Shown here: piece by piece, positions 1 to 37,983 of the stretch | Position numbering within the stretch: position 1 is the first letter of the stretch | Layout of the letters: each line of letters begins with the position of its first letter | NCBI GenBank assembly: GCA_030605385.1 | Contig: JAUWIL010000002.1 | Span: forward strand, 1 to 37,983 | Origin: Methanobacteriota archaeon | Lineage (GTDB): Archaea > Halobacteriota > Syntropharchaeia > JAUWIL01 | Length of the DNA stretch: 37,983 bases | Direction of reading: 5' to 3' | Notes under the pieces: generated by a model | What the model was told of the DNA's origin: nothing | The model's database searches: none | Seen by the model: the letters and a program-made list of their open reading frames with translations, nothing else | Translations under genes and position numbers: made by a program

Positions 1-304
1 CATACCCCTTCTTCGCAAATGCGGGCTCTACCACTTTTGCGATGTCAGACGGCATTGCCGAGAAAACCACATCTGCTTCAACATCTCTGGGCTCGGCAAG
101 TTCAACAGTCATTCTTGCAACATCGTTTGGTATGTTGGTGTTGAGGTACCATTTACTTGCCTTTTTGTATTGTTTTCCTGCACTTCGCTCCGAGGCCATG
201 AGATCCGTTATCTCAAACCACGGGTGGTCAATCAGAGCCCCTATAAACCGTTGTCCCACCATCCCGGTGGCGCCCAGTATTCCTGCTTTTATTTTACGTC
301 TCAT
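1..304 (-). CDS. asd: aspartate-semialdehyde dehydrogenase, 5' part (3' end lies beyond the window start)
   Basis: Absent from the ORF track because there is no stop in the window. My translation of the reverse strand from ATG at 304-302 gives MRRKIKAGILGATGMVGQRFIGALIDHPWFEITDLMASERSAGKQYKKASKWYLNTNIP...ADVVFSAMPSDIAKVVEPAFAKKGY. This has the GxxGxxG Rossmann N-terminus and overall pattern of archaeal-type Asd. Confidence 0.8.
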   Translation of the reverse strand, partial: MRRKIKAGILGATGMVGQRFIGALIDHPWFEITDLMASERSAGKQYKKASKWYLNTNIPNDVARMTVELAEPRDVEADVVFSAMPSDIAKVVEPAFAKKGY

Positions 305-554
305 GGTTTGAGCCTGCTGTGTGATATTTTATAGTTTGCACTCATTGTATTGACTGAACGTATATAATTTTCCCCCTGCGCCAACCTATGGGCGCCCCCT
401 CTGTACCAACATTGACACCACATTTTATCCCACAGGAGGGCTGAATGGATTTTGTAGAATACAGTCCACAAGCGCGCAATTGCCTTGCAGCTTTGCATTC
501 TGTTAATGTCGCATATCCGAGAATTCGAATATGAAAAGCCCATTTATAGCTTCT

Positions 555-743
555 TTATTTTGTCTTCTCAAGCGTTATGGCGCCGGTGGGGCACGCGTCC
601 ACGCAGGTTCCGCACTCGTCGCACTTGGACTCATCCACTACTGTGAAGTCGCCACCCTCGTCGAGCGATAGTGCGCCTGCAGGACATTCATCTATGCAAA
701 CTTCACATGCTACGCATTCATCTTGATCTATTTTTGCTGGCAT
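555..743 (-). CDS. 2x[4Fe-4S] ferredoxin
   Basis: ORF 555..761 carries two CxxCxxCxxxCP motifs (CVACEVCIDECP and CDECGTCVDACP). The internal Met at 743 (MPAKIDQDEC...) is the more likely start. Confidence 0.8.
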   Translation of the reverse strand: MPAKIDQDECVACEVCIDECPAGALSLDEGGDFTVVDESKCDECGTCVDACPTGAITLEKTK

Positions 744-767
744 TTGTAACCAATCCTCCAAATTTTT

Positions 768-788
768 GATGAAACATAATGTTTCATC
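768..788. promoter_or_regulatory. perfect 10-bp inverted repeat upstream of the ferredoxin gene
   Basis: GATGAAACAT-a-ATGTTTCATC, arms 768-777 and 779-788, about 25 nt upstream of the ferredoxin start on the minus strand. It could be an operator or a hairpin; no function is shown. Confidence 0.4.
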
Positions 789-1105
789 ATTTCGGTGGAG
801 CCCTGCCCCACAATACTATGAAAAAATGTATGTTTTATTTTATAAAGTATCTGATTCGAATCGGTTCGGTGCGTGACTATTGCGCCCTGATTAAGACGTT
901 TTGTCTTTGACACACCGGTCATGACCCGAATATACGTCTGTCGATCAATGCACCGATTTAATGCGCATATAACGTCAACATTCAAAACAACGATTGGCAG
1001 CCCCCCATCGCTAGTTTTATATGTGTTATATGCGATTTCTATGTATTGCGGTTGCTCTTCAATCGGCTGCATATTCAGATCAATCAATCGGGTTCTGGTG
1101 GTATC

Positions 1106-2071
1106 GTGTTCAGTATAAATGAGCTGGCTTTGAATGTTTTTGAGGAGATGGCAGACTTCCATGAGGAACTAAACATCGAAGTTATGGAGCAGGAAAATGG
1201 CGTAAAAGTCATAGATGCGGGCGTTAAGGCAGAGGGGGGCTTTGAAGCAGGTATTTATCTATCGAGACTATGCATGTCAGACCTTGCAGATATCAAAATT
1301 ACGGCTTTTGACCTCAACAGCGTAAAGATTCCGGCAGTAGGCGTAGTCACTGACCACCCTGTAGTGGCATGTATGGCATCCCAGTATGCAGGCTGGCGGG
1401 TAAAAGGCGATAATTTCTTTGGCATGGGTTCGGGTCCTGGCAGGATTTATGCCCGTAAACCCCCGGAGTTATATGACAAAATAGACTATGAAGACGAGTC
1501 TGACGTTGCCGTACTGGTACTTGAGGCAAGCAGTATGCCAGATACCAAAGTGACGGGCAAGATAGCCGATGCATGTGGAATTGAAACAGAGAATCTCTTC
1601 ATTGCCGTTGCACCTACATCATCAGTTGCAGGCTCTGTGCAGGTATCGGCTCGAATAGTAGAGACTGGCATTCACAAGATGGAGTCTCTTGGGTTTGACA
1701 TCAACTGCATCAAGAGCGGTAGCGGTATTGCGCCGATAGCTCCGGTGGTGGGCGATGACGCCAGATGCATGGGCTCTACAAATGATTGTCTGATATACTG
1801 CGGGAGTGCATACTACGCCGTGAAATATGACAATCTCGATGAACTTGTAGACTATGTGAAGAAGATTCCTTCATGCTGCTCATCTGACTATGGTCAGCCA
1901 TTTTACGTTACATTCAAGAATGCCGACTTTGACTTCTTCAAAATAGATGCTGGCATGTTTGCTCCGGCACAGGTGACGATGAACGAACTCGGAACAGGCA
2001 GGGTATTTACCGCGGGCAGCTTAAATCCTGATGTGCTGATGGAATCATTTGGGATGCAGAAAATAGAGTGA
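1106..2071 (+). CDS. mch: methenyl-tetrahydromethanopterin cyclohydrolase
   Basis: In ORF 1046..2071 the similarity to Mch N-termini begins at [18 protein letters not shown] at 1106 therefore gives a 321-aa protein, the usual Mch size. The conserved block [12 protein letters not shown] and [13 protein letters not shown] are present. Confidence 0.9.
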
Positions 2072-2736
2072 TTGCTGATCGTCTGCATAAAAGGCATGAA
2101 TCAGGTGTTATTTTGAGTACCAGCACATCTGACGTGGTTTATGGTGAGCGGGATGGAAGACCTCTGTTAGCCACAATTTATGGTGAACACCGTGGTGAAC
2201 ACGAATCATGCGTGGTGATGTGCCCACCTTACCCCCCAATGGGCGGGTCGCGCCGTGATGAGCGTCTTGTTATGATTGCAAGAGGTCTAAATGAAATCGG
2301 CATTTCCGCGCTATGTGCTGATTATGGGCCTTACAGCGGTGGACAGTCGGAGATAAGGGACATAGTAGAAGCGATTGATTATGCTGACAGGAGGAGATTT
2401 GGCAGGATCGCCCTTTTAGGGTACTCGTTTGGTGCACTGGTCGCCTGTAATGCGGCTGATATATCCAATGATGAACTCAAATGCGTTGTACTAGTATCCC
2501 TACTCCATAGTATTGACAGCCTTTCAGCCGTGCTTGACCGGGATATTAACCGTCTTTTTGTGCACGGGTCCCACGATTCTATTGCCCCTTACAGGGATTT
2601 CGAGCGCCTGTATGAGTCTGCAGCAGGCGCCAAGCAGCATTTGACACTCGAGACCGACCACTTTTATTCCGGCAGAGGCATTATGCAGCAGCTTGTTGAT
2701 GCCGTATGCGATTTCTTTTCCGGAACTCTTCTATAA
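2068..2736 (+). CDS. alpha/beta-hydrolase fold protein (dienelactone-hydrolase-like)
   Basis: The GTG start overlaps the mch stop (GTGA), suggesting translational coupling. It has a GYSFGA nucleophile elbow (GxSxG) and later Asp/His contexts ([14 protein letters not shown]). Confidence 0.6.
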
Positions 2737-2773
2737 ACTCTGCGAGATAGATATGAACAAATTTATTGCTGAT

Positions 2774-2841
2774 ATATCTGAATACCGTTTTAGAGTCAAG
2801 TAGTATTTGAATACCGTTTTGCAGTATTCGGATACCGTTTT
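2774..2841. promoter_or_regulatory. three direct repeats G(A/G)ATACCGTTTT between the hydrolase and GNAT genes
   Basis: Copies lie at 2780-2791, 2809-2820 and 2830-2841. The last two are each preceded by a small palindrome (GTATTtgAATAC at 2803-2814, GTATTcgGATAC at 2824-2835). The repeats are about 80 nt upstream of the GNAT start. Confidence 0.45.
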
Positions 2842-2921
2842 GAATTCATGTAATCAGCAAACAGGTTCCTGTATGAGCGTTCATGTGTGGTGAATTGTGA
2901 GGGTAGTGGGGTGAAAGCATA

Positions 2922-3545
2922 ATGGAAAATGTTATCGTAAGAAAAGGAAGGGTTGAAGACGCCGAATATTTCCCTGACCTTGTTTTGTTTTCAGCTCCGA
3001 AGTTCTTTCCATCACTTTTTGGCCCCGATGTCAGGAGGGTTATGAAAAATTTGTTCAAGCACCATGGGAACTATTTCAGCTATGAGCATACATATTTTGC
3101 TGAACTGGACGGTAAAGTAGCAGGAATGTGTCTGGCATACAATTATGGGTGCAAGAACAGGGAAAAAATGCGCACGATCTTCTTGTTAATCAGATATCTG
3201 GGGTGGAGCCTCTTCATGAGAATGTATCATCTGCTCAAATCGCAGGACATCGTAGGGATGGTTGAGGAAAAAGAGTATTACATCAGCAATATTGCCGTAT
3301 ATCCCGAGTTCAGGAGCGCGGGTTTGGGCAGCAGGCTTCTTTTAGAAGTTGAACGTGAGGCACGGAGTACAGGTGATAACAGGATAACCCTGGATGCTGA
3401 GACCTACAACAAGAGGGCGATTGACCTTTATTCCAGGCATGACTACGATATAGAGTGGAAAACCCGGATCTTCAAAATCTATGGGGAGACATTCGAATTC
3501 TTCCGGATGGGCAAATCGTTGGAGCCTGATGGCGGCACAGTATAG
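2922..3545 (+). CDS. GNAT-family N-acetyltransferase
   Basis: Acetyl-CoA binding motif A context ISNIAVYPEFRSAGLGSRLLLEVEREA, followed by ITLDAETYNKRAIDLYSRHDY. Confidence 0.7.
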   Translation: MENVIVRKGRVEDAEYFPDLVLFSAPKFFPSLFGPDVRRVMKNLFKHHGNYFSYEHTYFAELDGKVAGMCLAYNYGCKNREKMRTIFLLIRYLGWSLFMRMYHLLKSQDIVGMVEEKEYYISNIAVYPEFRSAGLGSRLLLEVEREARSTGDNRITLDAETYNKRAIDLYSRHDYDIEWKTRIFKIYGETFEFFRMGKSLEPDGGTV

Positions 3546-3644
3546 CGGCATTCTGCTGTATGCCGCAGGAGCACCCTAAATTCGCACTAAATAAACACAT
3601 TCAGGTCGGCTGTGCTGCTTGATGAGCCGGGACTTAAGAGTGTA

Positions 3645-4526
3645 TTAGGGAGTTTTTGCCTCAGGTTCAGCCAGGAATAGCTGTTTGGCAAGCAAATAGA
3701 TAGGCATCGGTCTTCGAATCCCCAGGAAGTAAACCAGGACTGCAAATATGGGGATCCCGGTTAAAAAGCCTATAAGCAGACTGCCAGCTAGATCCGTAAA
3801 GAACATGACTAAAAGGGAAGCTATGACTGCAGAACCAAAGCCAGCGCCAAACACACCGAGCAGGACGAACAGAACCATTAAAAGTACATCCTTTGTGCCT
3901 TTTGGAACTTTCTCCTTTGGCAAGGCGGTATCCATTTCTGCACCTTCTTTTATCCATTTAGGCAGGATGTAAAACAATGGCGGGATAAGGAATATGCCCA
4001 TGACATAAAGGGTGATGGCTACATTGCTGGTTGCAAAAGCCAAACCGTCATGCACTCCCGGAGACCACAGCACCCCACCATGCATTGTAGGGTCATACAG
4101 GAATCTCTGCCATCCTGTACCATCCCAGCCGTGTACCAAGATGAAGAACATACAGAAGTACCCCAGCCACCACTGGAGGTGTGCGGCATAAAACCGCCCT
4201 TTTCGAATAAATCTGTAGGCAATCCAAAACCCTAGAATGCCTTGTGTGATGTTGGTTACAGCGAATATGACCACCAGCCACGCTGGCAGGGATGCAGGGT
4301 CCGGGAACACATGCATGGTTTCCCAGTGGGTAAATTTCCACAATAAGTAGATGCCTGAAGGTGCGAATAAAATACTTAGGTAAAGTATCAGATTAGTAAA
4401 ATACTTGCTTTGAAAGGGTTTTTCATCGCCTTTCAGTTGCCTAGCAGCGGCAACGGCAAACATTGCCCCAAAAGCATAGGACCAAAATATATCAACCTGA
4501 ATCATGCCCAAATCCCACCAGGTCAC
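3645..4526 (-). CDS. polytopic membrane protein, function unknown
   Basis: 293-aa ORF with about 8 hydrophobic, Trp/Phe-rich segments. I recognise no family. Confidence 0.6.
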   Translation of the reverse strand: MTWWDLGMIQVDIFWSYAFGAMFAVAAARQLKGDEKPFQSKYFTNLILYLSILFAPSGIYLLWKFTHWETMHVFPDPASLPAWLVVIFAVTNITQGILGFWIAYRFIRKGRFYAAHLQWWLGYFCMFFILVHGWDGTGWQRFLYDPTMHGGVLWSPGVHDGLAFATSNVAITLYVMGIFLIPPLFYILPKWIKEGAEMDTALPKEKVPKGTKDVLLMVLFVLLGVFGAGFGSAVIASLLVMFFTDLAGSLLIGFLTGIPIFAVLVYFLGIRRPMPIYLLAKQLFLAEPEAKTP

Positions 4527-4887
4527 TGTTCATAATATTATACAAATTTAACTTCAAACGTCAATTTCTCTGTAATCCCCTCGTATATGCACATGAACTA
4601 TCCCTTGTATATGCGCATAAATTATGCGTGTACTGTCTATATATAAGTATGTCCTGCAACCTTCATTCGCATACATACCAGCAATATGCCGCCCATGCTC
4701 TTTTAGCACGCGATAGCATGGAGGTAAAGCGCTATGAATATTATGGTGCAGGGGATATGTCGTAGGTGGAGAATATTATGCAAGCCTGGAATGAAAGAAA
4801 GCCAACTGCGGTCAATTCTATGTGAGGTGCCCAACATTCACATTTATATTGGTTATGAGAGCTATTTCTGTCTGGATGTGAGGTTAT

Positions 4888-5208
4888 ATGGATAATTATA
4901 TTCAGGTATCGACCACAACGGAGGAAAGAGAGGATGCAGAAAGAATGGCAAGGGTACTGGTGGAGAAGAGGTTGGCGGGATGTGTTCAGATAGTTGGCCC
5001 TATGTCAAGCACTTATTGGTGGAAAGGCAATGTAGAGGTTGCAGAGGAATGGTTGTGCATTATCAAGAGCAGCAGGCGCCTCTATAATAAGCTTGAAGAA
5101 ACAATAAAGGAAGTACACCCCTACGAGACACCTGAAATAATTGCCGTGCCTGTTATTGAAGGGAGTAAGGACTTTCTTGAATGGCTTGGCAGCGAGATTA
5201 AAAAATAG
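4888..5208 (+). CDS. cutA: divalent-cation tolerance protein CutA
   Basis: The 106-aa protein shows the CutA1 pattern: AERMARVLVEKRLAGCVQIVGPMSSTYWWKGNVE...EWLCIIKS...HPYETPEIIAVPV. Confidence 0.8.
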   Translation: MDNYIQVSTTTEEREDAERMARVLVEKRLAGCVQIVGPMSSTYWWKGNVEVAEEWLCIIKSSRRLYNKLEETIKEVHPYETPEIIAVPVIEGSKDFLEWLGSEIKK

Positions 5209-5305
5209 TATCTAAATATCATAAATGGCATCTAAAAGTATGTTCATCTAAAGGCATGTTTACCTAGAGTCATTTTACACACTGTAATTGCATAGTGCAC
5301 TATAA

Positions 5306-5659
5306 TTGTGTAGCATAGTAATAGCCAATGCAGGGGTCATAGGTATGCTGGGCGAGGAAGTAGATGAGTTTGGCGAGAAAAGGGTAAAAACGGAAATGGA
5401 CTCTGTTAAAGAGGAACATGAAAGGCTTTTCAAGGCTGCCAGCAACCCGCAGAGGCGCAAGATAGTGGCCGCCATAGGCATAAATGGTGCCACCAAGGAA
5501 GAGGTAGGTGAAGCTACGGGAATTGACGGCTTCTTACTGGGATATCACCTTGACGTACTATTGAAAGGTGAATTTGTAAGGATGGATGACAATGGTCGTT
5601 ACAGACTTACAGATGGGAATAGCGATTCTCCAGCATGTCTAAAAAGCAACGCTTTTTAG
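5306..5659 (+). CDS. ArsR-like winged-helix transcription regulator
   Basis: NPQRRKIVAAIGINGATKEEVGEATGIDGFLLGYHLDVLLKGEFV...GRYRLT fits an HTH plus wing. The start is uncertain (alternative Met codons at 5345 and 5396). The last 8 codons and the stop lie inside the hairpin array. Confidence 0.5.
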   Translation: MCSIVIANAGVIGMLGEEVDEFGEKRVKTEMDSVKEEHERLFKAASNPQRRKIVAAIGINGATKEEVGEATGIDGFLLGYHLDVLLKGEFVRMDDNGRYRLTDGNSDSPACLKSNAF

Positions 5660-5842
5660 ACGGTTGTAGAACGTAGTTCTACAAACATGTTCGAAAACCT
5701 TGGGTTTTCGTACTGTTGCGGAACTTCGTTCCGCAAACATGTCTGGAAGCGAAGCTTCCATATGGTTATAGAACTACGTTCTATAAACATGTCTAAAACA
5801 CTACGTGTTTTATACGGTTGCAAAATCTTTGATTTTGCAAAC
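5634..5842. repeat. hairpin array, family 1: 8 consecutive hairpins of alternating classes A and B
   Basis: Stem/loop units read directly: GTCTAAAAAGC-aac-GCTTTTTAGAC, TGTAGAAC-gta-GTTCTACA, CGAAAACC-ttg-GGTTTTCG, TGCGGAAC-ttc-GTTCCGCA, TGGAAGC-gaa-GCTTCCA, TATAGAAC-tac-GTTCTATA, TAAAACAC-tac-GTGTTTTA, TGCAAAATC-ttt-GATTTTGCA. The linkers CAAACATGTCT and ATACGGTTG are conserved. The array lies between convergent genes. Confidence 0.9.
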
Positions 5843-5846
5843 ACTC

Positions 5847-7220
5847 TTAAACATTTTTGCGCATATTCCCTCTTGCATCCTCCAGAGCTAGGGTAAAGGC
5901 GTCTGTCAGCATGCTGAGCGGGGGAGTATAGCACCGTTCGTACGACAACAGCTCATCCAGATGTGCACCGTTCTTTATTGCCATACATATCATGTTAGTG
6001 CGCTCCTTGACATCCTCCCACGAGATTATTTGAGCTCCAATGATGCGCCCATCAAGGGTGAACAGCAGCTTCATATGCATTTCACAGGCACCAGGGTAGT
6101 AAAACGACCTGCTTAGTGCCTTACCATATCCATGGATACACTTCATCCCGGTAGCAGCGGCTCCGTTAGACGTTATGCCGACGGAACCGACCTGCATGCC
6201 GCTTACAACGGCAGCTGCCGGACCCACACAGGGCTCCAGAATCGCACTGCCGCCGAGAATATTCTCTGTGATGACCCGCGCCTGAAGGGCTGCTGTGGAA
6301 GCAAGGGCAAGTATCATCGGTCGGTTCGTAACACCATTTATAACCTCTACACAGTCGCCCATGGCATACACATTATCAAGGTACGAGCGCCCTTTCTTCA
6401 CCTGCATGCCTGAGTTGGTGGCAATTGCTCCGGTAATGCTGACCTCGATCCCTGAATCAACCGCAAGCTTCGTGTTGGGGCGCACGCCCGTAGAGATAAT
6501 CACAAGGTCAGAAGGTATTGATTCTCCATTTCCCAGCAGCACACATTCAACCCTATCACTTCCCTTTATTGCTTTGACAATGCTGCTGGTATATATTTTG
6601 AGACCTACAATCTTCTCCATGTACTTCTGCACAATTAATGCCATATCAGTGTCCAGTGTTTGGGGGAATATACTGGGGAGCGCCTCGACAATACTTGTTT
6701 TAATCCCCCCCTCGGCAAATGCACTGCCGACCTCCATGCCGATTGCGCCTGCGCCGATTATTACAGCACTCTTTGCAGTTTGCATCATCTTCTGAATCTT
6801 TAGGGCATCGCGGTAGCTGCTAATGGCTGAAACTCCATCCAGTTCCAACCCCTCTATTGGCGGTATGAAGGGCATTCTACCAGTGGCTATGATGAGATTA
6901 TCGTAATCATATACCGCCCCGCTCTCTGTTTCTATACTGCTGGCATCATCGTCTATACGGATTACGCGCTCGCTTGAGTGCAGTTTTATATCATTCTCTT
7001 CATAGAATCCCTCAGGATCCATGCGCAGTTCTTCCATGTCCTTTATGATTCCGGCCAGTACGAATGGTATTCCGCAGGTCGAGTACTTGCCGTAGTCATC
7101 CGCCCTGAAAACATGTATTTCCATATTTTGGTTTCTTTTACGTACACCCAAAGCGGCATTCAGACCCGAATTCCCGCCGATTACTATAAGTCTACCACCG
7201 CCCATCTCAACCATCACCAT
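5847..7220 (-). CDS. FAD-dependent pyridine nucleotide-disulfide oxidoreductase, NADH oxidase/CoA-disulfide reductase branch
   Basis: N-terminal VIGGNSGLNAA dinucleotide motif, single redox-Cys context YSTCGIPF, and a second motif VIIGAGAIGMEVG. Confidence 0.8.
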   Translation of the reverse strand: MVMVEMGGGRLIVIGGNSGLNAALGVRKRNQNMEIHVFRADDYGKYSTCGIPFVLAGIIKDMEELRMDPEGFYEENDIKLHSSERVIRIDDDASSIETESGAVYDYDNLIIATGRMPFIPPIEGLELDGVSAISSYRDALKIQKMMQTAKSAVIIGAGAIGMEVGSAFAEGGIKTSIVEALPSIFPQTLDTDMALIVQKYMEKIVGLKIYTSSIVKAIKGSDRVECVLLGNGESIPSDLVIISTGVRPNTKLAVDSGIEVSITGAIATNSGMQVKKGRSYLDNVYAMGDCVEVINGVTNRPMILALASTAALQARVITENILGGSAILEPCVGPAAAVVSGMQVGSVGITSNGAAATGMKCIHGYGKALSRSFYYPGACEMHMKLLFTLDGRIIGAQIISWEDVKERTNMICMAIKNGAHLDELLSYERCYTPPLSMLTDAFTLALEDARGNMRKNV

Positions 7221-7283
7221 GTCACTATTTCACCATGTCACCATTATTACTGCCAGATTATTTATTCGATCGCTTCAACTTTT

Positions 7284-7482
7284 CAAACATGTCTAAAAAG
7301 CTCCGCTTTTTAGACGGTTGCAAAACTACGTTTTGCAAACATGTCTAAAACACTGCGTGTTTTATACTGTTGCGGAACTGCGTTCCGCAAACATTTCATA
7401 CGGTTGCAGAATCTCTGATTCTGCAAACATGTTTAAAATGCAAGGCATTTCATACGGTTGCAAAATCTTTGATTTTGCAAAC
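7284..7482. repeat. hairpin array, family 1: 7 hairpins plus one deleted unit
   Basis: Same linkers as 5634-5842. Stems are GTCTAAAAAGC, TGCAAAAC, TAAAACAC, TGCGGAAC, TGCAGAATC, (T)AAAATGC (imperfect) and TGCAAAATC. At 7393-7401 the linkers are fused with no class-B hairpin between them. The last 31 nt (7452-7482) are identical to 5812-5842. Confidence 0.9.
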
Positions 7483-8082
7483 AACAACGTTCTCAGCCTC
7501 AGACAGCATTTTTTCGAGAGGCTGTTCAGCATCGATGCACACAAACCTGTCAGGCTCCTCGTTCGCAAGGCGGAGGTAGTTCTCATGCACAACCTTAAGG
7601 AAGGCAACACTCTCAAATTTTGTACGCTTACCTCTGGAGCTGCACCTCTCAAACGCAACTTCCGGACTAACAAGTAGCAGCAGCGTCAGGTCGGGTTTGA
7701 CAGTCCAACCCTCATGTAACTTTTTAACCCATGATACGGCATCATCAAATAAGGCAAGCTCCTTCAGAGATGCCCCCTGGTAGGCATATCGACTATCAGA
7801 ATAGCGATCCGATATTACATTCTTACCGGCTTCCAGTGAAGGTTTAATAACCTTCGCCAGATGTTCTGCGTGGTCAGCAGTGAACATGAACGCCTCGACC
7901 AGAGGTTTCATGCCCCCATTCCTGAGAGATTTCTTGATCATACTCCCGATGGCGCCATCTGTCGGCTCTACGGTGTAAATAATATTATCGTCTATTTTTT
8001 TTGTCTTGAGGTGATTGATAACAGCAGATTTACCACACCCATCAATACCCTCAATAGTGATCAGGACAGCTCTGGCGCTCAT
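7450..8082 (-). CDS. tmk: thymidylate (dTMP) kinase
   Basis: P-loop ITIEGIDGCGKS and a DRY...AYQ motif (SDRYSDSRYAYQGA). The last 10 codons (VVCKIKDFATV) and the stop are encoded by the terminal hairpin of the array. Confidence 0.85.
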   Translation of the reverse strand: MSARAVLITIEGIDGCGKSAVINHLKTKKIDDNIIYTVEPTDGAIGSMIKKSLRNGGMKPLVEAFMFTADHAEHLAKVIKPSLEAGKNVISDRYSDSRYAYQGASLKELALFDDAVSWVKKLHEGWTVKPDLTLLLLVSPEVAFERCSSRGKRTKFESVAFLKVVHENYLRLANEEPDRFVCIDAEQPLEKMLSEAENVVVCKIKDFATV

Positions 8083-8104
8083 GGCATATCACAATAACCT
8101 TTCA

Positions 8105-8136
8105 TCAGTTGACCATAATATCAGTTGACCATAATT
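8105..8136. repeat. two-copy tandem duplication (16-nt unit) in the tmk upstream region
   Basis: TCAGTTGACCATAAT occurs at 8105-8119 and again at 8121-8135, directly adjacent, 23 nt upstream of the tmk start. Confidence 0.85.
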
Positions 8137-8170
8137 AATCTTGCTGGTTATAACAGCGTTTCGGTGGAGT

Positions 8171-8300
8171 CTTGCAAAAACGAAGTTTTTGCGAGATATC
8201 TGGAACGCAAAGCGTTCCAGAGATATACTGCAAATTTTGCGAAGTCAAAAGTTTCACGATGCAGTGGAGCTTTGCTCTGCTATACAGGTGAAACTGCAAC
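8171..8300. repeat. degenerate hairpin cluster (family 2) in the divergent tmk/rubrerythrin spacer
   Basis: Hairpins are CTTGCAAAAAC-gaa-GTTTTTGCGAG (8171-8195) and ATATCTGGAACGC-aaa-GCGTTCCAGAGATAT (8196-8226), then weaker ones. The first hairpin and the GTGGAGC...GCTCTGCT...TACAG segment recur at 32991-33050. Confidence 0.7.
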
Positions 8301-8367
8301 TTTCGTCAACTCTGGTCTGCGAAAAGTTTAAATCACGATATGAATTAACTGGTGTGGAGGTGAAAGT

Positions 8368-8871
8368 ATGTCTAATACAGATGAAAATCTCAAAACCGCC
8401 TTCGAAGGAGAGAGTCAGGCGAACCGCAGATACTTAGCATTTTCCAATCAGGCTGAGGAGGAGGGACTCCCTAATATTGCAAGACTTTTCAGGGTTGCTG
8501 CAGAGGCAGAAACCGTGCACGCCTTGAACGAAATAGCTGCGATGGGAGGAGTCAGATCCACCCTTGAGAATCTGAATGAGGCAGTGAATGGGGAGGAATA
8601 TGAATCCACTCAGATGTATCCGAAGTTCATAGAGGATGCAAAAAAAGAGGATAGGTCTGAAGCGGTTCTGGCTTTTACGTGGATCAGGAAGGTAGAGAAC
8701 GAACACATGAATATGTACAGACAGGCCATCGATCAAGTATCAAAGGGTGAGGATGTAGAGGAAAAAGAATACTATATCTGCATGAACTGCGGACATCCAG
8801 AAGAATTTGCAGCGCCCGAGAGGTGCCCCGTATGCGGCGCACCCAGAGAGATGTTCAAGAAAGTGGATTGA
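8368..8871 (+). CDS. rbr: rubrerythrin
   Basis: Ferritin-like diiron N-domain (LKTAFEGESQANRRYLAF..., AAEAETVHA) plus a C-terminal rubredoxin-like CMNCGH...CPVCGAP. The SD GGAGGTGA lies upstream. Confidence 0.9.
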   Translation: MSNTDENLKTAFEGESQANRRYLAFSNQAEEEGLPNIARLFRVAAEAETVHALNEIAAMGGVRSTLENLNEAVNGEEYESTQMYPKFIEDAKKEDRSEAVLAFTWIRKVENEHMNMYRQAIDQVSKGEDVEEKEYYICMNCGHPEEFAAPERCPVCGAPREMFKKVD

Positions 8872-8875
8872 TATT

Positions 8876-8925
8876 TATGGAACAAAGTTCCATAACCGTA
8901 TGAAAGCGTTGCTTTTCAGACATGC
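8876..8925. repeat. hairpin array, family 1, inverted orientation, 2 hairpins
   Basis: TATGGAAC-aaa-GTTCCATA, AACCGTA linker, TGAAAGC-gtt-GCTTTTCA, GACATGC. This is the reverse complement of the class A/class B architecture. It begins 5 nt after the rubrerythrin stop. Confidence 0.85.
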
Positions 8926-8989
8926 AGCAATCTTTTTAAACGGAATCCTATGTGAGCCGAACTCAATGACATGATTTGCGGAAAGATGA

Positions 8990-9011
8990 CGATCAGAGTG
9001 CGATCAGAGTG
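8990..9011. repeat. perfect two-copy tandem duplication (11-nt unit)
   Basis: CGATCAGAGTG occurs at 8990-9000 and 9001-9011, 12 nt upstream of the kinase start codon. Confidence 0.9.
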
Positions 9012-9022
9012 GGGGCTTCTGG

Positions 9023-9670
9023 ATGACGGATAGGAAAATAGTCGTGCTAAAGCTTGGTGGTAGTCTTATAAACACCACCATGGAGCTTCTAAACGCCCTC
9101 AACGAATATGCGGTGGAGCATGAAATAATCCTACTTATCATACCGGGAGGAGGACCATATGCAGATACCGTACGGGCGCACTCGGGCAGGCTTTCAGAGG
9201 ATACAGCCCACTGGATGAGTATAATGGCAATGGATCAGTACGGTCTGCACATCACCGATAGAACAAAGATATCCACAGTAGAGGAAATCAGCATCATCGG
9301 CGAATGCGAACCATGTGCTGTTGTATTGCTGCCCTACAAATTCATGCGCAGCACCGACCCACTACCGCACACGTGGAAAGTTACATCGGACAGCATTGCA
9401 GCGCATATAGCGGCTGTTGTTGGAGCACGGCAGTTCATCAAGGCAACAGATGTGGACGGCATGATGATAAAGGGGGTGCTGGTGGAGCAGATAGGTGCCG
9501 GGGAGCTTGAACAAATAAACGAGGTAACATGCATCGACAGAGCACTTCCCGGTATACTCATGAAGGAAAAGATAAACTGCATAGTGGTAAATGGCAGGTA
9601 TCCCGAGCGCATAATTGACCTGCTTGACGGCAGGGCTGCCGTATGCACTTTGGTAAAAGGAAGCACATGA
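9023..9670 (+). CDS. amino-acid-kinase-family protein, MfnE-like (methanofuran biosynthesis kinase candidate)
   Basis: 215 aa with VVLKLGGSLI and IIPGGGPYADTVR motifs. This small archaeal AAK-fold protein resembles my memory of MJ0458-type MfnE. The specific function is inference. Confidence 0.55.
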   Translation: MTDRKIVVLKLGGSLINTTMELLNALNEYAVEHEIILLIIPGGGPYADTVRAHSGRLSEDTAHWMSIMAMDQYGLHITDRTKISTVEEISIIGECEPCAVVLLPYKFMRSTDPLPHTWKVTSDSIAAHIAAVVGARQFIKATDVDGMMIKGVLVEQIGAGELEQINEVTCIDRALPGILMKEKINCIVVNGRYPERIIDLLDGRAAVCTLVKGST

Positions 9671-9758
9671 TTCTATATTTTGCCTGTAATGGCCTGTAAT
9701 GTTTTTACCTGTGGAACTTGCCCCGCAAAATTACCCGGGAGTTTCATCATGGGCGATT

Positions 9759-11048
9759 TTATCTGCTTGGATGAACGATTTTATCACTGCTTCTGTACCG
9801 TATCAGCGGCATGGAGATGTGCCTCCTTGCAACAGGCGGCACCTCGTACAAGCCATACGCTAAATCCCTCTTCAAAACCTCGGTTTCCGGGCTCTCCGAA
9901 CAAGTGCCGCATTTACGGCACCTGTAACCCTGATTCATACCTGCGGATTTCATCCTTTTACCGCACGATGGACAGGCGGGGTTGCACCTCACAACATTGT
10001 CAGCAAGTTCCATGACCTCAAGTTTCTCAACATTCAAAGTACCGTCCTTAACACTGCCGTATACTGCAACCATGTCGCCAACGATCAGAGAGCGCACTAT
10101 GTTTCGGAAGTTCTTTGTGGGCTCAAAGGCTGCGCATTCAATGGAAGGTCCATCAGCGGGATCTGATATTTTGAATATTAGATGTCCACCCTCTATTACG
10201 CGGGGCGGTTTTGATATGATACCATCCAGCACATATGATTCCCCATCAATCACCTTGGGTATTGTTGCATGCATCAGGTGGGAATCGGTCCCCTGATTTG
10301 TCCGGAAAACCTGCCGCATCAGCACGGGCTCGGATTCAACCATTTCATATGCACTCTCTATTGCTTTTATATCATCACCCCTTATGCCGTACAGAACCGG
10401 GCAGGGGGAATGAGGTGCGAAAACTATTTTTTTATTATGCACATCCACGGTATCCCATGTCAGCGGGTATGTTTCACTGTCTGCTATCCATACCGATTTT
10501 TCATCTATGTATCTGCTGGTGTTCCAGCGCTCCATTGTTCGGTAGGTTATCAGTTCGTAAGTATAATCGTTATCTACCAGCCATCTATCAGCGCCGACTG
10601 CTGCAAGTGCGCCTATCAGCCCCCTACCATTTTTGAAGTAATGATAACCAAGTTCCATATCGGCTATTATCTTTCTTGCATCTTCGAGTGGTACGGTATG
10701 TTTGATCGCACGTTCAGTAAATTCCGAGAGAGCCTCTGCATCCGAATCCTCTGCGAACACTATACCGGGGTTGGTATTTTCCTCGTTCAGCTCTGCATTT
10801 TGAGCGACCGCCCCTATGACTACTGACTTCACTCTGTCAGCATGGCTGGTTTTTATTTTTATGGCTGTAGCTGCGTTGCCGCGGGTTTTATACTCTATGG
10901 TCGGGTTGAGCCGCACCAGCAGCGGATAGTCCGCGATCTCAGCACATTCCTTGAGTAGCCCTACAAGCAGTGCTGCAAGGTATGTGGTGCACATCCCCTT
11001 CTTGGAGTCAGTATCATCAAGCCCTATGAGCAAGTCCGTATTCACCAA
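9759..11048 (-). CDS. tiaS: tRNA(Ile2) 2-agmatinylcytidine synthetase
   Basis: The N-terminus LIGLDDTDSKKGMCTTYL is the TiaS signature, and there is a C-terminal Zn ribbon CPSCGKRMKSAG...YRCRKCG. The start is TTG at 11048 or GTG at 11045. Confidence 0.85.
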   Translation of the reverse strand: MVNTDLLIGLDDTDSKKGMCTTYLAALLVGLLKECAEIADYPLLVRLNPTIEYKTRGNAATAIKIKTSHADRVKSVVIGAVAQNAELNEENTNPGIVFAEDSDAEALSEFTERAIKHTVPLEDARKIIADMELGYHYFKNGRGLIGALAAVGADRWLVDNDYTYELITYRTMERWNTSRYIDEKSVWIADSETYPLTWDTVDVHNKKIVFAPHSPCPVLYGIRGDDIKAIESAYEMVESEPVLMRQVFRTNQGTDSHLMHATIPKVIDGESYVLDGIISKPPRVIEGGHLIFKISDPADGPSIECAAFEPTKNFRNIVRSLIVGDMVAVYGSVKDGTLNVEKLEVMELADNVVRCNPACPSCGKRMKSAGMNQGYRCRKCGTCSESPETEVLKRDLAYGLYEVPPVARRHISMPLIRYRSSDKIVHPSR

Positions 11049-11060
11049 CGTTCACCAACG
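11041..11060. repeat. perfect two-copy tandem duplication (10-nt unit) spanning the tiaS start
   Basis: TTCACCAACG occurs at 11041-11050 and 11051-11060. Confidence 0.9.
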
Positions 11061-11230
11061 CGTGTTTGAATTCGATTACCTGAGCACCTGTCCATAATAA
11101 GTTGTTAGAGGTTGATAATACAATTTCTGATAAATAGTCGCGGAAATACTCACAAAACCTCAACAGTTCTGGGAGTATGAAAATGACTTTGAAAACATTA
11201 GAACATGCCTTTGCTGGCGTTATGCTGGCG

Positions 11231-11914
11231 CTATAGTGCGATCGGATTCGTAGCGGGTCCGCCCAGCGAGAGTATGTATGCCACAGCTGTCATGACAATC
11301 AGGGCCGGTATTATGATTGCTATTACGTATGCTATGATGACTCTTGGAAGGGACATCTCCTGAAGTTCCCTCAATCCGGCTATTTCCACGACCATAGTCC
11401 AGACATACCCAATCAGACTAATCCATATTGCAGGCAGCCACACAAGGGCAAACCTCGGTGTTCTGCCGTACATGGCAACCTGCATGGTGCGCAGTAAGCC
11501 CTTGCGTCCGCCGAACAGATACACCCAGAAGTGCAGCCACAATCCCCGGAAATATGATGCCAGTATGTGGTACAGGAACAGAAAGATAAAGAGCGCTATG
11601 GCACCCGTTATCAGGTCAAGTCCTACCAGAATGAACATCAAGCGGGTTAGATTATACAGCGGGTTTATCGTGCCGCCGGGATTCATTAGCGGCAGCCACC
11701 AGTTTACCAAAACGGCGAGGAAACTATACGCTATCAGAATCGTGATTAGATATTTCAGCATTGAGCCAAAGGAATCTTCCTTTATGCGGTCAAATGTCTT
11801 TGACGGCACGAGCATAAAGCCGACCACCTTCATGAAGAGGGGGTTTGATAAAAGGAACTTCCACTTCTCGGGTGGGTTGTCGAACAGATCGTTCAACTTA
11901 TCATGAAACCGCAT
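11231..11914 (-). CDS. Yip1-like integral membrane protein
   Basis: 227 aa with a soluble N-terminal stretch followed by 5 hydrophobic helices. The Yip1/DUF-type assignment is by pattern only. Confidence 0.45.
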   Translation of the reverse strand: MRFHDKLNDLFDNPPEKWKFLLSNPLFMKVVGFMLVPSKTFDRIKEDSFGSMLKYLITILIAYSFLAVLVNWWLPLMNPGGTINPLYNLTRLMFILVGLDLITGAIALFIFLFLYHILASYFRGLWLHFWVYLFGGRKGLLRTMQVAMYGRTPRFALVWLPAIWISLIGYVWTMVVEIAGLRELQEMSLPRVIIAYVIAIIIPALIVMTAVAYILSLGGPATNPIAL

Positions 11915-12020
11915 ACTAGCATCTATGCATGCTTGATATATAAATATAGTTCTAACGCGGATGCCGAGAAATGAAGATAGAGAAAATGGGAGGTGCGATC
12001 AGCAAAATTATTTTATTTTG

Positions 12021-12069
12021 TTTGTTAGTATATTAGACTATTGGGCTTTGTTATATTAGACTATTGGGC
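12021..12069. repeat. near-perfect two-copy tandem duplication (26 + 23 nt)
   Basis: TTTGTTA(gta)TATTAGACTATTGGGC at 12021-12046 is repeated at 12047-12069 without the gta. It lies between the pyrI stop and the Yip1-like gene start. Confidence 0.85.
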
Positions 12070-12083
12070 CATTAAACCAGCAG

Positions 12084-13863
<1,780 letters not shown>

Positions 13864-14234
13864 GATATATCGACACTCCGATTAGTTTGATGTTGTTTTG
13901 CTCAGGCTACAATCAGTTTGCAACATTTGTATGTAATGCAACGTTTGTTTGTACTTTATATGCAATGATATAAGGTCATGCTATTTAATTTAGTATTCAA
14001 CCAGTTTTTAATCCTGTATTTAATCAGTTTCCATAATATTTAGTCATAATACTTAATGGTAACGTATGCTTAATGGTCAGGTAGCCTGCATACCGCATAG
14101 TCAGAATATCACGTTATCGCGTAAAATCAGATAATGATTGGGCGTAAAAATCAGATAAGGGTGAATTTAGTGGAGTGGAGCAAGTTGTGCACCAATATCT
14201 TTGGAATTATATGAATTGGCTGCACCTTTGGCAG

Positions 14235-14714
14235 TTATCCGAATGCTAACATGACCCAGTCGCCGACGTAGTGTGTTATAACTATGACTATCAAAGCTAT
14301 GGACAGGTGTTCAGCGACCACTTTCCAGGGCTTTACGTCCTGCCCCTTTGCAATGTAGAAGCTGAGGACGCCCAAAGCAGTCAGTCCCCAGATAACACTT
14401 ACAATAATTGCTGTTGTGAGGGGCAGCAGCAGAACAGGGATGATAAACGTCATCGCAAAAACGAATTTGGAGAGAAAAGTGGATGTTGTTGACTGCCATA
14501 TCTCTCTGGCAGTGTGTTTGTTCTCAGATTCCTCCGAAATATGAATGCCCAGTGCATCAGAGAATGCATCTGCCACTGCTATTGTCAGTATACCTCCGAT
14601 GATCACGAGTTTTGAGCCGGTACCTGAATGTAGACCTACAATAAGGCCCAGCGTTGTGATTATTCCTGAGGTTAAACCAAAGCAGAGTCCGGTTTTTACA
14701 GAATGTTTCATCAT
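14235..14714 (-). CDS. VIT1/CCC1-family membrane protein (putative Fe/Mn transporter)
   Basis: GLTSGIITTLGLIVGL...IAVADAFSDALGIHISEES pattern followed by C-terminal TM helices. Confidence 0.65.
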   Translation of the reverse strand: MMKHSVKTGLCFGLTSGIITTLGLIVGLHSGTGSKLVIIGGILTIAVADAFSDALGIHISEESENKHTAREIWQSTTSTFLSKFVFAMTFIIPVLLLPLTTAIIVSVIWGLTALGVLSFYIAKGQDVKPWKVVAEHLSIALIVIVITHYVGDWVMLAFG

Positions 14715-14892
14715 AACAATTAACGTATCAGGATTAAAATAACCTTTCTAATCGCTTCATTCATCAATTCTTTTCATTCATGTAAAGCTTGAGGTTAGAT
14801 TGAGGTTGCGGTGGAAATGTGGGTGCAGCACAGCCGTGTCTACCTTATATAACTCTGATAACCCCTCTTATGTAGGTGCTATTCTTATACTA

Positions 14893-15315
14893 TCAAAAGT
14901 TCCCTTTAATCCAGTCTCCAATCTCACCCCTTATGCGCCTGAAACCTGTAAGTATCTCTTCCTTGCTGCCGCTTAGCCAGTAAGGGTCTTCAAAATTTCT
15001 ATGAAGATATTCTTTGCTTTTGGGGAGAGATGGACAGCTTTCTCTTGCGCGGTCGCAGAGCGTGACGACATAATCGAATTTCTCTTCTTTAAACTCCTCC
15101 ACACTCTTCGAACGCTGACCTGAGATATCAATGTCGAGTTCTGCCAGCGCTCTGACGGCATAAGGCGTTACGCCTTTGGCAGGGTTTGTACCTGCGCTGT
15201 ACACGTCGTAGCGCTCGCCGTAAAGCTCCCTTAAAAGCCCTTCCGCCATCTGGGAACGCGCAGCATTGCCTATGCAGATAAAAAGCACTTTTTTCTTTTC
15301 GCTACTCCACTCCAT
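14893..15315 (-). CDS. arsC: thioredoxin-coupled arsenate reductase / LMW protein-tyrosine phosphatase family
   Basis: P-loop VLFICIGNAARSQMAEG plus the VVTLCDRARESCP Cys pair spaced as in Trx-coupled ArsC. The likely start is the Met at 15315 (MEWSSEKKK...), which avoids overlap with the upstream gene. Confidence 0.75.
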   Translation of the reverse strand: MEWSSEKKKVLFICIGNAARSQMAEGLLRELYGERYDVYSAGTNPAKGVTPYAVRALAELDIDISGQRSKSVEEFKEEKFDYVVTLCDRARESCPSLPKSKEYLHRNFEDPYWLSGSKEEILTGFRRIRGEIGDWIKGNF

Positions 15316-15340
15316 TTTATCATCACTCACTTGCTTATGC

Positions 15341-15895
15341 TTATTTCTGACCGACTCCACTCCGCACATCAACGGCGACGCCCCTTCTGCATGAATGCAT
15401 CTCTACCGCACACAGCACGGCTGAGCCAGTTGCCAGCAGCTTATCATTTTCATCCACCACGAGCACCTCGTCCCGCGCTCTTACATCGGGATCGACACCT
15501 ATGACATGCTTCGCGAACACATTGCCGCCAGTCACTATGAACTCTGCCACATCGTTTCTCACCGTCACCCTGTATGCAGGCGGCGGAAGCCGGGCGTGGA
15601 GTCTCCTTGCACCTTTAATGCTCAGCGTGAGCAGTCCATCAGATGCGCGCAGTGTTGCAATGCGCAGCCCGTTTTCAAGTATCTGGCGCACCCGCGAGGT
15701 TCGGGAGAAGATAAAACTCACTTCCCCCGGAAACAGCGCACTGCCTGCGCCAGTACCGAACTGGTAGTCGGCTATAATCCGCACCCTTCTCAATAGTTCT
15801 GCATCGCGATCTACGCCAGCATCATTCTCTTGTGCGGTATCATTGATGTTCATTTTACTCAAAACCCCAAGTCTCGCAGACTGCCGTTCCATCAT
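15341..15895 (-). CDS. PUA-domain RNA-binding protein (stand-alone ArcTGT C2+PUA-like)
   Basis: IADYQFGTGAG...LRIATLRASDGLLTLSIKGA...NVFAKHVIGVDPDVRARDEVLVVDENDKLLATGSAVL is the pre-PUA/PUA pattern. Confidence 0.6.
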   Translation of the reverse strand: MMERQSARLGVLSKMNINDTAQENDAGVDRDAELLRRVRIIADYQFGTGAGSALFPGEVSFIFSRTSRVRQILENGLRIATLRASDGLLTLSIKGARRLHARLPPPAYRVTVRNDVAEFIVTGGNVFAKHVIGVDPDVRARDEVLVVDENDKLLATGSAVLCAVEMHSCRRGVAVDVRSGVGQK

Positions 15896-16051
15896 TTAAT
15901 GCGAACCATTTAAATAACCTGCTCCATTTTAATTGACTTACTGAGTTATGGGTATGAACTTGGTGAGCATAAAGCTGATGGATATAAACATGACGAGTAT
16001 AGGTTTAGTGAGCATAAGCATGATGACCATAGGCTTGAGAGTGCAGGCATA

Positions 16052-16660
16052 ATGACCTACATTACAGATGAAACCATTCGCGAGATGGAAACCAGATATG
16101 GCATACCATTGGAAGCCCACGTTGAGGTGGAGATGAACCAGATGGAGTATCAGCTCATGATAAACAGCATGTATGAAGGGCGCGCTCATGACATCACGCT
16201 GTTCATACTGGACGGACATCCTGCAAAGGAGCTGGTTGTGATACAAAAGCACCTCCATCCGTCTGGTGTATACAGGGCGCCGAGCGGGGCGGCACATCAG
16301 GGTGAGGACTTCACAGCGGGCGCCAAACGTGAAGCCTATGAGGAAACAGGGCTTGATATAGAGTTGGAGTGGTACATACTACGCATGCACGCGTTGTTCA
16401 CCTGCGGCAGTATGAGCCAGAGCTGGATATCCCATATATTCACTGCACTGCCGGCAGGTAGAAGGGAACCCCGGGTTATTGACACGGATGAGATAAAGGA
16501 GGTCAGGTGGATGACTTTTAACGAGCTTATGACTGACGTGCGCGACAGGATGCTATCTTTGGGTTCCGGAGGGCTGAAATACAGGGTTATGCTCACAGAT
16601 ATTGTAGTAGATGAGATACTGAAGCGTGAGATGGATAAGGAAACACCCCAATCCTTATAA
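16052..16660 (+). CDS. NUDIX hydrolase
   Basis: Nudix box GAAHQGEDFTAGAKREAYEETGL (Gx5Ex7REUxEExGU). Confidence 0.75.
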   Translation: MTYITDETIREMETRYGIPLEAHVEVEMNQMEYQLMINSMYEGRAHDITLFILDGHPAKELVVIQKHLHPSGVYRAPSGAAHQGEDFTAGAKREAYEETGLDIELEWYILRMHALFTCGSMSQSWISHIFTALPAGRREPRVIDTDEIKEVRWMTFNELMTDVRDRMLSLGSGGLKYRVMLTDIVVDEILKREMDKETPQSL

Positions 16661-16822
16661 TCTGCAATTACAAAATGTATATGAGAACCTGATGCGCAAT
16701 TGTAAAATAGGTATATTGGAATGCCTGCATATGAAAGTTATAACTGTAAGGTCATAAATGTAAACAATCGGGAAAGCTATTTCTGTTGCGATAATGTATG
16801 GTGATATAGTGGGGGAATAAGT

Positions 16823-18181
16823 GTGATTGCTAAGAACGGCTTGCGCGGTACAATAAGAATCATTCCTATTGTCATGGTATTACTTGTGTTACTGCTGCCT
16901 TCAAGTGCTCTGGCAGTGGACGAGCGCAGTCTGGAGCCTTATGCGCCATGGCTTGGACCTGACAATGTGTTTTATGGAGTTAAGATTTTTATCGAGGATG
17001 CCGATGAAGCATTCACCTTCAACCAGTCAGAGAAGCTGGAGAAGCAGGTCTCGCATGCAGGTGAAAGGGTTGCCGAAGCCGTCAGGACTGCCGAGAAGGG
17101 AGACGACAATGCCACCAAGACTGCCATAAAGTTGTATGTGGACAAGAGCAGGATGATCATGAAGACTGCCGCCAGGGTTAACGCCACCACGGGCATGCTT
17201 GAGAAGATTCAGACAAGGATGGACAATCAGACAAGTGTTATAGATAGTTTATTCAGGGGCGGAAAGCTTGGTGACGAAGCCAGGGCAGAATGTGGATATG
17301 CCCTTACGAATATGAGCGCCGCAAGAAGTACTGTGGAGCAGGCCAGGAGTCGTGCTACCGATAGGGCGGTTTGCGGAGACGGAAAGTGCAGCGGCGGCGA
17401 GAACTACCGCTCATGCTCGCAGGACTGTCCACCGGTTTGCGGCAACAATGACTGCGAAACACCTGATGAAACCCCTCAGAACTGCCCCCAGGACTGTCCA
17501 TGTGGAGACGGTGTATGCGACCCGAACAGGGGCGAGAACTACCGCTCATGCAGAGCTGACTGTCCACCGGTTTGCGGCAACAATGACTGTGAGGCACCGG
17601 ACGAGAATCATGATAACTGTCCTGAGGACTGCAAGTGCGGCAACGGCGTCTGTGAGCCGGACAGAGGCGAGAACTACTACTCGTGCCGTGGAGACTGCCT
17701 CGCGGTCTGCGGCAATGGCGCATGTGAGAAGCCTGATGAGGCATACAGCAACTGTCCGCAGGACTGCACCGGAAGCTTTGGAGCCCAGATAGTTGGGGAT
17801 GTGCGGTTTGACAAGCCGTCATATAAAGCAGGCGATAAGGTTGTTGCAATGCTTGATGTAAGGAATACCGGTGAACTTGAAATAACCAGCGAGAGAGTGG
17901 TGATAACCGCCACCGTCACAAGACTGGATGACTGGCTTGCCAACAAAGCTCTTGGGGCAAAGAGCAAAGATGAGAAGACATACACCTTTACCATGGATTT
18001 TAACGTGCTGATATATTCAGGGCAGACCGAAACACTCTCGGCGGCATTCAACGTGCCGAAGGAACTTGAAACTTCCATAGGGAAGATAAGCCTTGCAGGT
18101 GATTATGACATAACCCTTGATGTGAGTGCTAATGGGAACAATATCGGCACAAGGAATGTAAAGCTGACATTGGGTAAGTGA
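16823..18181 (+). CDS. secreted protein: signal peptide, helical DUF5667-like domain, 3 x 45-aa double Cys-rich units, C-terminal beta domain
   Basis: GTG start after GGGGG. Hydrophobic signal IIPIVMVLLVLLLPSSALA and PDNVFYGVKIFIED. The Cys-rich region 17372-17770 consists of CG(D/N)GxC...ENYxSCxxDC + VCGNxxCExPDExxxNCPxDC units. The tail DVRNTGELEI is CARDB-like. Confidence 0.7.
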   Translation: MIAKNGLRGTIRIIPIVMVLLVLLLPSSALAVDERSLEPYAPWLGPDNVFYGVKIFIEDADEAFTFNQSEKLEKQVSHAGERVAEAVRTAEKGDDNATKTAIKLYVDKSRMIMKTAARVNATTGMLEKIQTRMDNQTSVIDSLFRGGKLGDEARAECGYALTNMSAARSTVEQARSRATDRAVCGDGKCSGGENYRSCSQDCPPVCGNNDCETPDETPQNCPQDCPCGDGVCDPNRGENYRSCRADCPPVCGNNDCEAPDENHDNCPEDCKCGNGVCEPDRGENYYSCRGDCLAVCGNGACEKPDEAYSNCPQDCTGSFGAQIVGDVRFDKPSYKAGDKVVAMLDVRNTGELEITSERVVITATVTRLDDWLANKALGAKSKDEKTYTFTMDFNVLIYSGQTETLSAAFNVPKELETSIGKISLAGDYDITLDVSANGNNIGTRNVKLTLGK

Positions 18182-18250
18182 AAGGGTGAAATATGCAGTG
18201 ATTACCAATAAAATTTAAAGTTGATAAAATAAGGAATAGACAGGAAATAG

Positions 18251-19750
18251 GTGGTGGGCAGGATGAGCGCCAATAAGAATATGATTACATCGGCTGAGAT
18301 GCATGCGCTGGATATCAACTGCAACTATTACGGACTGGACAGCCCTCAGTTGATGGAGAATGCCGGAGCAGCCCTTGCGCGTGAGGTACGCAAGAAATGC
18401 AAAAGAGGAAGGGTACTTGTAGTTGCAGGCAGCGGCAACAACGGCGGGGACGGCGTTGTGGCAGCGAGACATCTCACGGGAGATGGCACGTACTCCATCA
18501 AGGTCATACTTCTTGGAACATCTGACAGTATCAGCACTGCTGAGGCGAGCCATAACTGGAATCTGCTTCGGGAGAGCGGGGCGGACACAGTACAGGTCCA
18601 GGATAGCGTTTATCTGGATGCTAACGACTTCAAGAGCGCCGACGTCATTGTTGATGCCATACTCGGCACTGGCGTAAGGGGTGCCGTAAGGGAGCCCGCG
18701 GCGGCTGCGATAGGGTTGATAAATGATAGTAATGCGAAAGTAATAGCGGTTGACGCACCGAGCGGACTTAACCCTGATACCGGAGAGTATGGTGAGGCAG
18801 TAAGGGCGGACATCACGGTAACATTCCATCGGGCAAAACCAGGTCTAAAAAACAAGAATGCAGCCGGGGTGGTTGGCAGGATTGCAGTTGCGGACATCGG
18901 CATACCACCAATTATGGAACTGCTGGCAGGACCCGGAGATCTTAGTATCATAAACAGACGCACCCAGTATGACCACAAGGGTGATAACGGGCGCATCCTG
19001 ATCATAGGCGGCGGCGCATATACGGGCGCACCTGCGCTGGCCGGGATGGCAGCGCTCAGGGCAGGAGCAGACATCGTCACAATAGCCGCACCCCGCAGTG
19101 TATCTGATGTGATCGCATCCTTCTCGCCAAACCTCATTGTGAAGCCTCTGAGCGGAGATATACTCTCACCTGAAGATGTACCTCTTGTGGAGCAGCTCAT
19201 GGAGTCACATGATGCTGCTGTGATAGGTCCTGGTCTGGGCAGGGTTGATGAAACTGTCAAGGCTGTAAGAAGCCTTCTAAAGAACAGGAAGATGCGGTTT
19301 GTTGTGGATGCAGATGCTCTGAGCATGATACAGCCACCGCTCAGCAGAAACATTATTGTAACGCCGCACAGGGGCGAGTTTGAGCGGCTCGGCGGCCCCC
19401 AGCTGCCCGAGGAGATGGATGAGAGAAATGAAGCGCTGCGAGCCTTCGCATCTGAGATAAAGTGCACGATCCTCCTCAAATCGCCTGTTGACGTTGTATC
19501 TGACGGCAGAAACGTTCGCATCAACGTCACGGGTAATGCTGGCATGACCGTTGGCGGAACCGGAGATGTGCTTGCTGGTGTTACTGGTGCATTCTACGCG
19601 GTGCATTCTGACGCTCTTAGAGCGGCTGCAGGTGCTGCATTCATCGTTGGATGTGCGGGCGACCTTGCATACGAGGATCTGGGAAGTGGCTTGCTGGCGA
19701 CAGACGTCATTGACATGATACCGGTTGTGCTAAAAGATCTGGTCGAATAA
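18251..19750 (+). CDS. nnr: bifunctional NAD(P)H-hydrate repair enzyme (epimerase + ADP-dependent dehydratase)
   Basis: YjeF_N part (MENAGAALA...VVAGSGNNGGDG) fused to a carbohydrate-kinase part (GGGAYTGAPALAGMAALRAGADIV...GTGDVLAG). An alternative ATG lies at 18263. Confidence 0.85.
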   Translation: MVGRMSANKNMITSAEMHALDINCNYYGLDSPQLMENAGAALAREVRKKCKRGRVLVVAGSGNNGGDGVVAARHLTGDGTYSIKVILLGTSDSISTAEASHNWNLLRESGADTVQVQDSVYLDANDFKSADVIVDAILGTGVRGAVREPAAAAIGLINDSNAKVIAVDAPSGLNPDTGEYGEAVRADITVTFHRAKPGLKNKNAAGVVGRIAVADIGIPPIMELLAGPGDLSIINRRTQYDHKGDNGRILIIGGGAYTGAPALAGMAALRAGADIVTIAAPRSVSDVIASFSPNLIVKPLSGDILSPEDVPLVEQLMESHDAAVIGPGLGRVDETVKAVRSLLKNRKMRFVVDADALSMIQPPLSRNIIVTPHRGEFERLGGPQLPEEMDERNEALRAFASEIKCTILLKSPVDVVSDGRNVRINVTGNAGMTVGGTGDVLAGVTGAFYAVHSDALRAAAGAAFIVGCAGDLAYEDLGSGLLATDVIDMIPVVLKDLVE

Positions 19751-19809
19751 ATCTGGTTGGATATAACATTCGGGTTGGATATGACCAGAAGAAAATTCAG
19801 ATTCCGGAG

Positions 19810-19817
19810 TTTTTTTT
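19810..19817 (+). terminator. oligo-T tract (T8) between convergent nnr and the cooC-like gene
   Basis: GAGTTTTTTTTAAA; archaeal intrinsic termination commonly uses oligo-T. The assignment is inference. Confidence 0.4.
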
Positions 19818-19836
19818 AAAGCTCAAACATCCAGAA

Positions 19837-20604
19837 TCATACCCTCATATTTTCAAGTATTTTTTTAACTGCCTCGACACTTTGATTATCGTCTGGCAGT
19901 TCAAGCAGAGATTTGCCGCTGAAGTCATATTCTCGGACTGTTTCATCTTCGGGTATCCATCCGAGAAAGTCTATAGAAACACCATCCATTGCCTGTTTTG
20001 CCTCTTTCTCGCTTCTGGCTTTGTTTACCACAGCTCCAATTCTACTGTAGTTCACTGCATTCCCCTCCTTTGCTACATGGAGTATTGTGGACATCGTGTT
20101 GACACCCTTTACAGAAGTATCTGATACTATCACAAGATCGTCAACGTCCATCATGACTCTCCTGTTTATCTGCTCTATGCCTGCCTCTCCATCTATCAGC
20201 GTAAGGTCAAAGCTCTTCGACAGAAGCTTTATAGCATCTTTGAGAAGGTCGTTTACCCGGCAGTAGCATCCCTCATCTTCTGGCCTCCCGATAGACAGTA
20301 CAGCTAGACCGGGGTACTCTGCCAGAGCATCCAGAATCTCGTAGTCGAGCATGGAGGATATCTCAAGTTTATCTCCGCCTTTACTCTCTTTGATGCTCTT
20401 GATTATTTTAAGCCGTATGTCGTTAATCGTCTTCTCGACCTTAACGCCTAGTGTCGGCACAAGACCGGAAGCCGGGTCGGCATCTATCACGAGGATTTTC
20501 ATATCGCCTCTGCTTGACAGCAGTTTGGTCATTATCGCCGTAAAGACGGTTTTCCCAACGCCACCTTTTCCGCATACTGCTATGGTCCTGCCTTTACCAC
20601 TCAT
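19837..20604 (-). CDS. CooC/AcsF-type (MinD/ParA-fold) metallocentre-maturation ATPase
   Basis: Deviant Walker A AVCGKGGVGKT, CxC motif in GRPEDEGCYCRVN, and DGEAGIEQINR. ATGA overlap with the upstream gene. Confidence 0.8.
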   Translation of the reverse strand: MSGKGRTIAVCGKGGVGKTVFTAIMTKLLSSRGDMKILVIDADPASGLVPTLGVKVEKTINDIRLKIIKSIKESKGGDKLEISSMLDYEILDALAEYPGLAVLSIGRPEDEGCYCRVNDLLKDAIKLLSKSFDLTLIDGEAGIEQINRRVMMDVDDLVIVSDTSVKGVNTMSTILHVAKEGNAVNYSRIGAVVNKARSEKEAKQAMDGVSIDFLGWIPEDETVREYDFSGKSLLELPDDNQSVEAVKKILENMRV

Positions 20605-21326
20605 TTTTCGCTCCTCAGCTTCTGCAGCCTTTCTCTAATCTTTCTCAGCTCCTGAACATCGTAACAGACATCGTTATATTCACAGGTATCACAGTCGAGA
20701 GACATCTCCTCCACCATCTTGTTCATCGCATCAAATATCCTTTGAACCCTGGTTGATATGTCATTAAGCTCTTTTACATCTTCTTTGCTTGATGTTACGA
20801 AAATGACCTCTGCACCATCGACATACTCCATCTCCCTGGATTTTTCTATCAGGTATCTGCCAAGAATCTTGAGTGAAAAGCCCTTTTCCAAAGCGTCTTT
20901 GCTGATTCTGCTCCATATCTGCTGGCGCTGCGGGATAATCCTGATCATGTATCCATGAAGATTTGTATTATACTGTGCGCTCCTTAACTCCCTGTATCTT
21001 TCATATTCATCCTCAAAACGACCCCTGAAGATTAAAATCTGAGCGAATGGTATGCTCTCACATTTACACTCCGTTAAGTCGGGGCCTATGATAGTTATTC
21101 TTCCATCTCTGACATCACCATTTTCTGTCCAAACAAAAAAGCACTTGGATGCATTTCCTGGATTGCCGAGTTCAACTCCGACATCGTCTTTCAATATTAT
21201 CTCTGAGGCACCTTTTTGCGGCCAATCCTCATGATGGAAATTTACTATCTTCCTTACTTTACCCTTATCATTCTTTTTCTGTATATATGCTTTAAGCTCT
21301 TTAATCTCTTTGTCAAACAGACCCAT
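20601..21326 (-). CDS. CdhC/ACS N-terminal-domain-only protein (acetyl-CoA synthase beta-subunit-like, lacks the A-cluster domain)
   Basis: VELGNPGNAS...DGRITIIGPDL...IWSRISKDALEKGFSLKILGRYLIEK...EVIFVTSSKEDVKEL...LDCDTCEYNDVC parallels my recollection of CdhC/AcsB (VELGGP...VTIIGPDL...WMRVSKD...FYTDKDEV...FYGCTLCQSFAPTNVC). The protein ends before the SCGCFE Ni site. Confidence 0.6.
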   Translation of the reverse strand: MGLFDKEIKELKAYIQKKNDKGKVRKIVNFHHEDWPQKGASEIILKDDVGVELGNPGNASKCFFVWTENGDVRDGRITIIGPDLTECKCESIPFAQILIFRGRFEDEYERYRELRSAQYNTNLHGYMIRIIPQRQQIWSRISKDALEKGFSLKILGRYLIEKSREMEYVDGAEVIFVTSSKEDVKELNDISTRVQRIFDAMNKMVEEMSLDCDTCEYNDVCYDVQELRKIRERLQKLRSEK

Positions 21327-21342
21327 GAAATTTCAACTTCGC

Positions 21343-22116
21343 CTAAGCTTTTTCTCCACCCAACAGTGCGGCTCCGATTGCTCCGGCAAACTGAGGGTCT
21401 TCAGGGAACTCTACAAAATCCCAACCGAGGTTTTTGCATATTAACTGGACCATGCAGTTAATTTTGCCCACCCCTCCGGTTATTGTGAAAGCTTCTCCAG
21501 TACCTATTCCCCTCGCCTGAGATGTGATAGTCTTTGCAACACCCTTGCAGACTCCAGCCATGATGTCAGCCACACTCTTACCTTCGTTCACATGGGTTAT
21601 GACTTCACTCTCTGCAAAAACGGCGCATTGCGAGCTGATATCCACGGGTTTCTTCGCTTCCCCGGCAGCTTTATCGACTCCACCGACATCCAGCTCAAGA
21701 GCTTTGGCAGCTATTTCGAGGAACCTGCCCGATCCTGCGGCACATTTATCATTTGTCGCAAAATCGATTATTTCTCCATCACCACCTAGGAGAATTGACC
21801 TTACACTCTGACCCCCAATGTTGATTATGAATCTGGCATCAGGAGTTAGGCTGCTGGCTGCCCTGGCAATGCACTGTGTTTCATCTTCCTTTTTGCTGGA
21901 CATGGGCACTCTATCCTTTCCCTGACCGGTGCTGACGCACGAGTCAATCTCATTTTGGGAGATGCCGGTATCAGAAAGCATTGAGTTAACCAATTCTCCA
22001 ATGTCCTTCTCCATTTCCCCTGTAGTTCCCGTTACCTTCTTTGATAATATCTCTCCATCCTTCATCAGAACAGCCTTTGAGAATATGCTGCCCACATCGC
22101 AACCCAAAGTAATCAT
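21343..22116 (-). CDS. BcrAD/BadFG-type ATPase (BzdP/Q, BcrA/D, HgdC-like)
   Basis: ITLGCDVGSIFSKAV phosphate-1 motif; cluster-bridging Cys contexts TNDKCAAGSGRFLE and SQCAVFAESEVI. ATG at 22116 after GAGGG is preferred over GTG at 22131. Confidence 0.85.
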   Translation of the reverse strand: MITLGCDVGSIFSKAVLMKDGEILSKKVTGTTGEMEKDIGELVNSMLSDTGISQNEIDSCVSTGQGKDRVPMSSKKEDETQCIARAASSLTPDARFIINIGGQSVRSILLGGDGEIIDFATNDKCAAGSGRFLEIAAKALELDVGGVDKAAGEAKKPVDISSQCAVFAESEVITHVNEGKSVADIMAGVCKGVAKTITSQARGIGTGEAFTITGGVGKINCMVQLICKNLGWDFVEFPEDPQFAGAIGAALLGGEKA

Positions 22117-22127
22117 TTCTAACCCTC

Positions 22128-22916
22128 TCACTTTTTCAATTCTTCCTCGGCAAATAGTGCCGCCCCTAGAGCACCAATAATCTGAGGGTCCACTGGCGGC
22201 GCTCTAACAGTGACTCCAAGCATTCTTTCCAGCTCGTTTTTGACTCCGACATTCTTTGCAACGCCCCCGGTCATTACAACCTCTTTTTCTATTCCGACCT
22301 GCCTTGCAAGAGCATTAACCCTCTCAGCCATTGCCATGTTCACCCCGGCGGCAATGTCAGCTTTATTTTTACCCGTCTGAAGGTAATGCAAAACCTCGGT
22401 TTCACTGTAGATGCTGCACCTGTTCGTAATTTTGATCGGGTTTCTGCTGCTTAATGATACGGGTCCAAGTTCGTCCAATTTCAGATCCAACACGTCGCAC
22501 ATCACCTCCAAAAATCTCCCTGTTCCGCCGGCACACTTGTCATTCATGATAAAATCAGCGAGTTCGCCCTTATCGTTAACTCTTATGACCTTACAATCCT
22601 GTCCGCCAACATCTATCACTGTTCTGACATCAGGTAGAACCCATTGAGCTCCCCTTCCATGGCAGGAAATCTCACTCACATTCATTTTTGAGAATCCTTC
22701 AGCTTGAATCTTATCTCTCCCATAGCCGGTGCTTACGCAGAAGTCTATGTCTTTGAATGTGAGTCCGTTCTCTGAAAAGACAGCTTCAGTCACCGCTTTT
22801 GCGGATTCCAGGGAGCTTGGTTTAACTCTTATACTCTTGTACGCCTTGATGGATCCACTCTCGACTATAACTGCCTGAGCGCTAAGTGAGCCGATATCGA
22901 TACCAGCTGTTAACAT
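22128..22916 (-). CDS. BcrAD/BadFG-type ATPase, second distinct paralog
   Basis: LTAGIDIGSLSAQAV; MNDKCAGGTGRFLE and NRCSIYSETEVL. The SD GGAGG lies upstream. Confidence 0.85.
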   Translation of the reverse strand: MLTAGIDIGSLSAQAVIVESGSIKAYKSIRVKPSSLESAKAVTEAVFSENGLTFKDIDFCVSTGYGRDKIQAEGFSKMNVSEISCHGRGAQWVLPDVRTVIDVGGQDCKVIRVNDKGELADFIMNDKCAGGTGRFLEVMCDVLDLKLDELGPVSLSSRNPIKITNRCSIYSETEVLHYLQTGKNKADIAAGVNMAMAERVNALARQVGIEKEVVMTGGVAKNVGVKNELERMLGVTVRAPPVDPQIIGALGAALFAEEELKK

Positions 22917-22960
22917 ATTCTTCCTCCATTTACAAAAGATCGGGATGAACCTATTTTCGA

Positions 22961-24319
22961 CTATTTATTCTCAACAACCGTCTTAACAAAGTTTTCTATT
23001 TCATCTTGTAGTGTAGTGACCGGAGTCATTCTCTTATCCCAGGAGTCTGCCTGGAGCCTGAGCATTGGAGTTCCGGTTCGTTTTCGTATTTCGTCTCTAA
23101 CTATCCTGAAAACACCCCATGTTTGCTTGCATGCAGGATGTCCGCAGAATATGCAGCAATCTGCACCAAGTTCATTTATTTCCCACACCAGGTCATCCAC
23201 CCATACCGAAAAGTCTGCTCCAACCTGCCGCGTCATCGGGTAGTTCCACGTACTTTCGGCTGCACCGTCAATCATCGTCTCCTTGTCCGAGGTATCCACA
23301 TGATTTGGGAAAAAGAATCCAAGTATGTCGTTGAGATATGTTATGCCGTTTTCCTCCATCCAGTTGAACAGTCCACCTATGTCAAAGTAATGACCGGTAT
23401 ATATCCATAGAGCTCTGGCTCTTTCCTCAGGTGCCGGATAGTCCCCCCTTCTTTTCCTCTCCTCTGCCACCTGTACCATCATTTTCACCATGTCAATACT
23501 TTCTTTCGTACCCCACATTGTGTATTTGGTGGCATACATAAAAAATGCAAAGACGTTGGGTACGGGACAGGGCACGACCTTCCTCAGATCGTTCAACTCG
23601 TAAAAGTACTCTGCAGCAGTGTTTGCATTCTTCATGACTTCTCTGAGCCGCCCTTCATCCAGCTCCTCACCTACAAAGCCTTCAAGGTCTCGAACAAAGT
23701 CTCTAAAGTTGTTCTTGTATGCTTCAAAGGACCTTTTTGTATTATCCGCAGGTTTCGCGGTAAAGAATGTAGGCACCTCAAGATACTCAGCCAGAAATTC
23801 ATATAATTTGGAATTATTGTCACATGACCCGGGTGAAGCCGAGATTATCGCATCAGGTGTTACATCCATACCGCTTAACAGAGATCCTGCCAGACCAACA
23901 CCTGATGTGCAGAGCGAATCGGGAAGTCCCATTTCACGCGTGATATCAATATATCTTTCTATCTGACCATCCAACACCATAACTCCTAATGTATTCATAA
24001 TCTCCTCGCACATAGGTACTGCGCCTTCAAATGCATAGAGGAGCTCAGGGGGAAAATTAAACGGGTGCAGTATGATTTTTTTACCATCGTCGTGTGCACT
24101 CTCGATCATTGACAGATAGCCACTTAGCGCCCTTGAAATGCGTACAGTTGCATCTGCAGACCTCGGCGCCAGAAGCGCCCCCAAAATGCTTTTCAACTGA
24201 GGAGGTAAAATTCTGATTATCCCGTCCACCTCTTCCTGGCTCAAGCCGTATTGAATGTTTGCCGCCATTCCAAATATCGGAGCCGATCTCTCTAGTATGC
24301 CTTTATTAACAACCACCAT
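22961..24319 (-). CDS. BzdO/BcrB-like subunit of the benzoyl-CoA reductase / 2-hydroxyacyl-CoA dehydratase family (duplicate copy)
   Basis: 452 aa, collinear with the 24476..25864 product (for example ILHPFNFPPELLYAFEGAVPM, GSCDNNSKL, CIFCGHPACKQTWGVFRIVRDEIRK). The two 3' ends share a 42-nt identical stretch. Confidence 0.8.
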   Translation of the reverse strand: MVVVNKGILERSAPIFGMAANIQYGLSQEEVDGIIRILPPQLKSILGALLAPRSADATVRISRALSGYLSMIESAHDDGKKIILHPFNFPPELLYAFEGAVPMCEEIMNTLGVMVLDGQIERYIDITREMGLPDSLCTSGVGLAGSLLSGMDVTPDAIISASPGSCDNNSKLYEFLAEYLEVPTFFTAKPADNTKRSFEAYKNNFRDFVRDLEGFVGEELDEGRLREVMKNANTAAEYFYELNDLRKVVPCPVPNVFAFFMYATKYTMWGTKESIDMVKMMVQVAEERKRRGDYPAPEERARALWIYTGHYFDIGGLFNWMEENGITYLNDILGFFFPNHVDTSDKETMIDGAAESTWNYPMTRQVGADFSVWVDDLVWEINELGADCCIFCGHPACKQTWGVFRIVRDEIRKRTGTPMLRLQADSWDKRMTPVTTLQDEIENFVKTVVENK

Positions 24320-24475
24320 CGCTTTTTACCTCATCTATATAAATCTCCCGGCTCTACAGGTGCACTTGCCGTTTATCATGAGTCTGCCCATTGTTAAAAC
24401 TGCCTGAGTACCTGAGTACCAGATGAGCCGACATCAATACCGCCTAGTAACTACCTTCACGCTCAGAGTACCAAA
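24320..24475 (-). pseudogene. fossil 5' fragment of a BcrAD/BadFG ATPase gene in the spacer between the two BzdO-like paralogs
   Basis: The minus strand reads GGCGGTATTGATGTCGGCTCATCTGGTACTCAG(GTACTCAG)GCAGTTTTAACAATGGGC... = GGIDVGSSGTQ(+8-nt duplication at 24404-24419)AVLTMGRLMINGK. Compare AGIDIGSLSAQAVIVESGSI at the start of the intact ATPase gene (22916). There is no start codon and the frame is broken by the duplication. Confidence 0.6.
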
Positions 24476-25864
24476 TCACGAAGAAGTTGCCCTCGGCTTC
24501 CTCGGCTTTTTACTCTCAACAACCGTCTTAACAAAGTTTTCTATTTCATCTTGTACTGTAGTAATTGGAGTCATCCTCTTATCCCAGGCATCTGCCTGAA
24601 GTCTAAGTGTTGGATTGCCGGTTTGCTTTCTTATCTCGTCTCTAACTATCCTGAATACGCCCCATGTTTGCTTGCATGCAGGGTGTCCGCAGAATATAGC
24701 ACAGTCTGCATGCAGTTCGTTTATTGCAGTTACTGAGTCATCCACCCATGCCGTAAAGTCTGCCCCAACCTGCCGTGTCATTGGATAGTTCCATACAGTT
24801 CCGGCTGCAGCATCGATCATCGACTCCTTATCAGAGGTATCCACAGGCATTGGGAAGAAGAATCCGAGTAGGTCATTGAGATATGTTATGCCGTGTTCTT
24901 CCATCCAGTTGAACAGCCCATATATGTCATAGTAATAGCCAGTATATATCCATAGAGTCCTTGCCCTCTCTTCTGGTGCCGGATAGTATCCATTCTGTCT
25001 TCTCTTCTCTGATACCTCCACCATCCGTCTCATTGCATCGATGCCCCCATCCGTACCCCACAGTGTATATCTGGTACCATACGTAAGAAATGAGAACGCA
25101 TTGGGCACTGGACAGGGTATGGCGCTCCTCAGCTCATTCAGTTCGTAGAAGTACTCTGTAGCCATATTTGACTTCTTCATGACGTCTCTGAGCCGTTCTT
25201 CATCCAGCTCCTCACCTACAAAGTCTTCAAGATTCGAAACAAACTCCCTGAAGTTGTTCTTGTATGCTTCAAAGGATCGTTCTGTATTATCTGCAGGTTT
25301 CTCAACATGGAATATGGGCACCTCCATGTATTCGGCTGCAAATTCATGCAGCTTTGCATTGTTGTCACAAGACCCGGGTGCAGCCGAGATTATTGCATCA
25401 GGCGGCACATCCAGACCGCTCAGCAGAGACCCTATCAGACCAATACCGGATGTGCAGAGCGAATCGGGAAGCCCTATTTCACGCGTGATATCAATATATC
25501 TTTCTATCTGCCCATCCAATGCCATAACCCCCATGGTGTTTAGAAGCTCTGTGGCCAATGGTACCGCTCCCTCAAATGAATAGATAAGGTCTGGTGGAAA
25601 ATTGAATGGGTGCAGTATAACTTTCTTACCATCATCATGCGCTGCCTTAACCGTAGATATATACTTCTGCAGCCCTTTTATAACACATATAAATGCGTCT
25701 CTTGTTCTCGGCACCATGAGTGCGCCTAAACTGCTTTTCATCTGAGGCGGTAAAATTCTGATCAGTCCATCTACCTCTTCCTGGCTCATGCCGTATTTGA
25801 TGCGCGGCCCCATGCCAAATATTGGATCCAGCCTTTTTATTATACCATCTCTAACAACTACCAT
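24476..25864 (-). CDS. BzdO/BcrB-like subunit of the benzoyl-CoA reductase / 2-hydroxyacyl-CoA dehydratase family
   Basis: 462 aa, paralog of 22961..24319, with an extra basic tail KKPRKPRATSS. Confidence 0.8.
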   Translation of the reverse strand: MVVVRDGIIKRLDPIFGMGPRIKYGMSQEEVDGLIRILPPQMKSSLGALMVPRTRDAFICVIKGLQKYISTVKAAHDDGKKVILHPFNFPPDLIYSFEGAVPLATELLNTMGVMALDGQIERYIDITREIGLPDSLCTSGIGLIGSLLSGLDVPPDAIISAAPGSCDNNAKLHEFAAEYMEVPIFHVEKPADNTERSFEAYKNNFREFVSNLEDFVGEELDEERLRDVMKKSNMATEYFYELNELRSAIPCPVPNAFSFLTYGTRYTLWGTDGGIDAMRRMVEVSEKRRQNGYYPAPEERARTLWIYTGYYYDIYGLFNWMEEHGITYLNDLLGFFFPMPVDTSDKESMIDAAAGTVWNYPMTRQVGADFTAWVDDSVTAINELHADCAIFCGHPACKQTWGVFRIVRDEIRKQTGNPTLRLQADAWDKRMTPITTVQDEIENFVKTVVESKKPRKPRATSS

Positions 25865-25870
25865 CAGGGC

Positions 25871-27055
25871 TCACCTCCCGGTTCTCTCCAGAAATGCCTG
25901 AATTCGTGTTCGCAGCCTGCCTATGTCAGACCTGGCACCATACTCCAACTCCAGCAGCAGTACCGGGATGCCAGCCTTCTCAAGATCAATTCTCAGCTTT
26001 GTATTGTCAACTCCGTGAAGATCGCAGAATTTGATGTGCTCAAGAATAACGCCGTCAACGTTCGCTCTCTCAGCTGCACTTTTTATGAAATCTATCCTTT
26101 TTGAGTATTCCCCGAACATCCTTGGACAGGTAAGCCTGTTCAAGTACTTCCTTGCCAATGCATCCATGGGATCCTGTTTTACACTTGCATTATAATCCTC
26201 CTTATAGACCCTGTTCAAGTAATCACCAGCCAATGCATCCGCATCATCTGGAGCATCCCAGAAGGCTCTTGCCCCGAAGCACAGGGAATCTGTGACTATC
26301 AGACCGCCAACGTCTTCCATTGCTCTTACGAGCTCGACATCATCCAATGCGCTGCCGCCAAGCATTAGCCGCGCCCTGTAGCCAGAGATTTTGTTATTCT
26401 CCCTCTCTTTGAGCAAGTCAGATAGGAATCCAAGGTATTTGTTGGGAGGGATGGAGGACTCAGCTATTATCACGCTCATAGCCTCTGCCCCGGTCAGGGC
26501 TGGCTTATCCCGCTCTCGCAGTTCATATAACTTTCGGAGTTTTCCCCCAACCTTATTGTAGACACCAATAGATTCTCTCAGCCTGTCATCGGTTATGCTC
26601 ACGCCAAAGTGGCTTTCTATCTTTTCTTTCAAGATATTCAGATCGTCTATGAAAAAGCTGATAAAGTTCTCTGTGACGATGTGCGGAACCATCAGGGGGT
26701 GGGCAAGGGGTGGTTTCTTGATGTATCTCCAGTTCTCAAACATTCTTCTCATATGGTCACACCCATTGGGCATGACTATTCCGTCCAGGAAGTCGTATTC
26801 ACTGCCCAGTCCAAGCTCAAGGCATGAGCGGCAGAAACTGCAGTTGAACCTTGAAAGGTATGCATCAGCCGTCGTTGTCTCGCCGCTGCCCAATGCTCTT
26901 ACCCTGAATGGCAGCAGGCCAGCAGCATAAAGCAGTTCCTTGGGAACCGAGGCGCACGAGTAACCTATAACCTTTTTGCCCTGCTCTTTCCATTCCTTTA
27001 CATACTTATTCTCAATACTTCCGGATATTTCAATCAGATCGTCCATTGATGACAT
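25871..27055 (-). CDS. BzdN/BcrC-like subunit of the benzoyl-CoA reductase / 2-hydroxyacyl-CoA dehydratase family
   Basis: 394 aa. KVIGYSCASVPKELLYAAGLLPFRV is the typical N-terminus of HgdA/BcrC/BadD-type subunits. The SD GGTGGAG lies upstream. Confidence 0.8.
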   Translation of the reverse strand: MSSMDDLIEISGSIENKYVKEWKEQGKKVIGYSCASVPKELLYAAGLLPFRVRALGSGETTTADAYLSRFNCSFCRSCLELGLGSEYDFLDGIVMPNGCDHMRRMFENWRYIKKPPLAHPLMVPHIVTENFISFFIDDLNILKEKIESHFGVSITDDRLRESIGVYNKVGGKLRKLYELRERDKPALTGAEAMSVIIAESSIPPNKYLGFLSDLLKERENNKISGYRARLMLGGSALDDVELVRAMEDVGGLIVTDSLCFGARAFWDAPDDADALAGDYLNRVYKEDYNASVKQDPMDALARKYLNRLTCPRMFGEYSKRIDFIKSAAERANVDGVILEHIKFCDLHGVDNTKLRIDLEKAGIPVLLLELEYGARSDIGRLRTRIQAFLERTGR

Positions 27056-27071
27056 GCGCTACCATCTCCAC

Positions 27072-28541
27072 CTATTTCTCCTTCGAAATCTTTACCACCG
27101 AATCTATGAACCCTGAAACCATAGGGAGAACTAAGTTGGCTGTAAAATCAGGATGCTGTCTAAGCACTATCTGAATTTTCTCTGAGAAGGAGTTTACAAG
27201 GCTGTCAACCTTTGATTGCTCGTTCTTTGACATCTCTGACATCGAATCCATAAACCATGAAACGAAGGGCATGGATAGCTTGACCGTAAATTCTGCAAAC
27301 TCTGGATTACCCTCAAGAGCCTTTACCACCTGTCCCGAGAAGCTGTCTGCTGCCTTGTTAAGCTCCTTGACGTCAACGGCAGAGATAGTATCCGATAAGA
27401 GCTTTGACAGGATTTCAGGATCCTTCTCGTGCAATCTGTTTGTGAACTGAACAAGCGAGTTTATTAGTTTACCAACCTCTCCCGTATCAATACCTCCAGC
27501 AGCATCAGAAATGGCGTCCCGGATCTCGGGTGGAAGTTCGGCAAATTTCGATGTCGTCGCCTCCATGCCTCTGACAGCCGAGTTTATGATTGGAGGTGCG
27601 ATCGAAATCGCAGACATAATGAAGGCAGGATTTCTCCACGCCGCATCATTTACCGAGTTTATTATTGCCTCTGAATCATCTGAAAGGGCCACGACTGCTT
27701 TACCCAGAGCTTCATGGTCTATGGCAGAAAGGGTTTCTGACAGAAATTCCGAGAGAACTCCCTGGAACCTTGGTGCCGCATCTCCCAGGACGATGTTTCC
27801 TTCATGCAGCAGGTTCATAACATGTGCGGTGGAATTTATCAGCCCCCCAACCTCTTTGGTATCCGTCTCCTCCATTATGCTGAATAACGCACTTGCAAGT
27901 ACCTCTGGCGGAAGTGTATTGAACCGGGATATGGTCACCTCCGAGCTTCGCACAGCCACGTTTATAAGTGAAGGGAGTGCTGCAGCGATGTTTGCAACAA
28001 TGGCGAGATTCGACCATACTGCATCGTTTATTGATTCCACGGTGGCAACCATATCATCCGAAGAGCCTTCAACGGCTTCACGGAGAATCCCAAAATCAAT
28101 TGCCGAGATAACATCAGATATGAGTTTTGATGCATGCGGCTGGATGAACGTTGGATAGTCCTGGTGCACCGTGTTTATAAGCCTAGCGTATGTGTTTACT
28201 GCTTCACCCATCTCTTTTCCATCAATGTCTTTTACAACTCCCGAAATCAGCCCATCAACAGTCTTAGGTGTGAAGGTTTGAAGTGCTTGACCAAACTCTT
28301 CTAAAGCTGATGCAGTTGCATTTATACATAGTGGGACAGCTCCGATGGCTGTAGCCGTGAAGTCGAGATCTTCCCAGATAAGAGTTTTAATCAGCTGTGA
28401 CGCCGATTTTGGGTCCATGTAGTTTATCGCTATATCCAGCATGCTTCTAATCATTGGTGTCCTTATCAGCTCTCGTGCGATTCTGCTCGTCAGGTCGACC
28501 ACGCCTTTTTCCATTTCTGTGGTTTTTTCAGGTTCACCCAT
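27072..28541 (-). CDS. 489-aa all-alpha protein with about 4 internal repeats of roughly 115-120 aa, unknown function
   Basis: There is a strong SD (GGAGGGGTGA). Repeats are visible by eye, for example SAIDFGILREAVEGSSDDMVATVESINDAVWSNLAIVANIAAALPSLINVAVRSSEVTISRFNTLPPEV versus SAIDHEALGKAVVALSDDSEAIINSVNDAAWRNPAFIMSAISIAPPIINSAVRGMEATTSKFAELPPEI. Confidence 0.6.
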   Translation of the reverse strand: MGEPEKTTEMEKGVVDLTSRIARELIRTPMIRSMLDIAINYMDPKSASQLIKTLIWEDLDFTATAIGAVPLCINATASALEEFGQALQTFTPKTVDGLISGVVKDIDGKEMGEAVNTYARLINTVHQDYPTFIQPHASKLISDVISAIDFGILREAVEGSSDDMVATVESINDAVWSNLAIVANIAAALPSLINVAVRSSEVTISRFNTLPPEVLASALFSIMEETDTKEVGGLINSTAHVMNLLHEGNIVLGDAAPRFQGVLSEFLSETLSAIDHEALGKAVVALSDDSEAIINSVNDAAWRNPAFIMSAISIAPPIINSAVRGMEATTSKFAELPPEIRDAISDAAGGIDTGEVGKLINSLVQFTNRLHEKDPEILSKLLSDTISAVDVKELNKAADSFSGQVVKALEGNPEFAEFTVKLSMPFVSWFMDSMSEMSKNEQSKVDSLVNSFSEKIQIVLRQHPDFTANLVLPMVSGFIDSVVKISKEK

Positions 28542-28555
28542 CTTTCACCCCTCCT

Positions 28556-29824
28556 TTACAAAGTCTCGCAGCCGTAGAACCATCTTGCCGTCTCCATCTG
28601 ACATAACTGCTTCCCCCCCATCCATAATTGAATCATCTTGACATCTCTCCAGTGTTTTTCAACATCCCAGTCTCTATCACATCCGTAGGTTCCCATCAAG
28701 CTCGCCGCATTGTTGGTGACCTCAATACATTTATCTGCTACGTGCATTTTTACTGCCCTTGATTTTGCCACTCCCTCATGCGACCACTTATCCCAATACA
28801 GCTCGGGGCGGTCAAGTGTTCTTGCGGATTGATAGGTTGCGATTCTGCAGATTTCTATGTCTTTGGCTATATCTGACAGAACGGCTGCAACTGCGGTATT
28901 CTCTTTTAAAGGTTTCCCGCGAAATATCTTGTTGGAGCAGTATTCTTTAAGTATTTCATAGGTGTTCATCATCGCACCCACGCAAAAAGCAGCGCTGGAC
29001 ATAGATCCCCAGTTAATCACTTCCCTGAAGTACTTTGCATCGTCTCCGGCCCCCCACGCTCTATACTTCTTGGGGACTCTAACGTTCTCGAACCATATGT
29101 CCGAGTTTTTGTCCGCAGCCATTCCTGCTTTCTTGTAGGGCTCGCCCTGTGTAACTCCCTCAGTATCTGCCGGGACAAAGATGAATGCAAAATCATCTTC
29201 ATCACTTGACCCCTGTTTTGTCGTGCATATCACTCCAAAAAGGTCAGCGACACCGCCTGTGTTCGTCGGCCAGAGCTTATGCCCGTTGATGACCCACTCA
29301 TCACCGTCAAGCTCGGCAGTGGTCGTGATTGTTTTACCGCCCATGTTACCCATATTTTCTATGTCTGATCCTCCTTGCGGCTCGGTCATGGCGTTGGCAG
29401 CAAAGCGCGGCTCATCGGCATCGCAGAACATAGGGGCAAATTCAGCACACAATTCTTCATTTATGTGGGGTTTCAAAGCAATCATTATGAGCGGCCAGAA
29501 CGTGACGGCAGAAGCAACGGCAATCCCGGTGTCAGCCCTTCCAACTTCCTCGAACACCCTGGCCATGAGGGTGCCGACATGGTCGGACTGCCCCAGCCCC
29601 CAGCCCCCCACCTCTTTCGGCCATACTGCTTTCTGGAGACCTATGTCGACATAAAGTTTTTTCATGGCGGGCTCGACCCAGTTGTGGTCTTTCCAGTCCT
29701 CATTAAACTTTCTTCTGTACGGAATGACGTCGTTCTCTGCCCACTCTCTTATCATCCCTCCTATGTATTTCTCGAGTGGAGACAGAAATTCTTTGGGGCG
29801 TGTGAAATCATCGATTGTTGTCAT
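28556..29824 (-). CDS. acyl-CoA dehydrogenase-fold protein (more canonical member of a pair)
   Basis: AMTEPQGGSD and NGHKLWPTNTGG contexts. The C-terminus RDVKMIQLWMGGK replaces the usual RDxxxxxIYEGT. ATG at 29824 after AGGTGG is preferred over GTG at 29836. Confidence 0.8.
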   Translation of the reverse strand: MTTIDDFTRPKEFLSPLEKYIGGMIREWAENDVIPYRRKFNEDWKDHNWVEPAMKKLYVDIGLQKAVWPKEVGGWGLGQSDHVGTLMARVFEEVGRADTGIAVASAVTFWPLIMIALKPHINEELCAEFAPMFCDADEPRFAANAMTEPQGGSDIENMGNMGGKTITTTAELDGDEWVINGHKLWPTNTGGVADLFGVICTTKQGSSDEDDFAFIFVPADTEGVTQGEPYKKAGMAADKNSDIWFENVRVPKKYRAWGAGDDAKYFREVINWGSMSSAAFCVGAMMNTYEILKEYCSNKIFRGKPLKENTAVAAVLSDIAKDIEICRIATYQSARTLDRPELYWDKWSHEGVAKSRAVKMHVADKCIEVTNNAASLMGTYGCDRDWDVEKHWRDVKMIQLWMGGKQLCQMETARWFYGCETL

Positions 29825-29836
29825 TTTATTTACCAC

Positions 29837-31084
29837 CTACAATGTTTTACAGTCATAATACCACCTGGCTATATCCATCATACCAGGCACTTTGCCGGTG
29901 CATACCTCTATTGTTTTAACATCTCTCCAGTGTTTTTCAACATCTCCCTCCGTTGCATAGCCTTGAGATGCCATTAGCTCCATCGCCTTTCCAATAGCAC
30001 TAACGGCAGAGCTGGTAACATGCAGTGCGACCGCTCTGGCAGTTGTAAACATCTTATCTGACCATGCTTCTCCATAAACGTCAGGTTTAGCGAGCATTCT
30101 GGCCACATTCCATGTCAGTATTCTTGATACTGCAACATGGTTGGCCACTTCTGCCAGAACAGCAGCATCAACACTATTCTCCTTCAGGGGTTTGCCGCTT
30201 ATTGTTCTGGTGTTGCCCCACTCCTTGACAATTTCATAAACATCCATCATCGACCCTATGCAAACAGCACTGGCGCATAAGCCGTGCCATGAAAGCACCT
30301 CTTTGAAACATTCAGCGCCGCCCCTTTGGAGTGCGGCATACTTTCTGGGGACTCTGACATTTTCAAACCACACATCTGCGTTTCTGTCTGACACAAGTCC
30401 GGTCTTCTTATAGGGCTCCTCCATCCTGATGCCTTCAGAATCGGCCGGGACGAGTACGTATACAATATCATCCCTCTCCAGCCCCTTTGCGGCACAAAAA
30501 ACACCGAACAGATTTGCTGCGCCACCTGATGACAGGGGACGCAGTTTCCGACCGCTGATAGTTACCGAATCACCATCGTTTTTAGCTGTGGCTTTGATAA
30601 CTCTCCCATATATGCTGCCGGCGTTTATACCATCAACATCACCATACTCTGGCAGTATAGGAGACCCGATGCGCACATCTTTGGTATTGCAGAACATCGG
30701 TGCAAGTTCAGTACACGCATCCTCGTTTATATTTGGCTCCATTGCGATTGGAGCAAGCAGACTGAAAGTTCCGGAGAATATAAAGCCAATTCCAGGGTCG
30801 GCTCTTCCAACCTCCTCGAGTGCCCTGACAATGGTGGTTGATACATATGGCGAATTAAGTCCGGCACCGCCGTATTTTTCCGGCCACATTAACTTCTGCA
30901 GACCGATATCTACGAATAGTTTTCTTATGGCTGGACCGATCAACTCATTATTATGGTCTTCATCGAACTCCTGTCTGTTTGGGATAACCTCTTTTTCAGC
31001 CCACTCTCTTATGCTGCTGGCAAGAATCTCATCATCTTCGCTCATCCACTCTTTTGGATAAGGAAACATATCTGTGGTTTCCAT
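29837..31084 (-). CDS. acyl-CoA dehydrogenase-fold protein (degenerate member of a pair)
   Basis: Collinear with the neighbouring paralog, but its motifs are degenerate (PILPEYGDVD, SGRKLRPLSSGG, RDVKTIEVCTGK). ATG at 31084 after AGGGG is preferred over TTG at 31093. Confidence 0.75.
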   Translation of the reverse strand: METTDMFPYPKEWMSEDDEILASSIREWAEKEVIPNRQEFDEDHNNELIGPAIRKLFVDIGLQKLMWPEKYGGAGLNSPYVSTTIVRALEEVGRADPGIGFIFSGTFSLLAPIAMEPNINEDACTELAPMFCNTKDVRIGSPILPEYGDVDGINAGSIYGRVIKATAKNDGDSVTISGRKLRPLSSGGAANLFGVFCAAKGLERDDIVYVLVPADSEGIRMEEPYKKTGLVSDRNADVWFENVRVPRKYAALQRGGAECFKEVLSWHGLCASAVCIGSMMDVYEIVKEWGNTRTISGKPLKENSVDAAVLAEVANHVAVSRILTWNVARMLAKPDVYGEAWSDKMFTTARAVALHVTSSAVSAIGKAMELMASQGYATEGDVEKHWRDVKTIEVCTGKVPGMMDIARWYYDCKTL

Positions 31085-31107
31085 TTTCGTCAACCCCTTT
31101 TTGATTT

Positions 31108-31188
31108 GTTTGTGAAATCGAAGATTTCACAACCGTATTGAAGCAGAGCTTCAATACATGTTTGAAAAACGCAGTTTTTCAAACATGC
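31108..31188. repeat. hairpin array, family 1, inverted orientation, 3 hairpins
   Basis: GTTTGTGAAATC-gaa-GATTTCACAACC, GTATTGAAGC-aga-GCTTCAATAC, GTTTGAAAAAC-gca-GTTTTTCAAAC, followed by ATGC. It starts about 24 nt upstream of the ACAD-like start codon at 31084. Confidence 0.9.
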
Positions 31189-31504
31189 ATCTCCAATGAT
31201 ATCTAATGTTTTGAGGGTGCTCAAGCCCCTATGATGCCATCCAGAAGGTCATATGACTTGCAGAAGTGGCGTCATTAATTTCAGGTATGTTTGGATTAAC
31301 ATTTTTATCTATTATAATCTTAACTGTTCTAATTGCCTGCCCATACAGAGTCATTCGAAAGGCTTGCATGCAGCGGATTTTGAGACCTAATGACGGCAGT
31401 AGCGCCATTAATCAATTGATTGTGCCGGATGCCGGAAAAGCGCTATTTGTAAAAATCCCGCGTTTAGCTGCACATTGTATTACCTATCAGGTTACCCACC
31501 AAGA

Positions 31505-32944
31505 CTATCGAGGATTATTTTCGTCTGTTTTTTCAAATATCTGCCTCGCCAGACTCGGCATATCAGGTCTGAGCATCTTATCCACGGCATCCAGCGAGTC
31601 CCCGTATATGTGCATGTTGGCACTCAGCAGGGTTACGCGAACCTTGTTGAATCCGGTGCATGATGCCACATACTCTGCCAGTCGTGCAAATCCGTACTGG
31701 TTGGCGTGCGTCGCACCATATGCATCGTTGCTGCGCATGAACAATGTGATGCCCAGAGTCTCTTTATCTATGGCCTGCATGACATATGCCCTGAGGCATG
31801 CAGGATCGGAACTTGTCAGATCCCAGGGCCGCGATATGTTGACGGCTGCGCGGCGCACCCATTTATTACTTTTCAGGAGTTGTATTGCATGATGAAGCTG
31901 GTCGACGGGTTGTCTGCCAAAGTGCATTTTATCGTTACGGTCCCACCGTGCCCGTGAGGCATATGTGTACACCTCATCCTCGGTTAGTGTTATATCTCCC
32001 TCTTTTGCAGGTTCGTCACCTATCTTCCCGATTATATATCTCATGGCATACTCTTCACCGTAGACTCTTGTGAACGGTGCCTGGTCATCCAGCATATTCT
32101 CTGTCGGGTTGCTTATGTCTACCATCAGGCGGTGCGCATACTTTGCCATACCCTGCTTGGCGAACACTTCACCCCACTGGGTTTTGTCGGTGAAGCCGCT
32201 ACTGTCTATGTACTCAAGTGTCTGGTGCCATCCGAACGGTATATTTTCCGACTCTATCAGTGCTGCGTGGGGTGTGGGCGGCGCAGGCTGAGTCTCATTT
32301 ATTTCCGCCACGTTTTTTTCATCACGTTTGTAGTAGTGGGCATTGGCAGCCATGATGGCAAGCGTTCCCTTATTCATATCCGTTTCGGTAATTATCCTCT
32401 GCTGAACTTCCGCGAGACCGATGAGGTTGATGTTGAGATAGTTGTAAACATCAAGGCTGCGGTAGAAACCTGTGACGTGCACCCCTGGCATTATTTCGCT
32501 CGGGCTGTCTTCAGGTTCTCCATCACCCTTGCTTATTGCCTGCACAAATATTTCCATCAGGGAAGGGGGCGTCTTGCTGAGTATGTCCCAGGGGCGGGCT
32601 ATGCTGTATGAGAAGCGCCTTGTATGGGGATATTTCTTTATCAGCTGGCTGCCCACTCTGGTCTGGTCTATGGGCTTGAGCATCCGGTCTTCGTAGCTCT
32701 CGGTTGTATGGTCGTCGTTGGTAATGACCCAGGCTTCATTTGGCATTTCATCATAGAGCGCAACCGGAGGTGCGTTATCAGGTATCATCGGTCCTGCATC
32801 TGGGTTGTTTACCACAAGCAAGAGGTTTGGTAAGAACATTGTATCACCCCTTTCCGAGGGTCGGTCAGTTCCGTATCTATATACCTCCCGATTTGCGAGG
32901 TTGTATGCGTGTGCTATATCCTTTGCGAACAGTAAAGCTGCCAT
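31505..32944 (-). CDS. tandem-fused thymidylate-synthase-like protein (two TS-fold halves, only the C-terminal half keeps the nucleophile Cys)
   Basis: C-half: VRRAAVNISRPWDLTSSDPACLRAYVMQ...LFMRSNDAYGATHANQYGFARLAEYVA...ANMHIYGDS. N-half: TRRFSYSIARPWDILSKTPPSLMEIFVQ...FYRSLDVYNYLNINLIGLAEV...ANAHYYKRD. These match the TS pattern RR..W.P, PC, RS.D, N and H.Y by eye. Confidence 0.6.
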   Translation of the reverse strand: MAALLFAKDIAHAYNLANREVYRYGTDRPSERGDTMFLPNLLLVVNNPDAGPMIPDNAPPVALYDEMPNEAWVITNDDHTTESYEDRMLKPIDQTRVGSQLIKKYPHTRRFSYSIARPWDILSKTPPSLMEIFVQAISKGDGEPEDSPSEIMPGVHVTGFYRSLDVYNYLNINLIGLAEVQQRIITETDMNKGTLAIMAANAHYYKRDEKNVAEINETQPAPPTPHAALIESENIPFGWHQTLEYIDSSGFTDKTQWGEVFAKQGMAKYAHRLMVDISNPTENMLDDQAPFTRVYGEEYAMRYIIGKIGDEPAKEGDITLTEDEVYTYASRARWDRNDKMHFGRQPVDQLHHAIQLLKSNKWVRRAAVNISRPWDLTSSDPACLRAYVMQAIDKETLGITLFMRSNDAYGATHANQYGFARLAEYVASCTGFNKVRVTLLSANMHIYGDSLDAVDKMLRPDMPSLARQIFEKTDENNPR

Positions 32945-32990
32945 GACTTTGCCGTATCCTGATTGGTAGATTGGTGTTATTTGTTGTATT

Positions 32991-33101
32991 CTTGCAAAAA
33001 CGAAGTTTCTGCTAAACAGCGTGGAGCAAAAGCTCTGCTTTTGTTTTACAGAATCGGAGATTCTGTAACCGTATGAAAAACCGTAGGTTTTTCAGACATG
33101 C
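32991..33101. repeat. composite hairpin array: family 2 part (32991-33046) plus family 1 part in inverted orientation (33047-33101)
   Basis: CTTGCAAAAAC-gaa-GTTTCTGC, GAGCAAAAGC-tct-GCTTTTGTT, TACAGAATC-gga-GATTCTGTA, ACCGTA linker, TGAAAAACC-gta-GGTTTTTCA, GACATGC. Confidence 0.85.
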
Positions 33102-33205
33102 AAAACAGACAAAAGTTATGTTTTCGTCAAGTATAAAAGGATGTTGACAGGACTTAAGCAGCACCAATTGGAAGCGCTCGGAAATTGAAGCTATTTATTG
33201 AAATT

Positions 33206-33231
33206 TTTGCCTGAATAATTTGCCTGAATAA
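33206..33231. repeat. perfect two-copy tandem duplication (13-nt unit)
   Basis: TTTGCCTGAATAA occurs at 33206-33218 and 33219-33231. Confidence 0.9.
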
Positions 33232-33248
33232 AATTCTGGGGAGTAGTA

Positions 33249-33292
33249 GTGGGAAAAGATATTTTATTGAGTGGGAAAAGATATTTTATTGA
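33249..33292. repeat. perfect two-copy tandem duplication (22-nt unit)
   Basis: GTGGGAAAAGATATTTTATTGA occurs at 33249-33270 and 33271-33292. Confidence 0.9.
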
Positions 33293-33447
33293 TGGAGGTA
33301 CAATTGAATCTATAAAAAAAGTCTCACCATCACCATCAGAACATTACTACCAGAAGTTGTTGTCGGAGAGTCTGCTGCAACGGAAGATTTCTGTGCACTC
33401 AGATGTGGTGGTTATGGAATCAGAAACCGAAAGGGGGTAATAACAAA

Positions 33448-34912
33448 ATGACACTAATAACAGGTGAAGAATATCGAGAAAGTTTAAGAAAAAGGAAGTC
33501 TCTCAAGATCCATCTGCACGGCGAAGAGATTAAAAATCCCGTGGACCATCCAATTATTAAAGCATCGATTAATTCAGTGGCCCTTACCTATGAATTGGCT
33601 GAAAACCCAGGATACCGGGATTTAATTACAACCACGTCATCGTTAAGCGGGAAAACAATCAATCGATTTTGCCATCTCCATCAAAGTACAGAGGATCTCC
33701 AGAACAAGGTCAGAATGCTTTAGATTATTGGGGCAGAACTGTGGAACCTGTTTCCAGCGCTGTGTGGGAATGGATGCGATTAACGCCGTTTTTTTAACCA
33801 CCTATGAAATTGATAAGAAATATGACACCAGCTATCACCAGCGTTTCACAGAATACGTTAAAATGGTGGAAGAAAAAGACTGGGTTATTGACGGTTGCAT
33901 GACTGACCCCAAAGGCGATCGGAGCAAGCATCCGCACCAGCAGAAGGATCCAGATGTTTTCTTCCACGTAGTGGAAAGAAAAGAAGACGGAGTGGTTGTT
34001 AGGGGTGCCAAAGCCCATCAGACAGGAGCAATCAACTCTCATGAGCACCTGATTATGCCCACTCTGGCAATGCGGAACGAGGAGAAGGGTTTTACCATTT
34101 GCTGTGCAATTCCGGTAGACGATGACGGAATTACATATTATTGCGGAAGGCAATCCTGTGATTTACGCCGGCTGGATCAGAGTGAAGAGGGAAATATCGA
34201 CTGCGGCAATCAATTTGGGGTACATGAATGTTTGGTAGTCTTTGATGATGTTTTTGTGCCAAACGAACAGATCTTCATGAATGGAGAAAGTGAGTTTTGC
34301 GGACGTCTGGTCGAATCCTTTGCAGCATACCATCGTCAGAGTTACGGTGGGTGTAAAGCTGGGGTTGGCGACGTCATGGTCGGAGCGGCTGCAGCGATTG
34401 CAGAATATAATGGAGTTCAAAATGCCTCACACATCAGGGATAAAATTACGGAAATGGCTCATTTGAATGAAACCATCTATGCTTGTGGTATGGCTTGCTC
34501 CGCGTGTGGGAAAAAAACGGAGGCAGGAAATTATCTCGTGGATATCCTATTGGCGAATGTGTGCAAACAGAATGTAACCAGATTTCCATTTGAAATCGCC
34601 CGACTTTTACAGGATATTGCAGGCGGGTTGTTCGTCACATGCCCAAGTGCAAGAGAACTAAGGAATCCCGAGACCAGAAAAATTATTGAGAAATATCTGG
34701 TCGGAGCAGAAGGGGTTGACACAATAAACCGAATAAAGATGATGCGTTTGATTGAAAACTCGGTCCTGGGTCGGGGAGCAGTCGGATATTTGGCGGAATC
34801 AATGCATGGTGCCGGCTCTCCCCAGGCTCAAAGAATTATGATCAATCGTTTAGCCAACCTGGAAGAGAAGAAAAAAATGGCTAAATCGTTGGCTCGAATC
34901 AAGGAGGAGTAA
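33448..34912 (+). pseudogene. abfD: 4-hydroxybutyryl-CoA dehydratase / vinylacetyl-CoA delta-isomerase, split by one +1 frameshift at 33718-33724
   Basis: ORFs 33403..33723 and 33728..34912 together are collinear with my recollection of Clostridium aminobutyricum AbfD (...HLHQSTEDLQNKVRML | RLLGQNCGTCFQRCVGMDAINAV...AAYHRQSYGGCKAGVGD...ESMHGAGSPQAQRIMI). The start ATG at 33448 follows AGGGGGT. Skipping T33721 restores one 487-codon frame. It could instead be an assembly error or a programmed shift. Confidence 0.75.
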
Positions 34913-35027
34913 ATCACGGTTTTAGAATTGCGGCTCTGATGACATGAAAACTCTCCCTCCATTGTACGTGTTTTCCATATATAGACAGGCTATTAAAATA
35001 AGAAACCTGTCGCAAAGTTTCATCGAA

Positions 35028-36179
35028 TCAAGGGTAAGTCATATCTTCCTCAGTGATGAGTTTAATTTCAACGTCGTCTAATAAAAATTCTGAATTATCA
35101 AGGGTTTCAAATGCAACTCCACCGGAAAGAATAGGGCTTTCAGTATCTTTGTATTTTATCAAAAGCTCGTCATCGATGTAAACATTTAGAATGTTATCAT
35201 ATCCTCTTATTTCAAAAGTGTGCCAGTTCTCGTCTAATTGGACATGTGTTCCACCGACCAGATTAATATGGGTAGTGGAATCTGTGCTTTTGCCTAAGCT
35301 CATGGAGTTATTATTAACCCCCACCATATAACGCGTAAAGGTACTGCCCTCGCTATTAAACCGATAGTTAAAATGCATAGCACCATTGATTATCTTGAAT
35401 CTAGCTTTGAATATGTAATTAGTCCAGCTCTTGCCCTCAAGCTTTGCCCAATTGTGTCCTGTCCCTCTTAGAACAATATTGCTATTTTCCATTGTTGTGT
35501 GCCAAGCTGTAGTTGTTTTTCCTTCTATATCATGAAACATCCAATTTTGAACGCCACTCTCAAAATCCTCAATGAAATAGTGTGTAACAACGTTCTCACA
35601 CTTCTGGGCGGTGTAGTTAAAGCTGTCTGCAGTAAGCCTGTTGTAGTCATCACAGTTTGGACAGTCTGCCGGACAACTGGAGTATGTTTCAGCACTCTCA
35701 TCACATATGCCATTACCGCAACAAGGGATGATAACTTCATTGACACATTTTTGTGCATGGTAATCATAGCTGTCTTTTGTGCATTCGTTACCATCATCAC
35801 AGTTCTGGCAATCTCTGGCACAATTTGAATAGGTCTCACCTGTTTCGCAAACACCATTGCCACAGCAAACAACATCAAGAATTGGCGTGTTAACGCATTT
35901 TTGCTCATGATAATCGTATTCATCAACAGTGCAACTGTTCTTATCATCACAGTTGGGGCAGTCAGCCGCACACCCTGTGTAGTTTTCACCAACCTCACAT
36001 ATTTCATTTCCGCAGCAGTTAGTGATAGAGGAGTACACACATTTGTTATCCGTACATTGTGCTGCAAAACAGGTTTTGGTCAGACAATCAGCGCTAGTCT
36101 CGCATTCTGTTTCGACACAGCCGCTTGCAAAAACTGCTAGCACTAAAACAGCCAGCAATACTCCAATGCTTCTCCTCAT
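35028..36179 (-). CDS. Cys-rich surface lipoprotein with C-terminal ConA/LamG-like (DUF1080-like) beta-sandwich domain
   Basis: The likely start is MRRSIGVLLAVLVLAVFASGC, with lipobox-like ASGC. There are 3 x ~45-aa units CCGNxxCExGExYxxCxxDCxNCDDxNxCTxDxYDYHxQKCxN (35598-36119). The tail WTNYIFKARFKI...WHTFEIRGYDNILNVYIDDELL...ILSGGVAFETL is lectin/jelly-roll-like. Confidence 0.7.
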   Translation of the reverse strand: MRRSIGVLLAVLVLAVFASGCVETECETSADCLTKTCFAAQCTDNKCVYSSITNCCGNEICEVGENYTGCAADCPNCDDKNSCTVDEYDYHEQKCVNTPILDVVCCGNGVCETGETYSNCARDCQNCDDGNECTKDSYDYHAQKCVNEVIIPCCGNGICDESAETYSSCPADCPNCDDYNRLTADSFNYTAQKCENVVTHYFIEDFESGVQNWMFHDIEGKTTTAWHTTMENSNIVLRGTGHNWAKLEGKSWTNYIFKARFKIINGAMHFNYRFNSEGSTFTRYMVGVNNNSMSLGKSTDSTTHINLVGGTHVQLDENWHTFEIRGYDNILNVYIDDELLIKYKDTESPILSGGVAFETLDNSEFLLDDVEIKLITEEDMTYP

Positions 36180-36183
36180 TTTT

Positions 36184-37455
36184 TCACCTTGGTGCTTCAA
36201 CTATGATCTCATCGAAATAAGCGATGTGGAACGTGTCAAAGCCTACATTTCCAGATAGGACAGGATTGTCATCATCTGTAGCGGCTATTTCCAGAGTATC
36301 ATTGACATAAACCCTTATAATGTTACTGTTCAGCTCTATTTTTATATCATAGAATTGGTCTGGTTCAAAAGGATACTCTTTCATTAATTCAGGTAAATGC
36401 TCTACGTCGAAAGAACTCTTACCTCTATATAAGTACAAACTCCCTTCTTCCATACAATACTCACAAATCACAAGGTCATATGACCCACCTGGAGACTTTC
36501 TTATGTTCACATGAGTTCCTGCCCCCGGTTTAATCTTGAAGCTGAAATTGTAGTCTGTCCAGCTTGAATTACCAAAGCTCGTGACTTTGGCATGACTTTC
36601 ACTGACCAGCATTCCGTTTGTTCCATCTTCTGGGAATACAACAGACCATCCATCGCCCAACCCCCAGCTGGCGGAGCCGTCGTCAAAGTCCTCGAAGAAG
36701 TAGTACTCGACATACTCGCACTGCTGGGTTGCGTAGTCGAAGCTGTCTCCGGTAAGCTCGTTGTCGTCGTCGCAGTCAGGACAGTCTGCCGGACAGCTTG
36801 ACAGGTCCTCCACCCCCTCATCGCATATGCCGTTGCCGCAGCACGGGACTATAATCTCGTGGAGGCATTCCTGCTCGTGGTAACCGTAGCTGTCCTCCGT
36901 GCACTCGTTTTCATCGTCGCAGTTCGGGCAGTCGGTTGGGCAGTTTGAATATGTTTCAGCATCCTTATCACAGATTTCATTGCCGCAACAGGGGATGATA
37001 GGTTCATTGATACATTTTTGTTTGTGATAATCGTAGGAATCAGTAGTACAATTATTTTTATCATCACAGTTGGGGCAATCTCTGGCACAATTTGAATAGG
37101 TCTCGCCTATCTCACATCTGTCATTGCCGCAGCAGATAACGTTAGGAATGATTGCATTCACACATTTTTGCTCATGATAATCATACGAATCTACGGTGCA
37201 ATCATTATTATCATCACAATTGGGGCAGTCAGCCGCACACCCTGTGTAGTTTTCACCAACCTCACATATTTCATTTCCACAACAGTTAGTGATAGAGGAA
37301 TACACACATTCATTATCCGTACATTGTGCTGCAAAACAGGTTTTGGTCAGACAATCAGCGCTAGTCTCGCATTCTTTTTCAACGCATCCTGATATGAATG
37401 CAACCGCTAAAACAAGGATAATGAACACAGCAATCTTTCTGATCCGCATCATCAC
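36184..37455 (-). CDS. Cys-rich surface lipoprotein, paralog with 4 Cys-rich units and a divergent ConA/LamG-like C-domain
   Basis: Signal/lipobox MMMRIRKIAVFIILVLAVAFISGC. The Cys-rich region is 36718-37386. The tail is WTDYNFSFKIK...FYDIKIELNSNIIRVYVNDTLEI...VLSGNVGFDTF. Confidence 0.7.
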   Translation of the reverse strand: MMMRIRKIAVFIILVLAVAFISGCVEKECETSADCLTKTCFAAQCTDNECVYSSITNCCGNEICEVGENYTGCAADCPNCDDNNDCTVDSYDYHEQKCVNAIIPNVICCGNDRCEIGETYSNCARDCPNCDDKNNCTTDSYDYHKQKCINEPIIPCCGNEICDKDAETYSNCPTDCPNCDDENECTEDSYGYHEQECLHEIIVPCCGNGICDEGVEDLSSCPADCPDCDDDNELTGDSFDYATQQCEYVEYYFFEDFDDGSASWGLGDGWSVVFPEDGTNGMLVSESHAKVTSFGNSSWTDYNFSFKIKPGAGTHVNIRKSPGGSYDLVICEYCMEEGSLYLYRGKSSFDVEHLPELMKEYPFEPDQFYDIKIELNSNIIRVYVNDTLEIAATDDDNPVLSGNVGFDTFHIAYFDEIIVEAPR

Positions 37456-37535
37456 AAGGAGAATAATACGGCTGATATGATAAAAGTTGTGCTAGATAGC
37501 GTGCCATTTCTTAAGAGAGTAAGGATTTTCAGGTC

Positions 37536-37983
37536 TCAGCTTGGCTCCGGCTGGATTGTTCCCACCTCACTTGGCGGCGACTCTCGGGGCGGGTGAGGAG
37601 TTTCTCTGGCTCTCGCGACCTCCACGCCCATCGTCGGCGTACCCTCCTCTATAGAATAACCTGCATAGTCGTCAAGACTGAACGTTTTTTGCTCGACTCT
37701 CTTGAACGATGTCTGCTGACCTACGTTTATATCTATTATCAAATAAGGTTTAGCTGCGGATATGATGAACTCTATGTTTTCAGTTCCTGATACCACCGTG
37801 TCAACTGTGTAAGCTATGTAGCTGCCGTAAAGTGCCGGATCAGATGTGCTGAAAGTTACATTTTGCTGACGATCCACAGCCATGGTTGTAGCATGTGTTG
37901 TAATCAGCTCGTCCATGTCAAGCCCGTATACGTCTTTCCACAGAACCAACAAGAAAGGCAGGATGGTACTTCCAGCGTTGCCA
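37536..37983 (-). CDS. hypothetical protein, 3' part (frame stays open to the window end)
   Basis: The ORF track starts it at TTG 37952, but the frame continues upstream (GNAGSTILPF...) with no stop to 37983. The C-terminus is Pro-rich (PHPPRESPPSEVGTIQPEPS). I recognise no family. Confidence 0.45.
   Translation of the reverse strand, partial: GNAGSTILPFLLVLWKDVYGLDMDELITTHATTMAVDRQQNVTFSTSDPALYGSYIAYTVDTVVSGTENIEFIISAAKPYLIIDINVGQQTSFKRVEQKTFSLDDYAGYSIEEGTPTMGVEVARARETPHPPRESPPSEVGTIQPEPS

Follow-up and report, generated by a model that had tools for sequence, protein, structure and literature searches.

Organisation of the locus

The DNA analysed here, the whole 37,983-nucleotide contig JAUWIL010000002.1 (the window), carries an array of hairpins that fills the whole spacer between two convergent genes, an ArsR-like gene (5306-5659, plus strand) and a NADH-oxidase-like gene (5847-7220, minus strand). 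This array (array 1; 5634-5842, plus strand) comprises eight hairpins lying back to back, each with a 3-nt loop, as the initial annotation had described it, and every stem, frame and coordinate quoted there is present in the sequence. The hairpins fall into two classes, B and A, and form four B-A doublets. With the B unit named first in each case, the first doublet has stems TAAAAAGC (loop aac) and TGTAGAAC (loop gta), the second CGAAAACC (loop ttg) and TGCGGAAC (loop ttc), the third TGGAAGC (loop gaa) and TATAGAAC (loop tac), and the fourth TAAAACAC (loop tac) and TGCAAAATC (loop ttt). The stems measure 7-11 bp; of the range of 8-11 bp given earlier, the upper limit stands and the lower does not. 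The first hairpin also supplies the last eight codons and the TAG stop of the ArsR-like gene.

A paralogous array in direct orientation (array 2; 7284-7482, plus strand) lies between tmk (7450-8082, minus strand) and the TATA box of the nox promoter. It has 3.5 doublets, or seven hairpins, because one B unit has been deleted at 7391-7399; another B unit (7434-7452) contains an A.C mismatch. The last A unit and its linker provide the last ten codons and TGA stop of tmk.

The remaining loci are smaller. A degenerate relative at 8166-8227, in the divergent spacer between tmk and the rubrerythrin gene, has different linkers and is made up of a pair of neighbouring hairpins, TCTTGCAAAAAC-gaa-GTTTTTGCGAGA and TCTGGAACGC-aaa-GCGTTCCAGA; a covariance model detects it on both strands with an E value of about 5e-4. 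Between tandem plus-strand genes, a single B-A doublet on the minus strand (8872-8925; 65.4 bits with the covariance model), whose B unit has a 1-nt bulge, begins 3 nt past the rubrerythrin stop codon (8869-8871). A further minus-strand doublet (31105-31160; 62.4 bits) lies between tandem minus-strand genes, downstream of a thyA-like gene and some 24 nt upstream of the point where an acyl-CoA dehydrogenase operon probably starts. It is joined by an extra, hybrid unit on the same strand (31157-31187), a 14-bp perfect palindrome, CATGTTTGAAAAAC-tgc-GTTTTTCAAACATG, which has the CATGT linker on both sides, the palindromy running through the linker. The last single doublet (33043-33101, minus strand; 61.3 bits) lies between two divergent genes, the thyA-like gene (start 32944, minus strand) and abfD (start 33403, plus strand). 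Two degenerate units adjoin it at 32992-33045, one reading GCAAAAAC-gaa-GTTTCTGC, in which there is a single mismatch, and the other reading CAAAAGC-tct-GCTTTTG; this segment is 72% identical to 8160-8213. The abfD gene is itself split, by a +1 frameshift; an in-frame stop codon read as Sec or Pyl was considered and rejected.

In all, the window holds six loci with about 27 units in 38 kb, mostly extragenic; REPs, for comparison, are extragenic and typically present in more than 100 copies per genome. A covariance-model scan of the window gives matches at these six loci only. The initial annotation had traced the same grammar to 7284-7482, 8876-8925, 31108-31188 and 33047-33101, and it is indeed found at 7284-7482, 8872-8925, 31105-31188 and 33043-33101; its list was incomplete, and the two degenerate members (8166-8227 and 32992-33045) are added here. 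The gene map of the six loci likewise bears out its observation that convergent, tandem and divergent spacers are all occupied, in both orientations. Arrays enclose the stop codons of two genes, and in two further cases an array starts 3-4 nt past such a codon. Both tmk and the thyA-like gene have family members upstream as well as downstream, and the same 25-nt element precedes each of them.

The repeat module

The family is built from a 52-nt module, the B-A doublet CATGTCT[B]ATACGG[A]CAAACA, which occurs singly in gene spacers or head to tail in arrays. B always comes first and A last, such that 5/5 arrays open with gCATGT-B and close with A-CAAACA. The hairpins are spaced 26 nt apart, A and B alternate strictly and there are two types of linker; TRF detects the 52-nt period in array 2. 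Neighbouring doublets overlap at the CA shared by CAAACA and CATGTCT. Both classes have the same 'head' junction, the palindrome ACATGT, and the same 'tail' junction, (T/G)ACGG, so that B and A may be viewed as subfamilies in opposite orientation, comparable to the Y and Z2 units of E. coli BIME-2. A hand count gives about 63% agreement between B and the reverse complement of A, against about 54% in direct orientation, a comparison that is nearly circular given the palindromic junction and the palindromic nature of the units themselves.

The formula of constant linkers and variable palindromes, by which the initial annotation summarised the arrays, proves over-simplified. The linkers vary (ACGG/ACTG/ATGG and ATGTC/ATGTT/ATGTA), and the freedom of the stems is limited: in class A, changes are confined to stem positions 3-6, the closing C:G pair and TT..AA(T)C being invariant. 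Half of each stem is fixed, and it is the loop that evolves fastest.

Hairpins of this kind greatly exceed expectation. The window contains 22 perfect hairpins in which a stem of 8 bp or more encloses a 3-nt loop, spanning 17-31 nt overall, compared with 0.67 expected (maximum 3) from 100 dinucleotide shuffles; for stems of 7 bp or more the figures are 24 and 2.48. Except for one unrelated hairpin at 767-789, all of those counted lie within the six loci. The B-A frame pattern matches twice in the window, against 0.00 expected. When folded as single-stranded DNA, the region 5625-5850 forms all eight hairpins, at -63.8 kcal/mol (z = -13.1). That the contig comes from a single metagenomic assembly is the only point in favour of chance or of an assembly or amplification artefact. 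Against this stand the 33-fold excess of hairpins over shuffles, the linkers and unit types common to six separate loci, and the embedding of those loci between intact genes, to which they supply in-frame stop codons; we consider the probability of an artefact negligible.

An idea that ACATGT or CATG is a restriction site avoided elsewhere was rejected, CATG being present 210 times compared with 147 expected.

Covariation of the stems

Unit alignments were built by hand on structure, with N as a placeholder, MAFFT having put gaps in the loops. In the class A stems, 113/113 cells are Watson-Crick pairs, with no G.T or G.U wobble, and the changes comprise 17 that are two-sided and none that is one-sided. 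Four pairs covary. This pattern as a whole is reached in 0/500 shuffles, and slid controls are only 28-50% paired. The class B stems are 92.6% paired; six of their pairs covary, and 7/10 units share a systematic C.T mismatch. Over both classes there is one G.T pair in 221 cells. The claim that both arms change together is therefore upheld, far above controls, and the near-absence of wobble pairs points to a constraint at the level of DNA, or of two strands.

Could the palindromes be operators for a dimeric DNA-binding protein, either the adjacent ArsR-like regulator or a regulator of the thymidylate genes? The invariant TT....AA(T)C-N3-G(A)TT....AA symmetry would suit such a role, as would the ArsR-type wHTH gene that abuts array 1, the flanking of both tmk and the thyA-like gene by family members, and the 25-nt element shared by their upstream regions. 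The reading of half-sites in duplex DNA, however, needs no complementary 4-bp cores, yet 17/17 changes are two-sided, and close packing at 26 bp, eight in a row and overlapping stop codons, is unlike operators. We regard this explanation as highly improbable.

Precursors of small structured RNAs are a slightly better candidate, although still an improbable one. Here a transcript would be cut at the ACAUGU and ACGG linkers into hairpin RNAs of about 26 nt, with the variable 4-bp core of the stem conferring specificity, implying a new RNA system with an inside-out CRISPR logic. The regular 26/52-nt spacing, the constant linkers, the restriction of the variable core to stem positions 3-6 and the failure to match any Rfam family are compatible with this. 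On the other hand, the variable information would be buried within a perfect duplex, wobble pairs are absent, and the arrays occur in both orientations, overlapping coding 3' ends, without a leader or promoter of their own and without an associated nuclease gene in the window.

Possible terminator role and divergence between arrays

A more serious alternative is that the arrays are transcription or RNA elements selected by the host, that is, tandem bidirectional terminators or stem-loops that protect 3' ends (together with 5'-UTR structures), evolved in place with only local duplication, the selection being on RNA hairpins and U-runs. Each unit, as read from the array 1 sequence, places a T4-T5 run on both strands, and the arrays could thus serve as bidirectional oligo-T terminators. 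Their positions are suggestive: array 1 occupies an entire convergent spacer, array 2 separates the end of tmk from the nox TATA box, and arrays start 3-4 nt past stop codons. The minus strand of the array 1 region also folds strongly as RNA (z = -11.1), and Watson-Crick-only pairing would be required if the transcripts of both strands must fold.

Comparison of the two paralogous arrays bears on the same question. In units with identical stems, 4/12 loop sites differ between arrays 1 and 2 compared with 0/82 stem sites (P = 1.6e-4). Across the first two doublets of each array, 8/12 loop sites, 12/74 stem sites and 2/24 linker sites differ, the stem differences falling, by reading, at matched positions of the two arms. 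Loops evolve much faster than stems and linkers. The conservation of linkers between these in-situ paralogues suggests selection at the level of the host and not purely selfish spread; with conserved stems, and loops near saturation, purifying selection of this kind also favours host-selected RNA elements.

Several features nevertheless speak against a primary function in RNA. Stems selected as RNA would not usually be almost free of G.U wobble over 221 paired cells. Two divergent promoter spacers contain family members, and another member precedes an operon start by about 24 nt, positions at which termination would do harm; the orientation of the family with respect to transcription is inconsistent. 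The conserved non-T linkers and the obligatory B-A doublet are left unexplained. Termination in archaea needs oligo-T and not hairpins. The initial annotation had argued that these are not dedicated terminators, and for the bacterial-type intrinsic pattern this is supported by a scan of 5000-9500, which finds a terminator-like site in no array. Taken together, we judge host-selected RNA elements to be unlikely, while giving them more weight than any of the other alternatives.

Relationship to known repeat families

Which known system do the hairpins most resemble? Bacterial BIMEs contain REPs at regular spacing and in alternating orientation, whose variants stay palindromic through complementary mutations (PMC2817692). 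The likeness to REP/BIME proposed in the initial annotation is supported in that an array of two alternating classes is the BIME grammar of bacterial REPs (PMC2817692). Like the BIMEs of E. coli and other proteobacteria (BIME-2 Y/Z2; Xanthomonas, Stenotrophomonas), the present elements are short, regularly packed extragenic palindromes in which two unit classes alternate strictly, with two kinds of short linker between units. Both occur as single doublets and as long tandem arrays, both keep variant units palindromic through complementary changes, and both hug stop codons. Each unit is also a short palindromic stem-loop in the size range of REP/BIME units (about 20-40 nt).

There are also differences. 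The host is an archaeon; the units measure only 21-25 nt and form perfect, A/T-rich stems capped by triloops, compared with the imperfect G+C-rich palindromes of about 35 nt in BIMEs; and the core of the stem is hypervariable. REP/BIME systems have a cognate RAYT (Y1 HUH) gene flanked by inverted units. No RAYT is known in archaea (PMC6006769) and none is present in the window. REP units carry a conserved GTAG or CGTC tetranucleotide at one end (PMC3733652). Here GTAG appears only as one stem variant, and B units on the complementary strand are mostly preceded by CGTA, with CGTC in 2/10. Because this tag is not found, the family is an analogue of REP/BIME and not a member. The dispersed, plausibly inverted two-hairpin doublet, private to one lineage, also recalls the REPIN-RAYT systems of Pseudomonas and others; in REPINs, however, two complementary REPs form one long hairpin, whereas the B and A stems differ and, in the minimum-energy fold, form separate hairpins.

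The ends of archaeal IS200/IS605 elements and of PATEs share the combination of a hairpin with short conserved flanking bases, which are recognised there. PATEs are hundreds of base pairs long, with one subterminal hairpin per end, and do not form arrays of 26-nt hairpins. The label 'MITE-like' is not borne out: there are no terminal inverted repeats around a body and no target-site duplications, the flanks of 5/5 arrays being without direct repeats. Integron attC sites were rejected, since these are imperfect palindromes of 57-141 nt with R''/L''-L'/R' boxes and extrahelical bases, located beside cassettes and an IntI gene, whereas the units here are of 21-25 nt, perfect in class A, and lack a RYYYAAC/GTTRRRY frame; gene orientations are mixed and the window contains no integrase. 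CRISPR arrays share the regular alternation of constant and variable segments but differ in that here the variable part is a palindrome, carries only 4 bp of information and recurs with a 26/52-nt period, and in that the arrays are scattered in gene spacers. CRISPR was likewise rejected, the constant parts being linkers of 5-7 nt and Pfam scans finding no cas domains in the window ORFs. The T4-T5 runs on both strands at gene 3' ends resemble archaeal oligo-T terminators, which need neither a hairpin, nor conserved linkers, nor a doublet module.

The initial annotation had been unable to place the family in a described one, and database searches found nothing similar. Rfam at gathering thresholds returned no match in the whole window, and the matches from a permissive Rfam scan of 5500-7600 were all below threshold (E 0.98-7.3). 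In GTDB species genomes the exact B-A frame pattern has one match, inside a Phycisphaerae gene and without hairpins, and in JGI metagenomes it has four, all without hairpins; a looser pattern gives 50 in IMG/VR, all at or below 22.6 bits with the covariance model, compared with at least 43.9 for real doublets. Array 1 has no blastn match among PLSDB plasmids and GenBank phages. A 650-residue concatenate of open array translations, designed to catch spurious ORFs called across arrays elsewhere, matched nothing at E <= 10 among 5.8 billion proteins.

The contig that bears the arrays belongs to an uncultured archaeon of methane/alkane type, for which a search with Mch gives a nearest protein that is 66% identical. 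The sequence scanned around the Mch genes of its nearest relatives (Syntropharchaeia, ANME-1/Methanospirareceae, Alkanophagales and other Halobacteriota MAGs), about 120 kb, contains no hairpin arrays and no covariance-model matches. We take the tiny DNA hairpins, set in alternating pairs between genes, to be a family private to the host lineage, with a build like that of bacterial REP/BIME. The best reading, to which we assign a probability of about 0.5, is a lineage-specific palindromic element of REP/BIME type that acts as a DNA hairpin.

Possible mechanism and significance

The hairpin elements may be mobile, as the word 'insertion' in the initial annotation implies. Their functional form could be a DNA hairpin, either a cruciform or a fold in DNA that becomes single-stranded as it is replicated or transposed. 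Selection on this hairpin might then preserve the pairing; alternatively, one arm might serve as the template for intrastrand correction of the other. The conserved linkers would be recognition or cleavage sites for a structure-specific enzyme acting in trans, the most plausible candidate being an HUH/Y1 (IS200/RAYT-like) nuclease encoded elsewhere; Pfam scans of the window ORFs find no transposase, Y1_Tnp or HUH domain. Such an enzyme could both disperse doublets and build arrays. For the host, the by-product would be bidirectional archaeal oligo-T terminators and barriers that guard RNA 3' ends.

RAYT subclasses are reported only in bacteria, archaea having only TnpA of the IS200 type, and IS200/IS605 transposition is the only hairpin-recognising, single-strand HUH process documented in archaea (PMC6006769). 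Our literature search on REP, BIME and RAYT in archaea found no such family described, and the archaeal 'REPs' of a recent tool paper are a count of any intergenic palindrome; archaeal REP/BIME repeats are so far without a proper description. It is possible, although we advance it only tentatively, that this is the first genuine archaeal system of REP/BIME type, in which 26-nt DNA hairpins are propagated as B-A doublets by an enzyme other than a classical RAYT, stem cores diversify yet stay perfectly Watson-Crick since intrastrand correction uses one arm as the template for the other, and the arrays have been co-opted by the host as bidirectional terminators or insulators at gene ends.

REP/BIME repeats, like the RAYTs that partner them, are viewed as belonging to bacteria. 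A true BIME-like family in an archaeon of the Syntropharchaeia, related to ANME, would extend this class of genome-structuring repeats to the archaeal domain and would make it necessary to ask which archaeal enzyme acts on them. It would also offer a clean natural experiment on the evolution of DNA hairpins, with perfect covariation, no wobble, hypervariable triloops and strand-biased GNA sequences. In practice, the 52-nt doublet could serve as a marker for binning contigs of the host lineage.

Finally, the loops have a character of their own. They read GNA on one strand or the other in 13 of the 22 units (P = 3e-7), 11 of these 13 on the same strand; none of the 22 has self-complementary ends, and the closing pair is 5'-C...G-3' in all 22. 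The d(C-GNA-G) DNA mini-hairpins, such as d(GCGAAGC), are a structural motif and not a genetic element. The closing pair and GNA triloops of the present units resemble them, and the B unit at 5744-5760 contains GCGAAGC literally.

Architecture of the hairpin arrays

The stretch at 5634-5842 on the forward strand (array 1) comprises eight contiguous stem-loops, opening CATGTC-TAAAAAGC-aac-GCTTTTTA-GACGG-TTGTAGAAC-gta-GTTCTACAA-ACATGT-... Searching the 37,983-nt window for perfect inverted repeats separated by 3 nt gave 24 hairpins whose stems reach 7 bp or more; in 22 of them the stem is 8 bp or longer. The respective means in 100 dinucleotide-preserving shuffles were 2.48 and 0.67. With one exception, these hairpins are confined to six places: 5637-5840, 7291-7480, 8174-8221, 8875-8895 (with an imperfect neighbour reaching 8925), 31110-31187 and 33027-33094. 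Folding of 5625-5850 as single-stranded DNA gives eight hairpins at -63.8 kcal/mol (z = -13.1), and folding of the complementary strand as RNA gives z = -11.1. The arrays are a real, statistically overwhelming repeat family, documented on one 38-kb contig; the likelihood of an artefact is negligible. The coordinates, stems and framing linkers proposed in the initial annotation are all correct, except that one stem is of 7 bp, not 8.

Two classes of unit alternate strictly, at a spacing of 26 nt. Class A has the form (T/G)A(C/T)(G/T)G - TT R Y R R A A (T) C - NNN - G (A) T T Y Y R Y A A - ACATGT, and class B the form ACATGT(C/T) - T R R A A A .. S C - NNN - G S .. T T T Y Y A - (G/T)A(C/T)(G/T)G, and seven of the ten B units share a C.T mismatch located two pairs from the stem base. 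Every array opens with a B unit, after a non-consensus base (usually gCATGT), and closes with an A unit followed by CAAACA, so that the module is a 52-nt B-A doublet; a 52-nt period is also reported by TRF in array 2 (7284-7482). There are four doublets in array 1, 3.5 in array 2, one each at 8872-8925 and 33043-33101, and one plus an extra unit at 31105-31188. Neighbouring doublets share the CA of ...CAAACA/CATGTCT... The extra unit, 31157-31187, is a hybrid that has a CATGT head at either end and so forms a perfect palindrome of 14 bp.

ACATGT, the junction from A to B, is palindromic in its own right, and by hand count the reverse complement of A (CATGT-TTGCAAAAC...) agrees with B (CATGTC-TAAAAAGC...) at ~63% of positions, compared with ~54% for A read directly. 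On these two grounds the doublet may be read as two related units placed head-to-head, as in bacterial BIMEs, although units that are palindromes allow no proof of such an orientation. A covariance model of the doublet, run over the whole window, found nothing above noise beyond these arrays and the degenerate members described next, the best other candidate having E = 0.31.

Two further members, at 8166-8227 and 32992-33045, are degenerate. A 25-nt palindromic element, TCTTGCAAAAACGAAGTTT(T/C)TGC, is common to 8170-8196 and 32990-33014, upstream of both thymidylate genes (tmk and a thyA-like gene), and represents either a decayed copy from this hairpin family or a shared operator of dTMP metabolism. 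An unrelated perfect hairpin, TGATGAAACA-taa-TGTTTCATCA, lies at 767-789. The motif TTTCGGTGGAG, at 790-803 and 8159-8169, directly adjoins a hairpin both times, in the first case that at 767-789; a third CGGTGGAG occurs at 9111, within coding sequence.

Covariation of the stems and divergence of the loops

Structural alignments of 12 A units and 10 B units were built by hand, with N as a placeholder so that MAFFT kept them ungapped. Standard pairs occupy 113 of 113 cells in class A and 92.6% of cells in class B, where nearly all of the unpaired cells represent the systematic C.T mismatch; when the partner column is slid, the values are 28-50% and 22-54%, respectively. Four pairs covary in class A, at stem positions 3-6, and six in class B. 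The proposal that both arms change together is borne out, with 17 two-sided and no one-sided changes in class A, 16 two-sided changes and a single one-sided change (a G.U in the outermost pair) in class B, and a covariation score that none of 500 shuffles reached in either class. Such perfect covariation of half-sites contradicts the idea that these are operator arrays, which we regard as very improbable.

Variable positions in class A show almost only transitions (four transition states, one transversion), and those in class B five of each. Only one of 221 cells in the two classes combined holds a G.T or G.U pair. Wobble intermediates are common in stems selected as RNA, and their near-absence would be unusual there; that the arrays belong to an RNA-processing system is improbable. 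Possible reasons for the near-absence are a constraint at the level of DNA, a need for both strands to fold, or rapid repair of mismatches in which one arm serves as template for the other; in bacteria, quasi-palindromes are known to undergo templated correction.

All 22 core units close on a 5'-C...G-3' pair. In none of their 22 loops are the end bases complementary (25% expected; P = 0.0018), and 13 loops are GNA on one strand or the other (12.5% expected; P = 3e-7), 11 of these on the strand complementary to the canonical one (two-sided binomial for 11 versus 2, ~0.02 by hand). Among DNA mini-hairpins C(GNA)G is the classic hyper-stable form, and GCGAAGC is literally present in the B unit at 5744-5760.

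Loop evolution is much faster than that of the rest of the element. For the four unit types with identical stems in arrays 1 and 2, loops differ at 4 of 12 sites and stems at 0 of 82 (P = 1.6e-4), and the first two doublets of these paralogous arrays differ at 8 of 12 loop, 12 of 74 stem and 2 of 24 linker positions, the stem differences falling, by reading, at matched positions of the two arms. Either the loops are mutational hot spots, or linkers and pairing have long been held by purifying selection.

Genomic setting

The host is an archaeon. Genes in the window, which spans a whole contig of 37,983 nt, code for Mch, TiaS, NAC, archaeosine TGT domains and PyrBI, together with a benzoyl-CoA-reductase/2-hydroxyacyl-CoA-dehydratase-type cluster and acyl-CoA dehydrogenases. 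The best database matches of its Mch, at 66% identity, come from Syntropharchaeia, Methanospirareceae (ANME-1) and unnamed Halobacteriota MAGs.

The elements fit closely to gene ends. Array 1 wholly occupies the spacer between a convergent ArsR-like gene, whose last 8 codons and TAG stop are encoded by its first hairpin, and the NADH-oxidase-like gene nox, whose stop lies 4 nt from its end. Array 2 separates tmk from the TATA-like box of nox and supplies the last 10 codons and TGA stop of tmk, beyond the portion of Tmk alignable to solved structures. The element at 8872-8925 starts 3 nt past the rubrerythrin stop codon. That at 31105-31188 is ~24 nt upstream of the probable start of an acyl-CoA-dehydrogenase operon, and those at 33043-33101 and 8166-8227 are in divergent spacers. 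As the initial annotation had it, there is no consistent orientation relative to transcription. The six loci form two clusters, around tmk/nox and around the thyA-like gene, and ~25 other spacers in the window are without elements.

This tight fit to stop codons, with the conservation of linkers between paralogues in situ, favours the main rival explanation, a host-selected RNA or transcription element that has spread only locally. We nevertheless think it unlikely, since wobble pairs are virtually absent, some copies occupy divergent promoter spacers or immediately precede the start of an operon, and the doublet grammar is left unexplained.

As paralogous direct repeats, arrays 1 and 2 bracket nox, and TTTT(G)CAAAC precedes each of them; it looks as if nox lies inside one former array, or recombination between the arrays could loop the gene out. 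An 8-nt motif, TCACCATG, occurs ~4 times (16 nt x 2) at 7214-7245, across the nox start codon region.

Relationship to REP and BIME elements

BIMEs consist of REPs at regular spacing and in alternating orientation, and variant REPs within them keep their palindromy through complementary mutations (PMC2817692). The arrays described here resemble them in their short palindromes, two alternating classes and two types of linker, in occurring both as single doublets and as tandem arrays, in their close fit to gene ends and in their compensated variants. REP superfamilies, listed for bacterial phyla only, carry GTAG or CGTC tags (PMC3733652). By this tag test the window elements differ from the described superfamilies, and the family is therefore a REP analogue, not a superfamily member. 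RAYT-type Y1 subclasses are bacterial, Archaea having only IS200-type TnpA (PMC6006769), and the single paper that reports archaeal 'REPs' counts any non-terminator intergenic palindrome (PMC12306157).

We put at roughly 0.5 the probability that the arrays are a REP/BIME-type element whose working form is a DNA hairpin. Such an element would disperse as doublets, its linkers read by a trans-acting structure-specific nuclease, for which an HUH/Y1 enzyme is the obvious candidate, and arrays would grow by head-to-tail joining; the host may make secondary use of them as bidirectional oligo-T terminators or 3'-end barriers. Domain scans found no transposase, HUH or integrase domain in any ORF of the window.

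The family is apparently previously undescribed. The initial annotation could place it in no described family, in agreement with an Rfam search of the whole window, in which nothing reached gathering thresholds; only sub-threshold matches came from a permissive scan of 5500-7600. Among 185,579 GTDB species genomes the exact two-linker frame pattern had a single chance match, and among JGI metagenome contigs it had four; all five lack hairpins. A looser pattern gave 50 matches in IMG/VR, all scoring at most 22.6 bits with the model, compared with at least 43.9 bits for real doublets. There was no match to plasmids or phages by blastn, no hairpin array in ~120 kb surrounding the nearest relatives' Mch genes, no match of the concatenated array translations among 5.8 billion proteins, and no literature account found of a family resembling these archaeal arrays. 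What they present is a known, BIME-like grammar in a domain of life where it was not expected, together with DNA-hairpin signatures of unusual clarity.

Other features of the window

A +1 frameshift at ~33719-33727, in the T-run of GCTTTAG, divides the 4-hydroxybutyryl-CoA dehydratase/HpaB-family gene abfD (33403-34912) into two ORFs; removal of one T restores the conserved RMLRLLGQNCGTCFQRCVG. An in-frame Sec/Pyl codon was rejected, the break being this frameshift, and the split could reflect a pseudogene, a homopolymer assembly error or programmed frameshifting. Perfect tandem duplications of 16, 13 and 22 nt (8104-8135, 33206-33231 and 33248-33292; TRF, 100% matches) lie in promoter-like spacers upstream of tmk and abfD, and suggest that short stretches are being actively duplicated in this genome, or that regulatory sites have been doubled. 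A coding tandem repeat of 135 nt (17396-17715; 2.4 copies, 76% matches), in the DUF5667-domain ORF at 16823-18181, corresponds to a protein module of ~45 residues. Adjacent paralogous pairs (two HGD-D-type dehydratase subunits and two acyl-CoA dehydrogenases), and two neighbouring ORFs without clear Pfam assignment that share internally repeated segments of ~150 nt, are found at 22957-25865, 28556-31093 and 35621-37295.

Follow-up and report, generated by a model that had tools for sequence, protein, structure and literature searches.

The window analysed here, a stretch of 37,983 nucleotides of an archaeal contig, carries ten genes between positions 19837 and 31093, all encoded on the minus strand (Table 1). 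The intergenic gaps computed from the ORF coordinates are, in gene order, 0, 14, 16, 6, 156, 44, -4, 16 and -4 nt; the 4-nt overlaps join the start of the Q gene to the end of the P gene and the start of the CooC-like gene to the end of the ACS-like gene. This layout agrees with the first-pass annotation of this DNA, which described a co-directional cluster with small gaps or 4-nt overlaps and a single 156-nt spacer, and each domain assignment made there was upheld by Pfam searches. The count of eleven genes has to be corrected to ten genes and one fossil. The cluster end placed at 31084 is indeed an in-frame ATG of the gene for ACAD-like protein 1, located three codons inside the TTG at 31093 to which the ORF extends. 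Mch (63-66% identical to Syntropharchaeia/ANME-1 proteins), TiaS and an archaeal ThyA encoded in the window place the host in Halobacteriota near Syntropharchaeia/ANME-1; no methanogenesis gene was found within the window, and the designation "methanogen-type archaeon" proved too specific.

Table 1. Features of the cluster in gene order (positions in the window).
Feature	Position	Strand	Remarks
ACAD-like protein 1	29837..31093	-	418 aa from TTG, 415 aa from ATG at 31084
ACAD-like protein 2	28556..29836	-	426 aa; Pfam ACAD N, M and C domains
All-helical repeat protein	27072..28541	-	489 aa; without family match
N subunit, BzdN-like putative electron relay	25871..27055	-	394 aa; HGD-D 4e-85
O1 subunit, putative catalytic	24476..25864	-	462 aa; HGD-D 2e-48
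P ATPase gene fossil (5' end)	24393..24451 (about)	-	inside the 156-nt O1-O2 spacer
O2 subunit, O1 paralogue	22961..24319	-	452 aa; HGD-D 2e-52
P, BcrAD/BadFG-type electron-activating ATPase subunit	22128..22916	-	262 aa; PF01869 2e-58
Q, second, different BcrAD/BadFG-type ATPase subunit	21343..22131	-	262 aa; PF01869 8e-42
Truncated acetyl-CoA-synthase-like (ACS-like) protein	20601..21326	-	241 aa; PF03598 (CdhC) 1e-19
CooC-like P-loop ATPase	19837..20604	-	255 aa; CbiA/MinD-type Pfam match

The spacer between O1 and O2 had been interpreted as a gene fossil, and this is correct. About 60 nt are about 80% identical to the first codons of the P gene (22858-22916), one frame reads GGIDVGSSGTQVL, which corresponds to the ASKHA phosphate-1 motif, and the reading frame is broken by an 8-nt tandem duplication. 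O1 and O2 share 73% identity, as expected of a recent paralogue; the fossil in the spacer between them shows that O2 arose by tandem duplication of O together with the start of P. Related loci contain one to three copies of O.

The gene order N-O-(O)-P-Q with two non-identical ATPases, as initially proposed, is borne out by the sequence, Q being only 34% identical to P. This order and the subunit sizes fit a genuine class I (Bzd-type) benzoyl-CoA/aryl-CoA reductase of anaerobic aromatic degradation, in which the ACADs might take dienoyl-CoA towards cyclohexanecarboxyl-CoA. The N subunit points in the same direction, given that its best PDB match is BzdN (8s02_B, 5e-46) with 34% identity (32% with HadC and 26% with DCCP), a value above the 24-26% found between accepted BCR types (PMC11971306). 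Its residues Cys34, 72, 99, 259, 310 and 344, invariant in 26 homologues, align with the cluster cysteines of BzdN and DCCP (PMC11971306) and form the six-Cys signature of a predicted double-cubane [8Fe-9S] cluster. Annotation pipelines label relatives 'benzoyl-CoA reductase subunit C' or 'bzd-type N subunit'. Nevertheless, an aryl-CoA reductase is considered unlikely, as O barely matches BzdO: the score against the bzdO equivalog is at most 20 bits (cut-off 449), and the profile match is partial (2e-12) and ranks behind HadB (1e-18) and DCCP (7e-17). In addition, His131 of BzdO is replaced in O1 by an invariant Asn169 and Tyr97 by Ser. The original label "BzdO/BcrB-like" for O is consequently not supported.

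O1 Cys137, Cys166 and Cys397 are invariant among homologues, the first two aligning with Cys95 and Cys128 of BzdO, and constitute a putative [4Fe-4S] site with one iron open, whereas the invariant Glu106 aligns with Glu55, the catalytic Glu of HadB. O shares about 20-24% of its residues with BzdO and HadB, and its sequence is no nearer the reductase BzdO than the dehydratase HadB. A second explanation is a 2-hydroxyacyl-CoA dehydratase, or other ketyl-radical eliminase, whose heterodimeric activator is built in, with the ACADs processing the enoyl-CoA product as in the had-acd operons of amino-acid-fermenting clostridia. HadB is the best solved relative of O, the Glu55 position and the three Cys are kept, all three catalytic-type proteins match Pfam HGD-D, and in hadAIBC-acdB-etfBA a dehydratase is known to be encoded together with an ACAD. 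The equivalog scores, 37 against a cut-off of 750 for HadB and 153 against 700 for HadC, contribute to making this explanation improbable. A DCCP-like enzyme reducing a small non-CoA molecule, to which the adjoining CoA-related genes would be incidental, deserves mention because the top NCBIfam match of N is the double_cubane anaerobic reductase model (181 bits; 162 bits for bzdN, cut-off 454) and DCCP, whose own function is unknown (PMC7317905), is the second-best solved relative of O. This reading is very unlikely, as N scores only half of the 350 bits required. None of the subunits attains any of the curated NCBIfam equivalog cut-offs and, when placement of the catalytic subunits in a clade of known substrate was tested, N and O stayed far under every one of them, outside such clades.

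P scores 244 bits with CoA_E_activ (cut-off 125) and 221 bits with bzdQ (cut-off 380). The invariant cysteine pairs of P (Cys128 and Cys167) and Q (Cys130 and Cys169) are predicted to be bridging cysteines of the BcrAD type, two in each protein, and those of P would bridge a [4Fe-4S] cluster. The ATPases lie above the 'acyl-CoA dehydratase activase' domain cut-off, a point in favour of the dehydratase.

Further copies of the cassette were found in Actinomycetota, Desulfobacterota, Chloroflexota, Bacillota, Archaeoglobus, Hadarchaeota and Asgard MAGs; the proteins of the window share only about 41-53% identity with any relative. Cassette-bearing MAGs include Ca. Solincola, Geothermincolia, Anoxymicrobiaceae, Desulfobacterales, Dehalococcoidia and Syntrophomonadaceae among bacteria, and Archaeoglobus, Hadarchaeota, Jordarchaeia and Freyarchaeota among archaea. 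It is not special to the archaeon of the window and is widespread in bacterial MAGs. A neighbourhood check evidenced co-conservation of the accessory genes with the N-O-P-Q core across phyla and in both domains: among the 47 genome loci that extend 7 kb or more beyond N on its downstream side, O is present in 45, both ATPases in 38, the ACS-like gene in 32 and the CooC-like gene in 30. The cassette is a self-contained unit, flanked by unrelated housekeeping genes both in the window and in an Archaeoglobus MAG. Of 80 loci, 13 have polyferredoxin genes in the vicinity, which in the closest relatives lie immediately upstream, while an AMP-dependent ligase occurs near 10 and TetR regulators near 6; MaoC hydratases also recur. 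The recurrence of ACADs, AMP-dependent ligases, MaoC hydratases and an ACS CoA-domain fragment around the cassette argues against a DCCP-like reductase of a non-CoA molecule. Hydratase, ring-hydrolase and ETF genes had been reported as absent from the cluster. No dienoyl-CoA hydratase, Had/Oah ring-hydrolase or BzdV-type gene occurs in the window or is conserved beside the cassette, which speaks against an aryl-CoA reductase, and no CoA-transferase, 2-hydroxyacid dehydrogenase or ETF gene occurs in the cassette or is conserved nearby, which speaks against a dehydratase. A ferredoxin is lacking from the cluster, as reported, but elsewhere in the window there is a small 2x[4Fe-4S] ferredoxin ORF at 555-761 (minus strand), 19 kb from the cluster.

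The CdhC fragment and the CooC ATPase noticed at the outset are both real. The former, in addition to its PF03598 match, comprises the middle (A2) domain of ACS, aligning to about residues 330-509 of the M. thermoacetica enzyme, and a C-terminal CxxCx5C motif; Cys212, 215 and 221 are invariant among homologues, and Cys212 and Cys215 fall on ACS Cys506 and Cys509. At E<=1e-30, this stand-alone family of about 230-280 aa numbers 95 clusters when representatives at 50% identity are counted. The CooC-like protein has CooC1 (3kje, 1e-18) as top PDB match, with MinD behind (9e-11), and its GCYC motif (113-115), both Cys of which are invariant, aligns with the Cys112-x-Cys114 metal site of CooC1. The pair sits almost always beside N-O-P-Q: in a search started from the ACS-like protein, 53 metagenome loci extended far enough upstream of this gene, and P/Q was directly ahead of it in 41 of them, the rest including a few that are rearranged or have one intervening gene, and the CooC-like gene follows in most. 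About a third of the related N-O-P-Q loci have no such pair nearby, indicating that it is not obligatory or is encoded elsewhere.

The ACAD pair (27 of 55 loci with upstream room) and the repeat protein (29 of 55) form an optional module. As previously suggested, both ACADs, which share 46% identity, lack the catalytic Glu, and this also weighs against an aryl-CoA reductase, even though their top NCBIfam match, far under the cut-off, is cyclohexane-1-carbonyl-CoA dehydrogenase. ACAD1 matches all ACAD Pfam domains weakly, has Thr in place of the YEG-motif Glu (L/V in homologues), no Glu at the IVD-type position either and a degenerate TEPxxGSD motif; it is the degenerate paralogue and probably acts as the non-catalytic partner of a heteromer. 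ACAD2 (top PDB match the generic ACAD 3pfd, 9e-33) is strongly conserved and keeps the flavin/substrate motif TEPQGGSD, with Met406 at the YEG Glu position (M or L in 29 of 31 homologues). The repeat protein, with no match in Pfam or NCBIfam, contains an internal repeat of about 112 aa (43% identity, E 4e-25); its AF2 model is all-alpha, with a pLDDT of 39 that is too low for use. In about half of the related loci a homologue immediately precedes N, often accompanied by one or two shorter paralogues. The conservation of ACAD2 and its flavin motif, the self-contained cassette, the ferredoxins encoded beside many copies, and hosts that are mostly fatty-acid/alkane oxidisers or Wood-Ljungdahl anaerobes would suit an 'uphill' module, in which the ATP-driven P/Q-N-O chain raises electrons to the ferredoxin level after their release in a flavin-bound acyl-CoA oxidation by the ACAD heteromer, a thermodynamic problem that these hosts face. 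If true, it would provide strict anaerobes with a soluble alternative to membrane-bound reverse electron transport. This is highly doubtful: the base for dehydrogenation is absent from both ACADs, the pair is missing from half of the loci, the substrate-type open-iron site and catalytic Glu of O argue for chemistry at O and not a simple relay, and to our knowledge there is no precedent.

The recurrence of the same operon with its odd helpers in many anaerobic bacteria and archaea suggests that it is probably a real enzyme system. With moderate confidence, it is assigned to the ATP-driven iron-sulfur radical enzymes of the BCR/HAD/DCCP family, as an uncharacterised subfamily with the build of a Bzd-type class I reductase and a dedicated metallocluster accessory module. 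No paper describing the cassette was found, although an account in a subscription journal may have escaped the search. The idea of an undescribed Bzd/Bcr-type system with an unusual accessory set thus stands as to its N-O-P-Q core and the lack of a characterised clade, and was revised as to the O label, the distribution of the cassette, the gene count, the host and the optional status of the ACAD pair and repeat protein. By analogy with BzdNOPQ, a P/Q heterodimer with a bridging [4Fe-4S] cluster would take an electron from a ferredoxin-level donor and push it, by ATP hydrolysis, to very low potential. N, with its double-cubane [8Fe-9S] cluster, would then relay the electron to O and its three-Cys [4Fe-4S] cluster. 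There, the open iron and the invariant Glu may reduce or otherwise radical-activate a CoA thioester. Both the donor and the CoA-ester substrate are suggested by the polyferredoxin, AMP-dependent ligase and TetR regulator genes near the cassette. The O paralogues are probably alternative catalytic subunits, each pairing with the single N, and the Glu-less ACAD heteromer and helical repeat proteins probably process the same acyl-CoA in a step preceding or following that of the reductase. The ACS-like protein, with its three-Cys cluster site, and the CooC-like protein, with its CxC metal site, would form a dependent accessory module, most likely one that uses ATP to insert or repair a metal or FeS centre, or that serves electron entry. 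The DCCP cluster assembles in E. coli without a dedicated maturase. The same applies to the BzdNO clusters (PMC11971306), and a maturation role of the pair is thereby weakened.

Compared with known systems, the cassette differs from class I reductase operons, which include a ferredoxin and no truncated-ACS/CooC pair, whereas the cluster in the window has the pair and no ferredoxin; the bzd and thn operons, in particular, contain ferredoxin and beta-oxidation genes without CdhC or CooC, which also speaks against an aryl-CoA reductase. Unlike 2-hydroxyacyl-CoA dehydratases, which have one homodimeric activator, it encodes two different ATPases, and N has six Cys for a double cubane while HadC binds one [4Fe-4S] cluster (PMC11971306). 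Both DCCP and the reductase that serves it are homodimers, in contrast to the heteromeric N/O and P/Q, and O has lost one sub-cluster, as in the CoA-ester enzymes (PMC11971306).

The minus-strand cluster consists of ten co-directional genes according to the ORF table, which encode two ACAD-like proteins (ACAD1 and ACAD2), a repeat protein of 489 aa, the BzdN-like subunit N, two catalytic-type HGD-D subunits (O1 and O2), two BcrAD/BadFG ATPases (P and Q), a truncated acetyl-CoA synthase (ACS-like) and a CooC-like P-loop ATPase. N, O, P and Q are referred to as the core, and the last two proteins as the accessory pair. The intergenic gaps measure 0, 14, 16, 6, 156, 44, -4, 16 and -4 nt by ORF coordinates, and the cassette is flanked by Nnr and ThyA genes. 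The first-pass annotation had counted eleven genes; its co-directional minus-strand arrangement stands, but the count is corrected to ten genes and one fossil, and each of its domain calls was confirmed by Pfam search (see table). The GC content does not change between cluster and flanks, and no part of the cassette is disrupted; a chimeric contig or horizontal-transfer artefact was rejected on these grounds.

Features of the cassette, of the rest of the window and of two related loci. Recurrence is given for loci with at least 6 kb before N (ACAD pair and repeat protein, 55 loci) or at least 7 kb downstream of N (other genes, 47 loci).
Feature	Position (strand)	Match or structure	Recurrence
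Cassette	19837-31093 (-)	ten genes	
ACAD1		all three ACAD domains (Pfam)	27/55 (ACAD pair)
ACAD2		all three ACAD domains (Pfam)	27/55 (ACAD pair)
Repeat protein			29/55
N		HGD-D (Pfam), 4e-85	
O1		HGD-D (Pfam), 2e-48	45/47 (O)
O2		HGD-D (Pfam), 2e-52	45/47 (O)
P		BcrAD_BadFG (Pfam), 2e-58	38/47 (both ATPases)
Q		BcrAD_BadFG (Pfam), 8e-42	38/47 (both ATPases)
ACS-like		CdhC domain (Pfam), 1e-19	32/47
CooC-like		CbiA/MinD-type P-loop ATPase (Pfam)	30/47
Gene fossil	~24393-24451 (-)	~60 nt matching the start of the first ATPase gene	
Palindrome	31110-31132	10-nt arms, 100% complementarity, 3-nt loop	
Palindrome	31154-31190	17-nt arms, 94% complementarity, 3-nt loop	
TATA-like AT-rich stretch	near 31300-31320		
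Ferredoxin ORF	555-761 (-)	2x[4Fe-4S], 68 aa, motifs CVACEVCIDECP and CDECGTCVDACP	
Flavoprotein	5847-7220 (-)	CoA-disulfide-reductase-like, 280 bits (cut-off 579)	
Rubrerythrin	8368-8871 (+)		
Thymidylate-synthase-like gene	31505-32944 (-)	479 aa; ThyA models match residues ~229-475 only	
HpaB / 4-hydroxybutyryl-CoA-dehydratase family ORF	33728-34912 (+)	HpaB_N profile matched only from position 90	
Archaeoglobus sp. MAG locus (L058)	6302-15450 of NZ_JACDNT010000022.1	complete nine-gene cassette	
Metagenome locus (L147)	1-16702 (Ga0307432_1000014)	cassette without ACADs	

The 156-nt spacer between O1 and O2 had been read as a gene fossil, and this was borne out: the matching stretch is roughly 80% identical to the start of the first ATPase gene and reads GGIDVGSSGTQVL, an ASKHA phosphate-1 motif disrupted by an 8-nt tandem duplication. 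The position of this relic of the P start between the two O genes, which are 73% identical, indicates that the second O gene arose by tandem duplication of a unit comprising O and the 5' end of P. The two palindromes precede the first cluster gene at short distance and could serve the operon as operators or as hairpins in its leader. An Rfam search and a tRNA scan of the window returned nothing, and a sigma-70 promoter/terminator scan gave results at chance level, the sigma-70 model being unsuited to an archaeon.

The distribution of the cassette was explored by scanning GTDB species genomes with the N alignment, which yielded more than 570 matching stretches, and the ORFs of related loci were searched with the ten window proteins. 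The best 80 loci, all of them in MAGs and with 41-51% identity in N, were analysed. Their bacterial hosts are Geothermincolia, Ca. Solincola, Anoxymicrobiaceae and other Actinomycetota, Desulfobacterales, Dehalococcoidia, Syntrophomonadaceae and Myxococcales, and the archaeal ones Archaeoglobus, Hadarchaeota, Jordarchaeia and Freyarchaeota. The cassette occurs in a full layout, ACAD1-ACAD2-(small repeat proteins)-repeat protein-N-O(x1-3)-P-Q-ACS-like-CooC-like, and in a short one restricted to N-O-P-Q-ACS-like-CooC-like. The reverse test, a metagenome search started from the ACS-like protein, produced 134 loci. The ACS-like gene was directly preceded by P/Q in 41 of the 53 that had upstream room, with N and O usually further upstream, and a few others were rearranged or had one gene between P/Q and the ACS-like gene. 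The CooC-like gene followed in most loci with downstream room, and N-O-P-Q was missing from two loci only. Together with the locus counts, these results indicate that the accessory pair depends on the core, the core not always being accompanied by the pair, as would be anticipated for an accessory module. The view of the accessory genes as coincidental neighbours is contradicted by this co-conservation and was rejected; the first-pass annotation had named a failure of the accessory genes to recur with the core in other genomes as evidence against its proposal, and they do recur with it.

Genes outside the cassette are far less constant. In a census of the flanking genes of the 80 genome loci the commonest neighbours were a polyferredoxin (13 loci), an AMP-dependent ligase (10) and an SDR (9), followed by TetR, a PocR histidine kinase and a metallophosphatase (6 each); with none present in more than 13, no substrate can be deduced from the flanking genes. 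In the Archaeoglobus MAG the cassette has unrelated housekeeping genes (NFACT, RsmB, PIN) to one side, and to the other radical-SAM genes and a DDE transposase. The location of the cassette amid unrelated genes both there and in the window suggests a self-contained, horizontally spread unit. The metagenome locus L147 encodes the closest relatives of the repeat and CooC-like proteins of the window; two Fer4-domain genes precede its cassette, and a FUR-family regulator and an SBP_bac_5 (Opp/Dpp/Nik-type) ABC transporter follow it, an anecdotal hint of a linked metal supply. In four Desulfobacterales / Thermodesulfobacteriota MAG loci (L044, L059, L063 and L071) a second, more distant N/O pair (N ~210-230 bits, O ~110-120 bits) and a single ACAD2-like gene (~240-260 bits) were found a few kb from the main N-O-P-Q genes; two related systems seem to coexist in these lineages.

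On profile scores, N, O, P and Q are assigned to the BCR/HAD/DCCP superfamily, since both Pfam gathering scores are exceeded, by the three catalytic-type proteins for PF06050 (HGD-D; 287, 166 and 179 bits, cut-off 28) and by the ATPases for PF01869 (199 and 144 bits, cut-off 31.5). The NCBIfam equivalog cut-offs, by comparison, are reached by no cluster subunit. N scores 162 bits against TIGR03190 (BzdN; cut-off 453.8), O2 21 bits against TIGR03191 (BzdO; cut-off 448.6), which O1 does not match, and P 221 bits against the bzdQ model (cut-off 380). The HadB and HadC models give 37 and 153 bits (cut-offs 750 and 700), and NF040772 (double_cubane, the DCCP equivalog; cut-off 350) gives 181 bits for N, 44 for O1 and 52 for O2. 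By these scores N and O fall outside the characterised families; the first-pass annotation would have given up its claim for catalytic subunits inside a clade of known substrate with the same accessory genes. Its central idea, an unusual and uncharacterised ATP-dependent reductase-type system, withstood this check as well as that of co-conservation.

Among solved structures N is closest to BzdN (8S02; phmmer 5e-46, family profile 5e-71), followed in order by HadC, DCCP and MbdN, with identities of 34% to BzdN, 32% to HadC and 26% to DCCP. Its Cys34, 72, 99, 259, 310 and 344 are invariant in 26 homologues and align with BzdN Cys36, 73, 100, 263, 293 and 327, positions that serve as ligands of the [8Fe-9S] double cubane in BzdN as in DCCP (PMC11971306). 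O was compared with the BzdO active-site set (Cys95, Cys128, Cys380, Glu65, His131, Tyr97 at the thioester) in an alignment that spans BzdO residues 81-295 only. Cys137, Cys166 and Cys397 of O are invariant, the first two aligning with BzdO Cys95 and Cys128; BzdO His131 is replaced by an invariant Asn169 and Tyr97 by Ser139. The invariant Glu106 aligns with HadB Glu55, the conserved catalytic Glu position. The O family profile ranks HadB first (1e-18), then DCCP (7e-17), BzdO (2e-12, partial) and MbdO (8e-9), at ~20-24% identity, and by its sequence O belongs to none of the characterised groups. P and Q, 34% identical to each other, have cysteine pairs (P Cys128/Cys167, Q Cys130/Cys169) invariant across 54 and 58 homologues, respectively, which are probably the ligands of a bridging [4Fe-4S] cluster. 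The two-gene ATPase, the double-cubane signature in N and the putative open three-Cys cluster in O point to a Bzd-like architecture.

A BCR-type, ATP-driven, low-potential CoA-thioester enzyme that forms a new subfamily and is equipped with an accessory module is the interpretation adopted here, with moderate confidence. The analysis demonstrates the cluster signatures, the architecture and the co-conservation; all of the catalysis is proposed by analogy. As in BzdNOPQ, P/Q would accept an electron from a ferredoxin-level donor, energise it with ATP and pass it through the double cubane of N to the open-iron cluster of O, where a CoA thioester would be reduced or radical-activated with the aid of Glu106. 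The several O paralogues may represent several substrate-specific catalytic partners for one N-P-Q engine, and the two base-less ACADs, presumably a heteromer, may form with the helical repeat proteins an optional module acting on the same acyl-CoA. That the system works as an "uphill" electron pump is considered less probable than the aryl-CoA reductase and dehydratase readings weighed below.

The CooC-like protein matches CooC1 of Carboxydothermus (3KJE) best in the PDB (1e-18; MinD, 9e-11). It has a deviant Walker A P-loop, GKGGVGKT, and a GCYC motif that aligns with the CooC1 Cys112-x-Cys114 metal site, both cysteines being invariant in 36 homologues. By motifs and nearest relative it fits the CooC/AcsF metallochaperone ATPases, with a putative role in nickel handling. 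The ACS-like protein (241 aa) corresponds to the middle (A2) domain of acetyl-CoA synthase. In its family profile alignment, which reaches residue 509 of M. thermoacetica ACS, Cys212 and Cys215 match Cys506 and Cys509, with which the ligand set of the A-cluster cubane begins. The protein ends ~30 residues further on and conserves only three cysteines (Cys212, 215 and 221, CxxCx5C, invariant). It scores 61-70 bits against acetyl-CoA synthase/CdhC models with cut-offs of 356-809, and the complete A-cluster domain, with four cubane Cys and the Cys-Gly-Cys nickel site, is absent from it. Stand-alone proteins of this family (~230-280 aa) form 95 clusters of 50%-identity representatives at E<=1e-30 among 1.84 billion representatives. 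A single-sequence AF2 model was unusable (pLDDT 35).

Viewed as a counterpart of the CODH/ACS maturase and its target, the pair would most plausibly insert, carry or repair a metal or FeS centre, or act as an electron-entry protein. A more specific version, in which the pair builds, carries or repairs a non-standard metal centre and BCR-type chemistry would rely on ACS/CODH-style metalloclusters, with a common CoA thioester, in Wood-Ljungdahl-type anaerobes, is held to be doubtful; the centre could be a nickel/heterometal iron-sulfur site, or the pair an ATP-dependent cluster-delivery system.

The ACADs had been described as lacking the catalytic Glu, and this proved correct at both the MCAD (YEG) and the IVD positions. 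The YEG Glu position is Met in ACAD2 (29 of 31 homologues have M or L there) and Thr in ACAD1 (L, V or T in homologues), and Gly or His occupies the IVD-type position. Conservation is very strong in ACAD2, which retains TEPQGGSD; ACAD1 is degenerate, and the two are 46% identical. This combination of a conserved and a degenerate paralogue presumably resembles the heteromeric alpha2beta2 ACADs of the FadE26-FadE27/ChsE and PimC/PimD types. Known heteromeric ACADs keep the catalytic Glu in one subunit; its replacement in both members here (Met/Leu; Thr/Leu/Val) makes ordinary alpha,beta-dehydrogenation doubtful. The repeat protein contains an internal repeat of ~112 aa (43% identity, E 4e-25) and has no Pfam or NCBIfam match; a word-based homologue search found two relatives only, and the AF2 model from the three-sequence alignment was unusable (pLDDT 39).

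The window is an entire metagenomic contig of 37,983 bp that also encodes methenyl-H4MPT cyclohydrolase (Mch), TiaS, an archaeal-type thymidylate synthase and an archaeosine-TGT fragment. Mch is 63-66% identical to its best relatives, those named being from Ca. Syntropharchaeia, Ca. Methanospirareceae (ANME-1), Halobacteriota, Alkanophagales and Methanosarcinales, which together with the presence of an H4MPT gene indicates an H4MPT-using Halobacteriota archaeon of an unsampled lineage. The earlier description of the host as methanogen-type is plausible and unproven, Mch supporting Halobacteriota and H4MPT use. The reported lack of ferredoxin, ETF, hydratase and hydrolase genes holds in and beside the cluster but not for the window as a whole, where a ferredoxin ORF adjoins the Mch gene 19 kb from the cluster; it is a possible, unlinked electron donor for the cluster enzyme. 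The HpaB / 4-hydroxybutyryl-CoA-dehydratase family ORF, a second CoA-ester radical-enzyme candidate near the cluster, is not co-conserved with the cassette; its late profile match probably reflects a start codon further upstream, or else a truncation or frameshift of the gene. The thymidylate-synthase-like product has an N-terminal extension of ~228 aa with no family match. The flavoprotein and the rubrerythrin are ordinary redox-defence genes of anaerobes, unlinked to the cluster.

Some of biology's most strongly reducing reactions are the work of ATP-driven iron-sulfur "archerases". To our knowledge only three functional types have been studied, the aryl-CoA reductases, the 2-hydroxyacyl-CoA dehydratases and DCCP, and the cassette makes up a fourth branch clearly distinct from these. 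The whole unit recurs in several phyla of bacteria and in several lineages of archaea, sampled from sediments, hot springs and the subsurface, and it has partners that are not known to have been reported for the family: a fragment of ACS, a metallochaperone of the CooC type and ACADs without a catalytic base. Within the literature covered, most subscription journals being outside it, no account was found of CdhC and CooC genes in a BCR/HAD-type operon. The cassette is best classed as a new subfamily of a known enzyme kind, one that is widespread and uncharacterised and that is routinely given the wrong annotation of benzoyl-CoA reductase. As annotation pipelines give its subunits that name, metagenomic claims of anaerobic aromatic degradation, among them those for Actinomycetota, Dehalococcoidia, Asgard and other MAGs, may partly rest on a different enzyme. 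Knowledge of its substrate could add a new low-potential reaction to anaerobic carbon metabolism, and that of the role of the ACS fragment and CooC a new use of ACS/CooC-type metal handling; a non-standard metal centre, if true, would be a new combination of cofactor and enzyme, beyond a new substrate specificity.

As regards known systems, the thn operon carries a ferredoxin together with dienoyl-CoA hydratase, dehydrogenase and ring-hydrolase genes and other beta-oxidation-type enzymes and has no CdhC or CooC gene; the bzd operon likewise combines a ferredoxin with genes of these kinds and is not known to carry CdhC or CooC. BzdNOPQ of Aromatoleum sp. CIB (8S02; PMC11971306) shares with the cassette the N-O-P-Q order, two different ATPases of ~260 aa, N/O-type subunits of ~380-460 aa, the six double-cubane Cys in N, and what is probably a three-Cys [4Fe-4S] site with a conserved Glu in O. 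Identity is only 34% in N and ~20% in O, however, and the cassette O, whose closer relatives are HadB and DCCP, carries ~60-80 additional aa at its N-terminus. BzdM-type ferredoxin, BzdV and dch/had/oah neighbours are missing from the cassette, which adds the truncated ACS, the CooC-like ATPase, the Glu-less ACADs, the repeat proteins and multiple O copies. A true aryl-CoA reductase is an unlikely identity for the enzyme. Since the accepted BCR types are themselves only 24-26% identical to one another (PMC11971306), the distance of N and O is in itself no bar to aryl-CoA reduction; against it, O ranks BzdO behind HadB and DCCP, the bzdN and bzdO cut-offs are missed, and a context of ferredoxin and dienoyl-CoA hydratase, dehydrogenase and ring-hydrolase genes is conserved beside the cassette in none of the 80 genome loci. 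No dienoyl-CoA hydratase, dehydrogenase or ring-hydrolase gene was found in the window.

HadBC/HadI (3O3M) provides the closest solved relative of O, HadB, with which the three Cys and the Glu55 position are held in common, and its activator belongs to the same activase family as the cassette ATPases. A 2-hydroxyacyl-CoA dehydratase is nevertheless similarly improbable, as the HadB and HadC cut-offs are missed and HadI is a single-gene homodimer acting catalytically, whereas the cassette has two distinct ATPase genes; HadC bears one [4Fe-4S] cluster instead of the six-Cys double-cubane signature of N, and the cassette lacks a CoA-transferase or ETF. The contrast with a dehydratase served by one homodimeric activator, already drawn in the first-pass annotation, is upheld by the two ATPase genes and the six Cys of N. 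A DCCP-like small-molecule reductase, rated below both of these alternatives, would account for the six-Cys [8Fe-9S] motif and the ATP-driven electron injection that the cassette shares with DCCP/DCCP-R (6ENO, 7YYL). DCCP, however, is homodimeric (PMC7317905, PMC11971306), with a double cubane in each subunit and no known CoA substrate, while in the cassette N and O are distinct genes, the double-cubane signature occurs in N only and O would have a single open cluster; the NF040772 cut-off is also missed. Finally, the accessory pair finds its counterpart in CooC1/AcsF and ACS (3KJE; 1OAO). Unlike ACS, the cassette protein has 241 aa only, lacks the fourth cubane Cys and adjoins BCR-like rather than CODH/ACS genes, but it shares the middle domain followed by the first A-cluster cubane Cys (Cys506/Cys509 equivalents), and a CooC-type ATPase is paired with an ACS-type protein in the manner of a maturase and its target.
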